The notes below the pieces were generated by a model. The model was not told the DNA's origin. It did no database searches and saw only the letters and a list, made by a program, of their open reading frames with translations. 64,000 nt of DNA, from positions 19,123-83,122 of the forward strand of contig CAWEHK010000054.1 in assembly GCA_963808625.1 (NCBI GenBank), in the 5' to 3' direction. This document shows positions 1 to 64,000 of this stretch, piece by piece. A program made the position numbers and the translations under genes. This DNA comes from an uncultured delta proteobacterium. Lineage in GTDB: Bacteria; Desulfobacterota; Syntrophobacteria; Syntrophobacterales; Syntrophobacteraceae. Within the stretch, counting starts at the first letter, position 1, and each line of letters opens with the position of its first letter.

Positions 1-246
1 AGTTGGCGCACCCGCGATTTACGACGAAGTACTACGAACAGTTTCTCAACTGATGCACTCAGTAAAAAGGGAGATCCGCACCTTGATCCGCTAACGATTG
101 GGTCAAGCCGCCTAGCGACCGCTTGGACGAAGGTGACTTGAGAAAGGGAGGGCGGTGTGCTACGGTTATACACGCCCAAATGGGGGAACATGCGGTGAAT
201 GTGGGGATAGCAAATGTCCCGGTAATGGTTAAGGAGGTGACCCTCG

Positions 247-750
247 GTGGAAATGTCCGGAGCTGAAGCCGTCTTTGATGCGCTGAATCGCGCTGACGTG
301 GCCTATCTCGTAGTGGGCGGCCTGGCCGTCAACGCTCACGGGTATGTCCGAATGACGATGGATATCAACCTCGTCATTGCACTCAATCCGGAGAACATCA
401 TCAAGGCGCTGCATGCGCTCGAGGAAGCGTGCTTCCAGCCCGCTGTGCCTGTCACCCCGGAGCAGTTTGCCGACCCGGCCAACCGGAAGCGTTGGCGGGA
501 GGAAAAGGAGATGCGCGTCCTCAAATTGTGGAGTGGCAAGTATCGCCTTAGTCCTGTCGATATTTTCATTTATGAGCCCTTCGATTTTACTGTGGAATAT
601 GCCCGGGCACAGCGCCTTGAGTTGCGCGAAGGTTTGGGTGTGCCGATCGTGAGCCTGGAAGCCTTGCTGACAATGAAGAGGGAGGCGGGGCGGCCTCAGG
701 ATTTGGCCGACATCGATGCTTTGCTGGAGTTAGCCGATCATGGGAGATAA
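247..750 (+). CDS. Minimal nucleotidyltransferase-fold protein, TA-associated type (AbiEii/DUF6036-like)
   Basis: 167-aa ORF with AGGAGGTGA 6 nt before GTG-247. VVGGLAVNAHG...TMDINLVI fits the hGGxA...DxD NTase signature, but the second Asp is Asn. 3' end overlaps the next ORF. Confidence 0.55.
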   Translation: MEMSGAEAVFDALNRADVAYLVVGGLAVNAHGYVRMTMDINLVIALNPENIIKALHALEEACFQPAVPVTPEQFADPANRKRWREEKEMRVLKLWSGKYRLSPVDIFIYEPFDFTVEYARAQRLELREGLGVPIVSLEALLTMKREAGRPQDLADIDALLELADHGR

Positions 751-940
751 GCCTGAAAAAGAGTCCGGCGCATGGGACGCCTGCACCTGGAGGGGCGCCC
801 GCCGCGACGTGCTGGAGTTAGGCGCCCGCCTGTCCTTCCGCGAAAAGATCTTGTGGCTTGAAGAAGGCGCCAAGCTCGCCCTCGCGTTCAAAGCGGCGCG
901 CGAGCAGCGCAAGACCAACCCTCCCGATCCGCACCCGTGA
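740..940 (+). CDS. Small partner ORF of the NTase gene (hypothetical, 66 aa)
   Basis: ATG overlaps the end of the NTase ORF, suggesting translational coupling. No recognisable motif. Confidence 0.35.
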   Translation: MGDKPEKESGAWDACTWRGARRDVLELGARLSFREKILWLEEGAKLALAFKAAREQRKTNPPDPHP

Positions 941-1182
941 TTCCGTTCTCCTTCCGCGGCGCCGTGACGTCTCGGAATAACCCCCTCGGTTGAATGACCT
1001 GCACGGAGTGGCAGCTCTTCGAGGAAAGCGGGGACCAAATGGTGACCTCGTTCGGTTCCGTTGGCTTTCGTGAGATTCTCTCCATGCTCCTTTCGACCTC
1101 ACAGATACCTCTGAAATCGCGGGCGAGCAAGGACTCTGGGCCTGGATTGTTCAGGCGAGGTGTTGCCACTATTATTAAACCT

Positions 1183-1576
1183 CTATGCGTGTTGAGGTTG
1201 CAGGGCTTGCCGGACTCCTTCGGGATCGCGGGCAATCACCGTGAGATAAGCCCGGGCCGGTTGATCGGGTTCCGTCCGCCCCTGTTCCCAATCGCGCAAT
1301 GTACCAAGAGGGATGTGATAACGGGCTGCAAACTCTTGCTGTGTGAGGTTGAGCGCACGGCGCAAGGTTTTCGTGCGTGGCACACGCCGGGCTGTGCGCA
1401 ATTCTTCGTCAGTCATAGGCCGAGCGTCCGGATCAGCCGCCGCAGCCGCTCTCAATTTCTGTCTCCGTCATTGGGCGCATGAGGGTGTCGGGAAACGGGC
1501 GCTCCACGCCTTTGCCCAACACTTCAACAACCGTGCCGTCAGAACGAATTTTCGCGATAGTAGTTTTCTTGCTCAT
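1183..1576 (-). CDS. BrnA-like (DUF4415-type N-part) plus XRE-HTH antitoxin, interrupted by one frameshift near 1455
   Basis: ATG at 1576 gives MSKKTTIAKIRSDGTVVEVLGKG...MTETEIES. The frame then slips by 1 nt into the 1183..1455 ORF (AAAAADPDARPMTDEEL...LNLTQQEFAARYHIPLGTLRDWEQG, a helix-turn-helix). Overlaps the brnT 3' end. Confidence 0.5.
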
Positions 1577-1820
1577 GTTTTTCCGCCCGTCGTGCCGAGA
1601 TAATCCGAATCCGTTCGCCGCGCTCTGTGTAGGTCACATGCAGAATTACACCGTCGCACATGCCGACCAAATTAACGCGTTCCTCTCCGTAGCTCTTGCG
1701 GTCGTCAATCCATTCAACGGCAAAGTGATCGCTGAACGCTTTGACGGCCTGCTGGAAAGTGACGCCGTGGTCACTCCAGTTCATGGCCGCTTTGTTGTTA
1801 TCCCATTCAAATTCTATCAT
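1539..1820 (-). CDS. brnT: BrnT family ribonuclease toxin (DUF497)
   Basis: MIEFEWDNNKAAMNWSDHGVTFQQA...YGEERVNLVG...IRIISARRAEKHE is the typical BrnT pattern. Internal Met at 1820 chosen as start; the ORF is open to 1901. Confidence 0.75.
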   Translation of the reverse strand: MIEFEWDNNKAAMNWSDHGVTFQQAVKAFSDHFAVEWIDDRKSYGEERVNLVGMCDGVILHVTYTERGERIRIISARRAEKHEQENYYRENSF

Positions 1821-2047
1821 AGAGTACTGATTATCCGTAGTTTTGTCAACTGTCCAGTTTTTTCTTTTCCTATTACCCGGTTTTAAACCCCTTAACATCA
1901 TTTTGGCAGAAATATCCAGGCGGGGTGAATTTAATGGCTTGTGCGCATAGCGATAGCGGAGCGCACTCCGAAACCTGAGGTAAGGTCTTCACCTAACAGG
2001 ACAGAGAAAGAGAAACCCTTTTCGCCTCTGAATAGACCCCTCAAAAA

Positions 2048-2073
2048 TGTATGATAAAGGACGTTATCATACA
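2048..2073. promoter_or_regulatory. Perfect 10-bp inverted repeat, 28 nt upstream of the integrase start
   Basis: TGTATGATAA-AGGACG-TTATCATACA read directly. Candidate operator or recombinase binding site. Confidence 0.3.
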
Positions 2074-2100
2074 CTAATCTAACCGGCAGGGAGGGGCGGC

Positions 2101-3066
2101 ATGACGCAAGAGTTAATGGCAATAGGAAAAGGAATTAAGGGGGCGCTGCCGGCGCTCTTTGCCCCTGACGCCAGGGCCGCTGAGCGAACGATAGAGTTTT
2201 TCACCGCACAGATCAGAAACCCCAACACCCGGAAGGCATACGCACGCGCGACTGGTGAATTCGCCGCATGGTGCACGGAACACGGGATCACCGCGCTCGG
2301 CCAGGTGCGGCCGGTCCATGTCGCGGCTTATGTCGAGGGCCTGCAGAAGGAAATAGCGGCGCCCTCGGTTAAATTACGCCTCGCCGCGATCCGGATGCTG
2401 TTCGACTGGCTGGTCGTCGGCCAGGTGATGCCGGTCAACCCGGCGAGCTCGGTCCGGGGGCCTAAACATGTGGTCAAGAAAGGCAAGACGCCGGTGCTCT
2501 CAGTCGATGAAGCGCGGGCGTTGCTCGATGTGATCGACACCGGATCAACGGTCGGCCTGCGGGATCGCGCGCTTATCGGCATCATGGTCTATACCTTCGC
2601 CCGCGTCGGGGCTGCTATCAGGATGCGCGTCGAGGATGTGTATGTGCAGGGCCGCCGTACCTGGGTGCGCCTGCATGAGAAAGGCGGCAAGCGCCACGAG
2701 ATGCCCTGCCACCACAACCTTGACGAATACCTGCAAGCCTATATCGAGGGGGCGCAGATCGCCACGGACGCGAAAGGCTATCTATTCCGGACGGCGCTCG
2801 GCCGCACAAAGCAGCTCTCCGAACGCCCCATGTACCAGGTGGATGTTTATCGCATGATCCGCCGGCGTGCCAAGGAGGCTGAAGTACGCACGAAAATTGG
2901 CTGTCACAGCTTTCGCGCTACGGGGATCACGGAATATCTCAGGAACGGCGGCAAGCTGGAGGTGGCACAGCAAATGGCGAACCATGAATCCGCGCGCACA
3001 ACCGGCCTTTATGATCGCCGCAACGATCAGGTATCGCTCGACGAGGTTGAACGGATTCTGATTTAA
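2101..3066 (+). CDS. Tyrosine recombinase / phage-type integrase
   Basis: 321 aa. Has an N-terminal SAM-like core-binding region, then ...GLRDRALIG..., HSFRATGITEYL and HESARTTGLYDRR (R..HxxR..Y catalytic pattern). Confidence 0.85.
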   Translation: MTQELMAIGKGIKGALPALFAPDARAAERTIEFFTAQIRNPNTRKAYARATGEFAAWCTEHGITALGQVRPVHVAAYVEGLQKEIAAPSVKLRLAAIRMLFDWLVVGQVMPVNPASSVRGPKHVVKKGKTPVLSVDEARALLDVIDTGSTVGLRDRALIGIMVYTFARVGAAIRMRVEDVYVQGRRTWVRLHEKGGKRHEMPCHHNLDEYLQAYIEGAQIATDAKGYLFRTALGRTKQLSERPMYQVDVYRMIRRRAKEAEVRTKIGCHSFRATGITEYLRNGGKLEVAQQMANHESARTTGLYDRRNDQVSLDEVERILI

Positions 3067-3104
3067 GACAAATGGCCGACCCACTCATTTTCTGGAGCAG
3101 GCGC

Positions 3105-3140
3105 AAATAAGAAACCGGCCCCGAGGGCTGGTAAAAGGTT
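3105..3140. terminator. Bidirectional stem-loop between convergent integrase and TPR genes
   Basis: CCGGCCC-CGA-GGGCTGG (3115..3131), flanked by an A-run upstream and T-rich sequence downstream on both strands. Confidence 0.45.
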
Positions 3141-5996
3141 TTAAACACGGAATAACGCTGTTACTTCTTTATTCTTGCTTGTTTGGCAGCGAATAAGGTT
3201 TTTACGACAGACAACCGAATTGGGGTGCTCCGGACCGAGCGCCTTTTCAAGAATAGAAATGGCCCGCTTATATAGGAACCCGGCTTCGCCGTATTTCCCC
3301 TGTCCTTCGTAAACTAGCGCTAGGTTGTTGAAGCTGACAGCCAAATGGGGATGATCAGGCCCTACCGCCTTTTCACAGATCGCAATGGCTCGCTTGTAGA
3401 GAGGCTCGGCCTCGGTGTACCTGCTCTGGGAGCGGTAGAGCTCTGCTAAGTTGTTGAGGCTGGTAGCGACATCCGGGTGCTCCAGACCGAGCGCTTTTTC
3501 CCGAAGTGCAAGGCAACGCTTGTAGAGAGGCTCGGCGTCGATATATTTGCCCTGAGCGCTATAGCTCGCCGCCAGGTTGTTGAGGCTGGTAGCCAAATCT
3601 GGGTGCTCCGGACCGAGCAATTTTTCTAGGATTAAAAGGGAACGCTTAGAGAGGGGCTCGGCTTCGTTGTATTTGCCCTGAGCGAGGTAGAGCGCTGCCA
3701 GGTTGCTTAGGCTGGTAGCCAAATCTGGGTGCTTCGGACCAAACGCTTTTTCCCTGATCGCAAGGCAACGCTTGTAGAGAGGTTCGGCCTCGGTGTACCT
3801 GCCCTGGTGATAGTAGAGGATCGCCAAGTTGTTGATACTGATAGCCACATCCGGGTGCTCCAGACCGAGCGCTTTTTCCCGGACCGCGAAGGAACGCTTA
3901 TGGAGGGGCTCGGCCTCGGTGTACCTGCCCTGGCTGCTGTAGAGTTCTGCCAGGTTGCTGAGGCCGTTAGCCACATCCGGGTGTTCCAGACCGAGCGCTT
4001 TTTCTAGGATTAAAAGGGAACGCTTGTAGAGAAGCTCGGCGTCGATGTACCTGCCTTGGACATGGTAGAGCAGTCCCAGATTGTTGAGGCTGTTAGCCAC
4101 ATGAGGATGCTCCGGACCGAGCGCTTTTTCCCGGATCGAGAGGGAACGCTTGTAGAGAGGCTCGGCCTCAGCATACCTGCCCTGGGCACGGTAGAGCTCT
4201 GCTAAGTTGTTGAGGCTGGTAGCGACATCCGGATGCTCCGGACCGAGCGCTTCTTCCCGGATCGCAAGGCAACGCTTAAAGAGGGACTCGGCCTCGTTAT
4301 AATTGCCTTGGGCTAAGTAGCACGCTGCCAGGTTGTCGAGGCCTTGAGCCACATCCGGATGCTCCGGACCGAGCGCTTTTTCCCGGATTGAGACGGCACG
4401 CTTAGAGAGGGGCACGGCTTCGTTGTATTTGCCCTGAGCGCGATAGATCGCCGCCAGGTTGTTGAGGCTGTAGGCCAAATCCGGGTGCTCTGGACCGAGA
4501 ACTTTTCCCCGGATCGAGAGGGCACGCCTAGAGAGGGGCATGGCTTCGTTGTATCTGCCCTGAGCGAGGTAGAGCGCTGCCAGGCCGCTTAGGCTGGTAG
4601 CCAAATCAGGATGCTTCGGACCGAGTGCTTTTTCCCGAATCGAGAGGGCACGCTTAGAAGCGGTCTCGGCTTCGGTGTATTTGCCCTGGGCGCTGTAAAG
4701 CACTGCCAGGTTGCTGAGGCCGTTAGCCACATCCGGGTGCTCTGGACCGAGCGCTTCTTCTAGAATGGAGAGGGCACGCTTAGAAGCGGTCCCGGCTTCG
4801 GTGTATTTGCCCTGAGCGTGATAGATACCTGCCAAATTGTGGAGACCGATAGCTACATCGAGGTGCTCAGGACCGAGCGCTTTTTCCCGAATCGAGAGAC
4901 AACGCTTAAGGAGGGACTCAGCCTCGGTGTATTCGCCCTGGTCGAGGGACAGCACTGCCAGATTGTTGAGGCTGGTAGCGACATCCGGGTGCTCCAGACC
5001 GAGCGCTTTTTCCCGGATCGCAAGGGAACGCCTAAAGAGGGGCTCGGCCTCAGCGTATCTGCCCTGGGCGAGGTAGAGCGCTGCCAGATTGTTGAGGATG
5101 GCAGCCACATCCGGATGCTCCGGACCGAACGCTTTTTCTAGGATCGAAATGGAACGCTTATAGAGCGGTTCGGCTTCTCTATATTCCCCGGAACAGTACA
5201 ATGCTAAAGCGGTTTGATATAGCAACTCAGGAGCATCCGGCCTCAAAAGTAAAGATTTCTGATACCAACCCGTCGCGTCAGCATAGTGCCCAGCAAAAAT
5301 TTCAGTCTGGCCCCGGGCTTCATAGATTTTTGACAACTCAACTTCTTTAGTCTCTTGCGCCTGTCCTAACAGCTCTCTGGCATTCTTAAATTTCTTTTCT
5401 ACAATAGCTTTCAATGCCAATGTATACGGATCAGCATTTTCCGGTATCTGATTTGCAAATTCACGAGCTCTGGGTGAAGGCTCCCTCTGAAACCTTTCCA
5501 ATTGGCCTTGAAAAGAAGCAATCTGCACATCTCTAATTTCCAATTGCTTCCTTAATTCTTCCTCAATAATTCGCACGATTTTCCCGGTATCAGACACAGA
5601 CAACAATTCAAGTGAGTGAAGGAAATTTGAAAAAGCGTCAGGCTTTTTACCAGCTTCAGGAGCAATATCTTCAAATAAATTATTAAGCTTGAGAGCTGAT
5701 TCCCTCAGCTCGTCTATTATTACATCACGGCACAACCCAAGTTGTTTTTTTTCAGAAACGTCAACTCCAAGTCTTACCAGCTTTTGAACGTCAATCGTCT
5801 TACCTTGGGCTAACTTAAAAATCTCCCGCGCAAACTCATCTTCCATACACAGAACCAGCAGCTTATCAGAATGGCTTGTAAACGCCTCATGCACGGTCTC
5901 AGAAATTCTTTTTCTGAGCTGCTTATCCTGAATTGCATTCTTTATCCATGTAGATAAATGGCCAGTAAATGTTTTTAGAAAATCGTCTGGGATCAT
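3141..5996 (-). CDS. Large TPR-repeat protein (kinesin-light-chain-like TPR_10/TPR_12 units) with an unassigned ~260-aa N-terminal region
   Basis: 951-aa ORF. 16 consecutive 42-aa units of the form ALGPEHPDVAxSLNNLAxLYxAQGRYxEAEPLYKRSLAIREK. No NTPase, protease or nuclease motif seen in the N-terminal part. Confidence 0.85.
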   Translation of the reverse strand: MIPDDFLKTFTGHLSTWIKNAIQDKQLRKRISETVHEAFTSHSDKLLVLCMEDEFAREIFKLAQGKTIDVQKLVRLGVDVSEKKQLGLCRDVIIDELRESALKLNNLFEDIAPEAGKKPDAFSNFLHSLELLSVSDTGKIVRIIEEELRKQLEIRDVQIASFQGQLERFQREPSPRAREFANQIPENADPYTLALKAIVEKKFKNARELLGQAQETKEVELSKIYEARGQTEIFAGHYADATGWYQKSLLLRPDAPELLYQTALALYCSGEYREAEPLYKRSISILEKAFGPEHPDVAAILNNLAALYLAQGRYAEAEPLFRRSLAIREKALGLEHPDVATSLNNLAVLSLDQGEYTEAESLLKRCLSIREKALGPEHLDVAIGLHNLAGIYHAQGKYTEAGTASKRALSILEEALGPEHPDVANGLSNLAVLYSAQGKYTEAETASKRALSIREKALGPKHPDLATSLSGLAALYLAQGRYNEAMPLSRRALSIRGKVLGPEHPDLAYSLNNLAAIYRAQGKYNEAVPLSKRAVSIREKALGPEHPDVAQGLDNLAACYLAQGNYNEAESLFKRCLAIREEALGPEHPDVATSLNNLAELYRAQGRYAEAEPLYKRSLSIREKALGPEHPHVANSLNNLGLLYHVQGRYIDAELLYKRSLLILEKALGLEHPDVANGLSNLAELYSSQGRYTEAEPLHKRSFAVREKALGLEHPDVAISINNLAILYYHQGRYTEAEPLYKRCLAIREKAFGPKHPDLATSLSNLAALYLAQGKYNEAEPLSKRSLLILEKLLGPEHPDLATSLNNLAASYSAQGKYIDAEPLYKRCLALREKALGLEHPDVATSLNNLAELYRSQSRYTEAEPLYKRAIAICEKAVGPDHPHLAVSFNNLALVYEGQGKYGEAGFLYKRAISILEKALGPEHPNSVVCRKNLIRCQTSKNKEVTALFRV
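3180..5190 (-). repeat. Coding tandem array, 16 x 126 bp (TPR units)
   Basis: The same 126-bp unit recurs head to tail. Antisense ORFs in this span also show periodic peptides. Confidence 0.8.
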
Positions 5997-6029
5997 CCCA
6001 TTCCCTCTACTAAATCACTCATTGAGGTA

Positions 6030-6580
6030 TCACCGCCAAAGCCTCTCGAACCTGGCCGGATTGGCCGCCGTGTAAATAACGGTGTGCTGAATGTTCCTGT
6101 GCCCCAAGTAATCCTGAATCAACTGCGTGTCCGCGCCCTGGTCGGCCAGGGCAAATCAGCAAGCATGGCGCAGCATGTGCGGGTGGGCGGGCAGGGGCAG
6201 CCCGGCCCGCTCGCCATAATCGCGGATCGCAGCCCAAGCTCTCTTGCGGCTAAGAAGCGTGCGGCGCTCGCTTACAAAAAAAGCATCTGTTTGGAGCTTC
6301 ATTTTCGCACGGATCGCCAACCATGTCTTGATAACTTTGATTTTCATCCGCGCGGAGTGGGTGCGTGGTGGAGAGTCCTTTTTTGAGCCGCACAATGTGC
6401 AGCACGCGGCTTTCGGAGTCCACCTGGGAACGCTTGAGCCCGCACGCTTCGGAAATTCGCAAGCAGTGCCGGAACATCAAAACCAAAAGTCAGCGATCCC
6501 GAATTTCATTCCGGCTGCCCTTGGTCGCACAGATTAGCTTGTCCACCTCTATGGATTCAGCATCAGACAAGAGTCCTTAT
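6030..6580 (-). pseudogene. Dead paralogue of the FimB/FimE-like recombinase gene at 7089..7643
   Basis: Collinear with the intact copy (EVDKLI..KGSRNE.RDR, LMFRHCLRISEACGLKRSQVD, LKKGLSTTHPLRADE, HPHMLRHAC, LIQDYLGHRNIQHTVIYTA). It has TGA in place of the RDRC Cys codon, a frameshift after ADE, TGA in place of the Gly codon after HAC, and no start codon. Confidence 0.8.
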
Positions 6581-7088
6581 GTATAATCTAAAGAGTTTCC
6601 CCCTTTCCCATCTGCAGCAACTATTTTGCGCCCGCCGTGATAAGCAGTCCCGTTACTGCTTCACGTAGGTTACCATCTTCGATAATAACATTTGAGCCGA
6701 TCCACATTGAGAATCCAATGCCAAACATTACCAGTGGTTTCTTGAAGTGGCTTCGGCCTGGGCCTACATCAGACAGAATACAACAAATTGTCTAGTGTTC
6801 CTTGGAGCGAACACAGTCCTTAAACCAGACTCATTTTCACGTGTAAGCATTCTCCTCGATTTAGAAAGCGCTTGGCCATTGACCGGTTAGTACACCACGG
6901 CGACACTGGGGCTCTTCCGATTGATCAGCGAATGTCCGCGGCCAATTCTGTCTCGCCGGCAGACATCCACCTGGTGCAGACCTGCAATCTCGGCTGGCGA
7001 TGAGCTCGCTTTATGGTTTTTCAGCTGCCCCTGTCTAGAATCTCAAGCAACATATAATATTTCCACAAGCTAGAATCCCGTGGCATGT

Positions 7089-7643
7089 TCATTCTCTCCA
7101 AAGTCTCTCAAATCGGGCCGGATTGGTCGCCGTGTAAATGACGGTATGCCGGATGTCGCGGTGTCCCAGATAGTCCTGAATCAGCCGGGTGTCAGCCCCT
7201 TGATCCGCCAGGGCGAAGCCGCAACCGTGCCTGAGCTGGTGAGGGTGGGTGGGCAGGGCAAGCCCGGCCTTTTCACCATAGTTCCGGACCGCCAGCCATG
7301 CGGTCTTGCGGTTTAACGGACCACGCCGCTCACTGACAAAGAAAGCGTCCGTCTCCGGGTTCATTTTCGCACGGATTACAAGCCATGTCTTGATAACTTT
7401 GATCTCGTCGGGCCTTAGCGGGTGCGTCGTGGACAATCCCTTTTTCAGCCGCGCGACGTGCAGGACGCGGCTTTCGGTGTCCACCTGTGACAACGAAAGC
7501 CCGCAGGCCTCCGACACGCGCAAGCCATGCCGGAACATCAGCAGCAAAAGGCATCGGTCGCGGGCCTCGTTACGGCTGCCCTTGGCGGCGGCAATCAGCT
7601 TGTCAACCTCGGTGGCGGTGAGGTGTTTGCGGTCGTCTCTCAT
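7089..7643 (-). CDS. Small tyrosine recombinase, FimB/FimE-like (site-specific invertase type)
   Basis: 184 aa. Motifs: RDRCLLLLMFRHGLRVSEA, LKKGLSTTHPL, HPHQLRHGCGFALA, LIQDYLGHRDIRHTVIYT. Confidence 0.8.
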   Translation of the reverse strand: MRDDRKHLTATEVDKLIAAAKGSRNEARDRCLLLLMFRHGLRVSEACGLSLSQVDTESRVLHVARLKKGLSTTHPLRPDEIKVIKTWLVIRAKMNPETDAFFVSERRGPLNRKTAWLAVRNYGEKAGLALPTHPHQLRHGCGFALADQGADTRLIQDYLGHRDIRHTVIYTATNPARFERLWRE

Positions 7644-7963
7644 TTGGCATGCGGCCTGTGGGCGGCCACGTAAGCCTTGAGAACCGCTTGCATTCGCACA
7701 ATATGCCCTTTGCCGTGCGCTTTAAAAAAGTCGATAACGTCCTGCTCAAGCCGCAGGTGCACGGATTGCTTTGGAGCCGACAAAACCAGCTTGGCTCGCG
7801 TCCAGTCGGGCTTTAAGTCCCGCTCATCTTCATCCTCGGCAATCCGCCGTTCGAGTTCCTCATCCGTCATGGCGTCCACCTTGGTCAAATCGGTGCGGCT
7901 GTCCGCACGTTTGACTTTAAGCTCCGCCGCCGTATAGCTCTTGATATTTTTGTCTCGCTTCAT
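7640..7963 (-). CDS. brnA: BrnA family antitoxin (DUF4415)
   Basis: 107 aa. Motifs: DAMTDEELERRIAEDEDERDLKPDW...VHLRLEQDVIDFFKAHGKGHIVRMQAVL. Its stop overlaps the recombinase start. Confidence 0.7.
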   Translation of the reverse strand: MKRDKNIKSYTAAELKVKRADSRTDLTKVDAMTDEELERRIAEDEDERDLKPDWTRAKLVLSAPKQSVHLRLEQDVIDFFKAHGKGHIVRMQAVLKAYVAAHRPHAK

Positions 7964-8108
7964 GGCGCGCTCTCCGAAAGGAAATGACCCTGATAGCCTC
8001 GCTTCGGATCGTACAAACCACCGTCACGTAACGCCCTTCAAAAGTCCCTATGGCTAGAAATCGCTGTTCCTCCCCGCGGAAATTCGAAGGCACCTTATTG
8101 GGCCTCGC
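7917..8108 (-). pseudogene. brnT: 5'-truncated brnT remnant
   Basis: NFRGEEQRFLAIGTFEGRYVTVVCTIRSEAIRVISFRRARHEARQKY aligns with the C-terminal half of the BrnT at 1539..1820. The N-terminal ~40 codons are missing. The remnant starts right after the abiEii stop, in the same frame. Confidence 0.65.
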
Positions 8109-8933
8109 TTAAGGGCTTGGCGGATTCTTTTTGTAGTACTCGAACATGGCCACCGAGATTTCCGTGCTCGTCGGCCAGTGGCCGCGTCGTTGCCCGGCAT
8201 GGGTTGTGTAATCCTCCAGGTGGTCGGGGTCGGGCTGCACCACCTTACCGTCTTTCAGGAACAACAAACCGATTTTTTCCGTCGGCATGCGCATAACAAA
8301 GGCTTCGGCTTCGTCCAAAGCCTGCCGAAACTGTGTCATGGTCACGGCGGGATCTATGGGCGGGTCGCTTGCCACGCGGCGAAAATCGGCTTCCGTGTAC
8401 CGCGCAAGGCGGCGGACTTCGTTAATAAGGCCTTCGGGCGTAAATCCCAAGGACTTGCCGACAGCTGCCCAGATGACGGCGCCCAAAGGCAATACGTGCT
8501 CGTGGATCATCACCAGGTCGACTGCGTCGCGCGGTTCCCGCCGTCCGGCTGCCGCCATGATCTTGCTGGTGGCAAGGTCGATCGGGTGCAGCACGTAACC
8601 AAAAAGCTCGCTGCGCTGCACCGGAAAAAAGCGAAAATCGCTATCGAAGACCCATTCGAGTTTTGTTGACTCGTCACCGCGCCGGATAAGAACGGAATAG
8701 AAGTTGAGTTCGCGCCGAAGCCATTGCAGGGTAAATCCTTGTGCCTGCAGGACTGCGCTATCCTCTTCGGCGGCACGTGCAACGCGTTCCTCTCGATCAT
8801 GGAAAAAATCAATATCGCCGGAAAACCGTGGGGCATTCCAGTTCAAGGGTGTGCTTCCGGCGACATAGCTTTCCGGATCGCGGTGCGATGCCAGCAAGCG
8901 CAGAATGTCTGATTGAAGTCTAGACAGCGGCAC
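8109..8933 (-). CDS. Nucleotidyltransferase AbiEii/AbiGii-family toxin
   Basis: 274 aa. SDILRLLASHRDPESYVAGSTPL...SGDIDFFHD matches the NTase core typical of this family. Confidence 0.65.
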   Translation of the reverse strand: MPLSRLQSDILRLLASHRDPESYVAGSTPLNWNAPRFSGDIDFFHDREERVARAAEEDSAVLQAQGFTLQWLRRELNFYSVLIRRGDESTKLEWVFDSDFRFFPVQRSELFGYVLHPIDLATSKIMAAAGRREPRDAVDLVMIHEHVLPLGAVIWAAVGKSLGFTPEGLINEVRRLARYTEADFRRVASDPPIDPAVTMTQFRQALDEAEAFVMRMPTEKIGLLFLKDGKVVQPDPDHLEDYTTHAGQRRGHWPTSTEISVAMFEYYKKNPPSP

Positions 8934-9135
8934 GGCACGCCTTCTCGATCTGCTCGGCCAAACGCCGCGCTCCCAGGTCGCCTTCGACGCGCAAACTTCG
9001 GGTAATGGCGAGTGCGTCTTCGCACGTCGGATCAGGCACAGGCCGGCTGCTCCACAACGCGGACGCTCCGTAATCCTTGAAGGCGCGACGGTAGAGGGTC
9101 ACGATGTCCTCGGTCTGTTCGTTTTCTGTGTTCAT
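8920..9135 (-). CDS. Small ORF upstream of and overlapping abiEii (candidate cognate antitoxin)
   Basis: 71 aa, 14-nt overlap with the toxin gene. No HTH recognised by eye. Confidence 0.4.
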   Translation of the reverse strand: MNTENEQTEDIVTLYRRAFKDYGASALWSSRPVPDPTCEDALAITRSLRVEGDLGARRLAEQIEKACRAAV

Positions 9136-9147
9136 AGTACTTCCATA

Positions 9148-10725
9148 TTAACGTGTTGCGTCATTTTGTCCATTGCTCAGGAGGTCTCTGGTAATCTGGA
9201 CACCCGCTTTGTCTATTCCCAGCTCCGGCCAGCGGCGGGCAAGCTCGACCAGGATCCGGACGCCAAAACCGGTGGCGCCCTTGGGGGCGGCAAGGAGGTC
9301 TTTTTCCGTCCAGGCCGTGCCGGCGATGTCCAGGTGCACCCAGGGCACATCGTCAGGGACGAACTGTTTCAGAAAGATCCCGCCGACAATGGTCCCGGCC
9401 GACCGCTCGCCCACGTTCTTGAAGTCGGCGATATCGCTTTTAATATTCTCGAAATAAAGGTCCCACAAGGGGAGCGGCCACAGCTTTTCGCCGACCTGGG
9501 CACCGATATCCTGAATTTTCCGGACCAGGTCTTCATGGTTTCCCATCACTCCCGCCACCTGATTGCCAAGGGCCACGATGCAGGCCCCCGTCAGGGTGGC
9601 GAGATCGACGATTGCGGCCGGATGGGAGGTGAGCGCGTAGGTCAGGGCGTCACAGAGGATCATGCGCCCTTCGGCGTCGGTGCTGATGACTTCGATCGTC
9701 AGGTTGGCCATCGAGTTGATGACATCTCCCGGCTTGTAAGCCTTGCCGCCCGGCATGTTTTCCGTGCACGGGAGAATGCCGACGACGTGCCTCTGGACGT
9801 TGGCCCCACCCAGGATTTCGAAGGTGCCGAGGACGGCGGCGGCCCCGGCCATGTCCTGTTTCATCATCTCCAGTTTGGCGCTTGGCTTGAGCGAAATCCC
9901 TCCCGTATCGAAGGTGATTCCCTTCCCCACAAAGACCAGCGGCTTCTCCTGCTCCGTCCCGGCAGGAACGTGCTCCAGGACAATCACATAGGCCGGCTCC
10001 CGGCTCCCCTGGGCAACGGCCAGGAAGGCCCTCATCCCCATTTCCTCGGCGGCATTCGTGTCGATCACCCGGAGGTGGAAACCATGAGTCTCCGCCAGGG
10101 TGCGCGCCATGCTCACGATGAATCCCGGCGTCACCTGGTTGGCCGGGGCGGTAACCAGGTCGCGAGTCAAGATCACTCCCGAGACCACGGCATTGGCAAA
10201 GACACAGACCTGGCGCAACACATCGTCTGGCTCCTCCTCGGCCAGGAGCACGAGTTTTTCAGGGTAAGCGACAGCGTCAACATCTCTCGTCTTCAGGGCA
10301 TCGAAACGATACAGCCCGAGCGCTCCGGCAATAAGGACCTCTTCCAGCGGCGTTGCGGTCTCACAGGGCAGCCCGTCGAAAGCGGAGAGAGGAAGGGCAG
10401 CCGTGGTGAGCTTCAATTCGCGACATTTCCTCAGCCCCACAACGGCCGCCCCGCGCAGTTTGTCCATATCGAATTTTTCTGCCGGCCCCAGTCCCACCTG
10501 AACCACCCTGGAGATCCTGGCGTCGGCTGGTCCGTAGTGCACTGTAACGTCCTGGAATTTGCTGCGGAAATCGTTGAATGCGAGGGAGCCGGAAAGCCAT
10601 CCGCCGCTTTGTTCCAGCCAACGTTTAAAACCGGGGAGGAGTTCGGGGGACTCCTCAAAGCTGAAAAAGAGCACGGCATCAGCCTGCCAATCTGAGACAG
10701 GGGCGATTTGCCAGTCGACTTTCAT
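9148..10725 (-). CDS. pepA: Leucyl aminopeptidase, M17 family
   Basis: VGKGITFDTGGISLKP and NTDAEGR-type motif (VISTDAEGRMILCDAL). Start moved to the Met preceded by AAGGAGG (ATG 10725); the ORF is open to 10767. Confidence 0.9.
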   Translation of the reverse strand: MKVDWQIAPVSDWQADAVLFFSFEESPELLPGFKRWLEQSGGWLSGSLAFNDFRSKFQDVTVHYGPADARISRVVQVGLGPAEKFDMDKLRGAAVVGLRKCRELKLTTAALPLSAFDGLPCETATPLEEVLIAGALGLYRFDALKTRDVDAVAYPEKLVLLAEEEPDDVLRQVCVFANAVVSGVILTRDLVTAPANQVTPGFIVSMARTLAETHGFHLRVIDTNAAEEMGMRAFLAVAQGSREPAYVIVLEHVPAGTEQEKPLVFVGKGITFDTGGISLKPSAKLEMMKQDMAGAAAVLGTFEILGGANVQRHVVGILPCTENMPGGKAYKPGDVINSMANLTIEVISTDAEGRMILCDALTYALTSHPAAIVDLATLTGACIVALGNQVAGVMGNHEDLVRKIQDIGAQVGEKLWPLPLWDLYFENIKSDIADFKNVGERSAGTIVGGIFLKQFVPDDVPWVHLDIAGTAWTEKDLLAAPKGATGFGVRILVELARRWPELGIDKAGVQITRDLLSNGQNDATR

Positions 10726-10763
10726 AGGTCCCTCCTTGGGATGGATACTGAAAATATTATCTT

Positions 10764-10850
10764 TCACCGCAGAGACGCAGACGACGCAGAGGACACAGAG
10801 ACTTCCTCCTGAAGCTCTTTCTCTGCGCTCTCTGCGTCTCTGCGGTGAGA
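10764..10850. repeat. Intergenic palindromic element (TCACCGCAGAGACGCAGA ... TCTGCGTCTCTGCGGTGA)
   Basis: The two arms are reverse complements, read directly. Lies between pepA and the ThiF-like gene. Confidence 0.7.
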
Positions 10851-10861
10851 ATTTTCTTCCC

Positions 10862-11785
10862 TCAAAGCGGCATGAGTTCCATCACCCCGCTCTCCCCATC
10901 GAAAAAGAGGAGGCGCTCGGCATACGCAGGGTTCCTTCCTGCCAGCAGGCGAATGGCCTCAAAGGCCTGGAGACTCGCGATGACCGAAGGCGCCGGCCCC
11001 AGCACACCCATGGCGATTTCGGTTGGATCGCGAGACTTTCTCGTGCCGTAAATGGCTGACAAGTCGTGACGTGACCCCGGCATGAAGGTGCTGATCTGCC
11101 CCCACCAGCCGGTGGCGGCGGCATGAATGAAGGGAATTTCAAGACGGCGGGAAACTGCTGCGAGCAGAAATCGTGTGGGGAGATTATCCAGGGCGTCCAG
11201 GACCAAATCCATTCCGCGGAGCAAGTCGTCAGCGTTGCTCTCGACGAGGATTTCGGGGAAGGCCTCAACCTCGAGCAAAGGATTGATGGCACGGACCTGC
11301 TCCTCGGCGACGCGGGCTTTCGGCTGTGAGAGGTGCCGGGTATCACAGAGCCACTGCCGGTTCAAATTTGAGGGAGCGAAGGCATCGCCATCCACCAGCC
11401 GCAGCAGCCCGACGCCGACCCGGGCCAGCAGATTGACCAGGACCCCACCCAGGCCGCCGCAGCCGCAGATCAGGACGCTGCTTCGGCAAATGCGGGTTTG
11501 CTCGGCGAGGGTTAAGGCATCGAAATTCTTTACATACCGTAAGGGGACAATGCCGGCCTCCAAGGCGTCGATCTGTGCAGCTCGGGGATTGATGCCGTTT
11601 TCAAGAGACCATTCCAGGAGCTCCCGGTCCTCTATCACCAGCCGGGACAGGCCGTCTTCTTCCGTGCGATAAGCCCTGTCGATAAGCTTCAATGTGCCCT
11701 CGTCAAACCTTGGATGTGTCTTGCAGCATGAGCAAACAACCCAACCATAATGGCCTGACGCCGTAAGCTTTGAATCATTGCGCAA
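10862..11785 (-). CDS. ThiF/HesA/MoeB-family E1-like adenylyltransferase with an atypical ~90-aa N-terminal extension
   Basis: ICGCGGLGGVLVNLLARVGVG (Rossmann GxGxxG), ...DGDAFAPSNLNRQ... The only in-frame start is TTG at 11785, so the start is uncertain. Confidence 0.7.
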   Translation of the reverse strand: MRNDSKLTASGHYGWVVCSCCKTHPRFDEGTLKLIDRAYRTEEDGLSRLVIEDRELLEWSLENGINPRAAQIDALEAGIVPLRYVKNFDALTLAEQTRICRSSVLICGCGGLGGVLVNLLARVGVGLLRLVDGDAFAPSNLNRQWLCDTRHLSQPKARVAEEQVRAINPLLEVEAFPEILVESNADDLLRGMDLVLDALDNLPTRFLLAAVSRRLEIPFIHAAATGWWGQISTFMPGSRHDLSAIYGTRKSRDPTEIAMGVLGPAPSVIASLQAFEAIRLLAGRNPAYAERLLFFDGESGVMELMPL

Positions 11786-11899
11786 GCCGGGATATCTTTC
11801 AGAGGGGAATGACCGGAAACAACCCCCGTTTTTACTGTTATCATGGATTTAGATTTATTTTCAATAGCATCACGAAACCTCCGGCACTCAACACTCAAC

Positions 11900-11962
11900 A
11901 CTGAGTAAATTCGTCTCACTCAAACTCAGCCATTTCTGGATTGCTGTAACGTTTTGTTGCAG
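11900..11962 (+). promoter_or_regulatory. Bipartite upstream motif ACTGAGTAAATTCGT-N38-TTTGTTGCAG (copy 1)
   Basis: The same two words recur with the same 38-nt gap at 31656..31718. Both copies lie ~147 nt upstream of a -24/-12-type element. Confidence 0.5.
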
Positions 11963-12046
11963 TCGCAAGAAGCCCCTTTTCCCAAGCAACAGAGATTTAA
12001 TAAGAATATCAACCCACTCATCAATCCAAAGGTTGGCACTTTGTCT

Positions 12047-12062
12047 TGGCACAACTATTGCC
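12047..12062 (+). promoter_or_regulatory. Sigma-54 (-24/-12) promoter
   Basis: TGGCAC-AACTA-TTGCC matches the TGGCAC-N5-TTGC consensus with correct spacing. Lies 74 nt upstream of the ATG at 12136. Confidence 0.7.
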
Positions 12063-12135
12063 TTTATGGTCAAACCGGCCTTGTCCATTCCAGGTCAAGG
12101 CTTCCCTTCCCCATAACCCAAAAGGAGATAGTGGT

Positions 12136-12789
12136 ATGAGATGCTTTCGCGTATGTGTTGCAATGGTTAATTTGGTTGCTTTCCTCGCAGGATGCACCGC
12201 TCAAAGGCTGCCTGATTATTCGCCTCGGTCTGCGCAACAGTATCCCCACAAGGAGACCCAAAATGACTTGACGGTGGCGATTCATCCGATGACGCAAGAG
12301 AGCGAGGTTGAGCAGTATTTTGGGACGAACCTGTTAGCGGACGACATCCTTCCCGTTGTCATCGTGGTCGAGAATCGAAACCCGGAGCTGCACTTTGTCA
12401 TTCGAAAGGAGGAGATCAAGCTGGTAAACCAGAGTGCTCAGCGTTTTGACCGGTCGAGCAATCCTGAAACCGTCGGCTCCACGACTTCCGAGAAAACAGC
12501 TGGAGCTCTTGCTGGTGCGGGTCTCCTCATATTTCCGGTCCTTGGGTTTGTGGCCGTTGGAATGACTGGAAAGGTCTCCAGCGACGCGGAAGTGAGAAGG
12601 AATTTTGCCATGAAAGAGTTCCAGCAGACAACGATCTCGCCTGGGGACTCCAAGTCCGGTTTCGTCTATTTCCAACTGCCCAAACCGGCAGACAGTCCTG
12701 CACAATGGCGGTTTCAAATTCAGGCTATAGACGTGAAGAATAAAAGTTCGCTTCCGTTTATCTACGATTTTGATTGGAAGAGGAGGTAA
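12136..12789 (+). CDS. Lipoprotein A, uncharacterised
   Basis: AAAGGAGA 7 nt before the ATG. MRCFRVCVAMVNLVAFLAGC is a signal peptide with a lipobox. A hydrophobic stretch (AGALAGAGLLIFPVLGFVAVGM) occurs mid-protein. Confidence 0.7.
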   Translation: MRCFRVCVAMVNLVAFLAGCTAQRLPDYSPRSAQQYPHKETQNDLTVAIHPMTQESEVEQYFGTNLLADDILPVVIVVENRNPELHFVIRKEEIKLVNQSAQRFDRSSNPETVGSTTSEKTAGALAGAGLLIFPVLGFVAVGMTGKVSSDAEVRRNFAMKEFQQTTISPGDSKSGFVYFQLPKPADSPAQWRFQIQAIDVKNKSSLPFIYDFDWKRR

Positions 12790-12791
12790 TA

Positions 12792-13403
12792 ATGACAGCC
12801 CGACCGAAGGTATGGAATATTTCATTGATGATGGTGGCCATTGGCCTTCTTGCTATGGGTTGTACTACTATTTATGACGTACCCAAGCAACCCGTCGTGT
12901 TTCCCGCAGCCGACAAGGTAAATATGATCGTTGAGCTTCGCCTTACTGACGCACTCTGCAACGCGACATGGGTAAAACACCATTTGGGTGATACTTTTAT
13001 TTTGCCAATTGGAGGGCCGTTATGCATGAACTCCGAGGCAGTCGCCCGTTCCGTCTTCACCGATGTAATCGTCACTAAAGATGCTACTACCTCCGGCACG
13101 ACCGGTGCTGATGCCGTCCTCACACCAAGCCTCGCCGCAATCGAACGCGATCGGCCAGTTACGGGTTTTACAGATCAGACCACCTCCATTTTGTTCAATT
13201 GGTCACTCAACGACCCCAATGGCCTGCCGATCTGGGTGACGTCGATTTCCGGAGACGGGAAAGGCCCAATGCACAATCTCGGCTCTACGGATGCGGCATA
13301 CGAGCAGACCGAGAAGGTGCTTCAGGATGTATTCCGAAAATCATACCGTGAGATGACGAGTGCTCCCTCGATCCGTGAGTTTGCAGCCACTCTGCACAAA
13401 TGA
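12792..13403 (+). CDS. Lipoprotein B1, uncharacterised
   Basis: AGGAGG 5 nt before the ATG. MTARPKVWNISLMMVAIGLLAMGC carries a lipobox. Paralogue of 13768..14379. Confidence 0.7.
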   Translation: MTARPKVWNISLMMVAIGLLAMGCTTIYDVPKQPVVFPAADKVNMIVELRLTDALCNATWVKHHLGDTFILPIGGPLCMNSEAVARSVFTDVIVTKDATTSGTTGADAVLTPSLAAIERDRPVTGFTDQTTSILFNWSLNDPNGLPIWVTSISGDGKGPMHNLGSTDAAYEQTEKVLQDVFRKSYREMTSAPSIREFAATLHK

Positions 13404-13569
13404 AAATCATGCGTAGTGGTCGGCTCTCGCTTTGACACGGGAATGACTTCCAAAGCATCTCCCATGCTCACGCGTGCGCCGCCTCAACGCGTGTCTCGGG
13501 GGGCGTCGTAGGGGGAGAGTATGGGATTCGTCGATCTCTTCAGGCGTGGTGCCAAAAGTGGCGCGAGTA

Positions 13570-13749
13570 GAGAAACTGAATAACAGTGAAAGAGTTCCAG
13601 CAGACAACGATCTTGCCTGGAGAATCCAAATCCTGGTTCGTGTATTTTCAACTCTCCACGATGGCAGACAGCCCTTCACAATGGCGGTTCGAGATTTAGG
13701 CTGTAGACCTGAAAAATAGAAACTCACTTACGTCTACCAACGTCTTTGA
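13570..13749 (+). pseudogene. Degenerate duplicate of the 3' end of lipoprotein A
   Basis: Aligns with 12595..12791 (..GAAAGAGTTCCAGCAGACAACGATCT..CACAATGGCGGTT..TTGATTGGAA..) but contains an in-frame TAG and indels. Confidence 0.7.
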
Positions 13750-13767
13750 TTGGAAAAGGAGCTGATC

Positions 13768-14379
13768 ATGACAGTCCAACCAAAAGTATGGAATATTTCA
13801 CTCATGATGGTGGCTATAGGCTTTCTTGCCATGGGTTGTACTCATATTTATGATGTACCCAAGCAACCCGTTGTGTTTCCCGCAGCCGACAAGGTTAATA
13901 TGACCGTCGAGCTTCGCCTCACTGACGCCCTCTGCAACGCGACGTGGGAAAAACGGGGAATGAGTGACACCTTTATTTTGCCCATTGGAACCCCACTGTG
14001 CATGAATTCGGAGGCCGTCGCCCGTTCTGTGTTCACTGATGTCATAGTCACGAAAGATACGGCTGCCTCCCGCACGACCAATGCCGATGCTTTGCTCATA
14101 CCAAGCTTCGTGGCCCTCGAACGCGACCGGCCGGCGACACTTGGCTCACTTCAGACTACTTCGATCCTATTCAATTGGTCGCTCAACGACCCCAATGGCC
14201 TGCCGATCTGGGTGACAACAATTTCTGGAGACGGGAAAGGCCCCATGCGCCATCCCATGTTTAAGGATGCGGCTTACGAACAAACTGAGAAAGCACTGCA
14301 GGATGTATTTCAAAAATCATTCCGTGAGATGACGAGTTCTCCTTTAATCCGTGAGTTTGCAGCTAATCTGCACAAATGA
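13768..14379 (+). CDS. Lipoprotein B2, uncharacterised (paralogue of B1)
   Basis: MTVQPKVWNISLMMVAIGFLAMGC carries a lipobox. Roughly four fifths of residues are identical to B1 by eye. Confidence 0.7.
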   Translation: MTVQPKVWNISLMMVAIGFLAMGCTHIYDVPKQPVVFPAADKVNMTVELRLTDALCNATWEKRGMSDTFILPIGTPLCMNSEAVARSVFTDVIVTKDTAASRTTNADALLIPSFVALERDRPATLGSLQTTSILFNWSLNDPNGLPIWVTTISGDGKGPMRHPMFKDAAYEQTEKALQDVFQKSFREMTSSPLIREFAANLHK

Positions 14380-14482
14380 AAACTATCCTTAAATGGTAAG
14401 GGGTATGAGTGTGAGTGGAACCGATGGTGGCTGCGACTCTTTCGGAATGACGACGGAAAGGGGGGATGCTGTCGAGCATTTT

Positions 14483-14636
14483 TGTCATTAACTAGACAGT
14501 GGTAAGTTCTCCAGAAATCCTAAGGTCTCATCTGCTAAGTGCTTGAAATTCCTCATTTGGACAATTTGAGATGTCATTCCATGGACCTAACAATTTCAGC
14601 AACTTACGAGAACTTACCACTGTCCAGTCATTAACA
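14483..14636. repeat. MITE-like inverted repeat pair
   Basis: TGTCATTAACTAGACAGTGGTAAGTTCTC (14483..14511) against GAGAACTTACCACTGTCCAGTCATTAACA (14608..14636). 17 bp are perfect, with flanking partial matches and a ~96-bp centre. Confidence 0.45.
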
Positions 14637-14943
14637 TCAATAGAATGAACTTTGGGCACAAGTCATGAGACTGTATGGGAAGAATCTCTGGGGATGTGAC
14701 GGTCACACGCCGTCCACAGCGCGGCATAGCCGCAACCAAAATTGGGTCGGAATTTCAACGACACCAATAGGTTCCAAAGAAAATCTTGTCAAGAAAACAA
14801 GAAACTCAGGATTAGTATCACAGAGGGCAAGAATACTAATGGAATCAATCATCACCTACCGGTGTCGCTTGCGGGTGAGGGCGGCCTGAGAATAATTGGG
14901 CATCGTTCTAAACGAGGCACACCTTGTCGAAAAGGAGTTAGTC

Positions 14944-16136
14944 ATGAGAAGAAGTATCATTTTAGTCTTAGTCTTTGTTGCCGTTATCTTCGGGTGGAAC
15001 TCGTCCGCCAAAGCAGATAGTACACTTACTATTAGCTTCGACGAACTTCCTGTTGGCGGTCTTAGATTTGTGCCAGCTGATTCCTATATGTCTCTCGGCG
15101 TCGTCTTCAGCCGAGATATTCCAATTTACAGTGTCGCAGCCGTAGAACCGGATTGGTGGGTCCAGAAATTCCAGGCCGGTGGAGGTACACTGCCGAACGT
15201 GATGGGCTTAAGCCCAAATGTTGATACAGGAGGGCGTACAATTGACATGGTCTTTGTAGTACCGGGAACAAACATACCGACGACTACCGATTTCATCAGT
15301 GCTTTGTTTGCCGATACAGAGGTTGGATCGACCATTGGTCTTTTTGAAGCTTTCGATATCAATGGAAACCTGATTGGCTGGCCGGTCCCACCACGCCGGA
15401 TTCTTCTACTTTAACCCTCCAATTCAATATGCCTGGAATAGCATGGGTGCGCTTTTCCGATATTGACGACGGGTTCGAAGTTGATAATATCTCTTTCAAA
15501 AAACCAAACAAGCCCCCCGTCATCAAGTCCTTCAAAGCAGTTCCAAAATCTGGCGCACCACCCTTGGCTGTAACTTTAGTGCGTTGCCAAAGATCAGGAC
15601 GGGACGATAGCGGAATACCGATGGGATTTTGGAGATAATCAGGACCGCTACCACGACAGCGGGCACCACGTCGCACACTTACAGGGAGAGGGCACATTCA
15701 TAGCGAAAGTCACGGTGGTTGACAACGATGGTGGTAAAACCACCTCAAGGATATTCCCATAAGAGTCGTTCTACGGCGCCGGACCTGACAGGGAAGATCG
15801 AGCTGTTTAACTTTGACGAAGTGAACCACAAAGTGAAAATTAAGTTGCGGGTCTCCAATAGTGGAGACTTGCCGGCGAAACCTTTCGATGTTTCCTTTCC
15901 ATCTGTCCGATGATGGCACAACGCCATTGGACCCTGTATTCAAGGTGATCAGAGCCAAAAATGGATTGAAGGCAGGAGCAAGTATTGCTCCCCAAGTTGA
16001 TGTGAAGTTCCATGATTCGATTTACGGGAAATATATTTTGATCTTCATTGACTCAGAGAAACCCGAGAAGTCTACAGAGATCGACGAAACAAACAACGGG
16101 ATAAGGCTGGTTATTCAACCCATGGTGACACACTGA
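14944..16136 (+). pseudogene. Secreted PKD/CARDB-type protein, multiply frameshifted paralogue of 32028..33758
   Basis: Signal peptide MRRSIILVLVFVAVIFGWNSSAKA. PKD-like pieces (PVIKSFKAVPKSGAPPLAVT, KDQDGTIAEYRWDFGDN, GTFIAKVTVVDNDGGKTTS) and the C-terminus (VSNSGDLPAKPFDVSFHLSDDGTTPL...SIYGKYILIFID...TNNGIRLVIQPM) sit in different frames, with at least 4 breaks. Confidence 0.7.
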
Positions 16137-16453
16137 TCGCGATGGGCAGCGTATTGTGCCCAAGTTGAATTAGCATCTCTTATCGAATATCAGCAACTTA
16201 GAGGGCGGGGTCATGCAGGGGGGCTCTGCCTTCTTTCTTCCTAAGATTCCACAATCTAATTTTTCAAATTGCTTAAGCACTTAACTCAGCTGACCAGAAC
16301 AGATGAGCACGACCACCGAAAGGTAGGAGAAGACATTCTTGACGTTGTGTGCTATCCTTAAATCATTATGAAAAACGGGTTGAGGGTGCAACGGCCATAT
16401 CCCGGAACGATTTCTCAGTTATGAGGCCAAGAACCAACCAGGGAGCAGAGACA

Positions 16454-16756
16454 ATGCTGGGTGTCGAGTTTCACAAGAGCACAAAGAAAATGCTGGAAGA
16501 GCCATTCCTGGAAGGCGTCACTCTCGATGAGAAGATCCGGCTGCTCCTTAAATCGGAATATTTGCGACGAATGGCCCGTTACCGCCACGTAGAACACCTG
16601 ATGGTGAGCAAGTACGGTATGTCATTCGACCAGTTTGTGGCCCGTCGCATGGTTAGGGAGAAAGGGTTTTCCTGGGATGTGGAATCCGATGCAATGGACT
16701 GGGAGACCGCCATCAGCGGGATGAAGACCATGGAACGGAAACTCTCGGAACTGTAA
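16454..16756 (+). CDS. Hypothetical protein (100 aa from the internal Met)
   Basis: ORF 16349..16756. A GGAG lies before the ATG at 16454. No motif recognised. Confidence 0.4.
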   Translation: MLGVEFHKSTKKMLEEPFLEGVTLDEKIRLLLKSEYLRRMARYRHVEHLMVSKYGMSFDQFVARRMVREKGFSWDVESDAMDWETAISGMKTMERKLSEL

Positions 16757-16868
16757 CAGGTCCAGGACGTATACGACATGCGACCTCCGTGCTGAGGCTC
16801 AGGAAGCCACGGTGCAGAGCTGGTTCGTACATGATGTGCCTAGAGCGAATCGTCCCGAGGTCCAGGCA

Positions 16869-17035
16869 CTATTTTACCGGAAGCTTCACGACAAACGCTG
16901 TGCCCTTCCCCGCTTCGCTCTCGCAGGTGATGGTCACATGAAGAGTATCCCCAATGGGCTTTCAACCCAGAATTTGATTCCCTCCTTCATGAATGGATTC
17001 ATTTTTCGATCAATGTCTTCAGCAATGATATGATA
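16869..17035 (-). pseudogene. Remnant of a histidine-kinase 3' end (HATPase_c tail)
   Basis: Translates to ..LHVTITCESEAGKGTAFVVKLPVK*, preceded by out-of-frame ..IHEGGNQI.. and ..LLKTLIEK.. pieces. The first ~65 nt resemble the 3' end of the kinase at 17832. Confidence 0.55.
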
Positions 17036-17097
17036 AGATAAATGGCAGTGGCGGAAGGTATTCCTGGAACCATTGCAGCTCAAGGATCAACAGCCGA

Positions 17098-17388
17098 ATG
17101 ACAATCGCGGAGATTTTGAAGACCAAGCGGGAAGAAATTCTGCGACTGGCAGCGAAATATGGGGCGCGCAATGTGCGCCTGTTCGGGTCGGTTGCGCGGG
17201 GAGAAGCCGGTCCTGGGAGTGATGTGGATTTTCTGGTGGAGATCGATCCAGGACGCAGTCTTATGGACCATGTCAGCCTCCTTCAGGATCTCGAGGATGT
17301 CCTTGGCTGCACGGTGGACGTAGTGAATGAGAAGGCCCTGCACCAACATATCCGCGACCGCGTTCGACAGGAGGCGGTTCCACTGTGA
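17098..17388 (+). CDS. mntA: MNT-type nucleotidyltransferase antitoxin (type VII TA)
   Basis: LFGSVARGEAGPGSDVDFLVE is the GSxxRG...DxD signature. 96 aa, with a 4-nt overlap with the next gene. Confidence 0.85.
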   Translation: MTIAEILKTKREEILRLAAKYGARNVRLFGSVARGEAGPGSDVDFLVEIDPGRSLMDHVSLLQDLEDVLGCTVDVVNEKALHQHIRDRVRQEAVPL

Positions 17389-17721
17389 AAGACCCCCTAC
17401 TTTACATTATCCACATTCATCAGTCTTTGGAGAAAATCCTGGATTACACTCGTGGCGGACGTGAAGCTTTCTTGGCCGACCCCAAGACCCAGGATGCGGT
17501 TATCCGCAATTTTGAGGTGATTGGCGAGGCAGCCAAACGCCTCCCCGAGTTCATCGTCCTCTACCCCCAAATTCCATGGCGGAGGATGGCCGGGTTTCGA
17601 GATATTTTGATTCACGCAGACCGATCGTGTGGACATGGACGAAATCTGGAACATCGTTGAACAGCATGTCGCACATCTTTTCGCGGAGATCAATGGCATC
17701 CGCAAAGCAATGCAGAGATGA
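17385..17721 (+). pseudogene. hepT: HEPN (DUF86) toxin HepT, frame broken just after the RX4H motif
   Basis: ...WRRMAGFRDILIH, then the frame is lost at ~17621-17627. The conserved tail DRVDMDEIWNIVEQHVAHLFAEINGIRKAMQR* continues in another frame to 17721. Confidence 0.7.
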
Positions 17722-17831
17722 GAAGCTGAGGTTCCGGCCGACCAGTTGCGCACTGTGTTAGTCCCCGACCCGAACTTGCGCAGTCGTTCCTATCCTGATG
17801 CACCTACCGGGACAGATCCCCTGAGCAACAG

Positions 17832-19635
17832 CTATCTTGCTGGCAGCTTCATGATGAATACCGTCCCCTTCCCCGGTTCGCTCTCGCAGGCGATGGTCCC
17901 CCGGTGGGCCTCGATGATGGTTTTGCAGATGGCGAGGCCGAGGCCGGTGCCTTGTTTTCCCTTGGTGGTGAAGAAGGGGTCGAAAATCTTCTCCCTGATG
18001 TCGGGGCTGATCCCCGGCCCGGTGTCGGCGATGGTCACCTGAAGCGCATCCCCGGTGACCTTCCCGGTGATTTCAATGCGGCCCCCGGCGCCCACGGCTT
18101 CGAGACTGTTTTTCACGAGATTGGTGAACACCTGGTGCATGAGGCGCTGATCGATGGTGACTGGAGGGAGCTCGGGCGGCCAGTCGAGGTGAATCGCAAT
18201 CCCTTTGCTTTCGGCCTGGGCCTCGAACACATAGAGGAGCTCCCGGAGCGTCCCCTCCAGTGACGCCCGCTGCAGCTTGAGCTCCGGTTTCTTGGCAAAC
18301 TGCAGGAAATTCTGGATAAAGGTCCTGACCCGCGCGGCATCCTTTTCCATGATGGCGATGGCCCTTTCGCTGGCGGGACTGAGCGTTTCCTTTTTCAACA
18401 CATTCAGGGTGAGGCCCATGTTGTTGAGAAGGTTCCCCACCTCATGCGTGACCTTGCTCGAGGTGGCCCCAAGGGTCGCCAGGTTTCTCGCATGAACGAG
18501 CTCCCGTGCGCGTCTCCACCTCCCGCTCGATGAACTGCTTCAGGGAATCGGCCATTTCGTTAAAAGCCGTCCCCAGTTCCCCGATTTCATCCTCGGACGC
18601 AATGTCAATTCGCTGATCGAGCTCGCCCCGGCCATACTTCTCAACCTGGTGGTGCAGGGTCCCGCACCGGCAGGAGAAAATGCCTGACTCGAGACCAGGT
18701 CAGGGCCACCGCCGCCAGGCAGACGAAAAGGGTGATCGCCAGCGCCAACCAGAAATTCTGATAGAGATACGCATAGATCTCGCGCTCTCTCTGGCTGAGC
18801 ACAATGAACCAATCGGAGCCTGGAATGCTGCCGCCCAGGCAGTAGTAGGTTCCGTCATCACGCTTTTCCGACCACGCAACCGGGGCGTCCGGAGACTCAC
18901 GGAGCTTCTCCAGGACGCCGGGCGGCACTCCCGGAAGTTCCTTGATAACGCGGTCGATTTCCCGGTGGCCGATGAGCTTTCCCGTGGCATCCAGAATAGT
19001 AGACCATGCCGCTTTCGCCGATCTGGATGCCTTCCAGGACATCCCAGATCGCCTTGAGGTTCAGTTCCGCCAGCAGCACCTGGCTCACCTGGCCCAGTCG
19101 AAATACCGGCGCGGCGATAAAGAGGTAGGGGATGTGCTCCTTGGTGACCATTGACTCCCGAGGCGGCCATTCGCCCGGCCAACGCTTCACGGTAAACTTC
19201 GAGCTGATCCGGCGCCGTTTCACTCAGGCGTTGACCCACTGCTACCGGGTCTTCTCCATCCGGCGAGACGAGGGAAAGCCAGACGAACTCGGCGGCAATA
19301 TGATGGAATGCCGTCAGCGCCATCTCCTGCTGCCACCGGTCCACCTTTGTCGCCGCCAGCACCCAGGCGAGGCTCTCCAACCCGTTTCTGGCATCGCCCA
19401 GGAACGCCCGGATTTCGCCTGCCGAGCTCTTGATGATATTGGTGTAATCCTGTCGGACCGTTTCTCTGAAGCTCAGGTAGCTGGTCCAGGAGAGGACAAG
19501 ACCGGTCACAGCGATGGCAAAGACCAGCAGGGGCAGGAGAAAGCGAAGAACTCGAGCGAGCAGTCTGCTCTTTCTGAACTCTTTGACCGCCTGGTGCAGT
19601 CCCAAAATCCTCGGCATAGGTCTGGCAACTTTCAA
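17832..19635 (-). pseudogene. Sensor histidine kinase (TM - periplasmic domain - TM - HAMP - HisKA - HATPase) with at least 4 frame breaks
   Basis: Pieces are 18700..19635, 18897..19223, 18641..19042, an unlisted HAMP frame (HHQVEKYGRGELDQRIDIASEDEIGELGTAFNEMADSL), and 17832..18440 (HEVGNLLNN...DTGPGISPD...GTGLGLAICK). Confidence 0.75.
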
Positions 19636-19846
19636 GAAAGAAGCTCACATCAACTCAAACTAAGTTTACCATAACCTTTTGCAGACCTGGCCCTTGCGAA
19701 TCAGAGCAGTGTGCGCTCCATAACCTGCTGCCTACAAAAATTCAATGCTGATAGCCAGCTCCCATCGGCGTATCGGCATGTCCGGCTTGACCCGGAGGAC
19801 GGAAAGAAGTATTTTGGGAATCGAAACTTCCACTTTGAGGCGCAAA

Positions 19847-21048
19847 ATGGAAATAATACCTCGATTTTTCCGGGTCCCTTCGCAGAGTTTCTTCCTTTTC
19901 GGCCCTCGTGGTACGGGAAAGTCGACCTGGCTGCGTCATGAACTGCCGGATGCGCTCTTCGTGGACCTGTCAGGCCCGAGGTGCACCGCGAACTGAGCGC
20001 TCACCCCGAGCACCTGAGGGAACTGGTTCTCGGATCTCCCGACCGCCATACCGTCGTCGTCGATGAAGTGCAGCGGGTGCCCGAGCTCCTCAACGTGGTG
20101 CACGACCTGATGTCAAAGCCCGTTTTCCCGCGTTTTGTCCTCACCGGTTCGAGTGCTCGCAAGCTGCGGCGTGGCGGCGTCGATTTGCTCGCCGGACGGG
20201 CGCTCTTGTGCACTCTCCACCCCTTCATGGCTGGGGAATTGGGGGATTTTCATGTGGCCCGGGCGCTGCGCCAGGGACTCTTGCCTCTTGCGGTCGCTTC
20301 TCCTTACCCCGATGACGTTCTCAAGGCCTACGCTTCTCTCTATCTCGAACAAGAAGTCCAGGTCGAGGGATGGGCCAGGAACGTGCCCAATTTCGCCCGA
20401 TTCCTCGAAGCAATCAGTTTTTCCCATGCCGCCGTTTTGAACATCAGCAATGTTGCTCGAGAATGTCATATCGAGCGCAAGACCGTGGCAACTTACGTCG
20501 AAGTCCTTGAAGATCTCCTGCTCGCCTTTCGTGTGCCGGTGTTCTCGCGTCGCGCAAATCGTGAAACAGCTGCCCACCCCAAATTTTATCTCTTTGACGC
20601 CGGCGTTTTTGGCTCAATCCGGCCGCGGGGGCCCCTGGATCGCCCCGAGGAAATCGCGAACGCTGCGCTGGAAGGTCTGGTAGCACAGCACTTGCGTGCC
20701 TGGATCGCCTACTCGGCCCATCAGGCCGGTCTTTTCTACTGGCGCACTCGTTCCGGGGTCGAAGTGGACTTCATCGTCTACGGTGAAGCGGGTTTCTGGG
20801 CCATCGAGGTAAAGAATACCGCCCGCGTGCGGCCGCAGGACTTGCGGCCGCTCAAGGCCTTCGTCTCAGACTATCCGGAATGCTGCCCATGCCTTCTCTA
20901 TCGCGGGGATGAGCGACTGAAAATTGGGGGGATCTGGTGCCTGCCCGTAGGAGAGTTCTTACACCGGTTGCACCCTTCCCAAAGGCTTAATGACTGGCTT
21001 GGGCCCCGTGATGACAGCAATTCCACAAGTATCAGCCCTTCCTCCTGA
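19847..21048 (+). CDS. AAA+ ATPase of the DUF4143 / COG1373 type, one frameshift near 19978
   Basis: MEIIPRFF...LFGPRGTGKST (Walker A), VVVDEVQRVPELL (Walker B). Frame change at ..CCCGAGGTG.. between ORFs 19745..19996 and 19981..21048. Confidence 0.75.
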
Positions 21049-21555
21049 CTTCAACCGTGAAGGTCGCAACCTGGGCGTTGCTTTCTTCCGCTTGACGGAT
21101 GATTTCCGCAAAGCGGTCCGGTCCGATTTCCACCTCGTTCTCACTGATCGCCAGCGGACCGGCAGAGTAAAAGAGGAAGAGCTGGTTAATCCCGACATCA
21201 TCCTCGGAGAATACCGGTGTAATGTGCAGTGGCTGCAAAACCTCCCTGTTTTCGTACAGGACCACAATGTCCTTCCGATCTCGTCGAATCATCAGGAGCG
21301 GAGGATCATAAAGGCCTCCTGCGCCCCATCCGCCTCCGTATGGACCGCGCGGAAGGCATCCGGCATCCGCCGGAATTCCCACCTTCCCCTGGCCAGAACA
21401 AAGTTGACCAGGGCGACCAGCCGAAATTTTTTGAACTCCTCTCCGGAGACATTCTTCGACTCACCTTTGCCTTCGGAGAACGTGAAATCTTTTGTCTTCT
21501 CCCACAGGAAAGCAAACAATTCCGGGTGATTTTCATCATCGACATGAGACTGCAT
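21032..21555 (-). CDS. Hypothetical protein, apparently split by one frameshift (~21300)
   Basis: ORFs 21292..21555 and 21032..21382 abut in adjacent frames. No motif recognised. Confidence 0.35.
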
Positions 21556-21724
21556 GGCGCCGATTTACCCTTCCCTTCATGTTGATCAGCCTGATCAGCG
21601 AGAACCTCGCAAACAAGTTCCCACCATTTAGAGCGTGTCAAAAAAGCTCTCACTGGATGAGCTCTCAAAACTGGCTTACTCTGTCAACCCGGCGGAAGCA
21701 GGGATCCAGAATCCCGCGGAAAAC

Positions 21725-21752
21725 CTGGATTCCGGCTTTCGCCGGAATGACG
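21725..21752. repeat. REP family A hairpin (CTGGATTCCGGCTTTCGCCGGAATGACG)
   Basis: Identical 28-mer at 50769..50796. Related copies at 29606..29633, 29642..29669, 31225..31257, 34889..34921 and 50725..50751. Confidence 0.8.
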
Positions 21753-22302
21753 GTCAAACGCATTTTGACGATTTTGAGGTAATTACTTAACAGCTTCCTC
21801 CATTCCGATCAACCACCATCGGAGTCCTGTCCATTTCTTCCACTCCCGACCGGTTCCCGGTCTCGCCATCGATACTGATGTCAAGAGGCCGGGCAGCAGT
21901 GACTGGGGAGTGGCCCCATTCATTGCCTGCTGCCGAATCCCAGTTGCTGCCAAGGCGATTTCCGGCAAAATGCCTCACCGCCTGCGCCCTCTTGCCCCGG
22001 TGCTGGGGAGGGTGCCGCCTGAATGCCCTGGCAAGTGGAGAAAATTTCAACGGTGTTGACTGCCAGGAAGAGGCCATTTGGCTTATCCTCGATGAGCACA
22101 TAAGGCAGCAGGTACTAACCGCGCTTTCATCGAAAAATGTGCCCATGGCAAGGGAAGCGGTTTGATGGGGGCTGGGTTGAAACAGTGACAATGATAGCGA
22201 ATGGGCTACTCACACAGGTGGATCGCCCCACAAGCACCGAATGCCCTTGTGGGCGGACCCTGTCGTGAAGAGACGCATGCTCATGAAACGGGTCCACGGG
22301 GG

Positions 22303-22340
22303 CCAATCCCCCGGGCAAATCAGGTTGCCCGGGGGATTGG
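22303..22340 (-). terminator. Perfect 16-bp GC-rich hairpin just downstream of the small ORF
   Basis: CCAATCCCCCGGGCAA-ATCAGG-TTGCCCGGGGGATTGG. No U-tract follows on either strand, so it is not a canonical intrinsic terminator. Confidence 0.4.
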
Positions 22341-22349
22341 GGTTAGAGG

Positions 22350-22439
22350 TTAGCCCACGGAGAACGGGCCGAGCTGGCAGCAATAAAACGCCGCGGCGTC
22401 GATGTCATAAGTACCTTTTTCAATCACGAACAGTGTCAT
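22350..22439 (-). CDS. 29-aa small ORF MTLFVIEKGTYDIDAAAFYCCQLGPFSVG
   Basis: AAAGGAGGTGAT ends 3 nt (ACC) before the ATG (GGAGG core 7 nt upstream). Followed within 10 nt by the 16-bp hairpin. Too short for the ORF track. Confidence 0.4.
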   Translation of the reverse strand: MTLFVIEKGTYDIDAAAFYCCQLGPFSVG

Positions 22440-22782
22440 GGTATCACCTCCTTTCCTTGCATATACCCGCCTTTTGTGACACCAGCATTTAATCTACAGA
22501 TCGCTGGGAAGGTGGTATTCAGGTCACTTTGATTGAAAAAAATTTATATAATGATTCAAATATGATACAACCGATCGCCAAGAGATTTTCAACGACGATC
22601 GACCTGCGTCACCTAATTCTCACGGAATGACGAGAGGTTTGATGAGTAATTCAAGGTGTGGACGTGCATTGGGGGGATACGCATGGAACAGGCAATCTAT
22701 GAACCGCTGCTTCGCAGTTCATTGACAGCGGTTGCGATTTCGAACTCTATCGAAGGGGAAAACTGGCATCCGCAGGAAGTGG

Positions 22783-24359
22783 TCAACGGGAGCCGAGTGA
22801 AGCCTGCCACAAACGGTGTGTTCCAGAATGATCAAATGAGAAACGATGTGGCAAGCGGAACCGTTTTGACATTACATCAAATTTGACCTCATGAACGAGA
22901 AACACCCCCGGATGGAGCGAAGCAACCAAGGAATCCACTTCCTGATAGAGGCTTTTACGTTTGTCGGAGTCTTTAGCCTGAGCGATTCCATGCAGCACTG
23001 CAGCGATCTGCGGGTGATCGAACAAACCCACTCCTGTTTTTTGCCCATCGACGCCAGCCCATACCTGCACCACGATTTCAGGAGCTTTTGAAGAAGCCCA
23101 CAATTGTGTGAGCACGGCCTGGAATTCCTTATTATGATCATATCTATGCAAAAGCTCATTTTGCGCCAATGAGTTCAGATACGTTTTTATACCGACATCA
23201 TTCAGGAAAAGCTGTAAGCATTCCGCGACCAGTTTGTCGATCAGGTGTCCCTCAGTGATTAGGATGCTGAATTCAAAGCGTTTCCCTTGCCGATGGAGGA
23301 ACTGATCCTGCGAGTCGTACATCCAGCCTGCCTGCTTGAGCAGTTCCAGTGCTCTGCCTGGATTGTAGGGAACAGGCTTCAATTCCGGTTTGTGGTAAGG
23401 GGAGTTCACTCCGAAAGGTCCAGTTGCCGCCATCCCCGCACCATGGAAGATGCTGTCAATGAGGGCCTGTTTATCCACCGCATAGGCCAGCGCCAGACGC
23501 ACATCCGGTTCGGTAAAGAGGGGATCGGTGGTGTTGAACAGGAGAATCGAATAGTACTCCGAGACTACCTCGTTGAAACAAAATCTGTCATGGTATTGCT
23601 TTAACATATGGTAGTCTTTGGGCGAGAGTCGTACACCGATATCTGTTTTTCCCGAAAGGAGTCTGGCCCAGGATTTTTCTCCATCCGGCTCGTAACACAA
23701 AAACAACCTCATCCAGGGACGGCCTGCCGCCATAGTAGCTTTCGTAGGCTGCGAGGCCAACTTCTTTCTCTCCTCTTCGATATTTGAAACGAAACGGCCC
23801 GGACCCAATCGGATGATCAGAGAAGTCGGGAAGGATCCCTTCCGGGATGGGGAATAATTTCCATATCCCATATCTTCATAGGGAAATCCGGATCGTTTCT
23901 CTTCAGCCTGATAAGCAGAGAGGTATCCGTGAGGAGAGTAATCCGATCGATCAAGCCAAATACTGAGGGCCGCCAGATTTCAAGGCTGTACCCCAGCGAA
24001 TAATCGACATCCCTGGTTGTAAGGCGACGGCCGTCATGGAACAGAGCGTTGTCTCTAAGATATATGGTCCAGGTGAAGCTGGCGGCATCATAGTCCCATC
24101 GAATCGCCAGATCCGGTTCAAGTTGCCCGTCTTCATCAGGGACAAAGAGATAACTGTAAAGCAGCGGGAAGACGCTCGAAGAACCGGATTCGGAGCCTTT
24201 CACGGGGTCTAATGAGCCGAAAGGAGCAGGAATATCGATCCTGAGAACATTCTCGTTTTGACTCCCGGTCTCGATGGAAGAGTGCTCGGCTTTGGTGCAG
24301 GACAACATGAGGAGGACTATTGGAACCGCCAGTAACAACGCCCATAGACTCCTCAGCAT
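22783..24359 (-). CDS. ABC transporter substrate-binding lipoprotein, family 5 (peptide/nickel type), one frameshift near 23840
   Basis: N-terminus MLRSLWALLLAVPIVLLMLSC carries a lipobox. Family-5 SBP-like sequence runs across ORFs 23817..24359 and 22783..23871. Confidence 0.7.
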
Positions 24360-24475
24360 GGTGTGATAACCTTTGCCTCAAGCCTCGCTGAAATCGGGCT
24401 GCGCCAATTTCTCGGCACCCCCTGGCCCATCAGCTGAAATGTCAAATGTGTTCCACACAACCACGCCCTTCTCGC

Positions 24476-26993
24476 TCAAAACGTGCCACTGTATTTCAGG
24501 AAGGCCCAGTAATACGGGTGCGCGCCAGGACTCAGGAGCGAGGCCTCCTGTTTCGACATTCTCCCCCTGGTGCCGGAGCTGTCAGCCTCGACGAATCCTT
24601 CCTTAAGCACCTTCCGCTGCGCTTCATGGAGGGCTTTAACCGGCTGCAGACCGTCTCTTCGCCTTCGATGGAATTCCTTCATGACTTCCCAAGCACCCTG
24701 GTCATTGATCGGATAAAAACTGCTGACCACTCCCCTGGCTCCCATCTGGAGGAACACGCCGTCGAGGGCCAGATATTCTTCGTACCGCAAATTCCACTCG
24801 TCACTTCTGCCCGTCTCGCAGGCGGCGAGGACCGCCAGGGGCAATCCGGCGAGATTCAACGCTCCTTATCATATCCGCATGAGACACGTCACCATCGGCG
24901 AGGTGGAGTGAAATACCCTCCGCAGTCCTTCTTCCATGACAGATGAGTTCCATGAGGGAAAGCTCTCCTCGCATAGCTTTTGAAGCATCGACCAGGCCTC
25001 GAACGTGGCCTTGCCGCCCTGGAGCGGGACCACCTGCCCGGCGCCGTATGTATCGAACAGATATTGAAATTCCTGTTCTCCGTAAGGAAGAGGCCGGTCG
25101 GCTGGCGCATAAAAGAGCGCCATAGGCCTTCTTCCCATCGCACGCTTCGGAGCAAAACAGGCGATAGCTGAGCGTGAGGGAGGGAGTATAGCACACCTCG
25201 AAATCCTCGATGAAAAACCTCTTCGTGTCAGGGAGGAAGGCGGCATGGAGGGGAAGGCATGGAGAAAAGCATGAGGGGAAAGGTAGATTCGCCGGGTCCC
25301 GATCTGGCTCAGAAACGCCGCCACCGGCTGCATCAATTGTCCCGTCACCTCCAGCAGGGTATCGAGACTGGGAAGGATCGATGCCCCTCCCGTCCGAAAG
25401 GAGTCGACGAAGCCGCCAAGAGCCTCCTCCAGCAGAATCGGCTTGAGATCTTTGAGGATGTGCTCATAGGCGATTCCCGAGTCGGTGGGATAGGCGAGCA
25501 GGAAGTGAAGATCGGCAGACTCCCGGCGAAAGAAGCACTCCACCGCGGCGCTGCCCGTTTGCGACAAGAGCTCGAAAAGCTCCGCTTCCGTCAAGGGCTC
25601 GGGGTGGATGAGATTGATGTAATCCGGATCGAGAACGGTTAACTCTTCGAGAAGCACCTTCTGTCGGTTCAGATGTTCCTTAAGCGACGCGTACAGCTCC
25701 TGTTGCCGGGGATTGCCGCTGGAACGGCCCGGCGTCGCGCTAACTTCTTTTTCCGTGGCTAATGCGGCTCGCAACCCCCGGAGATCATGGCAGAGCTCCC
25801 AATACTTCCGGACAGGCTCGGCGGCCTGATCATTTCGTGGGCTCACCTGCTCCAGATTGACATCCTCCAGGAGGCTCCGGGAGCGCATCTGTTCGAGCCA
25901 GTACAGGGCCTCGGCATAGCGGCGCTCTTCCAGCATGAAATGGACCCCGACATCGAAGAGACTGACCGAGCGCCGGAGATAGTCCCTGCGGGCCTTGGGG
26001 TCCGCAATTTCGCTATGGATGGCAGAAACGAGCTTCAGTGCTTCAGCCATTGCCTCGAGTGATTCGTCCAGCAACTCCCTGTTGTTTTCCAGCCGAGCCT
26101 GGTGCAGGAGTGAGAACCCGAGACCATACCGGGCAAAGCAGTAGAGTTGCGGACGGGTGCCCGCATCCACAACGGAGAGGGCGGCCCGGTAATAGCGCGC
26201 CGCTTGAAGGAACTCGATGGCCTTTTCGATATTCTCCGCCGGGTTCCCTTCGATACGCCGCCGGTAGGCATTCGCCAGGGCATAGCGGGTACATTGCCCA
26301 ATCCCCTGGCACGAGCTCTTTGGTCCAGACCGAAAGCGCTTCTCCAAAACAATCAATGGCCTTTTCCAGGTTGTCTGAAGGATTTTCCCTGATCCGTTTT
26401 GCGTATGCGTTTCCGAGTGCATAGAGGGTCGCCGCCCAGTCCAGGGGAGCGGCCTCCCTGGTCCTGACCGTAAGCGTCTGATTCAGGCAATTGATGGCTT
26501 CTTCCTGGTTCTCCGCCGGGTCTCCCTTGATACGAACGGTCAGGGCGCCGCCTAGGGCGGTCATGGCCAATGCCCAATAGCCCGGAGCGCCGGCCCTTGT
26601 CCATACGGTGAGGGCCTGCCGGTAATAGTGGATGCCCTTCTCCCCATTTTCGGCAGAGTTTACGTTGATGCGCACCATATAAGCGTTCCCCAGTGCGTAC
26701 ATGGTCAGCGCCCGCTCGTGCCCATGGGTATCGGGCCACAGAGACAGCGCTTCCTCCAGATACCTGGTGGCGTACTCGGCATTCAAAGCTGGACTGCCGA
26801 GGGAGACCTTGAGAAGTTCCATGCCAAGGTTTGTATGAAGGAGCGCTCTCTTTTCCGGTGATGACTGATCGTCGGCAAGAGTTTCGAGCCGGGATACCAA
26901 TTGCGTCAACTGATGCTTTGTTTCGACGTTATCGGCTGCTGCCATGAGAGCCTTCAAGTGGGCTGATGTCTGCTCATGAAATCGTCTGTCCAC
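24476..26993 (-). pseudogene. TPR + CHAT-domain (caspase-like) protein, at least 3 frame breaks
   Basis: TPR-like N-part in 26043..26993 and a middle part in 24869..26422. The His-containing piece ..LMELICHGRRT.. is in the 24801..25196 frame. The Cys piece ..LAVLAACETGRSD.. is in 24476..24859. Confidence 0.65.
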
Positions 26994-27148
26994 AGGGCTT
27001 TTGTTCCTTCAGAGCTCGACCCGAGCGGAGGGATTTGTGGCTGTTAGATGAGCGCTCTTTAGGGTTCCCTCCGAGATACCCATTCTTCAGGAGCGTTTAC
27101 GAAAGCGGGAGCAGAACAGTTGCCAGGCCAAAGGTATTGTGTCTTCGG

Positions 27149-27436
27149 TTAGAGAAAGACTTTGTAACCAATATTTAAGGCCTTACTCAGTTTCTTCGCC
27201 GTCTCCTTTCCAATCGGTCGTTTTCCGTGCTCCATTTCAGAGATATGCCGCTGGGGGATGCCGGTCATTTGCGCAAGCTGCTGCTGTGTCAAACCCTCTT
27301 TACCCCTGGCGCCAGCCAGCATGGCGCCCGGAGTCAGCTCCTCTTCCTCGAAGCACTCACGCCATGGAAGAGAGTCTGAGATTTCTGTGAACCCCAAAGG
27401 CCTAAGGACTTCAATCGCCTCATTCTGTTTCTTCAT
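27149..27436 (-). CDS. XRE-family HTH antitoxin-like protein
   Basis: GLTQQQLAQMTGIPQRHISEMEHGKRPIGKETAKKLSKAL is a classic HTH_3. Start taken at MKKQNEA; the ORF is open to 27460. Confidence 0.7.
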   Translation of the reverse strand: MKKQNEAIEVLRPLGFTEISDSLPWRECFEEEELTPGAMLAGARGKEGLTQQQLAQMTGIPQRHISEMEHGKRPIGKETAKKLSKALNIGYKVFL

Positions 27437-27647
27437 CGGTCCAAGGAACCGCAGTTGCACCCGCTGCTCCTCAATAAGGCGCTTTTTCGTGAGAACCCCG
27501 CATAGGTCACCTCAACCAATCGGATTTCTGGTTGTCGATCACTCTCCGAAATTCCAGCAACTAGGTATGTTCCGACCTTGAGTCTTGATGTGGGCAGATT
27601 ATCCGTTGCTATGAGCCTAAGTCAAGGTCGGTCATCGCCTCAGAGAG

Positions 27648-29585
27648 TCAAAACTGATAATTCACCCCGCCCTCGACCCACCGTCCGGGCTGGGGATAGG
27701 TGTAGCGGAGGAGATAACCGGTGTTGGTCAGGTTGTGGACGGTGAAAAAGATGCCCGGCTTTCCGGCGCAGGCGGGGACAAAGGGCAGGCTTGACCTTGA
27801 GCATGTAATCGAAGACGAAGACCTGGTCCCGGGTTTCGGGAACGCTCGAGTTGTTGTAGACATACCGGCCAATGAGGGAGTGGGTCATCCACTTGTAGGT
27901 GTAGGATGCCGATGCATCGTAGAGAATGCGCGGCACATCCTGGATGATTTCATCGGTCTCGTCGTTGCGGACATCGATGAAGCTCCCGCCGAAGGACAAC
28001 CCCAACCCCCAGGGCAGGGTCGCCGCGATTCTCCCCTCGACGCCCTGCCGGGTAGCCTCATCGAGGTTTTCATACCTGCGGAATTGCCCATTCTCGAAAA
28101 ACGTGGGCACGAGGAGGTTGTTGACATCGGCCCGGAACAGGGTGAGTCCCAATTTCAGAAACTGGAACATTCTGAAGTCGCCGCCAACCTGGTAGTTGAC
28201 TGCCGTTTCCGCCTCGAGGTCCTTGTTGCCGTGAAGCGGATCATTCACCCAGAGCGCCGGGGGCGCCGAAAAGCCGCGGGCGATCTGCGCCCGCAGCAGG
28301 GCGTCGTTATCGAGAAGGTGGTAGACGATGCCGCCCGAGGGGCTGACTTCCGAACCGAAATCGAGGTTGTTGTCGTAGCGGAGACCGGCATTGAAGGCGA
28401 ATTTTCCCAATTCATAGGTGTCGTTGGCATAGAGCGCCCAGTTTCCCGAATCGTACCTGGTCAGGAGGGGACTGACCCAGGGAGCTCCAGTCGTAGTAGC
28501 CCCAATCGCCGTCAAACCCGACCAGAAAGCGATTGGCTTGCCGGTCGTAGCTCATCCGGGCCGAAGCCCCCAGGGTCTGCTGGAGGTAGTCGAAGTAGCT
28601 CAACTTCGAATCGGGGAAGATGAAGTCGTAGGTCGAGGTGTAATTCCTGATGACGGCCTTCAACGGTAAGATTGAGGCCATCCGCCAGCAAGGTCTCGAA
28701 CTGCAGGCGCTGATAGCTGCGCTGCTGGGAGGTGTCGGCAAAGAAGCCTCGGGGCGGCCAAACCGGGATGGGCGTCTCGGTGTGACCGCGATCGAAGCTG
28801 TAGATGAAGTTGAGGCGGCTCGCCTCCCCGGTGAGGAAGTTCAGCTTGGTGTAGACCGCATCCTGCCGATAGTCATTGTTGGGCATGATGCCGTCACTGT
28901 TTTCATGGGTCGCCGAAACAAGGTAGCTGAAGCGCTCGACGAACCCGCTGACCGTGGCCCTCCCCCGCGCCGTGTTGAAATCGCCATAGGAGGCCGTGGC
29001 ATCGACGGAGACGGGCTTGCTCAGGTCGGGCTCGCGGGTGATGATGTTGATCACCCCGCCCAGACCCGACCCCCAGGCCGACGAAGCCGCTCCCTGGTAG
29101 ACTTCGATGCGCTCGATATTGGCAACGGGAAGAAAGGAGAGGTCCGTCAGCGGGTTGGCGAGCTGATTGAGCGGCACACCGTCCTGGAATACCGCCACAT
29201 GCCGCACCTCCGAACCCTGAATCGAGGCCACTGACAAGCTGCCGGGGCTGCCGCCGTTGAATTCGACGTAAACCCCCGGCACGTACTGGAGCACTTCGCC
29301 GACGTTGTTGACCGGGATCTTTTCGATTTCCTCCCGGGTGATGACGGAGACGTTCGCCGCCACATCCGATTTGGGCGTGGCCTGGCGCGTGTAGGAAAAG
29401 ACCAGCTCCTCCCGCTGGCCGGCGCCCGGTCCCGAACCCTGGGTTGGGGTCCCCGCCGACGAGGCGTCGGCAGATGAGTCTCCGCTCAATTCCTCAGCAA
29501 ATCCCAGGTTTGCTCCGAAGGACATAAAGCACAGGAGACATAAAAAAAAGATCAGGCCGCTGCACCCTGGCGCGAGCCCACACAA
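27648..29585 (-). pseudogene. TonB-dependent outer-membrane receptor, at least 3 frame breaks
   Basis: Plug region: VSVITREEIEKIPVNNVGEVLQYVPGV...IERIEVYQGAASSAWGSGLGGVINIITR. Barrel pieces lie in 28412..28741 and 27640..28515. The true C-terminus ...FTVHNLTNTGYLLRYTYPQPGRWVEGGVNYQF* is in the 27648..27872 frame. The start is uncertain (TTG ~29585). Confidence 0.7.
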
Positions 29586-29605
29586 ATAACTGTCCGGATT
29601 CGTTT

Positions 29606-29669
29606 CGTCATACCGGCGAAAGCCGGTATCCAGGTAGCGTTCTGGATTCCCGTTGTCACCGGAATGACG
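29606..29669. repeat. Head-to-head pair of REP family A hairpins
   Basis: CGTCATACCGGCGAAAGCCGGTATCCAG followed by CTGGATTCCCGTTGTCACCGGAATGACG. The same pair architecture occurs at 50725..50796. Confidence 0.7.
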
Positions 29670-29802
29670 CGTCAGGTCTATGGTCACTTTGTTCTGTGGC
29701 GTTGTACTTTGTGCTGTGCTTGCTGGAGCATTCTCTTTCGGAGAACGCCAACAGAAGGCGATGCCGGGCATCGGGACGGGCGGCATCGCAGCAGCAGGAG
29801 CT

Positions 29803-31170
29803 TCAGGTCTCTTTCGCATCATCAATGCCGTATCCCTTCATTTTTTCGATCAAGGTCTTGCGGTTTATGCCTAGCAGATCCGCGGCCCGGGACCGGATGC
29901 CCTGCGTCCGTTTCAGGGCCAGCGTGACGAAACACCGCTCGGCGTCTTTCAGGTTCAGGTCCGGTATGGCGCCAAACTCCTCCTGGTCTTCTTTGAACGG
30001 CAGGTGGCTGGTGGTGATGATGGTGGAATTGCGGCAGGTGATCACCGCCCTTTCGATGACATTCATCAGCTCGCGGACGTTTCCCGGCCAGTCGTAATTC
30101 TGGAGGGCCAGCATGGCGCCGCCGGAAATCTCGGTAATCGGACGACGGTAGGTCTGAGTCAATTTCTTGAGGTAAAACTCGGCAAGGTCCGGAATGTCGT
30201 CCCGTCGGCTGCGAAGCGGTGGAATGTCAATGACGTAGAGGTTGAGACGGTACAGAAGGTCTTTCCGAAAGCGCCCGGCGGCCACCCGCTCTTCGAGGTC
30301 CCGGTTGGTGGCGGCAAGGACGCGAAAATCCGAACTTATCCTGGAAGTTCCCCCGACCCGCATGAAGCTCTTGGTCTCGATCACCCGGAGGAGCTTCGCT
30401 TGAAAGGCGGCTGAGGCCTCGCCGATCTCATCGAGGAGGATCGAACCCTCGTTGGCCAGTTCGAGGAAGCCTTTCCGGAGACCGACGGCCCCCGTAAAAG
30501 CACCCCGCTCATGCCCGAAGAGCTCGCTTTCGAGCACCCCTGGCGCGAACTTGGCGCAGTTGATCTCGAAGAAAGGTTTGTCCCGCCGCTCACTGCGGTT
30601 GTGGATATCCTGAGCCACCAGTTCCTTGCCGGTTCCGGTCTCGCCACTGATCAGGACCGGCACGGGAAGCTCCGCCACCTCCTCGATCTGCTCCCGTACT
30701 CGCTGCATGGCCGCAGAGCGCCCGATGATCGCGACCGGCCCCTTCGCTTGAAGCGACCGCTCCCGGCTGAGATGATCGAGCTGTTTCAGCAGCTTGCGCT
30801 TCTCGAGCGCCTCGCGAAGGGTCGTCCAGAAGAGGTCCAGTTTATCGGTGAGCGGCTTCTCGAAGTAGTGAAAGGCCCCCTGCTTCACGGCCCGAATGGC
30901 CTCTTCCGTGGAACCGAACGCGGTGATCATGATCACCGGGATGTCCGGGCGGCTGTCCTGGACCCTGGTGAAAAGCTCCGTTCCCGTCATCCCCGGCATC
31001 TGCACGTCCGAGATGATCACGTCGACGGAGGTCTCTTCCAGGACTTCGAGGGCATGGGAAGCAGAGGCCGCAGGAATGACCTCCAGCTCATGAGCCGCAA
31101 ACTCCGGAGCGAACAGCTCCAGAAAAGCCGCATCATCATCTACCAGCAACACCTTGGGCCGGGTTGTCAT
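29803..31170 (-). CDS. Sigma-54-dependent response regulator (NtrC family: REC + AAA+ + Fis-type HTH)
   Basis: VLLVDDD...DVQMPGMTG (REC), GETGTGKE (Walker A), HERGAFTGA (the GAFTGA sigma-54 contact loop), and a C-terminal ..RAADLLGINRKTLIEKMK HTH. Confidence 0.9.
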   Translation of the reverse strand: MTTRPKVLLVDDDAAFLELFAPEFAAHELEVIPAASASHALEVLEETSVDVIISDVQMPGMTGTELFTRVQDSRPDIPVIMITAFGSTEEAIRAVKQGAFHYFEKPLTDKLDLFWTTLREALEKRKLLKQLDHLSRERSLQAKGPVAIIGRSAAMQRVREQIEEVAELPVPVLISGETGTGKELVAQDIHNRSERRDKPFFEINCAKFAPGVLESELFGHERGAFTGAVGLRKGFLELANEGSILLDEIGEASAAFQAKLLRVIETKSFMRVGGTSRISSDFRVLAATNRDLEERVAAGRFRKDLLYRLNLYVIDIPPLRSRRDDIPDLAEFYLKKLTQTYRRPITEISGGAMLALQNYDWPGNVRELMNVIERAVITCRNSTIITTSHLPFKEDQEEFGAIPDLNLKDAERCFVTLALKRTQGIRSRAADLLGINRKTLIEKMKGYGIDDAKET

Positions 31171-31224
31171 GTAACTTTTCCCCTATATTACAACACAGTA
31201 GAAGAAACTGTCCCTATCCCCCGC

Positions 31225-31500
31225 CGTCATTCCCGCATGCTCCTGGCGGGAATCCAGCAACAAGGCCAGGATGCCCACCTTCACGGGCATAACGACCGGA
31301 ATTGAGACAGTCCTGTGTGCGGACCTTCGCTCGTGCGCTCGTTCCCAAGCTCCAGCTTGGGAACGCAGGCCGGAAGCTCCGGCTTCCGCTGCCTCTTGGG
31401 TATCAGATGGCGTCCGCACATCCGGCGAAGCTGGAGCTTCCAAACCGGTGGGTTCCCAAGCCAGAGCTTGGGAACCAGCTTCAAACCTGCCGTCCGAAAA
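31225..31500. repeat. Cluster of intergenic palindromes (REP family A copy plus family B GTTCCCAAGC..GCTTGGGAAC hairpins)
   Basis: 31225..31257 CGTCATTCCCGC...GCGGGAATCCAG. 31339..31364 CGTTCCCAAGCTCCAGCTTGGGAACG. 31449..31475 GGTTCCCAAGCCAGAGCTTGGGAACC. Also GGAAGCTCCGGCTTCC and GAAGCTGGAGCTTC. Confidence 0.75.
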
Positions 31501-31655
31501 TATTCGCTCGCTTCTCTCCGGAAGCAACGCTTCCTCCGAAAAATCGAAGATTTCACCATTTAAGAAGTGCTAAACGGCAGTTCAGGGGTGTTTTCTTCTA
31601 GCAGAGACATCCGGAAGTGTAAATTTGAAAAATACCTGTTCCTGGAACTTTTCTA

Positions 31656-31718
31656 ACTGAGTAAATTCGTAACAGATAATTCTCCCCAAATCGCCATGTG
31701 CGAGGTGATTTGTTGCAG
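31656..31718 (+). promoter_or_regulatory. Bipartite upstream motif ACTGAGTAAATTCGT-N38-TTTGTTGCAG (copy 2)
   Basis: Same words and same gap as 11900..11962. Lies 148 nt upstream of the -24/-12-like element at 31804. Confidence 0.5.
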
Positions 31719-31803
31719 CCGGATGAACAAGGGCTGGCAACGCCGCAATTGCTTACTCAATCGATTCAAAGGCTTATCATGGAAATTACAGCCAACGCGA
31801 ACC

Positions 31804-31819
31804 TGGCATGATTCTTGGT
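31804..31819 (+). promoter_or_regulatory. Candidate sigma-54 promoter (near-consensus)
   Basis: TGGCAT-GATTC-TTGGT has correct GG spacing, but the -12 element is GG instead of GC. Supported mainly by the shared upstream architecture and the adjacent divergent NtrC-type gene. Confidence 0.35.
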
Positions 31820-32027
31820 TATAGGAGACTTCAGTCATCCTACAACGCGGAGGTCTTCCTCCCTAATCGTTGCTGCGTTCCCGAGAGCGCATCAACCGGG
31901 GCCCGGCTTGATGCCGGGCCTCACCCATCCTTTTAGGCATTGGAAATGAGCAGGAATTCAGCCAGGAGGTTTGAGCTCGAGGCAATCACCATCAATCACT
32001 CAACCAATCATGAAGAAGGAGTACGTT

Positions 32028-33758
32028 ATGAAAAAGGTGAACATGAAAACCACAATTCGAATGAGGAGGAGAGGAATGAAGAGGACAGGATTGCGTTGCG
32101 GGCTGTTCGTTGCATTTCTTTCACTTTTGCTGTTTGCCGGGGCCTTTCCAGTTGCTGCTACGGTCATCTTCAGTGATGACTTCGAGACGGGACAGGGAGA
32201 TTGGAACATTGAGAATGGTATCTGGGAAATCGGGACTCCCACTTCCGGGCCGAATGGGTGTCACGGCGGCGCAAACTGCGCAGGTACGGTTCTGAGTGGA
32301 AATTATCCAGATTGCACTGATAGTCGCCTCATCAGTCCGCCGATTACCCTCCCTGCCGTGACCGGCCATGAGGAGATTCAACTCCGGTTCTGGCACTGGT
32401 TCTACTACCAGCCGGGTGGGGCTGATTGGGGCGTCGTTCAGATCTCTGCGTATAATCCTGACACTCTCAAGTGGTCAGGATGGGCGGATATCAGCGGCGC
32501 TATTTGGGAGATCGGTGCTGTCTGGTCATTGAGAAATGTTGATCTGACCGCTTATGCCGGGAAAAGGGTGAAAATCGCATTTGCCCATGTCGCCGACTGC
32601 GGTTCTACCTATCCAGGCTGGTACATCGATGACGTCCAAGTGGATAAGTATGTCCCTGTCTTCAGTGGTGACTTCGAGGGCGGCTGGGGAGACTGGTCTG
32701 CTGACAACGGCGTCTGGGAAATCGGGACTCCTACCGTTGGGCCGAAGGCGTGTTATGGGGGATCGAACTGTGCCGGCACAGTTCTAAATGGGAGTTATCC
32801 GGACTGCACCGATAGTCGCCTCATCATGCCTACAATGACACTCCCCACTGTCACCGGCGACAAAGAGGTTATCCTGAGGTTTTGGCACTGGTTCTATTAT
32901 CAACCCGGGGGCGCCGATTACGGGGTCGTTCAGATCTCTGTCAACAATGGGAGTGGGGTGTGGTCGAAATGGGCAAATCTAAGCAATCCTATCGTGGAGA
33001 TTAGTAGTAAATGGTCACGAAAGGATGTTGATCTGACCGCTTATGCCGGGAAAACGGTGAGGATCGCATTTGTCCATGTCCCCGATTGTGGATCCACGTA
33101 TGCTGGCTGGTACATCGATGACGTCTACATCGCGCCTCCACCGTGTCCGCTCCCAATCATTACATCTTTTGCTGCAAAGCCAACCTTAGGACCGTCTCCG
33201 TTACACGTTAAGTTTACCTGCAAGGCAACAGATTCAGATGGAACCATCGAGAAATACCAATGGGATTTTGGTGATGGTAACCAGAGCGAGACGGACAATG
33301 GAACAATTCAACACACCTACCCAAAGGATGGTGTCTACAAGCCAAAGGTGACGGTGGTTGACAATTGTGGCGGCAGTACCTCGAAGTCCACTAAGATCAT
33401 GGTGGGAATTAATCCAGAATTGACTGGAAAGGCTGAAGAATACCAGTTTTCTGACTTAACCAAGACCATCAACATAAAATTCAGGGTTACCAACTCTGGC
33501 AACCTTGCTGCAGGTCCTTTCAAAGTGAGCTTCCATCTTTCGACCAATGGTACTACGCCGCTTGCTGCGTTCAAGGAGCTTCAAGTTGATGCTCTCGGAG
33601 TCAAGCAGAGCACGCTCCTGGATGTTGACCAGACCTTCACAAGTTCAATTTATGGCAAGTATATTCTTATCTACATCGACCCCAAGCATGAGCTTCCGGA
33701 GCTGGATGACACAACCAATGGGACACGAATAGTCATCCAGAACATGACCACCAAATAG
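32028..33758 (+). CDS. Secreted protein: two ~165-aa Cys-containing repeat domains + PKD domain + CARDB-like C-terminal domain
   Basis: Signal peptide ..MKRTGLRCGLFVAFLSLLLFAGAFPVAA. Internal duplication (FSDDFETGQGDWNIENGIWEIGTP...GWYIDDVQV versus FSGDFEGGWGDWSADNGVWEIGTP...GWYIDDVYI). PKD-like YQWDFGDGN...YKPKVTVVDNCGG. The start could be 31971, 32028 or 32076. Confidence 0.8.
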   Translation: MKKVNMKTTIRMRRRGMKRTGLRCGLFVAFLSLLLFAGAFPVAATVIFSDDFETGQGDWNIENGIWEIGTPTSGPNGCHGGANCAGTVLSGNYPDCTDSRLISPPITLPAVTGHEEIQLRFWHWFYYQPGGADWGVVQISAYNPDTLKWSGWADISGAIWEIGAVWSLRNVDLTAYAGKRVKIAFAHVADCGSTYPGWYIDDVQVDKYVPVFSGDFEGGWGDWSADNGVWEIGTPTVGPKACYGGSNCAGTVLNGSYPDCTDSRLIMPTMTLPTVTGDKEVILRFWHWFYYQPGGADYGVVQISVNNGSGVWSKWANLSNPIVEISSKWSRKDVDLTAYAGKTVRIAFVHVPDCGSTYAGWYIDDVYIAPPPCPLPIITSFAAKPTLGPSPLHVKFTCKATDSDGTIEKYQWDFGDGNQSETDNGTIQHTYPKDGVYKPKVTVVDNCGGSTSKSTKIMVGINPELTGKAEEYQFSDLTKTINIKFRVTNSGNLAAGPFKVSFHLSTNGTTPLAAFKELQVDALGVKQSTLLDVDQTFTSSIYGKYILIYIDPKHELPELDDTTNGTRIVIQNMTTK

Positions 33759-33764
33759 CAAAAT

Positions 33765-33816
33765 GGAGGGTCTTGGGAGCAGAGTCGGCAAGCCCACAAG
33801 CCTCCCAAGACCCTCC
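33765..33816 (+). terminator. 15-bp stem hairpin 7 nt after the stop codon
   Basis: GGAGGGTCTTGGGAG-N22-CTCCCAAGACCCTCC. No clear U-tract. Confidence 0.4.
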
Positions 33817-34182
33817 GGAAATTCCAGTACGCGGTTAATATTGCTACCCAATTTGAGTGATTTTGAGGCTCCGGTCACCGATTCGGGCGGGCATAAACCC
33901 CGCCCCTACGAGAGGCTGGCTAACCCACTCAGTACGCGATGCATCAATCGTCCAACGCTGCCGACAGGCACGCTCTCCTGGACAGATAACCGTCTTTATC
34001 AGGAAAAGGTTTTGCTGAGCTACCGAGCGGTTTTCTGCGGCAGCGAGGTGCTTGATCTCCATATCGAGCTCCTTTTGAATACCTGTCCCGCCCTCAGATC
34101 AAGAAAATAGTACTTGAAGTAGACAGCCATGCACCCTTAAAATAAGATGAAGATGCCATAAAATCCTGGCAGGAGAGAAGCC

Positions 34183-34455
34183 ATGAAAAAAAGGACCCTT
34201 CGTAATTTCCATGTGCCCTTGTCTGAGGACCTTTACCGGAGGTTGCGGGAAGAAGCGGACCGCTCCAGGCAACCCGCTACCGCCCTTGCCAGGCATGCCA
34301 TTGATAACTGGCTGAAGCAAGAGCGGAAAGCCGCTCTTCACAGCGCCATCGCAACATACGCCGTACGCCATGCCGGAACCGCTCTTGACCTCGATGAGGA
34401 CCTTGAAGCAGCGTCACTGGAACACCTGCTAACTCAAGAGGAAAGCGGACAATGA
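34183..34455 (+). CDS. Ribbon-helix-helix antitoxin (MazE/CopG-like)
   Basis: 90 aa. The N-terminus KKRTLRNFHVPLSEDLYRRLREEA has an RHH pattern. 4-nt overlap with the toxin gene. Confidence 0.7.
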   Translation: MKKRTLRNFHVPLSEDLYRRLREEADRSRQPATALARHAIDNWLKQERKAALHSAIATYAVRHAGTALDLDEDLEAASLEHLLTQEESGQ

Positions 34456-34799
34456 AACGGGGAGACATCTGCTGGGCTGAAATTGCACCCCGTTCCGGTT
34501 CTGAGCAAAGCGGTCGCAGGCCTGTCATCATTGTCTCCCACGACGGATTCAACCAGGCTCCCGGGTGGCGTTCCATTATCGTGGTGCCGCTTTCCACCTC
34601 AGCGACCCAGGCGATGCGCGGCCCGACGGCCGTCAATATTCCACAAGGAGTTGGCGGCCTCAGAAAAGCCAGCATCGCCCTGTGTCACCAGGTCACTACG
34701 CTGGACCGAGGGAAGCTCACCGAGCGCATGGGAAGCCTGCCCAAAGATCTTCTAGAGCAGGTCGAAGAAAGTTTGAAAAGTGCGCTCGATCTTGAATAG
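34452..34799 (+). CDS. mazF: MazF/PemK-family endoribonuclease toxin
   Basis: MKRGDICWAEIAPRSGSEQSGRRPVIIVS...ALCHQVTTLDRGKL is the canonical PemK pattern. Confidence 0.85.
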   Translation: MKRGDICWAEIAPRSGSEQSGRRPVIIVSHDGFNQAPGWRSIIVVPLSTSATQAMRGPTAVNIPQGVGGLRKASIALCHQVTTLDRGKLTERMGSLPKDLLEQVEESLKSALDLE

Positions 34800-34888
34800 T
34801 GTGTCCAAAAAGTCCTTCTCAGCGTCTATCCCGCATGCCCCCCGTCTAATGCCCGCACGGACATGCTCTGGCGGGGGGCTAAAAGCAT

Positions 34889-34921
34889 CTGGATTCCCGC
34901 TAAAAGCCTGCGGGAATGACG
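34889..34921. repeat. REP family A hairpin
   Basis: CTGGATTCCCGCTAAAAGCCTGCGGGAATGACG. Confidence 0.7.
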
Positions 34922-35015
34922 CTCTGGGGCCCTTTCGGTTCTGTAGGCATTCAATACCCCATGGAGAATCCTTGTGTTGACGTAACTCTGCCCTTCACAG
35001 AATCTGTCGTTCAAG

Positions 35016-35049
35016 AAAATCTGTTTGACAAAATCTGTTTGACAAAATC
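35016..35049 (+). repeat. 2.5 tandem copies of AAAATCTGTTTGAC upstream of serC
   Basis: Read directly. Each unit contains TTGACA. A degenerate extra copy lies at 34998..35013. Confidence 0.6.
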
Positions 35050-35137
35050 GAAGCCGAAAATTAGCGTGGCGCGGTTATCTTGGAAACGATCGCGGAGGTT
35101 TTCCGCGACCATCTCATTTCGTGAGGAGTGCCAACCT

Positions 35138-36276
35138 ATGGCAGAACGCATTCATAACTTCAACGCTGGCCCGGCGGCTTTGCCGCTCCCGGTGCTCGAG
35201 GAAATTCAACGGGACATGCTGAACTTCCGGGCACGGGCATGTCCATCCTGGAAATCAGCCACCGGTCGAAACCGTTCGAGAGCGTCTTGGATGATACCAT
35301 CGCCCGCATCAAGCGCCTGCTCCATCTCGATGACCGCTACCAGGTGCTGTTCCTCCAGGGAGGAGCAAGCCTTCAGTTTTGCATGATTCCCATGAATCTG
35401 GCACTGCCCGGCAAACCCCTGGCCTATATCGACACCGGCACCTGGGCCACCAACGCCATCAAGCAAGCCAGGATCCAGGGAAAACCCGTCACCGTCGTCG
35501 CCAGTTCGGAAGACCGGGAATACACGTATATTCCCAAAGACTATGCCGTGCCCGCCGACGCGGCCTATCTCCACTTCACTTCCAACAACACCATCCGCGG
35601 GACCCAGTGGCGCGACTTTCCCGAGGCCGGCGACGTGCCTCTCATCAGTGACATGTCTTCCGACATCTTCAGCCGGACTTTCGATCCACAGCCGCTCGGG
35701 CTGATCTATGCCGGGGCCCAGAAGAATGCCGGGCCGGCTGGAGTCACGCTGGTAATCATTCGCGATGACATGCTGGCGCGCGTTCCCAAAGACCTTCCGA
35801 CCATGCTGCAATACACGACTTTCGCGGAAAAGAAGTCGATGTTCAACACGCCGCCATGCTTTGCCGTCTACGTCGTCAACCTGGTGATGAAGTGGCTCGA
35901 AGAGACCATCGGCGGTCTGGCCAAAATGGAGGCAATCAATCAACAAAAAGCCCGGTTGATCTACGAATACCTCGATGGTCAGGATTTTTATCGCGGCACG
36001 GCGGTGCCGGATTCCCGGTCACACATGAACATTACCTTTCGGCTGCCGACCCCGGAACTGGAGGAGACGTTTCTGAAACTAGCTACCGCCAACGGCCTCG
36101 GGGGCCTGAAGGGGCATCGTTCGGTGGGCGGGTGCCGGGCTTCTCTGTACAATGCCGTCCCTCTTGAATCAGTCCAGGCCCTCGTGGACTTCATGAAGGA
36201 ATTCCTTAGAGAAGAACGGATAAGGCGCGCCAGAGATGACCTCGTGCCAGGATTACCACCGCCATACAAGCTATGA
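35138..36276 (+). CDS. serC: 3-phosphoserine aminotransferase, one frameshift at the G-run 35229..35231
   Basis: GAGGAG before the ATG at 35138. MAERIHNFNAGPAALPLPVLEEIQRDMLNFR, then (one G missing) GTGMSILEISHRSKPFESV...VLFLQGGASLQF... Confidence 0.85.
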
Positions 36277-37756
36277 CCGGCACCAGATGGAAGGCCATTT
36301 TTTGGATTGGTCCAATCAGCCGAGCGTCTACAAGGAATATGACGACCTCAAGGCTGTTCCGTTGCCGGTTGCAGCACCCGCGCCGGAAGTCTCACTCTCC
36401 GAGATCGTGCTGAGCGACCGCGGGGAAGAACTGCCGGCATCTTTTTCCCTGGAACAATTGAGCCGGATTTTTTCCCTGGCGTATTGCCTCACCGCCAGGA
36501 GTGTCCATGCAAATGGTGAATTTTTCTACCGGAGCGTCCCCTCAGCCGGAGCGCTCTACCCATATGAACTCTACGTGGCTGCCCGCTCCCTTTCAGGCCT
36601 GCCGGACGGGCTCTACCATTACGCCATCAGCCGGCGAGCTCTGGTACAGGTTCGTCCCGGCAATTACCTCGATGAGCTCTGTTCCCCCTTGCGACCAGGG
36701 GCGGCGGAAGAGGCCCCGCGGTTGATGTTTTTTGTGACGGCGATCTTTTTCCGCAGCGCCTGGAAGTATCGAGCACGCTCCTACCGGTACCATCTCATGG
36801 ACTCCGGCCACCTTCTCGAAAGTCTCATCCTGGCGCTGAAGGCGCTTGGTTTGCCGGGCGAACTAATTCTTGATTTCGACGATGAAGGAATCAACTCTTT
36901 TCTGGGCTGCGACACGGAGCGGGAAGTCTGCCTGGGCCTCGTTTCGGTCGGTTGCCAGGGGGAATTTGCGGGACTTGCAGCAAACCTCCCGGCCGGGCTG
37001 CCGGAGGCCCTTGCTGCGGCCAGCCGGGTCGCGCCGAAGGAGATCGTTTATCCGGCTTTGCAGGACATACACCTTGCCGGCTCCAGGGTGGGCGCGCCAC
37101 CAGGCGTGATCCCGGCGATGATCGGGGAGGTGGGCGACCTTCCGACTTCCTGGCAGCCCATCCCCGAAGCTAAAGTCTGGCCGGAACAGATGCCGTACGG
37201 CGAAGCGGTGAGGCAGCGGCGCTCCCGTCGTAATTTTATTAACGAGGCACTACCCCAGGCTGTTTTTCAAGCTTTCACAACGTTGCTTTGCGCCGGCAGC
37301 GAGGCCCCCGGCAGCCGGTCTCGACACCAGCGGCAGACTCTTGCCTTGGGCTTCCTGGCCGGGAATGTGGAAGGGCTCGATCCCGGCTGTTATTGGCTGG
37401 ACCCTTCGCCGCACCGGATTGGCATGACTCGGCCGGGCGCGCTCCTGGCACGGATGGCGCATATTTGCCTCGACCAGGAGTGGCTGACGCAGGCAAGCGT
37501 GCATTTCTTCTTCGTGACGAACCTCGGGCTCCTCGACAAGGTCTGGGGTGCGCGCGGGTATCGCTACGCCATGATGACGGCAGGTCGCCTGGGCCAGATG
37601 GTCTATATGGCAGCGACCTCTTTGGGGCTGGGGTGTTGCGGAATCGGTGCGTTCTATGACAAGGAAGCGGCAGCCTTGCTGGGACTGAACGAGGCCTCGG
37701 CGATGCTTTATCTCCTGGGGGTGGGAGCGGTGAAGCGAGTAAGGAGTAGGGAGTAG
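36236..37756 (+). CDS. SagB/ThcOx-type dehydrogenase (double nitroreductase-fold protein)
   Basis: YHRHTSYDRHQMEGHFLDWSNQPSVYKEY is the typical SagB-type N-terminus. A second half has ...RRSRRNF... and GYRYAMMTAGRLGQMVY. The stop codon lies inside the heptamer array. Confidence 0.7.
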   Translation: MTSCQDYHRHTSYDRHQMEGHFLDWSNQPSVYKEYDDLKAVPLPVAAPAPEVSLSEIVLSDRGEELPASFSLEQLSRIFSLAYCLTARSVHANGEFFYRSVPSAGALYPYELYVAARSLSGLPDGLYHYAISRRALVQVRPGNYLDELCSPLRPGAAEEAPRLMFFVTAIFFRSAWKYRARSYRYHLMDSGHLLESLILALKALGLPGELILDFDDEGINSFLGCDTEREVCLGLVSVGCQGEFAGLAANLPAGLPEALAAASRVAPKEIVYPALQDIHLAGSRVGAPPGVIPAMIGEVGDLPTSWQPIPEAKVWPEQMPYGEAVRQRRSRRNFINEALPQAVFQAFTTLLCAGSEAPGSRSRHQRQTLALGFLAGNVEGLDPGCYWLDPSPHRIGMTRPGALLARMAHICLDQEWLTQASVHFFFVTNLGLLDKVWGARGYRYAMMTAGRLGQMVYMAATSLGLGCCGIGAFYDKEAAALLGLNEASAMLYLLGVGAVKRVRSRE

Positions 37757-37827
37757 GGAGTAGGGAGTAAGGAGTAGGGAGTAAGCAGTAAGGAGGAGGG
37801 AGCAGGGAGTGACGAGTGGGGGGGAGG
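37737..37827. repeat. Heptamer microsatellite, 13 units of GAGTAGG/GAGTAAG
   Basis: Units counted directly. The first units encode the last residues and the stop codon of the SagB-type gene. Confidence 0.9.
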
Positions 37828-38126
37828 GCATCATGAGTGGGTGCAAGCAAAACTGGGAGCTGGGAGTCGCATAAGGCTATGCCGATAGTAGAGCCGGGAT
37901 AAGGAAGGGAAATCAGTGCGATGCTGAGAAAATACCCGTGTGTGTGCAGAGCAAGTCAGTCGAAATCCACAGTGGTTTTGGTGGGCACGGTAAAGCTGTG
38001 CCCACCCTACGCATAGATCGTGGCGCGGCGCATCTACCTGCGCCCACCGAAACCCTACAGGCCATTCGCAATCAGGTGCTGGCCACCGGGGGACGACCGC
38101 CGGCTCCTACTTCAAATTACACCCAT

Positions 38127-38259
38127 CCTCACTTCCTACTTCTTACTTCCTACTCCCTGCTCCCTACTTCTTACTCCTTACTGCCTACTTCCTACTTCCT
38201 ACTCCCTATCCCCTACTCCTTACTGCCTACTTCCTACTTCTTACTCCTTACTGCCTACT
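38127..38259. repeat. Heptamer microsatellite, 19 units of YCCTACT/YCTTACT (reverse complement of the 37737 array)
   Basis: Units counted directly. Ends 4 nt before the xth stop codon. Partial 28-bp super-periodicity (TCTTACT CCTTACT GCCTACT TCCTACT). Confidence 0.9.
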
Positions 38260-38263
38260 CTTT

Positions 38264-39052
38264 TCACAGTTTCTCCAGATCAAACTCCGCCCACACCGGG
38301 GTGTGGTCGCTCGGGGTCTCGCGGCCCCGCAGGTCGTTGTCCACCAGGCAATTCACGCACACGCCGGCGAGCGGACCGGTGGCCAGGATGTGGTCGAGAC
38401 GCCATCCGAGGTTCCGCTCAAAGCTCTTGGGGAGCCGATAGTCCCAGAAGGTGAACTGTTTCTGATCGGGATGATGTTTTCGAAAACAATCGATGAAACC
38501 CCATGAAGACACATCGGAAAGCGCCTGGCGCTCGAGGGGATGACAACCGACGCTGCCCTCGAGACGTTTGGGATCGAAAACATCGAGGGCGGTGGGGGCG
38601 ACATTCAGGTCCCCGGTCCAAAGGAGCGGCTGAGCAGGGTCAAAATGGGCTTGAAGCCAGCGTCTCAGCCGTGCAAAGTAGCCGAGCTTGTACTGAAATG
38701 CCGGGTGATCCGGGTCACGGCCCTGGGGCACATAAGTATTCACGGCCCAGATCCCGTCAACCTTTAGCGCAATGAGCCTCGCTTCCTCGTCCGGTTCACC
38801 GTCGGCAAACTCTCTGATCAGCTGTTCCGGTTTCCGCCTGGTGAAAACGGCAACACCATTGAAAGATTTCTGGCCACGGATGCTGACATGGTAACCCGCT
38901 TCTTCGAAGACCTCCGCGGGGAAATCTTTCTCCTGGCATTTTACTTCCTGTAAACAAAGGACGTCGGGTTGATGTGCCTTGATCCAGTCCACCACTACCG
39001 CCAAGCGGGCTCGGATGCCATTGACATTGAAGGTGGCAAACTTCCAGCTCAT
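38264..39052 (-). CDS. xth: Exodeoxyribonuclease III
   Basis: [17 protein letters not shown]...DVLCLQEVK...WTGDLNVAP...FWDYR...GWRLDHIL...SDHTPVW. Start taken at the internal Met; the ORF is open to 39136. Confidence 0.9.
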
Positions 39053-39323
39053 CCATGGAGCTCCGTGGGTTTTGAAGTCGCTATGCAAAATAAAACACCC
39101 GGAAGAGGCCGCCACCCCTTTCCGGGCACATTTCACTGCTCATGCCGGATCGGACATTCACCGGTTCACATGGATTTCGAAATGAAAACACCACAGCCAC
39201 GAGCCCGAATCCAACATGATCGCATTCAGCTAATCATTGGAATGGGTATCGAGTCTCCCATCCCGTCTGTGCTCATGTTTCGTTTCGACCTTTGGGGGCC
39301 GTCCAAAAATAAAAGGCCTTCTC

Positions 39324-39409
39324 TTACCACGAAGAGTACGAAGCGATTTCTTCGCGTTCTTCGTGGTTCGAAAAAGGGCTGAAATGAGTGCAGCTTGTTC
39401 TTGGACAGT
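39324..39409. repeat. Composite repeat D (CTTCGTG-type hairpin + GGGCTGAAATGAGTGCARCTTGTTYTTGGACAGT tail), copy 1
   Basis: TTACCACGAAGAGTACGAAG...CTTCGCGTTCTTCGTGGTTCGAAAAAGGGCTGAAATGAGTGCAGCTTGTTCTTGGACAGT. The inverted copy lies at 54925..55019. Confidence 0.8.
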
Positions 39410-39562
39410 CTCTCAGCAGGGTGTTGAAAACACCCGCCCCCAGCCTCACCCCGGCGGAAGCCGGGGTCCAGAAAACCATGCGGAGCCCGGTTTCCGGTTT
39501 TCACCGGTTGACGGACAGGGCCTTGGCGACGCTTTTTCAACAACCTGTCAGGGTAAGGAGGG

Positions 39563-39949
39563 CTAGTAAGGACGTCTGCCTCCACCTGACCGATCACCCG
39601 AGCCGCCCCCGCCTCGACCTCTGCCCCCAAAGCCACCACCTCCGCCTGAGCGACCGCCGGAACCGTAGCCACCCCCGCTACGTCCACGGCTTTGGCCGCC
39701 GCGACTCTCACGGGGCTTTGCCTCATTTACGGTGAGAACTTGACCGCCAAGCTCTTTGCCGCTGAGTCCGGCGATGGCGGCCAATGCCTGGTCGCGGTCC
39801 GGCATCTCAACAAAAGCAAAGCCTCGAGACTTGTGAGTGTATTGGTCCATGATGATCTTAACCGAATCCACTTCACCAAATGCCTCAAATTCCTTCTGTA
39901 ATTCACCTTCAGTGGTCTTAAACGATAGATTTCCGACAAAGATGTTCAT
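39563..39949 (-). CDS. RRM-type RNA-binding protein with Gly/Arg-rich tail
   Basis: MNIFVGNLSFKTTEGEL (RNP2) and KSRGFAFVEM (RNP1), with a C-terminal RGG/GGS tail. AAGGAGAAGAG lies 9 nt upstream of the ATG at 39949. Confidence 0.9.
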   Translation of the reverse strand: MNIFVGNLSFKTTEGELQKEFEAFGEVDSVKIIMDQYTHKSRGFAFVEMPDRDQALAAIAGLSGKELGGQVLTVNEAKPRESRGGQSRGRSGGGYGSGGRSGGGGGFGGRGRGGGGSGDRSGGGRRPY

Positions 39950-40331
39950 AAAGATCCTTCTCTTCTCCTTGAAAAACAAATGCCTGTAACCAAACCCGTT
40001 TAGACCTGCCTGACCTGAATGTGGACAAAAAGTCCGCTCGGGAAATAGTCACTTTGAGACATCGCTCGGTTAGGGGTGATGATTCAAGTTCGCGGAGCCA
40101 GATATGCGACAGAAGTGATCGTGAATTTGGCGCCCCAAAAAACACTCATTGGCCGTTGTCGCCAGTTGTAGAAATCAGCTTAATCCAAGAGGGTGATCGA
40201 AATCAAGCGATAAGCGCCAAGATTAGCAGAAGGACGATCCCGTTTTTTGTTTTCAACCGGTACAAACGTCTCTATTATTACCCCGCGCCGACCTGTCCGA
40301 CCCTTGGAAATTTTGGAGCATGTGTGAAGAT

Positions 40332-40357
40332 TTGGCAGGCTGGAAAGCCTGCCCCAC
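40332..40357. repeat. REP family C hairpin (GGCAGGCTGGAAAGCCTGCCCCACAC)
   Basis: Same element as both arms of the palindrome at 56547..56605. Confidence 0.7.
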
Positions 40358-40595
40358 ACAGCTTTATGGTCGTCACCTCGATATTAGAGATCACTTTCAT
40401 GGAGGCGGGCGGTTGGCCAGCGTCATTTCTCCGGCAAAACTGCAAAACGCTGCAGCGACGATCGATGCCCTGGGGATTGAAAGCCAGGTCATCAAAACGG
40501 CGTTCATGATCTCGGCCCTGATTGCCGTGGTTGCCTCTCTCATGGGATTGTTCCTGGCCTGAGCTCCCGGCATCGCCAGCACTGGATGACAAGAG

Positions 40596-41198
40596 ATGAC
40601 GGATTCTTGTTCCCACACAATGGGCAAAGGTGACGATGTATCCCTTATCCTGAAAGCCTTCAAATTCGCCGCCGGCAAGCACCGCGATCAACGCCGAAAG
40701 GATGAGCGGGCATCTCCTTACATCAATCACCTGATCACGGTGGCAGAGACGCTCCGGGCAATCGGCGGCATCCGCGAAGTCGCGACGTTGGCCGCCGGGA
40801 TCCTGCACGACATTATTGAGGACACCGCCACTTCTTTCGAAGAACTGGAGCGGGAATTCGGCCCGATGATCACCAGCATCGTAAGAGAACTCACCGATGA
40901 TAAACAACTGCCAAAGCTCGTTAGAAAACGTCTTCAAATCGAACACAGTGCGCACCTCTCGACGCCCGCACGCCACGTCAAAATTGCTGACAAAATCAGT
41001 AATCTTGATGACATCATTCACTCCCCTCCCGCAAGGTGGCCTCTTGAAAGGCAGGAGGAATACGTTATCTGGGCGGGCGAAGTGATCGATGGTTTGCGGG
41101 GCAGCAACGAGGCCCTCGAGCAGTGTTTTGACCGACTCTTCGCCGAGGCGCTGAATAAGATCGAAAAGAAGAAGAAGGGCCGACCACTGACGACGTGA
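40596..41198 (+). CDS. HD-domain (p)ppGpp-hydrolase-like protein (small alarmone hydrolase / MESH1-like)
   Basis: AAGKHRDQRRKDERASPYINHLITVA...GILHDIIEDT is the HD signature of the RelA/SpoT hydrolase fold. The start may be 40596 or 40620. Confidence 0.7.
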   Translation: MTDSCSHTMGKGDDVSLILKAFKFAAGKHRDQRRKDERASPYINHLITVAETLRAIGGIREVATLAAGILHDIIEDTATSFEELEREFGPMITSIVRELTDDKQLPKLVRKRLQIEHSAHLSTPARHVKIADKISNLDDIIHSPPARWPLERQEEYVIWAGEVIDGLRGSNEALEQCFDRLFAEALNKIEKKKKGRPLTT

Positions 41199-41249
41199 CA
41201 TAAACCTTGCCAAAACCCGGCAAGAATGGTGCAATTTTGAAAGGAGGGA

Positions 41250-41561
41250 ATGCCAATGGTTATCATGCACGTTTTTATCCAGGTAAAACCCGAGTGCCTT
41301 GAAGCCTTTAAAGCGGCAACGGTGGAAAACGCCAGGAACAGCGTTCAGGAGCCGGGGATTGCCCGCTTCGATGTGATTCAGCAAGAGGATGATCCGACCC
41401 GATTTGCGCTCGTCGAGGTCTACCGCACGGCAGAAGCCCCCGCCCGACACAAGGAAACGGCTCACTACAAAAAATGGCTCGAAACGGCGGAACCGATGAT
41501 GGCGGCTCCCCGGACGAGGACCTTCTACACCAACGTTTTTCCGGACGATCCCGACTGGTGA
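41250..41561 (+). CDS. Antibiotic-biosynthesis-monooxygenase (ABM) fold protein
   Basis: 103 aa. [18 protein letters not shown]...[39 protein letters not shown] is the typical ABM pattern. Confidence 0.7.
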
Positions 41562-41581
41562 GAGGGTCTGGTGAGGATTTG

Positions 41582-42736
41582 ATGCGCTTCGAATTTGCCA
41601 CGTCCGGAAGGATCCTCTTTGGTGCGGGGACACTGCGCGAGGTCGCTCCTGTCGCAGCGGGCTTCGGAAAGCGCGCCCTGGTGGTGACGGGGCGCACCGT
41701 CGCGCGAGCGGAATGGCTGCTTGCGGACCTGAAGTCAGCCGGCATGACCTGTACCACTTTTACCGTGAGCGGGGAACCAACTCTCGAGACGGTTCATTCC
41801 GGGGTCGAGCTCGCAAGGGGCGCAGGGTGTGAAGTGGTAATCGCGTTTGGGGGCGGCAGTGTCATCGATGCCGCCAAGGCCATTGCGGCGATGCTCACCA
41901 ACCCTGGCGAGCTGCTCGATTACCTCGAGGTCATCGGCCGAGGACAGGCGCTTACGCAAGCCCCGGCGCCGTATCTGGCGGTTCCCACCACGGCGGGAAC
42001 GGGAGCGGAAGTGACGCGCAACGCGGTCCTGGCTTCGCCCGACCACCGGGTCAAGGTCAGCTTGCGGAGCCCTTTGATGCTGCCCCGCCTGGCGGTGGTC
42101 GACCCGGAGTTGACCTACTCCCTGCCCCCGGATCTCACCGCCGGTACCGGCCTTGATGCCCTGACCCAGCTCATTGAACCCTACGTCTGCAAGAACCCGA
42201 ACCCGATTACGGATGCGCTCTGCCGTGAGGGCATGCGAAACGCGGCCTGGGCGCTGCGGCGCGCGCATGCCGACGGGGGTGATGCCCTGGCCCGCGAAGC
42301 CATGGCCCTGGCAAGCCTTCTCGGGGGCATGGCCCTGGCCAACGCCAAACTTGGGGCCGTGCACGGACTCTCCGGGACCCTGGGAGGGCTGTTCCCCGCA
42401 CCCCACGGCATGATCTGTGCCCGCCTGCTGCCCCTGGTCATGGCGACGAATGCCCAGGCGCTGGAGGCCCGTACCGCGGCCTCTCCAACACGCGAACGTT
42501 TCGCCGAGGTCGCACAGATTCTAACCGGGTCCTCGACCGCAACCATCAGCGATGGCCTGGCCTGGCTCGAGGCTCTCTGCGCCGACCTGGCCGTGCCGCC
42601 TTTGTCCCGTTTTGGCGTGAACGAAAACGCCTTCCCTGAAATCATCGCGCAAGCCCAAAAGGCCAGCAGCATGAAAGGCAATCCTGTTGAACTGACGGAC
42701 GATGAATTGGCAGCTATTCTGCGACGAGCGCTTTAG
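41582..42736 (+). CDS. Iron-containing alcohol dehydrogenase family protein
   Basis: MRFEFATSGRILFGAG...VIAFGGGSVIDAAKAIA...VPTTAGTGAEVT...GAVHGLS. Start taken at the internal Met; the ORF is open to 41474. Confidence 0.85.
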   Translation: MRFEFATSGRILFGAGTLREVAPVAAGFGKRALVVTGRTVARAEWLLADLKSAGMTCTTFTVSGEPTLETVHSGVELARGAGCEVVIAFGGGSVIDAAKAIAAMLTNPGELLDYLEVIGRGQALTQAPAPYLAVPTTAGTGAEVTRNAVLASPDHRVKVSLRSPLMLPRLAVVDPELTYSLPPDLTAGTGLDALTQLIEPYVCKNPNPITDALCREGMRNAAWALRRAHADGGDALAREAMALASLLGGMALANAKLGAVHGLSGTLGGLFPAPHGMICARLLPLVMATNAQALEARTAASPTRERFAEVAQILTGSSTATISDGLAWLEALCADLAVPPLSRFGVNENAFPEIIAQAQKASSMKGNPVELTDDELAAILRRAL

Positions 42737-43155
42737 ATTTCGGATGGCGGATTTCGGATTTCGGATGTTAAAATACATGGCTATGCAATCAATTCGGGTG
42801 GCTTCGTGGATCTTCGTGTGATTTCGTAGAAAGCTTCTGGTGGATGGCGGATTTAGAAGTATCGTCGTCCAACTGCAATGGCATATCGTATAGGCTGGAC
42901 TTAAAACTCTGACCGCGAACTTTGATCAACAACTCTTCTCAAAGAACATGAAGAGCACGACGGACCCAAGGGACCCGAAGGAATGCTTTCAGAATAATCT
43001 CTCTGCTCTTTTTCGTGATTTTTGTGTCTTCCGTGGTAAAGAAAAGACGAATCCCTGCACGATTACGATCAAGATAATCCGCGAATGAACACAAAGAAAC
43101 ACCAAGAAGAGATAAGACCATCAACTTCGTGCATCTTCGTGTCCCTTCGTGGAAA
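42735..43155. repeat. Intergenic repeat field (GGATTTCGGAT tandem units; several degenerate CTTCGTG-type hairpins)
   Basis: AGATTTCGGATGGCGGATTTCGGATTTCGGATG (42735..42767). GCTTCGTGGATCTTCGTGTGATTTCGTA (42801..42828). ACTTCGTGCATCTTCGTGTCCCTTCGTGG (43124..43152). Confidence 0.65.
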
Positions 43156-43195
43156 AGAAAATGCAAGTTTATTGACCGTCGGATGAAGGAACCCC

Positions 43196-44080
43196 ATGGA
43201 TCGGTTCAAGCAACTCGAGACCGAGGTGGAGGCCCTCAAAGCCGCCGTCTCCACATTGCAGGACGAAGTTGCTGCTCTGCGTGAAGCGCAGCGGGCCAGC
43301 CGTCATCCGGTCGAGGCCCTGCTCTGGCAGCGCGGCCTGCCGGTCATTGCCCACGGGGACCACACGCACACGCTTCTCCCCCGCAGCCTTTCCGCCTCTG
43401 GAAAAGAGCGTTTCTACGAGCTCATGCGCCGCTATTCCTTCAGGCTTTTCCTGAGGGACCTCATCCAGTTTCCCGAGGGCGCGGAGCTCGCGGTCCTGAC
43501 CCGCTACTGCTCGCTGCGAACGGTGCGAGCCTACCTCAGGGACCTTGCTGAATTGGGTATTGTCGCCTTTGGCAACGACCGAACCTACCGTCTCATCTCA
43601 CAGCAGGTCAGCAGCTTTGGCCCGACCTTGGAATGGTACGTGAGCGAGATTTTCCAGCGCGAGTTCATGGCCCCGGTGCTGTTCAATGTTCGCCTGCAGC
43701 ACACCCGTTATGGAGGGGATTATGACGTCATTGCCATGGTCAGCGGACACCTCGTCTATGTGGAGGTAAAATCCTCGCCGCCACGAGGCGTCGAGCTGCC
43801 AGCCGTTGCGGCCTTCCTCCACCGGCTTCGCGACCTCCAGCCGCACATGGCCGTCTTCTTTGTGGATACCGAACTGCGCATGAAGGACAAGATCGTCCCG
43901 CTTTTTGGCGAAGCGCTGGCCGCCGGTAACGCGCCCCCGGAATCGTGCCCGGTGACGCGCCTGATCAATGAAATTTTTCATATCCAGCACACCATTTATC
44001 TGGTGAACAGCAGGAAAGGGATCACCACCAACCTGCGCTATTGCTTCCGCGATTTTCTCCGGACGCGGAAGATCGGTTGA
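43196..44080 (+). CDS. Uncharacterised protein: N-terminal coiled coil + winged-HTH-like segment + PD-(D/E)xK-like nuclease-fold core
   Basis: 294 aa. LETEVEALKAAVSTLQDEVAALREAQ, ..LTRYCSLRTVRAYLRDLAELGIVAFGNDRTYRL.., and ..GGDYDVIAMVSGHLVYVEVKSS.. (D...ExK pattern). Domain calls were made by eye only. Confidence 0.55.
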   Translation: MDRFKQLETEVEALKAAVSTLQDEVAALREAQRASRHPVEALLWQRGLPVIAHGDHTHTLLPRSLSASGKERFYELMRRYSFRLFLRDLIQFPEGAELAVLTRYCSLRTVRAYLRDLAELGIVAFGNDRTYRLISQQVSSFGPTLEWYVSEIFQREFMAPVLFNVRLQHTRYGGDYDVIAMVSGHLVYVEVKSSPPRGVELPAVAAFLHRLRDLQPHMAVFFVDTELRMKDKIVPLFGEALAAGNAPPESCPVTRLINEIFHIQHTIYLVNSRKGITTNLRYCFRDFLRTRKIG

Positions 44081-44205
44081 TAGTTGATGGTTTGTGGTTC
44101 GTGGTCGGAGACTGGCCACCAGCCACTAATGGCCGTGGCAAAAGGAGGGCGGGTTTTCCAACCCGCCTGCCCGGCGTTGCAGGAAAACGCGGAGGAGGTG
44201 CTGCT

Positions 44206-45762
44206 TTGACTGAGGAAAATGCCTGGAAAATTCTCTTGATTGATGACGACCCGGGGATTCGCAAAGTGATGGCCATCACCCTGGCAGATTCCGGCTATGA
44301 GGTGGTGACCGCTCCGGATGGGGAAACCGGCCTCCAATTGTTCCAGGCGGAAGCGCCTCAAATCGTCATCACCGACATCCGCATGCCGGGCATGGATGGC
44401 ATTGAGGTTTTGAGGAGGATCAAAGGCCTGGACCCCGCCGGAGAAGTGATTGTAGCGACCGCCTTCAGTGATCTGAAATTGGCCATTGAAGCGCTGCAAC
44501 TGGATGCTTCCGACTTCATCACCAAACCCATCGATGATGACGCGCTCACGGTAGCCCTCAAGCGCGCACGGGAACGCTACACCACCCGCAAGGAGCTGAA
44601 TGACTACACCGCACTCATCGAAGAGAGATGGATGAGCACGGCGGAAGAACTGGCGAAGACCTTTCATTTCCAGCAGATGCTTATCGAGAGCTCCATTGAC
44701 GGCATCACCGCCTGCGATCGCGAAGGTAAGATCGTCATCTTCAACCGGACGATGGCGGAGATGCTGGGCTATACCAGGGAAGAAGCGGTGGGGAAGAAGT
44801 ATCTCAACGACTTTTTCGCCCCGGGAGAGGCGGAAGAGTTCGCAGCCAAGATGGCTTCGGAGGAATTTGGCGGGACGGACCGGCTCTTCCTCTATGAAAC
44901 CATCCTTGTGGACCGCAAAGGTGACAAGGTTCCGGCTCAGGTCTCGGCGGTGACGCTCGTTGAGGAAAGCCGGAATTTTGGCATTGTGGGGTTTTTTCGA
45001 GACCTGACGAGCATCAGAAAGCTGACCCAGCAGTTTGCCGACCAGGCCCGGATGCTGCACCAGGATAAAATGGTATCACTGGGCCGACTGGCGGCCAGCG
45101 TCGTTCACGAAATCAATAACCCCCTCTCCGGGCTGCTCAATTACGCCCGCCTCATGCTCAAGATCATCGGCAGGGGACCGTTGAACCAGGAATCCACGCA
45201 AAAGTTCCATGGCTACCTTTCCCTTATGGAAGGAGAACTGAGCCGATGTTCCTCCATCGTCTCGAACCTCCTTTCCTTTTCCCGCAAGTCCAAACTCGAG
45301 TTCAACGAAGTCAATGTCAACGATCTCCTGGCGAAATGCCTCATGCTGAGCGAGCACAAGCTCGGTCTTCAGCACATCAAGATCCAAACCCGATTGCCGG
45401 CCCAACCGCCAACGGTGCTGGGTGACTTCAATCAACTTCAGCAATGCATCATCAATCTCATCTTCAACGCGATCGATGCCATGCCTGAGGGCGGGGTCCT
45501 CACCATCGAGTGCCTCCTGGACTCTCCGCAGAAACTCGTTATCGTGCAAATCCACGACACCGGTCACGGGATTGACAAGAAGGACCTGCCGCATATTTTC
45601 GATCCCTTTTTCACCACCAAGACCGAAGGAAAGGGATTGGGACTCGGGCTCTCAACGGTTTATGGCATCATCGACCGGCACAAAGGCACGATCACCGTTG
45701 AAAGCCAGCCCGAGAAGGGAGCGACCTTCACGATCAAGCTGCCCATGGGCGGCAAAGGGTGA
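44206..45762 (+). CDS. Hybrid REC-PAS-HisKA-HATPase sensor kinase
   Basis: GGAGGAGG 7 nt before TTG-44206 (start uncertain; ORF open from 44041). ILLIDDDPG...DIRMPGMDG (REC), a PAS-like segment, SVVHEINNPL (H-box), HDTGHGI...GKGLGLGLS (ATPase). Confidence 0.8.
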   Translation: MTEENAWKILLIDDDPGIRKVMAITLADSGYEVVTAPDGETGLQLFQAEAPQIVITDIRMPGMDGIEVLRRIKGLDPAGEVIVATAFSDLKLAIEALQLDASDFITKPIDDDALTVALKRARERYTTRKELNDYTALIEERWMSTAEELAKTFHFQQMLIESSIDGITACDREGKIVIFNRTMAEMLGYTREEAVGKKYLNDFFAPGEAEEFAAKMASEEFGGTDRLFLYETILVDRKGDKVPAQVSAVTLVEESRNFGIVGFFRDLTSIRKLTQQFADQARMLHQDKMVSLGRLAASVVHEINNPLSGLLNYARLMLKIIGRGPLNQESTQKFHGYLSLMEGELSRCSSIVSNLLSFSRKSKLEFNEVNVNDLLAKCLMLSEHKLGLQHIKIQTRLPAQPPTVLGDFNQLQQCIINLIFNAIDAMPEGGVLTIECLLDSPQKLVIVQIHDTGHGIDKKDLPHIFDPFFTTKTEGKGLGLGLSTVYGIIDRHKGTITVESQPEKGATFTIKLPMGGKG

Positions 45763-45818
45763 GGATACCGATAGACTTGCCCACAGCAGCTTGTTGGCTT
45801 CGTGCGCCTGCTCGCTGT

Positions 45819-46108
45819 CTATCTTCTCTTCAAATAGGACTTCAGATCACGATAGTAATTTTTATGGGGACCGATCATGATGAGCTCGAGATCTTCTCCA
45901 ATGATTCGGTATGATAACATGATAACAGATACAAGCTGTTTTGGATCTTGAACTTATGCACAAAAATTCCCCTCAAATCACCTTTCTTCTCAGAACCGAT
46001 CGCTGGGTTTTGGATAATTTTCTTGATTTCATTATCCAATTCCAGTTTTTGCTGCTTTTCGAATTTCTTAATTGTTCTCGCAAAGGAACCTGATTGAAAG
46101 ACTCTCAT
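45819..46108 (-). pseudogene. RelE/ParE-family toxin inactivated by an 8-bp tandem duplication
   Basis: MRVFQSGSFARTIKKFEKQ...NPAIGSEKKGDLRGIFVHKFKIQNSLYLLS, then ATGATAAC-ATGATAAC (45911..45926) shifts the frame. Deleting one copy restores ..YRIIGEDLELIMIGPHKNYYRDLKSYLKRR*. Confidence 0.8.
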
Positions 46109-46115
46109 GCTTCTC

Positions 46116-46334
46116 TCAATCGAATTCGTATGGTGTTTTCTCGCCCTGATCCAGCTCCACAATTCCTATTAGAATTTCTTTTATCAAATCATAGGTGAGA
46201 TCAGGGTTTTCCTCTGCACACTTGCCAACTCTCGCCCAATGCTCGATCTGTCCTGTCAGTGATCGGTGGTCAATCCTGCTGAATTTCTTGGCTTCATTAA
46301 GCAATTCGTCCGAAATCCTTACCGCAGTCGGCAT
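46116..46334 (-). CDS. ParD-like antitoxin
   Basis: 72 aa. MPTAVRISDELLNEAKKFSRIDHRSLTGQIEHWARVGK. Lies immediately upstream of the broken relE/parE gene. Confidence 0.6.
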   Translation of the reverse strand: MPTAVRISDELLNEAKKFSRIDHRSLTGQIEHWARVGKCAEENPDLTYDLIKEILIGIVELDQGEKTPYEFD

Positions 46335-46409
46335 CCTGATACCTCCGTGTTCGCTGTTATGCTTGTGTGCAGTCTAGAGCATTTCATAGCAAAATACAAT
46401 GCTCTGAAT

Positions 46410-46760
46410 TTACAATACTGAGTTGTCGGCCGGCTGTCGTTGCGCGTCCGGTTCATGCGCTTGCCTGGCCATCATCCTGGGAAGGGCTTGCAAATTCCTG
46501 GTACGAGAACTCTTGAAGCCGTGCGTTGGTGGGTGGATGCTCATGGTCATGCTCACCAGGATTCCCTCGGGCGCTTCGAACCGGTTGCCTGGTGGAACGC
46601 ACTGTTCATCGAGCTTTATCAGCGTGTCGAGAAGATCGAGCCTTCGGGTGGCAATTCCCGATAACGGCTTTGGGCAGGCTTTGCGTGCCGCCTTCATGAT
46701 CCTGCCGTTGAAAACGTCTTCCGTGCCCTCATTCTTTAACGCAACAATCATATCAATCAA
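46410..46760 (-). CDS. HigB-like (plasmid-maintenance killer) toxin, C-terminal half divergent or degenerate
   Basis: ..NEGTEDVFNGR...ATRRLDLLDTLIKLDEQCVPPGNRFEA fits the HigB N-half. The expected ..GxxSIRINDQWRICF.. region is unrecognisable. No HigA-like gene is adjacent. Confidence 0.45.
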   Translation of the reverse strand: MIDMIVALKNEGTEDVFNGRIMKAARKACPKPLSGIATRRLDLLDTLIKLDEQCVPPGNRFEAPEGILVSMTMSIHPPTHGFKSSRTRNLQALPRMMARQAHEPDAQRQPADNSVL

Positions 46761-47261
46761 ACAGCAGGGGTGTCATGACAACCTCGAAAGTGGCAGGGAA
46801 AGAAAGGTCGTCAACTCCCAGGGTGTGCTCAGCTCAGCCTTGCACATGCCCTGACTGAAACACGATTGTTCTTCAAGCTCCTGATTGCCACTGCTGCCGT
46901 GGAACTCTGGGCTTCCATCAGGGCAGCATTTGTCCTCTGCCGTACTCGACATCGTGTGCCGTCTCAGCCTGGCCGCCAATTCCCCGGAGATCGGCAGGAA
47001 TATCGCAGAAACGGCCGCGGCTTGGAAAAGCGCCGCCTGGGACGCCGACCCAAGAGCAAAGAACCAACCCCGCTACCACCAGGACCGGAACCCCGCACAG
47101 ACAGCAAGGGCGCAACTCTTCTGTTAAGTTACCGGGATTAGGCCCGGCCCAGTCCGCCGTCCGCGAGCTCAATGAGTCCGAGTCCGGGCTAGTCGGATAG
47201 ATCAGGCGCGATCCTGGCGACATCATTCTTACCTATCCTATAAGAAAATATGACCTTGAAT

Positions 47262-48587
47262 CAGTGATGTCCGGTTAAGAAATTGCATATGATAAGGTGT
47301 AAAAAATGTCAAAAAACAACAGGTTGAGTAACTTTTTTACTTGACATTTCAATTAAGGTGTGGGTCGCGGCCATTTTCGGAAAATCCTATATTTCTAAGG
47401 AGTTACGAAAATGCCGAAGACATTCCACCCTTACGACCGTAAGTACGCTGCGCCGAGTTTTGATGAGCTCTTCAAACCAACTGAAATCACCCTTGCTACT
47501 GCTAATCCCCTGGTGGCAAGAGGGAACCGACCCTTGCAGATGAACTTCGAACAACAACTCAAAGCATTGGTTTACTTTCATCTCGAGGAACACACCTCTG
47601 GGCGGCATCTAATCCAGGCTCTTGAAGAGGATGACTTCGCCCGCAATCACATTGCGCCTCCCGATGGCATCCACAAGAGCAGTTTTTTCGAGGCCATTAA
47701 CAATCGCGGTCTTGAACAGCTTGGTCACGTGTACCAGCAACTTCAGAACCAAGCCTCTAATGTTTTACCCGCCCAGCACACCGAACTTGGTGAACTGGTG
47801 GGCATTGACGGCTCGCTCATCCAGGCTGTCCTCTCTATGTACTGGGCTGACTACCGGGACGGTTCAAAGAAAGCTAAAGTCCATGTTGGCTTTGACATCA
47901 ATCGTGGTATTCCCTCCAAAATCTTTCTCACTGAAGGTAAGGAGGGTGAGCGCCCCTTTGTTGCCATGATCCTCTCACCTGGCCAGACTGGTGTCATGGA
48001 CCGGGGCTATCAGTGCCACAAAAGCTTTGATCAATGGCAAACCGACGGCAAGCACTTTGTCTGCCGTATCAAGGCAAATACCAAGAAAACTTGCATTCAA
48101 ATGAACTCGGTCCCAACCAACAGCATCGTCTTCTACGATGCTATCGTTCTGCTCGGGACTCCAGGTATTAACCAGACACAAAAGCAAGTTCGCCTTGTTG
48201 GATACCGTGTCGATAACGTAGACTACTGGGTGGCTACCGATCGCCATGATCTCTTTGCCGAGCAGATCGCTTTTATCTATAAACTGCGCTGGCAAATCGA
48301 GAAGTTTTTTGCCTGGTGGAAACGTCACCTGAAGGTCTATCACCTTATTGCAAGGACAGAGTACGGGTTGATGGTGCAGATTCTCTCCGGACTTATTACC
48401 TACCTGCTGCTAGCCATCTATTGCCATAATCACTACCAGGAAAAGGTCAGCATCAAGCGAGTAAGAGAGCTCCGCATAAGAATCCAGAACGAGCTTCGCG
48501 ATTCCCAACAAAAACCTCCGATTCCTTCGGATTTCAAAGAGCAGCGAGGAGACAGCTTAATTGCAAAAACCTAACCGGACACCACTG
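47262..48587 (+). mobile_element. IS4-family insertion sequence (1326 bp) with terminal inverted repeats and a 9-bp target-site duplication
   Basis: IRL is CAGTGATGTCCGGTTAAG (47262..47279). IRR is CCTAACCGGACACCACTG (48570..48587). The direct repeat ACCTTGAAT occurs at 47253..47261 and 48588..48596. Confidence 0.9.
47411..48574 (+). CDS. DDE transposase, IS4 family
   Basis: 387 aa. VGIDGSLIQ (D), VMDRGYQCH (D), YKLRWQIEKFFAWWKRHLK (the Y-R-E-K signature). Confidence 0.9.
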   Translation: MPKTFHPYDRKYAAPSFDELFKPTEITLATANPLVARGNRPLQMNFEQQLKALVYFHLEEHTSGRHLIQALEEDDFARNHIAPPDGIHKSSFFEAINNRGLEQLGHVYQQLQNQASNVLPAQHTELGELVGIDGSLIQAVLSMYWADYRDGSKKAKVHVGFDINRGIPSKIFLTEGKEGERPFVAMILSPGQTGVMDRGYQCHKSFDQWQTDGKHFVCRIKANTKKTCIQMNSVPTNSIVFYDAIVLLGTPGINQTQKQVRLVGYRVDNVDYWVATDRHDLFAEQIAFIYKLRWQIEKFFAWWKRHLKVYHLIARTEYGLMVQILSGLITYLLLAIYCHNHYQEKVSIKRVRELRIRIQNELRDSQQKPPIPSDFKEQRGDSLIAKT

Positions 48588-49798
48588 ACCTTGAATATTT
48601 CATCAGGTTTGTTTGCCGGTCTATAGTACACGAAAAATCTCCAATTCAGTTTTTCTTTGCCTGCGTCTATGGCGCTAAGATAATCACTCAAAGTGATTGG
48701 GCTATCCTTCTTCATCCCGATACGCACCGTTTGAGTTCTCCAAGCGAAGGCACCGGGATCGACCGTTTCAATTATATCAAACCCATTTTCAGTTAGCATT
48801 GCACCTGAATCGCCCATATTTGCCGCTCTAACCAGTATTTTAACTTCCACGTAGTTCTCTATGGTATTCGCGTCGATATAATAGCCGGTTGCCTTCCATC
48901 GCCTAGGCGTTATCTCAAGAAAAGGATACCCCACTTTTGGCACCCTCTGTATTTCCGGTGTTTGGTAAATTAACTTGCCACTCGGATCAATCATAGCAGC
49001 TACTGAACCATCAGTCTCGGCAAACCATGTATGTTCATTTGATGCAGTTATTTTTAGATGGCTAGGTATTCTGGAGGTGTCAAAGGATATTACCTTATCA
49101 ATTAAATCCTGATAGGCATGGTCCTTTTTCGATTGTTCCAGCGTTACAATCTCGTTCTGTTTGGTGAATATGTACTCCTCCCTGGAAAATTCTTCCATGT
49201 CGGACTGACGGTGATAAATTATTCTAATATGGTAAACGCCAATCAGGTGATCTCCATCTACGCCGATCCACGATTGCCTGTATTGACTAAAAGGGTCCAG
49301 TTCTTTTATCGAGATCAAGTGGTTAAATCCACCATGACCGCTACCAATGGCTTGAACAATTTCCCTCTTTTCTTCATCATACATATATAGTCCAACGTCA
49401 CATATTACTGAAACGGCCTTTATCGGACCTTCGTTCTTTATTACAATGTCAGGATTCTTTTTGTCTCTAAATGTTTTGCCATCTTCAGTCTTAATAGGAT
49501 ATTCCACGTAGCATGAAATTCCTGGCGTGACATGTTGGTGATGAAGTTTCTTTGACTCCGTATCATTATACCAATTCCATATCCAGGTCGATGACAAAGC
49601 AAGAAAACTCACAAGTACGCCGATAGCTGCCACATTATAATCTGTCTTCTTGATGGCCAGAAATGCCAGAAATCCCCCCAAAACGGCTATGATGATTACC
49701 CACGGCGATACTGCCAGGAAATATTTATCAGCCACAATGAATAAGACAAAGGAAAGAACTAATATGCTAAAAAATATACAGATTGTTTGCAAACTCAT
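48557..49798 (-). CDS. Uncharacterised membrane protein (3 N-terminal TM helices + ~320-aa soluble part), 3' end replaced by the IS insertion
   Basis: Conspicuously AT-rich. N-terminus MSLQTICIFFSILVLSFVLFIV..VIIIAVLGGFLAFLAI..AIGVLVSFLALS. The last 10 codons (SGVRLGFCN*) are IS-derived. Confidence 0.7.
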   Translation of the reverse strand: MSLQTICIFFSILVLSFVLFIVADKYFLAVSPWVIIIAVLGGFLAFLAIKKTDYNVAAIGVLVSFLALSSTWIWNWYNDTESKKLHHQHVTPGISCYVEYPIKTEDGKTFRDKKNPDIVIKNEGPIKAVSVICDVGLYMYDEEKREIVQAIGSGHGGFNHLISIKELDPFSQYRQSWIGVDGDHLIGVYHIRIIYHRQSDMEEFSREEYIFTKQNEIVTLEQSKKDHAYQDLIDKVISFDTSRIPSHLKITASNEHTWFAETDGSVAAMIDPSGKLIYQTPEIQRVPKVGYPFLEITPRRWKATGYYIDANTIENYVEVKILVRAANMGDSGAMLTENGFDIIETVDPGAFAWRTQTVRIGMKKDSPITLSDYLSAIDAGKEKLNWRFFVYYRPANKPDEIFKVSGVRLGFCN

Positions 49799-50271
49799 TA
49801 CTATCTCCAGCGGGTTTCTGTTTCGATTTCTGAGGCAGGCCCGTTAATGAAAATCGCGTAGCTGGGACGGTAGAGGCAGGCCTGTCAGCCATTTCGAATT
49901 GACAGAGCAAAGAAAACAATCGAACAATGCCTCCAAGAGCTGATCGACGACAAGAATAACTTTGTGGCTTCAATCAGTTGTCCGCCGGGAGATCCCAAGC
50001 ATCCTGCCCAGCGGACATTGGAGTCAGTAGTTCGAAAGGTTGTGCGTTGCGAGTTCCGGGTTGCGGGTTAAATGAGTAGCGCCGTTTGTTCAGGTCGCAG
50101 TCCCTTCGGGTGTCATCAAGAGAAATGAGGCTGCGGAACACCTTTAAGGATTGTCCTCCGCCGCGGACAAACGTCTCTGCGCTTCAACACAACTGACAGG
50201 GGTACCGTGCAGTTTCAAACTGTCGCATTGCCGAAAGAGCATCGGCGCCAACGCGTGAGAGTCCGTGCCTG

Positions 50272-50664
50272 CTAAGGCAAGATTCTTTTGATGACCTGCA
50301 GAAGTTCCTCAGCTTCGGGTGGTTTCTCGATGTAGGCCGCCGGCTCCTCGATCTGGCCCCCTTCGTACTCGTCGAGGACTTTCTGGGAGTGGAAGAAGGT
50401 CTTCTTGGCAAGAGCTGAAACCATGATTACGGGGATGGCTTTCAGCTCAGGGTCCTTCTTTAATTCACGATACATGAAGATGCCGCTTTCTTTGGGCATC
50501 ATGACGTCGAGGATGATCAAGGCAGGTTTTTTACTGCGGGCCATCTCCAGCCCCTGCTTGCCGTCTTCTGCTGCAATCGGCTTATAACCGCTGGTCTCCA
50601 GCAAGGTTGTCATGAACACTCTTATATCTTGCTCGTCATCCACCACAAGGACCTTCTTAGACAT
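50272..50664 (-). CDS. Single-domain CheY-like response regulator
   Basis: KKVLVVDDEQD...ALIILDVMMPKESG...IPVIMVSA...YIEKP. Confidence 0.85.
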   Translation of the reverse strand: MSKKVLVVDDEQDIRVFMTTLLETSGYKPIAAEDGKQGLEMARSKKPALIILDVMMPKESGIFMYRELKKDPELKAIPVIMVSALAKKTFFHSQKVLDEYEGGQIEEPAAYIEKPPEAEELLQVIKRILP

Positions 50665-50724
50665 CGTCTTATTCCTCCTGGGATTGCTTACATCTCTTAG
50701 CCGTCACCTTCGTGCAACGGTGCT

Positions 50725-50796
50725 TGTCATAACGGCGGAAGCCAGTATCCAGCCCAGTGCTCTCTCTTCTGGATTCCGGCTTTCGCCGGAATGACG
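50725..50796. repeat. Head-to-head pair of REP family A hairpins
   Basis: TGTCATAACGGCGGAAGCCAGTATCCAG ... CTGGATTCCGGCTTTCGCCGGAATGACG. Confidence 0.7.
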
Positions 50797-50854
50797 TTGA
50801 TCTGCTGAGAAAATCGCTCAGATGAGGTCTCAGCAAGGGAATGGGCCGCTCTGC

Positions 50855-51355
50855 CTAATACATCTTATCCGGTAACGTGAACTGCTTGGCCGGGTTCCTT
50901 ATGGCCATGACATGACAGTGGGCGTATTTGGAAACATTAGCCACCGTGCTCCCATGCTCGATCCTGTCCAATTCGGATTTGCCCAGGGCCCCCATCACGA
51001 TCACATCGACGTCGTGCTGTCTGGCATAGCGCAGGATCTCGATGTCGGGCGCACCACAGCGGATGACAAAAAGATAATCCGTAAAATCCCCAAAGCGCTT
51101 CTCGTAAGTTTCCCGCAAATACTTTTCCGCTTGTTGTTCGATGTCCTTGTCGAAAAAGGCTTCCCCCTCCGGGGACTTCTCCTGAGAAACATGTTGATCG
51201 ACCACATCCCGCCGATACCTGGAAGGAGAATGGGGTACATGCAGGATATGCAGCCTTGCTCCATACTTTTTGGCGAGACTGAAGGCATGCATGAACGCGA
51301 TATTGGCATCCTCGGAAAAGTCCGTACAAAACAGGATGTTCTTGTAATCCAACAT
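50855..51355 (-). CDS. Universal stress protein (UspA family)
   Basis: YKNILFCTDFSEDANIAF..AKKYGARLHILHV...DVIVMGALGKSELDRIEHGSTVANV. Confidence 0.85.
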   Translation of the reverse strand: MLDYKNILFCTDFSEDANIAFMHAFSLAKKYGARLHILHVPHSPSRYRRDVVDQHVSQEKSPEGEAFFDKDIEQQAEKYLRETYEKRFGDFTDYLFVIRCGAPDIEILRYARQHDVDVIVMGALGKSELDRIEHGSTVANVSKYAHCHVMAIRNPAKQFTLPDKMY

Positions 51356-51391
51356 ATCTTTCCCCTTCCTGCTTGAATAAAAGATAATGTT

Positions 51392-52552
51392 TTAGTGGAC
51401 CTTGGAGGCGGCAAGGTCATATCTCTTGGGCAGCCTGATGAAAAAGGCCGTCCCTTTGCCCTTTTCCGATGCCAGCTCGATCTCACCGCCATGTTCGGTG
51501 ATGAGCTTCCTGGTGATCATCAGACCCAGGCCCGTCCCCCGGCTCCCCTTCGTGCTGAAGAAATTGTTGAAGACCTTCTCCCTGGTCGCTTCATCCATCC
51601 CGCAGCCGTTGTCGACGACCTGGTATTCCACGGCCCACCCGTTAACCTTGAGAGAGCGCAGAACAATCTCCAGGGATTTGTTTACGCATTCGAGATCGAG
51701 GCACGCATCGAGAGCATTGGTCACGAGGTTTAGCAGGCACGAGCAGATACCATCCGGGTCCAATAGTGTATAATCCAAATCGGATGTCAGTTCCATCTTT
51801 AAAGTGACACCGCAGCCCTCGGCCCGAGAAAACATGAGGTGAAAAACTTCCTTCACCGGCTGATTGGGGTCAGCCAGCTGGAATTCCGGCTCCCTGTCTT
51901 TGGCGTAGTTCAGCAGGTCCAGGGCGAGGTTCTTGATCTTGGCGACATTGCCCTTGAGCATCTCCCAGCCTTGCTCGAAGTATTGCTCGTTGTGCAGTTC
52001 CCTCCCCTTCTCGAGGACAAACATGCCCCCGGTCAGCCCGCCAATAATGTTCTTGATGGCGTGAGCGAGCGTGGCCACGGTTTGACCGATGGCCGCCAGC
52101 CTCTCCGCTTGCAGCAGTTGCTGGGTCTTTTCCAGGACGAGGGCTTCGAGCCCTTCGGTATACTCGCAGAGCTTCTGCCGCATCCACATCCGGTCGTGGG
52201 CTCTTTTCAGCGCGATCTCGAGAGCTTCCTCACTGATCGGTTTGGTGATGAAATCGGCGGCTTCAAACTGCAGACTCCTGATGGCAAGGTCGAGATCGCC
52301 GTGCCCGGTGAGCATAATGACTTCGGTATCGGCGCTTTCCCGTTTGATCCTCTGCAGCAGCTCGATGCCGTCCATTCCCGGCATCTTGATATCGGTCAGA
52401 ACGATGTCCGGCTTTTTCGCCCGGAAGATGCCGAGCGCTTCCTCGCCGTTCGCCGCCGTCAGCACCTCGTAGCCGACGTCCTGCAAAGATATCCCGAGGA
52501 CCTTGCGGATGCCCTCTTCATCATCGACGAGCAGAATCGTTTCCACCATCAT
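51392..52552 (-). CDS. Hybrid response regulator - histidine kinase (REC + HisKA + HATPase)
   Basis: ILLVDDEEG...DIKMPGMDG..., then LAHAIKNIIGG (H-box), VVDNGCGMD, GTGLGLMITRK. Confidence 0.85.
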   Translation of the reverse strand: MMVETILLVDDEEGIRKVLGISLQDVGYEVLTAANGEEALGIFRAKKPDIVLTDIKMPGMDGIELLQRIKRESADTEVIMLTGHGDLDLAIRSLQFEAADFITKPISEEALEIALKRAHDRMWMRQKLCEYTEGLEALVLEKTQQLLQAERLAAIGQTVATLAHAIKNIIGGLTGGMFVLEKGRELHNEQYFEQGWEMLKGNVAKIKNLALDLLNYAKDREPEFQLADPNQPVKEVFHLMFSRAEGCGVTLKMELTSDLDYTLLDPDGICSCLLNLVTNALDACLDLECVNKSLEIVLRSLKVNGWAVEYQVVDNGCGMDEATREKVFNNFFSTKGSRGTGLGLMITRKLITEHGGEIELASEKGKGTAFFIRLPKRYDLAASKVH

Positions 52553-54826
52553 GCCTCACCCGCTATCGGAAATTGAATGATAAAGTTTGACCCCTCGCCT
52601 TCCACCGTTTCCACGCGGATGTCGCCATCGTAATCCTGGACGATGCCGTAGCTGATGGCCAGGCCCAGGCCCGTGCCCCGGCCCACTTTCTTGGTGGTGA
52701 AGAAAGGATCGAAAATCTTGTCGAGCACCGCTGCCGGGATGCCGGTTCCGGTGTCCCCGATTTCAATGATGACCGTGCCGCTCCGAGCGCTCGTCTTGAG
52801 CGTGATCTTCTTGGACAGGCTTCTTTCTCCTGTCTTTTCAATCTTCTCTTCGATGGCATCGCGGGCATTGATGAGCAGGTTGATGAACACCTGTTCGAGG
52901 CGGTTGGAGTTGGCCAAAACCGGTGGAAGGTTCGCCTGCAACTCTCTTATGACTTCAATTTCCCTGAGTTTCAACTGCTGGCTGAAAATGTCCACGGCTT
53001 TTTCCAGGGCTTCATTGACCTGGACGGCTTCTTTTTTGACTTCGGACTTGCGCCCGAATTCCCGCAGATGATTGATAATTTTGGACGCGCGATCGACATG
53101 GCTGTCGATTTCTTCCGCCATCGTGCGCAGGATCGCCTCCTTGATGGCCTCTTCCTTTTTCACTTTCTTGATCAGAAAGCCGCTCGCCGTCTTGATTACC
53201 GAAAGCGGCTGATTCAATTCGTGGGCGATGCCCGTGGCCATCTCGCCGAGCGTGGCCATCTTGCTGGCCTGGATCAGCTGCTGCTCGGCCAGGAGCCTCT
53301 TGGTGATATCGCTCGAAGTAACCAGCAGCGCACTCTTACCAAGATACTCGGAGGGCGAGATACGCATGTCGGTATAGATGACTCGGCCGTCTTTGGTCAC
53401 CTGCCGCACCTGGCTCAGCGCATCGCCGGTCTTGATCTCCCGCGCATAGCGCTGGCGCTCGCCGGCTTCAAACAGGTCCAGAAAAGGAGTCATCAGGACC
53501 TCCTCCTTCTTCAACCCATAGATGGCGGCAACGCCGTCATTGCAGTCGAGGACCGTCAGAGAGAGGCTATCGAGGACGAAAACGGCACTGGGTATGTTCT
53601 TGAAAATAACGCGATACTTTTCCTCCGACTTCCGGATCTCTTCTTCCAGGCGCTTCATCTCAGTAATATCCAGGCTCGTCTCCATCACGGCGGCGATGTT
53701 CCCGTCCTCATCCCGGATGGGCGAGGTCCGGACAATCCAGTGCGACAGCGCGCCGTCTTTGGTGACTCCCATCTCCTCACTCGCATGAGGCTGGCCGTCT
53801 TCGAAGGTCCGGATTACCGGGCACTGTTCGCACCGCTCCGTCCGCCCTTTGTAGGCTTCGTAGCAGTACTCGCCGGGATGAGGGGCGAACTTCTCGATAT
53901 ATTCCCGGTTGTAGCGAAGGAGCCTCAGGTTCCGGTCCTGCACCGTAATATAGCATGGCACCAGTTCAAACAATTCCTGGTATTCCCGCCGCTGAAGGTC
54001 CAATTCCTCCTGTTTTTCGCTGATCTTCCGGCCCATTTGATCAATAGCCGAGGCCAGCTGGCCGATTTCATCCTCTCTTTCGGATGCCATTTCGCTGTGG
54101 AATTGGCCGCGGCCGATGAGGCGCGTCCAGGAGATCAGCTTCTTGATGGGGCGGTTGACGAAAATCATGAGAAAGACGCCGATCATGGCCGAAGTCGCCA
54201 GGAAACTGAATACCGCCAACAGGATGATCCTCGTTTTGTAGGCGAGGATGCCGCGGTCCGTATTTTCGAGAGACATCACGACGTCGAGGGCGCCCAGAAC
54301 TTTTTTGTCCGGAGGATGAACGTGGCAGGGACCGGGGGAACAAGCGGCCTCATTGTAGATGGGACTGATGATTCCGATCAGGCGATGGTCGCCGCGAAGT
54401 CTCGATAATGCGCGTGCGTGACTGGATATCGACCGCTTCCAGGGGGGGATCGGTCCGGTGACAGATATCGCAGGCCTCTGCCTTGATGCTGGTCACCTGA
54501 TCCACTTCTTCGGACTTGTTGGAAAATTTTATCTGCCCTTGCTTGTTATAAATGCGAACATTTTCAATCCCCTGTTGGCGACCGATATTTTTGATGATCT
54601 CGTTGATATCTTCCCGTGAATTGAGCATCATGGCGTAGTGAGTGCCGAGTTTGATGGTATTACCCAGCCGGTCGACTTCTTCAACAATGCCGTCAATAGC
54701 ATTTTTTTTCTGGTATTCGATATTGAAATAGGCCCAGGTAGATATGCTTACAAATAGAATCAATCCAACCAGAAGTATAAGCCTCGAAATAAGGCTGTGA
54801 TAGATATTGCTGAATCGGTTCGACAT
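52549..54826 (-). CDS. Sensor histidine kinase (TM - periplasmic domain with CXXCH - TM - HAMP - 2 PAS - HisKA - HATPase), one frameshift near 54390
   Basis: N-piece 54350..54826 (ACDICH at 54458..54472). It continues in another frame as RGDHRLIGIISPIYNEAACSPGPCHVHPP..VVMSLENTD into ORF 52549..54279 (IAHELNQPL, GDTGTGIP, GTGLGLAISY). Confidence 0.8.
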
Positions 54827-54924
54827 CGCCTGTCGCCTGTCTCTCGATCGTATTTGGGTGAAGATCTCTTGAAATTTTCATGGTAGGACATGGTTGCGTC
54901 CCCACCAGCAGCCTGCCCCAAAAA

Positions 54925-55019
54925 ACTGTCCAAAAACAAGTTGCACTCATTTCAGCCCCTTTCGAACCACGAAGATCACGAAGAAATCACTTCGTGTCCT
55001 TCGTGATCTTCGTGGTAAG
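54925..55019. repeat. Composite repeat D, copy 2 (inverted relative to 39324..39409)
   Basis: The reverse complement reads CTTACCACGAAGATCACGAAGG...CTTCGTGATCTTCGTGGTTCGAAAGGGGCTGAAATGAGTGCAACTTGTTTTTGGACAGT. Confidence 0.8.
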
Positions 55020-55950
55020 AGAAGGCTTTTTAATTTTGGACGCGCCCTACCGGGATGGCTCACGTCATTCAAAAAAACCCGTCCCTGCTGTAATTTTTTC
55101 TGCAGCGGGCGGGTGAAGACAAAGTTCGATTTCAGTTTCAGTTCCTCTTCGGAAAGCCCAAGCGCCAACCCGATGAACTGCGGCAGATAGAGAATCGATA
55201 CGGTCAGGTCCTCACCGGCGATCTTGGAGGCCTTGGACTGGTAGCTATCGAGATTCATCTGGCACATGGGGCAGATGGTGACGATGCAGTCAGCCCCCTT
55301 CGCTGCCTTCAGGATGCGCCCCACCGCGTCCAGGGCGGCTTCCTTTTTCGTTGTCATCAGGCCGGCGCCGCAGCACCTGGGACCCATCGACCACCGGTGA
55401 ACTTCGGCCCCAAGCGCCTCGATGAGCGGTTCCATGGATTTCGGCTCCTCGGGATCATCGAAGGTGGCATAAGGGCGAAGAGCCTGGCAGCCATAGTATG
55501 GGGCAACCGCAGTCCGGCAAGCGAGTGTTTTGCCCGCTCGCGGACCATTTCAGGGCCGATGTCGTTGGCCAGCACATCCAGGAGATGGCGGACCCTGATG
55601 CCGCCCTGATAGACCAGCTGTTCCTCCGCCAGAACTTGATTGATGTCCCTCAGCAATTTGTCATTCTGTTTGACCTGGTCTTCAACCTTTTGCAGATTCA
55701 AGTAGCAGGCACTGCAAGGGACCAGGAAGTCGGCCTTGAGCGCGGTTCGCTCAGCCAGGGCGAGGTTGCGCGCGGGAAGGACCATGGCCAGGAGGTAGCT
55801 GACCGCGTCGCCGGCGCTCGCCCCGCAGCAGGTCCAGTCTTCCAGCTCCAGCAGCTCCCCTCCCAGAGCGCGCATAACCGCTCGCGTCGAGGCATCGTAT
55901 TCGATTGCGGTGCCTTCCAGCGAGCAGCCGGGGTAATAAAAGTATTTCAT
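54947..55950 (-). CDS. hdrB: Heterodisulfide reductase subunit B-like (two CCG domains), one frameshift at the G-run 55500..55503
   Basis: MKYFYYPGCSLEG...DWTCCGA...VPCSACY... then (one C missing on the coding strand) PYYGCQALRPY...RCCGAG...ICPMCQMNLD. The 3' end of the ORF runs into repeat D. Confidence 0.8.
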
Positions 55951-56525
55951 GAACGTGCCTCCAGTTCCCGCACCTTTTGATAGATTGCCTCCAGTTTCCC
56001 CTTGCCGGAAAAGGTCGGCATTTGCGGTGCAATTTTCCCCTTAACCATCAGCTTTATCCCCAGACGAGTGAAGCCGATGGGGGTAATGGGATTCTTGAGG
56101 GAGAGAAAATACCGGGTCATCATCTCCATTTCCCTCACTCGTCCATAGCGCCGAACGGTATCGAGGAAGGTTTGGTAGAACAGGGGACTTTTCTTGTCGA
56201 TGGCCAGTCCTTCCGCAACGGCCAGGCGCTTCAGGGCGCCGATGGTCTCCGTCAGGGGCAGGCCCCGCGGGCAGCGCAGCGTGCAGTAGTAGCAGCTTGA
56301 GCAAAGCCAGAAGGTCTTGCTGTTAAAGATGTCCTCCTTGAGACCCAGCAGCACCATTCGCCACAATTGCCGTGGGGTAACGTCCATGGCATGGGCATTG
56401 GGGCAGGAACCGGTGCAGGTGCCACATTGCATGCAGGCGCTCACGTTTTCCCAAATTGCCAGCATGGGATCGGCGCCGGCCGATGCCGGGGCCCCTGCCG
56501 GCGCGTCGGATTTATGGGAACTCAT
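55947..56525 (-). CDS. hdrC: Heterodisulfide reductase subunit C-like (2x[4Fe-4S])
   Basis: CMQCGTCTGSCP and CSSCYYCTLRCP cluster motifs. 4-nt overlap with hdrB. Confidence 0.85.
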   Translation of the reverse strand: MSSHKSDAPAGAPASAGADPMLAIWENVSACMQCGTCTGSCPNAHAMDVTPRQLWRMVLLGLKEDIFNSKTFWLCSSCYYCTLRCPRGLPLTETIGALKRLAVAEGLAIDKKSPLFYQTFLDTVRRYGRVREMEMMTRYFLSLKNPITPIGFTRLGIKLMVKGKIAPQMPTFSGKGKLEAIYQKVRELEARS

Positions 56526-56546
56526 GGTTGCAGTCTCCTCTCAGTC

Positions 56547-56605
56547 TGTGGGGCAGGCTTTCCAGCCTGCAAGCCTCCAGGCAGGCTGGAAAGCCTGCCC
56601 CACAC
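56547..56605. repeat. 59-bp palindrome made of two inverted REP family C units
   Basis: TGTGGGGCAGGCTTTCCAGCCTGC-AAGCCTCCA-GGCAGGCTGGAAAGCCTGCCCCACAC, between the hdrA stop and the hdrC start. Confidence 0.8.
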
Positions 56606-56630
56606 TCAGGCATCAATCATGGTTTATCAA

Positions 56631-59600
56631 TCAAAAAATCTCCTCCAGAGCGGCATCGAGCACCGCATGGATCTGCTGGTCCTTGAACCCGCGCAGCACC
56701 GAAGCACTGTTGGGGCAAACGGCGGCACACGTTCCGCAGCCCTGGCACATGAGCTCGTTGACCAGGATGCGCTCCTCTTCTTCATCGCGATAGCGGGCCC
56801 CATAGGGACAGGCTGCCATACACCGTTCACAGAGGGAACAAAGGCTATGGCGGACTTCGGCGGCGATACTGCCGCCGGCAACCATTCTCCGGCTGAGCAG
56901 CACCAGAGCGCGCTGCGCTGCCGCTTCCGCCGTGGCAATTGATTCGGTAAGGGAGCGGGGGGAGTGGGCAAGGCCACAGGTATAAATTCCTTCCTTGACA
57001 AAGTCCACCGGCCGCCACTTGGACTCGGCTTCCTGGAAGAAGCCATCCTGGTTCAGCGCGACGCCGAAGACCTCCGCGAGGTGTCCCTGCGCCTCCGGCA
57101 CGATGCCGGTGCTGAGGACCAGGAGATCCGCCTCGAAGGTGATCTCACGGCCAAGGATGGGGTCCCGGGCGGTCACCGAAAGGCGGCCGTCTGCCACTGC
57201 TGCCCGGGGCTTTTCATCCACCTCATACTGAACAAAGAGCACGCCCGATTTACGCGCCTGGGTGTAATAAGTCTCGAGGAAACCGTAGGTCATAATGTCC
57301 CGGTAGAAGATGGTGATGTCGACCTCCGGGTTCTTTTCCTTCAGATAGAGCGCATTTTTCAGCGCCGAGGCACAGCAGATCCGGCTGCAGTAGTTGCGGC
57401 CCTCGATTCTCGAGTCCACGCACTGGATCATGACAACTGCTTGCAGACTCTGGGGATCCACTGCACCTTGATGAAGTCTCTCTTCGAGCTCATGCTGGGT
57501 GATGACGGCATCGCTTTGGCCGTAGCAATAGGATTCCGTTCTGGCTTCACGGGCCCCCGTAGCCAAGACGGTTACGCCGTGATCCAGCAACTCGCCCGTG
57601 CCGTCCTCGCTTTCGATGGTCGTGAGGAAATGCCCCACCTGACCCTGCGAATGGATGATCCGGGTGTTCTTGTGGAGGTGGATGTGCGGATGCCCCGTGA
57701 CCCTGGCAATGGTCTTTTGCAGCAGGTCCTGGGGCGAGGGGCCCTCGAGGGTGCGGTAAAGATTCCGCAAATTGCCCCCCAGTTCGCCACTCCGTTCCAC
57801 GAGGTTCACCTCGAAACCATGGTCGGCAATGGCCAGTGCCGCGCTCATACCCGCGAGACCGCCGCCCACCACGAGGGCCTTTTGAACCATTTCCGTGGTG
57901 GCGTGGAGGACGGCATCCATCCCCTGGAGTCTGGCCAGCCCCATATGCAAAGCGGTCTGGATTTCCCGCCTGAGTTGCACCGGCTCGAGGTTGTGCCCGG
58001 GAAAGGCCGGGGTCCGAATGTCAATGACCTCCATGAGGCTCGGCTGGAGTCCGATCGCTTCCCCCAGTTCCCGCAGTTTTCTCGCATAGAGATAGGGCAG
58101 ACAGGCCCCGATCAGGACGCGGTTCGACCGCCCGCCCTGGAGCGCTTCCTGCAGCTCAGCCCAGCCTTCCCGAGTGCAGAGCCGCTCGATGGGGAAGACC
58201 TGGCTCCCTGGAACGGAACGCTCCATTTCTGCCGCCAAAGCAGTGAGGCCGGCCGCGTCCATGATGGTGCCGCCGCAATTGCAGAGCGCGATCGCCACTC
58301 GCGGAAGCTCCCGGGAGACATCACGAAAGAGGTCTTGAGGGCTCTTTACCTCGGCCAGGCCGCCCCCTTTTGCGTGGATCAGCGTCGATGCCGCAAGCGA
58401 GGATGAACTTGCCTGAATGACCGATTCGGAAATGTCTTTCAGACCGGAGAATGAGCCGCTGACCAGCACACCCTCGGAGCCCGTGAGGCTGGTCGAAAAG
58501 TCTTTGACTTTGCAGAACCCCCACTGATTGAGCTCCATTCCGGTCAGCTCGGCGAGGGCTTCCATCCCCGCTGAGGGCCTTTGACCGGTGGCGAGCACCA
58601 CGAGATCGAAAATTTCATCGTGCATGACGCCGGCCAGGTCGGTGTAGGACAGTCTCAGGTCCCCTGCGGGACCCAATGGTTCAACCGTATGCACCCGGCT
58701 TCTCACAAACCGGACCCCGAATTCATTCTCGGCGCGGTCGCGGTAGCGCTGGAAATCCTTTCCGAAAGTCCGCATATCCATGTAAAAGATCGCGGCATCA
58801 ACGGCGCTCGCGCCGCGTTCTTTGAGCAGGAGCGCTTCTTTGATGGAAAACATGCAGCAGATGGAAGAACAGTAATCGGCATCATCATTGAGGCTTCGCG
58901 ATCCCACGCACTGCAGCCAGGCCACCTTGCGCACCTCCTTGCCGTCGCTCGGTCGCAGGACTTGCCCTCCGGTCGGGCCCGTGCCGCTGATCAGCCGCTC
59001 AAATTCGATGCTCGTCAGGACATTGGGCAATTCACCGTAGCCATAAGTGTTTTTCCCGGTTTTTGGATCAAAGGAACCGAACCCGGCAGCCAGGATCACC
59101 GCCCCCACTTCGATCTCGCGCTCGGTAACGCGTTGAATGCTCCGGAAGCGCTGCACGACCATCGACACCAGGGCTTCGATGTCGAAGGGCTTCAGCAAAT
59201 AATCGATAGCCCCAAGCTTCATTGCTTCCACGGCGTTTTCCACGGTCGCGTAAGCGGTCATCATCGCCACCGGGAGGTCCGGGCGCATCTCCTTTGCCCG
59301 CCTGAAGACCTCGACGCCATCCATGCCCGGCATCTTGACGTCCAGCAGCATCAGGTTGAATTCCTGGCGGGCGATCTTCTCGAGCGCTTCGGCCCCGGAC
59401 CCGGCCATTTCCACACTGAAGCCCTCATCTTCGAGCCACTCCTTGACCGAGTCGCGGACCACCAGTTCATCGTCCACAACCAGCACGTGGAAGGTCTTGC
59501 GAAGATCCAGCTGGAGATCGATGGCCCCGGTCGGGCACACCTTTTCGCACTCTCCGCACCGTTTGCAGGCTGCCAAATCAAGCACATAGTGATTGGGGAG

Positions 59601-60060
59601 GTTGTGCGGTACCGGGAGGTAGATGGCCTTCCGCATGCTGAGGCCGGCGTTGAACTCGTCCGGGACCTCGGCCGGGCAGACGCGGGAACACTCACCGCAG
59701 CCGATGCAGCGCGCGGGGTCGACCTTGTTGAGCTGGTAGCGCAGGCGTGGCCCGGAATTTTCCCGGTTCTCCCTCGAGGCCGATGAGCTCCGTCTCCAGC
59801 ATGATATCGATGTTCTCGTGGAAGAGCCCCCTCCGCAAACAGTACTGGGAAGCAGCGTCGCGCTCCACCAGCGGCAGCATTTTGCACATGCCGCAGTGGT
59901 CATTCGGGAACTGGTAGTCGAGCTGCCTCAGGGTGCCACCAAGATTGGGCGCCTTATCGACAAGCGTCACCCGGTAACCCAGCTCTGCCAAATCCAGAGC
60001 GGACCGGATCCCGCTGATCCCGGCTCCCACGATCAAAGCTGAGCCAATTTTCTTATCCAT
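56631..60060 (-). CDS. hdrA: Double HdrA-like flavoprotein with an inserted CheY-type receiver domain, one frameshift near 59744
   Basis: N-piece 59692..60060 (IVGAGISGIRSALDLAELG, CGMCKM). Then CIGCGECSRVCP / CKRCGECEKVCP, REC at 59154..59492, HdrA core (LQCVGSRS..YCSSICC), a second HdrA module (VVGGGLAGMSAALA, IQCVDSR..YCSRICC), and a C-terminal 2x[4Fe-4S]. Confidence 0.8.
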
Positions 60061-60074
60061 AGCTGCAACCCTTC

Positions 60075-61220
60075 CTAATCCTTCCCGCCCGTGACTTCGG
60101 AGAATTCCTTCTCACGGAATGCCGACAACGGAGGCTCATCTTCAAGGCTGCGGCCAGCCTCGTAGTCAAAAGCTCGCTGGGTATAATTGGCGATGGTGCG
60201 GAAGAGTTCCATGACGGGAATATTGTTGGGACATGCGTTGGAACACTGGCCACAGCCAATGCACGCCGTGCTCATGTGAGCCAGCCTGGTCAGATGGTAA
60301 AATACGGTGTCCGTCGGCATCTTGAGGATGCCTTTGCGCCTAGCCCAGCGCAGATACTGTGACGGTTCGTGATCGAAGACATCGGTGACAAAAACGCATT
60401 CCTTGCAGTAACACACCGGACAGGCCACCCGGCAGTTGTAGCAATTGACGCAGCCGCTGAGGTAGCTCATGAGCCTGTCCAGGTCCTTAGTCGCTTCACT
60501 GGTCTCGAGAAACATCTCATCCCGATAGGCGGCGCGTTCCGCCAGCAGTTCCGCGATGGCGGCTTTTCGGCCTGCGGGTGGCTGCCCTTCGGGTAATCCC
60601 AACTTGTCCAGGAGCGCCTCCCCGGCCGGAGATCCGGCTTCGACACTCAGACTGCTGTTGATATCACCTCCCAGCAGGCCGATGAGCACATCCGCGTTTT
60701 CCGGGATAGGGTGGTCACAGGCCTTGCATGCCGGGGATAGATCGAAATCCTCGAAGGCCGTGCCTTTGCCCTGAGCAATGTTCTGATAGAACCTGAGGGT
60801 GGATGCCGCGCCGTTGGCCCCGGCAAACCCTGCATAGTTGACATTGCTGTAAGCGCCAAGGCAGTCCACCCCAATCAGCAGAATCTCCTCGACGCTCCCC
60901 TGTTTCAGCTTCACCAGTTCGATGAAGGCCCTGATTTCGCAGGGTCGAAGAACTACGGCAAGACGGCTGCCGATAGGCTTGCGCGACAGTTTCGACACCA
61001 CTTTCGCGGCGTTGATCGGGAATGCGGGCGCCAGGGGATCGATGCCGTCAAGCCTTTCCGGGTCGGTCACCAGCATCGGCATGACCGTGTTTCTCCCCGG
61101 AAGATGCTGGGCCGCCAGCAGGCCGGCAAATTCTCCCGACTCGAGCAGCGCCTTGAAAAAGGTCCTCAGGGAGGCAACCGGATCCTGGTCTTTTACCTCA
61201 ATTTTCATTACCTTGCTCAT
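60075..61220 (-). CDS. FrhB/FdhB-family Fe-S protein (F420-hydrogenase/dehydrogenase beta-like) with a 2x[4Fe-4S] domain
   Basis: ..VLRPCEIRAFIELVK..IGVDCLG.., CVNCYNCRVACPVCYC, CIGCGQCSNACP. GGAGAA lies before the ATG at 61220. Confidence 0.65.
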   Translation of the reverse strand: MSKVMKIEVKDQDPVASLRTFFKALLESGEFAGLLAAQHLPGRNTVMPMLVTDPERLDGIDPLAPAFPINAAKVVSKLSRKPIGSRLAVVLRPCEIRAFIELVKLKQGSVEEILLIGVDCLGAYSNVNYAGFAGANGAASTLRFYQNIAQGKGTAFEDFDLSPACKACDHPIPENADVLIGLLGGDINSSLSVEAGSPAGEALLDKLGLPEGQPPAGRKAAIAELLAERAAYRDEMFLETSEATKDLDRLMSYLSGCVNCYNCRVACPVCYCKECVFVTDVFDHEPSQYLRWARRKGILKMPTDTVFYHLTRLAHMSTACIGCGQCSNACPNNIPVMELFRTIANYTQRAFDYEAGRSLEDEPPLSAFREKEFSEVTGGKD

Positions 61221-61258
61221 GGCTTTTCTCCAACCTGTTCCAGAATTCCGGAGGGCAA

Positions 61259-61681
61259 TCAAATTACCATCTGCTTACGCGTTGCATTGGGGCCGAGCGC
61301 TTTGACCTCAGCCACCAGCTCCCTGATCGTCCTGGCAAAATCGATCCCCTCACTGGCGCCAATCCAGGTCATCTTCAGCCGGCCCTCATCAAAACCAAAC
61401 CTCGGCAGGATTTCCTTCAGGAGTTTTATCCGCCGCCGCGCCTTGAGATTGCCGTTGATGTAGTGGCAGTCTCCCGGGTGGCAGCCGCTGATGAGCACCG
61501 CGTCCGCCCCTTCCAGCAAGGCTTTGATTACGTACTTGGGGTCCACCATCCCCGTGCACATCATCCGGATCATGCGCACGTTGAACGGCTGAATCAGCCG
61601 TGAGGTCCCCGCCAGATCGGCTGCGGTATAGGTGCACCAGTTGCACACGAACGCGATGATCGTGGGTTCATAGCCTTCCAT
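61259..61681 (-). CDS. mvhD: MvhD-like (methyl-viologen-reducing hydrogenase delta subunit) protein
   Basis: IIAFVCNWCTYTAADLAG...MIRMMCTGMVD...LISGCHPGDCHY. GGAGGAA lies 3 nt (CCT) before the ATG at 61681; the ORF is open to 61705. Confidence 0.85.
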   Translation of the reverse strand: MEGYEPTIIAFVCNWCTYTAADLAGTSRLIQPFNVRMIRMMCTGMVDPKYVIKALLEGADAVLISGCHPGDCHYINGNLKARRRIKLLKEILPRFGFDEGRLKMTWIGASEGIDFARTIRELVAEVKALGPNATRKQMVI

Positions 61682-61694
61682 AGGTTCCTCCATC

Positions 61695-64000
61695 TCAGAT
61701 AGCATCCAGCATGCCTTCGATTTCTGCGAAGACCTGCCTGGCCGTGAAATGTTTGATGCGCGCCGCGCCGCTGGGGCAAAAACCCGAACAGCTTCCGCAA
61801 CCCTTGCACACCGCCTCGTTTACCACCGAGACCCCCCGGCGCTCATCAAACTCGATGGCCGAGTAGGCGCACAGTTTGATGCAGGTCTGACAACCCGCGC
61901 ACACATCGGGGTCGATCCAGGAAGTGGTGGGAGAGATTTCAACCTTCCCGAAGGTAGCCAGAGCGAGCGCCTGTGCTGCGGCGCCCGAAGCATGGGAGAC
62001 CGTATCGGGAATGTCTTTCGGTCCCTGGCAGGCGCCGGCCAGAAAGATGCCGTCGGTAGCCGTGGTCATCGGCCCAAGCTTGGGGTGTTCTTCCAGGAAA
62101 AAGCCGTCCCCTCCCTGGTTGATGCCGAAGACCCTGGCCACATCCGAGGCGTCCTCCCGCTGTTGCATGGCCGTGCACAGCACCACCATGTCCACCGGAA
62201 CGCGCAGGCGTCTCCCCAGCAGGGTATCTTCCGCAACCACAACGAGCTTGCCCTGCTCGGCCGGGGCTTCCGGCTGATCGGTGATTTCTGCCGGCCTTCC
62301 CCGAATGAAGGTAACTCCCTCTTCCTGCAGCCTTCGGTAAAACTCCTCGTAGCCTTTTCCGAAGCAGCGCATATCGATGTAGAAATTGTAAACGCGGGTA
62401 TCGTGCCCGACCTTCTCCTTGATCAGGTGGCCGTACTTCAGCGCATACATACAGCAGACGCGGGAGCAGTATTCGTGAAAGTTGACATCGCGGCTGCCCA
62501 CGCAGTGAACGATGGCAACGCTGCCCGGGCTTCCTGCCGTCCTTCATCAGGATTTGCCCGCCGGTTGGTCCCACGGCGTTGTTCAAGCGTTCGAATTCGA
62601 GGCCGGTATAGACCTCCTCAAAGCGCCCATAGCCATATTGCTTGAGCGGCGTGGGGTCCATGATGTCGAAGCCGGTGGCAAGAACGATGGTGCCCACCTT
62701 CACCTCCAGGTCCTGGGCGCTCATGCTGTGGTCTACGGCATTGCGCTCACAGGCCTTGACGCATTCCAGGCATTCCGAGCAAACCATGCAGTTGAGACAC
62801 TTGTGAGCCTCCGCCTGGGCTTGTTCCTCGGTGAGACCCAGCTCGACTTCCTCAAAACCGGTTCGTCTTTGATCCATGGAAATGGTCGCCATCTGGGCCC
62901 GGGGTTGTATTGGAAGAGCTTCCGGCAACGGCGAGAAATCCTCCTGCGGCACGGTAACGGGTTCGCGACCGGCTCGCAGGTCTTCTCCTTTGAGGAACCT
63001 GGAAATCGAGATGGCGGCTTCTTTCCCCTGGGCCACGGCGCTGATCGCAATCCAGGGCCCGGATTGGGCGTCACCGCCGGCAAAGACCCCTTCCCGGCTG
63101 GTGGCAAAGGTGACGGGATCGGTCTCGATGGTTCCCTTGCGGCTGAGGGTCAAGCCTTCGCCATTCGCCAGGAAAAGCGAATCCGGCGCTTGCCCGATGG
63201 CCGGGATGATCCAGTCCGCCTCGACCTCGAACTCACTCCCGGCTACCGGTACCGGACGCCTCCTTCCCGAAGCATCCGGCTCGCCCAGTTCCATCCGAAG
63301 ACACTGCATGCCGGTTGCCCTGCCATCCCTGGTGAGCACCTGCGACGGCGCGGTCAGATACTGGATTTCGACGCCCTCGGCCAGGGCGTCTTCAACTTCG
63401 TTTTCGCGAGCCGGCATTTCCCGGCGGGTACGACGATAGAATATGCTCACCTTCGAGGCGCCCAGTCGCGTAGCCACCCGTGCCGCATCGATGGCCACAT
63501 CACCACCGCCGACAATGATCACTTTGCCTTGTATCCCGGGGAAGTTCACCAAGGTTGGCCCGGCGCAGGAACTCAACACCATGCATCACCCCGTCGGCAT
63601 CCTCACCGGGAACATTCAGCTTGTGGCTGCGGTGGGCGCCGATCCCCACGTAGACCGCCCGGTACCCCTGAGCAAACAGATCATCGATGGTGAAGTCTTT
63701 GCCGAGAGCGGTGTTGAACCTGGTATCCACGCCGAGCCGGGTGATCGCCCGAATCTCTTTGTCCAGGACCGCCGGCGGCAGCCGGTAGTCGGGGATGCCC
63801 ACCCGCAGCATGCCGCCCGCGACGGGAAGGGCCTCGAAGATGGTGGTCTGGTAACCATCAAGCGCGAGGAAATAAGCGGCGCTAAGACCGGCGGGACCGG
63901 AGCCGATAATCGCCACCTTCTCGTCTCGCTTTTCAATCTCCGGAATCGGCAACTCTTCAAGATCCACCTGGTCGGCCACGAAGCGTTTCAGAGCGCAGAT
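61695..64000 (-). CDS. HdrL-like fusion: GltD-type NAD(P)H/FAD module + HdrA C-terminal module + 2x[4Fe-4S]. 5' end lies outside the window; two frameshifts
   Basis: VAIIGSGPAGLSAAYFLA...GGMLRVGIPDYRLP (GltD-like), VIIVGGGDVAIDAAR, then CLNCMVCSECLECVKAC, HCVGSRD..YCSRVCC, CAGCQTCIKLC / CKGCGSCSGFCP. The breaks are at the GGGG run 63538..63541 and the CCCGGG at 62523..62528. Confidence 0.75.

Follow-up and report, generated by a model that had tools for sequence, protein, structure and literature searches.

A two-part motif that occurs twice in the window (the whole stretch of DNA analysed, 64 kb in length) is most likely bound, as a pair of sites, by the neighbouring NtrC-type activator. According to the comparison of the window with related sequences, each copy would be an enhancer composed of two 19-bp direct sites for the enhancer-binding protein (EBP) encoded at 29803-31170, and the two modules formed in this way would act on sigma-54 promoters located downstream of them. 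We estimate the probability of this reading at about 0.7. The original prediction had described the motif as upstream activator sequences for one EBP, and the conserved geometry of the site pair, together with a matrix derived from orthologous loci only, argues for activator sites. The coordinates of the features are given in Table 1.

Table 1. Features of the two modules and of their surroundings in the window.
Feature	Position	Strand	Description
Surroundings of copy 1	10862-11785; from 12136	-; +	ThiF/MoeB-type gene on one side, lipobox-protein operon on the other
Site A, copy 1	11901-11919	+	CTGAGTA-AATTC-GTCTCAC; holds most of the 15-mer
Site B, copy 1	11944-11962	+	CTGTAAC-GTTTT-GTTGCAG; near-perfect palindrome; last 10 nt are the 10-mer; 43 bp after site A
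Promoter, copy 1	12047-12061	+	TGGCAC-N5-TTGC, consensus -24/-12 sigma-54 element; ~75 nt before the ATG at 12136
Lipoprotein operon	12136-14379	+	ORFs 12136-12789, 12774-13403 and 13750-14379; presumed target of copy 1
Surroundings of copy 2	29803-31170; 32028-33758	-; 	EBP gene on one side, PKD/CARDB gene on the other
EBP gene	29803-31170	-	NtrC-family response regulator with REC, AAA+ with GAFTGA, and Fis-type HTH; candidate binder of the sites
Site A, copy 2	31657-31675	+	CTGAGTA-AATTC-GTAACAG; orthologous to site A in L165-L170, L005 and L006
Site B, copy 2	31700-31718	+	GCGAGGT-GATTT-GTTGCAG; 43 bp after site A
Promoter, copy 2	31804-31818	+	TGGCAT-N5-TTGG, -24/-12-like; two mismatches, non-consensus -12
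Candidate structured RNA	31828-31934	+	~105 nt, three hairpins; putatively sigma-54-dependent

Occurrence of the Two-Part Motif

The pattern ACTGAGTAAATTCGT-N38-TTTGTTGCAG is present in exactly two copies in the 64-kb window, at 11900-11962 and 31656-31718, with the identical 38-nt gap that had been claimed. The 15-mer ACTGAGTAAATTCGT is located at 11900-11914 and 31656-31670, and the 10-mer TTTGTTGCAG at 11953-11962 and 31709-31718; neither word has a further exact copy in the window. From the start of the 15-mer to the TGG of the -24/-12 element, copy 1 measures 147 nt and copy 2 measures 148 nt, which reproduces the earlier figures.

In 64 kb, chance alone should give approximately 2.3 pairs of positions with a common exact 15-mer, and the window does contain several unrelated pairs of this kind, in line with the earlier remark that a single 15-mer match could be accidental. 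For the 15-mer and the 10-mer at one fixed gap, the chance expectation is 2.4e-6 (5e-4 if any gap of 0-200 nt is allowed), and the combination is not plausibly due to chance, as was also predicted. In addition, a -24/-12 match with no more than two mismatches falls within 1 nt of a given offset with a probability of ~1.5e-3. The 38-nt spacer and the flanks of the two copies show identity at the random level, and the likeness of the copies runs slightly past the 10-mer, as TTTGTTGCAG-yCGsAwGAA.

It is very improbable that the motif is left over from the duplication of a segment or from a mobile or REP-type element and has no function as such. The 15-mer and the 10-mer are identical between the copies at 25 of 25 positions, which is more than binding sites typically share, and the genome does carry REP-like palindromes. 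However, there are just two copies in 64 kb, with spacer and flanks unlike each other, and no mobile-element signature was found. The 15-mer and the 10-mer do not form an inverted repeat, and the REP-like elements, CTGGATTCC...GGAATGACG, differ from the motif in sequence. Moreover, the position and geometry of the motif are kept in orthologous loci that share 72-86% protein identity and whose neutral DNA has become scrambled. The poor conservation of the spacer had been taken as a sign of binding words and not of a duplicated segment; this view gains from the recurrence of the sites, in diverged form, in orthologous loci whose spacers and flanks are unconserved.

An explanation at the protein level was considered as well. 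Both copies of the motif lie, in the same frame, at the 3' ends of minus-strand ORFs that begin with ATG (11888-12088 and 31653-31838), and the motif might reflect a conserved small protein, which we regard as hardly credible. The ORFs, of 61 and 66 codons, share ...F[LI]RLQQ-x7-W-xx-LS-x-TNLLS with Leu-Ser and Arg kept by different codons, and the tblastn comparison between them gives E = 0.003. Nevertheless, the alignment of the two ORFs has no homologue among 5.8 billion proteins; the wobble-degenerate bipartite pattern, which covers the exact form, has 0 matches in genome_contigs and metagenome_contigs, the source genome being outside both collections; and the frame is broken by stop codons in the closest relative, L165, and also in L006 and L167. 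The small-ORF reading was rejected for these reasons. In addition, ORF 1 would overlap the consensus sigma-54 promoter. Judging from the alignments, the protein likeness of the two ORFs is a by-product of conservation at the DNA level.

In public assemblies, automatic gene calling has put short hypothetical ORFs into the intergenic DNA ahead of the EBP gene in two other loci, namely 2697-2999 (-) in L170, which covers the enhancer (site A at 2747), and 5766-6035 (+) in L167. The short ORFs called in the EBP-upstream regions of L170, L167 and the window are probably spurious.

The EBP Gene and Its Orthologous Loci

The EBP contains the Pfam domains Response_reg, Sigma54_activat and HTH_8. These domains are directly recognisable in the protein, with GAFTGA at residue 223 and a conserved HTH. 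The closest relatives of the EBP are encoded by Syntrophobacteraceae MAGs, and the DNA of the window belongs to a Syntrophobacteraceae relative.

The comparison set consisted of eight other EBP loci (L165-L170, L005 and L006), seven of them distinct, with EBP identities of 72-86%. Two loci were taken from the genome collection (L005, 73%; L006, 72%), and L085 of the metagenome collection is nearly identical to L006. Three loci were obtained by protein search and from the corresponding contigs (L165, 86%; L166 and L167, 76%), and three were fetched later (L168, 78%; L169, 77%; L170, 74%), after the site matrix and the RNA model described below had been fixed. Upstream of the EBP, every one of the eight loci has the 43-bp site pair, a -24/-12 element 146-148 nt on and the conserved RNA segment; pair, promoter and RNA were thus seen in all three loci that had played no part in fixing the models.

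In eight distinct orthologous sequences, the most frequent base averages 0.76-0.77 in the two 19-bp sites and 0.50-0.56 in the 24-nt spacer, the upstream flank and the promoter-ward stretch. By the measure of this alignment, the conservation of the sites against unconserved surroundings is a clean phylogenetic footprint. The site pair is linked to the EBP gene in every orthologous locus, the other neighbours changing; the order of EBP and a following TonB-dependent receptor gene is conserved among these loci. The more distant EBP relatives L007-L010 and L086-L088 (54-62% identity) have neither the site pair nor the RNA. They carry divergent -24/-12 promoters, and GTAAC/GTTAC palindromes are found upstream of these promoters in L010 and L087.

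The TonB-dependent receptor of the window is divided between two ORFs, one for the Plug and one for the barrel (27640-28515 and 28512-29825, minus strand). The same split is seen in several orthologous loci (L165, L166 and L167), and L170 has a single gene of 620 residues. The split may reflect a frameshift or an assembly feature that recurs, or the receptor may truly be encoded by two genes.

Structure of the 19-bp Element

The two-word motif is real, but its words are not two different ones, as had been supposed: each is a fragment of one copy of a single 19-bp element, which is present twice. The 15-mer corresponds to positions -1 to 14 of element A and the 10-mer to positions 10-19 of element B. 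The consensus of the element is nYGRGTR-RnWTn-GTWRCRG, with G3, G13, T14 and C17 invariant. In the window and in all orthologues, the two sites have the same (direct) orientation, and exactly 43 bp separate the start of site A from that of site B. Comparison of the site A and site B profiles gives a similarity of 11.2 versus 5.1 +/- 1.1 for permuted columns, which identifies them as the same element. The palindromic self-similarity of the element is weak (6.3 versus 4.4 +/- 0.9, P = 0.02). The architecture of the sites, their conservation and their fixed geometry are direct observations.

A matrix was built from orthologues only, using ten sites from L165, L166, L167, L005 and L006, and scored on ~128,000 window positions. 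In this analysis, 31657 ranked 1, 11901 ranked 2 and 31700 ranked 6; 11944 ranked 18 on the minus strand and 27 on the plus strand. Since 11901 is not orthologous to any training site, its rank is real evidence for one recognition code at both loci. Pairs of positive matrix matches 42-44 bp apart were found in the window only at the two modules, save one pair in which site A of copy 2 is counted again, its partner scoring near zero. Among 15 other loci scanned outside the window, the site pair was detected only at EBP loci, plus one weak match in L009.

Two kinds of candidates were set aside. The palindrome model CTGTAAC-N5-GTTACAG, prompted by L010 and L087, has site B of copy 1 as its sole window match with one mismatch or none; because it fits this site only, the model was dropped and the asymmetric 19-bp model was adopted instead. 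The single high matrix scores at 6004 (-), 45061 (+) and 53333 (-) have neither a 43-bp partner nor a promoter and were therefore treated as chance.

The -24/-12 Elements

The element of copy 1 had been called a consensus sigma-54 promoter, and it is an exact match, the only one with zero mismatches in the window. It starts 146 nt after the start of site A and is kept in the relatives X1 and X4, described below. The element of copy 2 is a less clear case. Two-mismatch matches to the -24/-12 consensus number 55 in the window versus 67 expected by chance, so the element at 31804 is not significant on its own. What speaks for it is its position, which is held in the orthologues: site A and the TGG are 146-148 nt apart in 10 modules (the orthologues and both window copies). 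Against it stand its two mismatches and a -12 that departs from the consensus and varies. Site B ends 85 nt before the -24 TGG. As far as the aligned loci can tell, the distance between element and promoter is held to within 1 nt in the different lineages, as would be expected if looping or phasing constrained it.

The aligned elements of the orthologues read TGGCAC..TTGG, TGGCAT..TTGC, TGGTAT..TTGC, TGGTAT..TTGT, TGGCAC..TTGA and TAGCAT..TTGC. With the window counted in, four loci have TTGG at the -12 of the RNA promoter and three have TTGC; TTGT and TTGA occur once each. The GG of the -24 and the G at -13 are kept among the orthologues of this promoter, though L005 reads TAGCAT. Variation of the -12 C is unusual for sigma-54 promoters.

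Inspection by eye found an IHF-like sequence, WATCAANNNNTTR, 27 nt before the -24. It is perfect in L165 (AATCAATGGCTTA), has one mismatch in the window at 31764-31776 (ATTCAAAGGCTTA) and is absent from the other orthologues.

A conserved TGTAAAG block is located ~35 nt upstream of site A, at 31595-31623 (minus strand), and is the same in L005, L006, L166, L167, L168 and L170. Read on the strand of the EBP gene, the block gives TTTACA at a distance of 17 nt from TAGAAG or TATCCA, and it is probably the sigma-70-type promoter of the EBP operon. A promoter of this type ~35 nt from site A implies that the enhancer could also autoregulate the EBP.

The sites might be real regulatory sites bound by another protein, either a different EBP whose gene lies elsewhere in the genome or a factor controlling this sigma-70-type promoter of the EBP. 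We consider this unlikely. The conserved TTTACA-N17 block does adjoin site A, and through it the sites could serve autoregulation; non-dyad sites are unusual for Fis-type HTH dimers. However, the sites hold their distance to the -24/-12 element and not to the EBP start, which varies from ~220 to 490 nt. Moreover, the same pair stands at the lipoprotein promoter, where there is no EBP gene, while in the orthologous loci the linkage to the EBP is the one that is kept as other neighbours change. The adjacent EBP remains the preferred candidate for binding the sites.

The Structured RNA beside the EBP Gene

A segment downstream of 31818 is common to all EBP orthologue loci and appears to encode a structured RNA. 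It consists of a 5' single-stranded AUCCUAC, hairpin 1 with the stem GGAGG/CCUCC, hairpin 2 of 8-12 bp and a GC-rich 3' hairpin. The window RNA has an MFE of -47.7 kcal/mol (z = -4.4). Compensatory changes are observed at 9 of 30 consensus pairs in six sequences and at 10 of 30 in eight distinct sequences. This covariation was reached by none of 500 shuffles, and sliding the partners abolishes pairing. Structure and covariation were observed directly in the alignment. The covariance model finds L168, L169 and L170, which were outside its building set, at E values of 1e-14 to 1e-28, and it detects one RNA copy per locus, only beside the EBP. The search of the RNA and the window against Rfam 15 gave nothing at the gathering threshold and only noise at E <=10. 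Among public sequencing runs, none was listed as holding 31400-32400.

The gene that follows the RNA differs between genomes. The window and L165 have PKD/CARDB in this place. In L005, L006, L166, L167, L169 and L170 it is taken by a PAS histidine kinase gene, the product of which is presumably the cognate sensor; in L168, the neighbouring gene is convergent, and the RNA extends into its 3' end. The window contains no close orthologue of the PAS histidine kinase. These differences indicate that the conserved product of the EBP-side promoter is the RNA and not specifically PKD/CARDB, and the RNA is most simply regarded, on the evidence of these alignments, as a stand-alone small RNA. L005 and L006 have a U-run directly after the 3' hairpin; in the window and L165 it comes ~10 nt later, and L166 and L167 lack one. 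As the 3' hairpin does not have a U-run everywhere, PKD/CARDB may be reached by read-through, and it is at best a read-through target. The original prediction had united the lipoprotein operon and PKD/CARDB in one regulon. Its first part is favoured by the high matrix rank of site A at the lipoprotein promoter; its second part gives way to the RNA as the conserved target.

The Lipoprotein Operon and Copy 1 in Relatives

The lipoproteins of the operon have the lipoboxes LAGC and AMGC and match no Pfam or NCBIfam family. Only 8 lipoprotein homologues were found in the protein database, and exact-protein look-ups of the lipoprotein and of the PKD protein matched no record. The ORFs 12774-13403 and 13750-14379 are a tandem duplication of one lipoprotein gene, with ~83% nucleotide identity and a 350-nt gap.

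Upstream of the lipoprotein orthologues L001, L003 and L004 (41-69% identity), there is no motif, site pair or -24/-12 element, which suggests that membership of the operon in the regulon is lineage-specific. Sequencing runs covering 9200-12800 provided only low-coverage DNA contigs of relatives, which were used for the analysis of conservation. The relatives of copy 1 (X1 and X3-X6) are soil, wetland and wastewater metagenome contigs that cover parts of 11830-12270 at 85-95% identity. They keep TGGCAC/T-N5-TTGC. In X5 and X6, the right half of element A is changed from GTCTC to GTTAC; in X1, the substitution 11959 G>A turns GTTGCAG of element B into GTTACAG. The changes in element A of X5 and X6 and in element B of X1 go toward the consensus. 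Element A reads TGAGTAAGTTTGTTAGAC in X3 and CTGAGTACATTCGTTA in X4.

In X5 and X6, which represent wetland populations, the likeness to the window begins 27 nt before site A, at 11874; farther upstream, their sequence is unrelated to it. The module of enhancer, promoter and lipoprotein gene consequently has a different left neighbour there.

Other Features of the Window

REP-like palindromes of the form CTGGATTCC-(hairpin)-GGAATGACG are located at 14444, 21744, 22624, 29661, 34913 and 50788 on the plus strand and at 31225 on the minus strand. Two of the seven matches (29661 and 34913) lie inside listed ORFs, and the elements include a 28-nt exact pair at 21725 and 50769. One of the REP-like elements is in the long leader of the EBP gene, and an element of the same kind is present upstream of the EBP in L006.

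The 951-codon ORF 3141-5996 (-) contains ~15 tandem copies of a 126-nt (42-residue) repeat. Arrays of 7/14-nt units (GGAGTAG...) and of their complement (CTACTCC...), at 37729-37826 and 38117-38273, flank 37827-38116, and these inverted micro-repeat arrays overlap the start of ORF 37938-38441. In addition, a 26-nt exact repeat, GGCAGGCTGGAAAGCCTGCCCCACAC, is found at 40334-40359 and 56580-56605, 16 kb apart. No tRNAs were found in the window.

Proposed Mechanism and Comparison with Known Systems

We infer the binding protein, the sigma-54 dependence, the transcript ends and the signal from the features described above. In the proposed mechanism, the response regulator encoded at 29803-31170 would be phosphorylated by its kinase. 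The phosphorylated EBP would bind elements A and B, which are expected to lie on the same helix face, 43 bp being four helical turns, and would then oligomerise. With the sites ~170 and 127 nt upstream of the presumed transcription start, the EBP would contact sigma-54 RNA polymerase at the -24/-12 element through DNA looping, and this contact would drive open-complex formation. The EBP-side module would thereby drive the ~105-nt RNA 31828-31934, with possible read-through into PKD/CARDB, and the second module would drive the lipoprotein operon from 12136.

A similar arrangement is known from Desulfovibrio vulgaris Hildenborough. In this bacterium, many EBP genes are divergent from sigma-54 promoters, most promoters lie within 100 nt of the nearest site, and the response-regulator EBPs DVU0653, DVU0679 and DVU1419, together with the one-component DVU2359, control adjacent non-coding RNAs (Kazakov et al. 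2015, PMC4641369). EBP regulons of this bacterium are also treated by Rajeev et al. 2011, in so far as that work is cited in PMC4641369. The system described here likewise belongs to a deltaproteobacterium, has an NtrC-family EBP gene adjoining a sigma-54 promoter with upstream sites and a non-coding RNA target beside the EBP gene, and would form a small regulon with envelope or exterior functions. The likeness is one of arrangement, and no counterpart of the site sequence or of the RNA could be checked. The spacing is different: compared with most D. vulgaris promoters, which are less than 100 nt from a site, here site B ends 85 nt and site A starts 146-148 nt from the TGG.

LuxO-Qrr of Vibrio and GlrR-GlmY of Enterobacteria are systems in which a response-regulator EBP activates a neighbouring sigma-54-dependent small RNA. 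They share with the present system an activator of the REC-AAA+-HTH type, several upstream sites, a small RNA gene that directly adjoins the regulator or kinase operon on its upstream side and points away from it, and the possibility of autoregulation via the shared intergenic region. In contrast to Qrr and GlmY, the RNA described here has no Rfam relationship, and neither family is found even among the weak matches. Against the NCBIfam models of LuxO and GlrR, the EBP stays far short of the cut-off scores, and the site sequences are different. A further difference is that a protein-coding operon, that of the lipoproteins, would also be a direct target.

The NtrC enhancer at glnAp2 of E. coli and Salmonella consists of 17-bp dyads ~32 bp apart, and classical NtrC-type sites are dyads. 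By analogy with glnAp2, two strong sites on the same helix face, 100-150 bp upstream of the -24/-12 element, would act through oligomerisation and looping. Unlike the glnAp2 dyads, the sites described here measure 19 bp, are mostly asymmetric and follow each other as direct repeats at an interval of 43 bp.

Implications

The arrangement is an ordinary kind of bacterial switch, seen here in an uncultured syntroph, and the finding leaves the understanding of sigma-54 activation unchanged. Syntrophic Deltaproteobacteria have many uncharacterised sigma-54 activators, and these bacteria are hard to grow and hard to study genetically. For one such activator, the analysis provides a concrete, testable regulon, made up of a model of the sites, two promoters as targets and one candidate small RNA. 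The site model combines a 43-bp pair with a -24/-12 element 146-148 nt beyond site A and is suited to scanning MAGs for additional targets, and the RNA, which is outside Rfam, could be added as a family.

The broader proposal is that the RNA represents a new family of stand-alone, sigma-54-dependent small RNAs of a Syntrophobacteraceae clade, wired to the EBP via the unusual direct 43-bp enhancer with its asymmetric sites and a promoter with a variable -12 C, and that the EBP also drives lineage-specific lipoproteins; in our assessment, the chances of this being so are evenly balanced. If true, the circuit would be a Qrr/GlmY-like control of the envelope or surface in uncultured syntrophs.

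Follow-up and report, generated by a model that had tools for sequence, protein, structure and literature searches.

A receiver domain inserted into a tandem HdrA-like flavoprotein: candidate phospho-control of a putative electron-bifurcating enzyme

Organization of the hdr locus

The window, by which we mean the whole 64,000-nucleotide stretch of DNA that was analysed, contains on its reverse strand an operon in the conserved order hdrL-mvhD-frhB-like-hdrA(REC)-hdrC-hdrB, together with a cluster of signalling genes. The genes and the basis of their assignment are as follows.

61695..64000, - strand: hdrL, partial, running off the window and split by 1-bp indels (ORFs, NCBIfam, orthologues)
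61259..61705, - strand: mvhD (FlpD) (PF02662, E = 1e-49)
60075..61262, - strand: FrhB/FdhB-like iron-sulfur protein (PF04432, E = 7.5e-7, and Fer4; conserved neighbour)
56631..60060, - strand: hdrA(REC), HdrA-like flavoprotein of two modules in tandem, carrying a receiver insert (1142 aa once one base is removed)
55947..56525, - strand: hdrC-like (Fer4_8 / Fer4_9; NCBIfam CoB_CoM_SS_C on the orthologue)
54947..55950, - strand: hdrB-like, with two CCG domains and a 1-bp deletion near 55508 that splits the gene (PF02754 on both ORFs)
52549..54826, - strand: HK1, membrane histidine kinase, split by an indel near 54394 (Pfam)
51392..52552, - strand: REC-kinase, receiver and HATPase_c (Pfam; NCBIfam kinase-like matches over aa 142-377)
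50855..51355, - strand: Usp (Pfam)
50272..50664, - strand: single-domain receiver, REC1 (Pfam)

The first gene, hdrL, encodes an HdrA that is interrupted by an NfnB/GltD-like NAD(P)H domain, in the region where hdrA(REC) has its receiver. NCBIfam models place HdrA2 at positions 1-295, the GltD-like domain at 288-794 and HdrA at 301-652, and intact hdrL orthologues of 1122-1126 aa occur in loci L001 and L083. The presence of hdrB (with its CCG domains), hdrC and mvhD alongside hdrA(REC) is the genomic context that marks the HdrA superfamily. Sigma-54 promoter motifs upstream of hdrL were seen in only 3 of 11 loci and were set aside as too inconsistent; no RNA families were found in the window by Rfam.

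A single extra base interrupts hdrA(REC)

As given, the gene is read as a downstream ORF of 1090 aa (56631..59903, - strand) and an upstream N-terminal ORF of 122 aa (59692..60060) with an FAD Rossmann fold. The frame break that the preliminary description had noticed at about 59744 is real in the given sequence, and comparison with loci L001 and L002 pinned it to one base.

59745, - strand: single extra C, frame break between codons T105 and L106

This C is missing from L001 (90% nucleotide identity) and from L002, and L001 has a private indel of its own at another position. Further unshared 1-bp indels lie at 63543, 62529, 55508 and 54394 of the window. On either side of the break dN/dS is 0.03-0.13, and the 1090 codons contain no stop. 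Since the base is private, both sides are under purifying selection and other unshared indels are present, we read the extra C as an indel that most likely arose in sequencing or assembly, and not as biology. Programmed frameshifting at 59745 was considered and rejected, there being no slippery site and the relatives being without the extra base.

It is very improbable that the receiver segment is chimeric or that the frameshift marks a dead gene. The broken frame itself would fit such a reading, as would the public gene call for the identical sequence (P0001), which starts downstream and has 1001 aa only; however, the architecture recurs in more than 100 independent assemblies and in bins of several families, which excludes the assembly chimera against which the preliminary description had cautioned, and its other concern, a dead pseudogene, fits poorly with so strong a selection on the gene, with a 1-bp indel that no relative shares, and with neighbours that carry unshared indels too. 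Judged by its sequence, hdrA(REC) is under strong purifying selection and truly belongs, as a functional gene, to a conserved family of fused two-module HdrA flavoproteins.

Two complementary HdrA modules in one chain

The best PDB sequence match of the 1142-aa protein is HdrA (5odc_A, E = 5e-117; the alignment runs in four collinear pieces), and HdrA is also the best fold match when the predicted structure is searched (PDB 5ODC, 8RVU, 7BKB), so that the HdrA-like identity first proposed from motifs is borne out by both. The domains of the protein are listed from its N-terminus.

59746..60060, - strand: module 1, opening part of the thioredoxin-reductase-like FAD domain, aa 1-105 (Pfam NAD_binding_8 / Pyr_redox)
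59505..59732, - strand: inserted 2x[4Fe-4S] ferredoxin domain, aa 110-185 (Pfam Fer4; aligned to HdrA 238-311)
59124..59504, - strand: receiver (REC, CheY-like) insertion, aa 186-312 (PF00072, CheY alignment, AlphaFold2 model of the orthologue)
58371..59123, - strand: module 1, rest of the FAD domain, aa 313-563 (aligned to 5odc_A 318-458)
57903..58310, - strand: HdrA N-terminal-type domain at aa 584-719, lying between the modules (alignment with 5odc_A residues 2-168)
56880..57902, - strand: module 2 FAD domain, aa 720-1060 (Pfam Pyr_redox_2; PDB alignment; direct sequence reading)
56634..56879, - strand: module 2, C-terminal 2x[4Fe-4S] ferredoxin domain, aa 1061-1142 (Pfam Fer4_10 / Fer4_7)

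Both modules carry the thioredoxin-reductase-like FAD domain, the GxGxxG and the CxGSR...YCSxxCC motif by which the HdrA superfamily is recognized. In module 1, the alignment for the first FAD part is to 5odc_A residues 145-311; aa 1-105 contain GxGxxG as well as C56 and C59, which align with HdrA Cys194 and Cys197. The ferredoxin insert, of which the whole protein has one copy only, has its two 4-Cys motifs at C118/121/124/128 and C165/168/171/175 (codons checked), directly upstream of the receiver, and the CVGSRS...YCSSICC cluster motif follows at C384, C397, C401 and C402. C56, C59 and these four cysteines are invariant among 42 sequences, as are C593, C595, C628 and C653 of the N-terminal-type domain. 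Module 2 has GGGLAG and C880, C891, C895 and C896. A second, complete HdrA-like module had been described here; the module is present, but it is not complete, being without the inserted ferredoxin domain and without equivalents of Cys194/197.

Against 5odc_A, the N-terminal, inserted and C-terminal cluster domains each occur once, at query residues 584-750, 110-183 and 957-1132, respectively, and the ferredoxin domain at the C-terminus is aligned to 5odc_A 466-644. The equivalents of Cys194/197 and the sole inserted ferredoxin domain come from module 1, the N-terminal-type cluster domain and the sole C-terminal ferredoxin domain from module 2. Because the modules are complementary in this way, a single polypeptide would by itself serve as an asymmetric HdrA 'dimer', with every electron path represented once. 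Fused HdrAs have been described as self-heterodimers, and HdrA's inserted ferredoxin domain as the low-potential exit (PMC9012536, PMC13518236). The orthologue P0002 scores 687 bits against the NCBIfam equivalog for HdrA2 (cutoff 1100) and 549 bits against that for HdrA (cutoff 1400; NF041778 / NF040770); scores below these cutoffs point to an HdrA-like paralogue and not to the methanogen ferredoxin:CoB-CoM HdrA. From homology to HdrA alone, flavin-based electron bifurcation is a putative activity of the tandem protein.

The inserted domain is a canonical receiver

Pfam Response_reg (PF00072) matches the 1090-aa ORF with E = 6.2e-32 and 110.5 bits (cutoff 30.2) over profile positions 1-110 of 111; the Pfam core corresponds to ORF aa 140-249, or 59157..59486. 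The block of about 113 aa that had been read by eye as a receiver at 59154..59492 is therefore one. E. coli CheY aligns with it by BLASTP at 39% identity (E = 2e-20), and each of the hallmark residues said to be kept (the acidic pair, the phospho-acceptor Asp, the Thr and the Lys) pairs with its CheY counterpart. The codon positions of these residues, and of the aromatic switch residue, were checked.

59469..59474, - strand: acidic pair D196/D197 (CheY D12/D13)
59340..59342, - strand: phospho-acceptor D240 (CheY D57)
59256..59258, - strand: T268 (CheY T87)
59199..59201, - strand: Y287, aromatic switch residue (CheY Y106)
59190..59192, - strand: K290 (CheY K109)

All six residues are retained in 128-130 of 132 homologues, and also in clusters with only 41-54% overall identity; the dN/dS of the receiver segment against L002 is 0.09. 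By these kept catalytic residues, the receiver of hdrA(REC) should be phosphorylation-competent.

In alignment with 5odc_A the receiver falls after HdrA residue 311 and before residue 318, just where the ferredoxin insert leads back into the FAD domain, and LQCVGSRS and YCSSICC follow downstream, which agrees with its earlier placement after the 2x[4Fe-4S] ferredoxin insert and before the rest of the HdrA core. In the AlphaFold2 model of P0002 (84% identical), aa 191-308 adopt the canonical (beta-alpha)5 fold with pLDDT of about 88-91. The linkers are very short at both ends of the receiver, helix alpha5 being joined to the next strand of the FAD domain by about 3 residues.

By NCBIfam score (about 94-100 bits) the closest receiver families are the NtrC/AtoC/FixJ types, which signal by alpha4-beta5-alpha5 dimerisation. 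This similarity would suit a receiver whose phosphorylation sets the oligomeric state of the complex, through receiver-receiver dimerisation or through binding and release of a partner subunit, as would the dimeric state of HdrABC complexes (PMC9012536). We nevertheless think such an assembly switch unlikely, given that an HdrA 'dimer' is already present in one chain through the tandem fusion and that the very short linkers favour intramolecular coupling.

Distribution and evolution of the insert

A survey of HdrA homologues for a receiver at the same point recovered at least 119 clusters whose members measure about 1142 aa; they stem from independent assemblies, and identity goes down to 41%. 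The receiver-bearing family is found in Syntrophobacterales and Desulfobacterales, in genome bins of several families; its members are sulfate-reducer and syntroph sequences, with at least one cultured carrier, Desulfoferrobacter suflitae. The patterns of a separate genome scan were receiver motifs, so about 65 of its 80 loci are ordinary response regulators; the scan, which is no census, contributed only L003-L015 to the family. Seven proteins (P0213, P0215, P0222, P0244, P0258, P0273 and P0274) that matched through summed receivers were rejected as multi-receiver proteins without an HdrA part (Pfam).

Fusions of this kind had been suspected to exist unannotated in related genomes: they do exist, but the receiver domain is already detected by annotation pipelines, which label the proteins 'response regulator' or 'FAD-dependent oxidoreductase'. 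No description of a receiver in HdrA was found in full-text searches of the literature, which also took in surveys of response-regulator output domains, or in candidate genome papers, and PMC5296606 contains none of the terms looked for, in keeping with the statement that no characterised example was known.

Many bacterial tandem relatives of about 1000 aa are without the receiver, and so are the tandem HdrAs of L017 and L069 from the genome scan. In P0011, which is 80% identical to the window protein, about 3 aa replace aa 186-312; P0011, the window protein and P0002 were grouped in 93 of 100 neighbour-joining (NJ) bootstraps. The nesting of this receiver-less protein inside the receiver-bearing clade marks the receiver as an accessory domain. 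The NJ topology has a single origin of the insert, which we grade as likely and not as shown because the deep node behind it has 46% bootstrap support. The receiver of P0145, found in a single lineage, is degenerate, with DP in place of DD, Gly in place of Thr and His in place of Lys, and the domain thus appears able to persist without phospho-chemistry.

Kinases adjoining the hdr operon

HK1 is built of a transmembrane segment, a periplasmic domain, a second transmembrane segment, HAMP, a Cys-rich PAS, a further PAS, HisKA and HATPase. Its periplasmic domain has CxxCH and Cx4CH haem motifs, both conserved in an alignment of 7 orthologues. A PDB sequence search with this domain gave no significant match, and its sole Pfam match (22 bits against a cutoff of 27, thus sub-threshold) is to the chemoreceptor sensor family PF21563, which we take to be the Geobacter haem-c sensor family, its link to HK1 being tentative. 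The start of the REC-kinase gene overlaps the HK1 stop, and the REC-kinase is the conserved partner of HK1. Usp and the single-domain receiver belong to the same signalling cluster and are conserved in L001, L004 and L083.

Of 16 loci, 12 have HK1 and/or the REC-kinase next to the hdr operon (the window, L001, L004, where they are inverted, L007, L008, L010-L015 and L083), and three others have a hybrid kinase in their place; L003 has no kinase within 2.8 kb. The two kinases that had been pointed out as neighbours are thus conserved neighbours of the operon across orders. At L086, whose HdrA is receiver-less, the operon is the same but no kinase adjoins it. In L089, HK1 and the REC-kinase lie directly upstream of a receiver-less tandem HdrA, so the kinases can be linked to a tandem HdrA that has no receiver insert. 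From the start/stop coupling of HK1 to the REC-kinase it also follows that the HdrA receiver may not be HK1's primary target.

These arrangements bear on the possibility that the receiver is an unphosphorylated structural or docking scaffold, which would dock HdrL, MvhD or the FrhB-like protein or stabilise the ferredoxin arm while the kinases serve other receivers and transcription. L089 is compatible with this, as are the sigma-54 response regulators in several loci, the degenerate receiver of P0145 and the receiver-less orthologues, in which the core works without the domain. Near-invariance of the five phospho-chemistry residues and the aromatic switch across the 132 sequences, including the clusters at 41-54% identity, would be unexpected for a scaffold, however, and the degenerate receiver is confined to one lineage; we consider this explanation improbable.

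Signalling in the reverse direction, or a receiver that is a phosphate sink, seems to us similarly improbable. Here the redox state of the adjacent Fe-S clusters would alter the rate at which the receiver gains or loses phosphate, and the enzyme, instead of being the output under control, would signal how loaded it is to a branched phosphorelay made up of the REC-kinase, the single receiver and a sigma-54 regulator. The receivers of the REC-kinase, REC1 and the hybrid kinase make branching and competition plausible, and the receiver of hdrA(REC) is wedged between redox domains. Yet the conserved core of the signalling cluster contains no DNA-binding output to receive such information, and the kinase has candidate redox sensors of its own, in the haem motifs and the Cys-rich PAS.

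A proposed phospho-switch on the tandem HdrA

That phosphorylation of D240 regulates the tandem HdrA, probably through its single low-potential ferredoxin port, is the reading we put forward, and we hold the case for it to be evenly balanced. By genomic linkage, HK1 (with its two c-type haem motifs and Cys-rich PAS) and the coupled REC-kinase would phosphorylate D240, and phosphorylation would change the alpha4-beta5-alpha5 face of the receiver. The changed face could reposition or lock the inserted ferredoxin domain, in HdrA the low-potential branch to ferredoxin, and coupled electron flow through HdrL-MvhD-FrhB-like-HdrA-HdrBC would be switched on or off, or reversed, according to redox status. 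More tentative, and in our estimate somewhat doubtful, is the specific form in which a two-kinase cascade gates the single ferredoxin port mechanically, with HK1 reading a periplasmic cytochrome or redox pool through its c-type haems.

Flavin-based electron bifurcation is the central energy-coupling device of strict anaerobes, and the control of it known to us is transcriptional or conformational, none being by covalent signalling. If the cascade gates the port as proposed, no phospho-switch acting post-translationally on flavin-based electron bifurcation would precede it, and sulfate reducers and syntrophs could use it to start, stop or reverse energy coupling in a matter of seconds. A receiver at the base of the sole low-potential arm, together with a candidate redox-sensing kinase, suggests that signals can rapidly adjust how NAD(P)H, ferredoxin and a disulfide acceptor are coupled in hosts that live near the thermodynamic limit. 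With receiver-less and degenerate-receiver orthologues as natural controls, and with cultured D. suflitae, the idea is directly testable.

Comparison with known systems

The tandem protein resembles methanogen HdrA (HdrABC-MvhAGD / Fdh-Hdr-Fmd; 5ODC, 8RVU, 7BKB) in its FAD domain, CxGSR...YCSxxCC motif and three cluster domains, and in its hdrB, hdrC and mvhD neighbours; it differs in being bacterial, in having two fused modules with the domains split between them, and in the 127-aa receiver at 311/318. Two modules in one chain are also found in the fused HdrAs of ANME (HdrA3/4) and of the Moorella thermoacetica MetFV-HdrABC-MvhD complex, for which a complementary Cys197 and N-terminal domain suggest a self-heterodimer (PMC9012536). 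The same features are complementary between the present modules, whereas the order is reversed, with the Cys197-bearing module first, and a receiver is present. In ANME-1 HdrA9-11 the ferredoxin domain is the site of an NfnB/GltD-like insert (PMC9012536), and 'HdrL' of Desulfobacterium autotrophicum is an HdrA with such an insert (PMC2702500). These too carry a whole foreign domain at the same region of HdrA, and an hdrL of this type opens the present operon, but theirs is an NAD(P)H/FAD redox module that adds an electron entry and the domain described here is a cofactor-less signalling domain. The exit of the HdrA ferredoxin insert thus appears to be a hot spot at which insertion of whole domains is tolerated, a property that may serve engineering.

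Like response regulators with enzymatic outputs, such as CheB, PleD and RpfG, hdrA(REC) has a canonical receiver covalently joined to an enzyme, with partner kinases nearby. In contrast to theirs, its receiver is internal to the catalytic domain and not an N-terminal module, and the output is a multi-cluster redox flavoenzyme instead of a hydrolase, cyclase or DNA-binding domain. Another parallel, in joining receivers to an HdrA-type module, is a 3xREC-HdrA fusion (P0147, in L090, with a hybrid kinase immediately downstream), which differs in having three N-terminal receivers and a single HdrA module, and which is found on one metagenome contig only.

A receiver domain within an HdrA-like flavoprotein

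The gene hdrA(REC) appears in the window as two overlapping open reading frames:

59692..60060, minus strand, short ORF of 122 aa encoding the FAD Rossmann N-terminus
56631..59903, minus strand, long ORF of 1090 aa

Within the long ORF, Pfam identified four Fer4 stretches, a Response_reg domain, and a second Pyr_redox_2/FAD motif. The Response_reg match, at ORF residues 140–249, covers profile positions 1–110 of 111 with an E-value of 6.2e-32 and a score of 110.5 bits against a cutoff of 30.2. When the block was aligned with E. coli CheY, the identity was 39% (E = 2e-20); the acidic pair, phospho-acceptor Asp, Thr, aromatic switch Tyr, and Lys were all in register, and their codon coordinates were confirmed. 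Because of this Pfam score and this register, the receiver block that the preliminary description placed inside an HdrA-like protein is correct in both identity and position, far beyond chance. In the frame-corrected numbering used below, the key residues D196, D197, D240, T268, Y287, and K290 are retained in 128–130 of 132 aligned homologues, a degree of retention against which the alternative of a non-phosphorylated scaffold has to be weighed. The protein carries the defining features tested for the HdrA superfamily and for the receiver-domain family, and it belongs to both. Its scores fall under the NCBIfam equivalog cutoffs for the methanogen CoB-CoM HdrA, so it is distinct from that enzyme.

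The frame break at position 59745

Read directly from the DNA, the two ORFs are one gene with a single-base break; removal of one base around 59744–59746 yields a protein of 1142 aa that reads ...GEPGKFRATLRYQLNKVDPARCIGCGEC... For comparison we used two related loci, L001 (90% nucleotide identity, on a contig with a long-read-style name) and L002, which encodes the orthologue P0002 (84% protein identity). A three-way alignment over the whole gene revealed exactly one extra C in the window, at 59745, and a private extra G in the L001 copy at the equivalent of window position 57070. The rival reading, a chimeric receiver segment or a pseudogene marked by the break, is very unlikely. The dN/dS ratio against L002 was 0.03 for the N-terminal part before the break, 0.04 for the ferredoxin insert, 0.09 for the receiver, and 0.13 for the remainder, with similar values against the more distant locus L083. 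Judged from these alignments and ratios, an assembly or sequencing error almost certainly accounts for the frame break. In public annotation, the call for this sequence (P0001, 1001 aa) begins downstream of it. Programmed frameshifting at 59745 is not supported because a slippery site is absent.

Other isolated 1-bp indels that are unshared with L001 split genes of the window within the 13.8 kb stretch common to both, at 63543 and 62529 (hdrL), 55508 (hdrB), and 54394 (the histidine kinase HK1); the L001 kinase has an unshared 1-bp indel of its own at 53462. The window assembly seems indel-prone, in the style of long reads, so ORF calls across the window need frame-correction before use.

Recurrence of the architecture

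A search with the frame-corrected protein found 5565 relatives, and PF00072 was present in 119 of the best 120 clusters (63–84% identical, approximately 1142 aa), which were drawn from NCBI, ENA, JGI, and Logan assemblies. Homologues are named "FAD-dependent oxidoreductase", "response regulator", or "heterodisulfide reductase subunit A" in the databases, and those with a stated origin include homologues from the cultured carrier Desulfoferrobacter suflitae (P0118) and from Syntrophobacteraceae genome bins. A library clustered at the 50% level gave approximately 13 full-length clusters and some fragments, just 41–54% identical to the query overall, that align the ferredoxin insert, receiver, and FAD domain as one piece, with the receiver in an identical position. 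A non-exhaustive scan of one genome per species returned full-coverage matches in bins labelled Syntrophobacterales, Desulfobacteraceae, Desulfosarcinaceae, Desulfococcaceae, Desulfobacterales, and Desulfotignum. A chimeric join, for which the preliminary description had proposed a check, is excluded by the recurrence of the same architecture as a conserved family across independent assemblies. Two cluster representatives, P0143 and P0144 (576 and 664 aa), stop at the natural end of the first HdrA-like module; they may be split single-module versions with a receiver, or truncated gene calls.

Comparison with the structure of HdrA

The best PDB comparison was Methanothermococcus HdrA (5odc_A; E = 5e-117), which aligned in four pieces.

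Alignment of the hdrA(REC) protein with HdrA 5odc_A
Query 7–183, HdrA 145–311: start of the FAD domain and inserted ferredoxin domain
Query 315–457, HdrA 318–458: FAD domain continued
Query 584–750, HdrA 2–168: N-terminal cluster domain, then start of the second FAD domain
Query 957–1132, HdrA 466–644: end of the FAD domain and C-terminal ferredoxin domain

These pieces therefore place the receiver (approximately residues 186–312) between HdrA residues 311 and 318, at the point where the chain leaves the inserted ferredoxin domain and re-enters the flavin domain. Module 1, in which C56 and C59 align with HdrA Cys194 and Cys197, contains the sole inserted ferredoxin domain of the protein, whereas module 2 lacks equivalents of these cysteines and contains the sole N-terminal-type domain and the sole C-terminal ferredoxin domain. 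The cluster-binding cysteines are all invariant across 42 sequences. ANME archaea and Moorella have fused HdrAs with the same complementarity of modules, which was interpreted as a self-heterodimer (PMC9012536), and the low-potential electrons of HdrA exit via the inserted ferredoxin domain (PMC9012536, PMC13518236).

In an AlphaFold2 model of P0002 (mean pLDDT 75.8, pTM 0.73), the receiver adopts a canonical (βα)5 fold with a pLDDT of approximately 88–91, and helix α5 (residues 294–308) is followed after approximately three residues by an FAD-domain strand (residues 312–318). The top matches in a fold search were HdrA structures, and the search returned no structure with a receiver-in-HdrA architecture.

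The hdr operon and HdrL

The gene order hdrL–mvhD–frhB-like–hdrA(REC)–hdrC–hdrB is common to loci with sufficient flanking sequence; L008 and L014 are without hdrC and hdrB after hdrA. The first operon gene is:

61695..64000, hdrL (also present at L083:4917-8297)

HdrL is itself an HdrA, interrupted after approximately HdrA residue 296 by an NfnB/GltD-like NAD(P)H domain. This is the hot spot that also takes the receiver; insertions of the HdrL type have precedents (PMC9012536, PMC2702500). A single operon thus encodes two HdrA paralogues that share an insertion hot spot but differ in the foreign domain placed there.

A 139-bp insertion at 54907..55045, at the hdrB 3' end and upstream of HK1, is absent from L001. 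It contains a palindrome of CACGAAG heptads with 27-nt arms (85% complementary) and coincides with a dip in GC to 0.44. A similar second hairpin lies at 39328..39365 (five pattern matches, 0.03 expected), and the insertion resembles a small dispersed palindromic element of the REP/MITE type.

Adjoining signalling genes

Downstream of the operon are two signalling genes, followed in the window by genes for a Usp protein and then a single-domain receiver:

52549..54826, HK1, a membrane histidine kinase
51392..52552, REC-kinase, a receiver and HATPase protein, its start overlapping the HK1 stop

Kinase linkage was counted over the 16 separate loci that carry the receiver and have usable flanking sequence.

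Signalling genes at receiver-bearing loci
HK1 and/or REC-kinase orthologues adjacent: window, L001, L004 (whole cluster inverted), L007, L008, L010–L015, L083
Hybrid kinase instead: L002, L006, L009
No signalling gene within 2.8 kb: L003

Seven HK1 orthologues, including those of L010–L015 and L083, share the layout TM, periplasmic domain (approximately 160 aa), TM, HAMP, PAS, PAS, HisKA, HATPase. The periplasmic domain conserves CxxCH and Cx4CH motifs, which we read as candidate c-type haem sites, and the first PAS domain has four conserved cysteines (C...C-x11-C-x2-C). No Pfam family scored above threshold in the periplasmic part, the sole match being a sub-threshold one to the chemoreceptor sensor domain PF21563 (22 bits vs 27); this part may represent a dihaem redox sensor domain of a kind not yet described.

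At L089 (3-6272), the gene for P0157, a tandem HdrA that lacks the receiver, is immediately preceded by HK1 and REC-kinase orthologues. This arrangement counts against a simple rule in which receiver equals kinase, and the link between these kinases and the enzyme does not strictly depend on the insert. Of 11 loci, 3 have sigma-54-type promoter motifs (TGGCAY-N5-TTGCY) upstream of hdrL (L001:4656, L004:2359, L007:210), and pairs of a sigma-54 response regulator and a kinase flank several loci; a transcriptional control layer may lie on top of the receiver insert.

Gain and loss of the receiver

The homologue P0011 (1018 aa) is 80% identical to the window protein and has approximately three residues where residues 186–312 would be. 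Its locus (L086:10001-13057) has the same six-gene operon, next to which no kinase lies; the operon is followed by two Wood-Ljungdahl genes, folD and fhs (formate-tetrahydrofolate ligase). Because L086 and L001 come from the same sample, the receiver-bearing operon of L001 and the receiver-less operon of L086 might be paralogues in one genome.

Neighbor-joining trees were built on the core with receiver columns removed (100 bootstrap replicates). All receiver-bearing sequences fell in one clade, with the receiver-less P0011, P0156, and P0157 nested within it. Bootstrap values were 93 for P0011 with the window protein and P0002, 98 for P0011 inside the clade of sequences at least 64% identical, 75 for P0156 with P0134, and 46 for the deep node joining the whole clade. 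The trees are best read as a single gain, likely but not firm, and several precise losses thereafter. Although conserved, the receiver is a dispensable accessory.

In the P0145 lineage (L088:1862-5329), which has a pseudo-receiver form of the same protein, the insert is retained and its catalytic residues are degenerate (DP for DD, Thr to Gly, Lys to His). At L009, a Usp-REC-Usp protein adjoins the operon (14851-16182, minus strand); its receiver matches the HdrA insert at 168 bits, as strongly as orthologous inserts do, and could be related to the inserted domain or have served as its donor.

A possible gate on the ferredoxin branch

We give even chances to a mechanism in which phosphorylation gates electron flow. 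HK1 would phosphorylate D240, directly or via REC-kinase; the resulting change at α4-β5-α5 would pass to the flavin domain through α5 and to the ferredoxin insert through β1; and a shift in the position of the insert would gate the ferredoxin branch, either on/off or as a choice of bifurcation vs confurcation. The proposal draws on the asymmetric fused HdrA with one low-potential arm; on the chemically intact, strongly conserved receiver, which very short linkers join to that arm on one side and to the flavin domain on the other; and on the conserved sensor kinases adjoining. No conserved DNA-binding output was found within the core signalling cluster of the loci compared. Less probably, phosphorylation could instead control assembly of the complex, or the receiver could be a sink or reporter for the phosphorelay.

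Relation to known systems

Fused HdrAs and domain insertions at the same HdrA site are already known, as are response regulators with enzymatic outputs. Our literature search, across 8 million full texts, found no description of a receiver inserted within an HdrA-type flavoenzyme; annotation pipelines do detect the domain. A second, independent receiver-HdrA architecture is P0147 (L090:273-3926), on one metagenome contig only, with three N-terminal receivers, a single HdrA-type module, and a hybrid histidine kinase immediately downstream. The receiver insertion in HdrA is a real feature whose function we infer, and it is of clear interest to the fields of electron bifurcation and two-component signalling.
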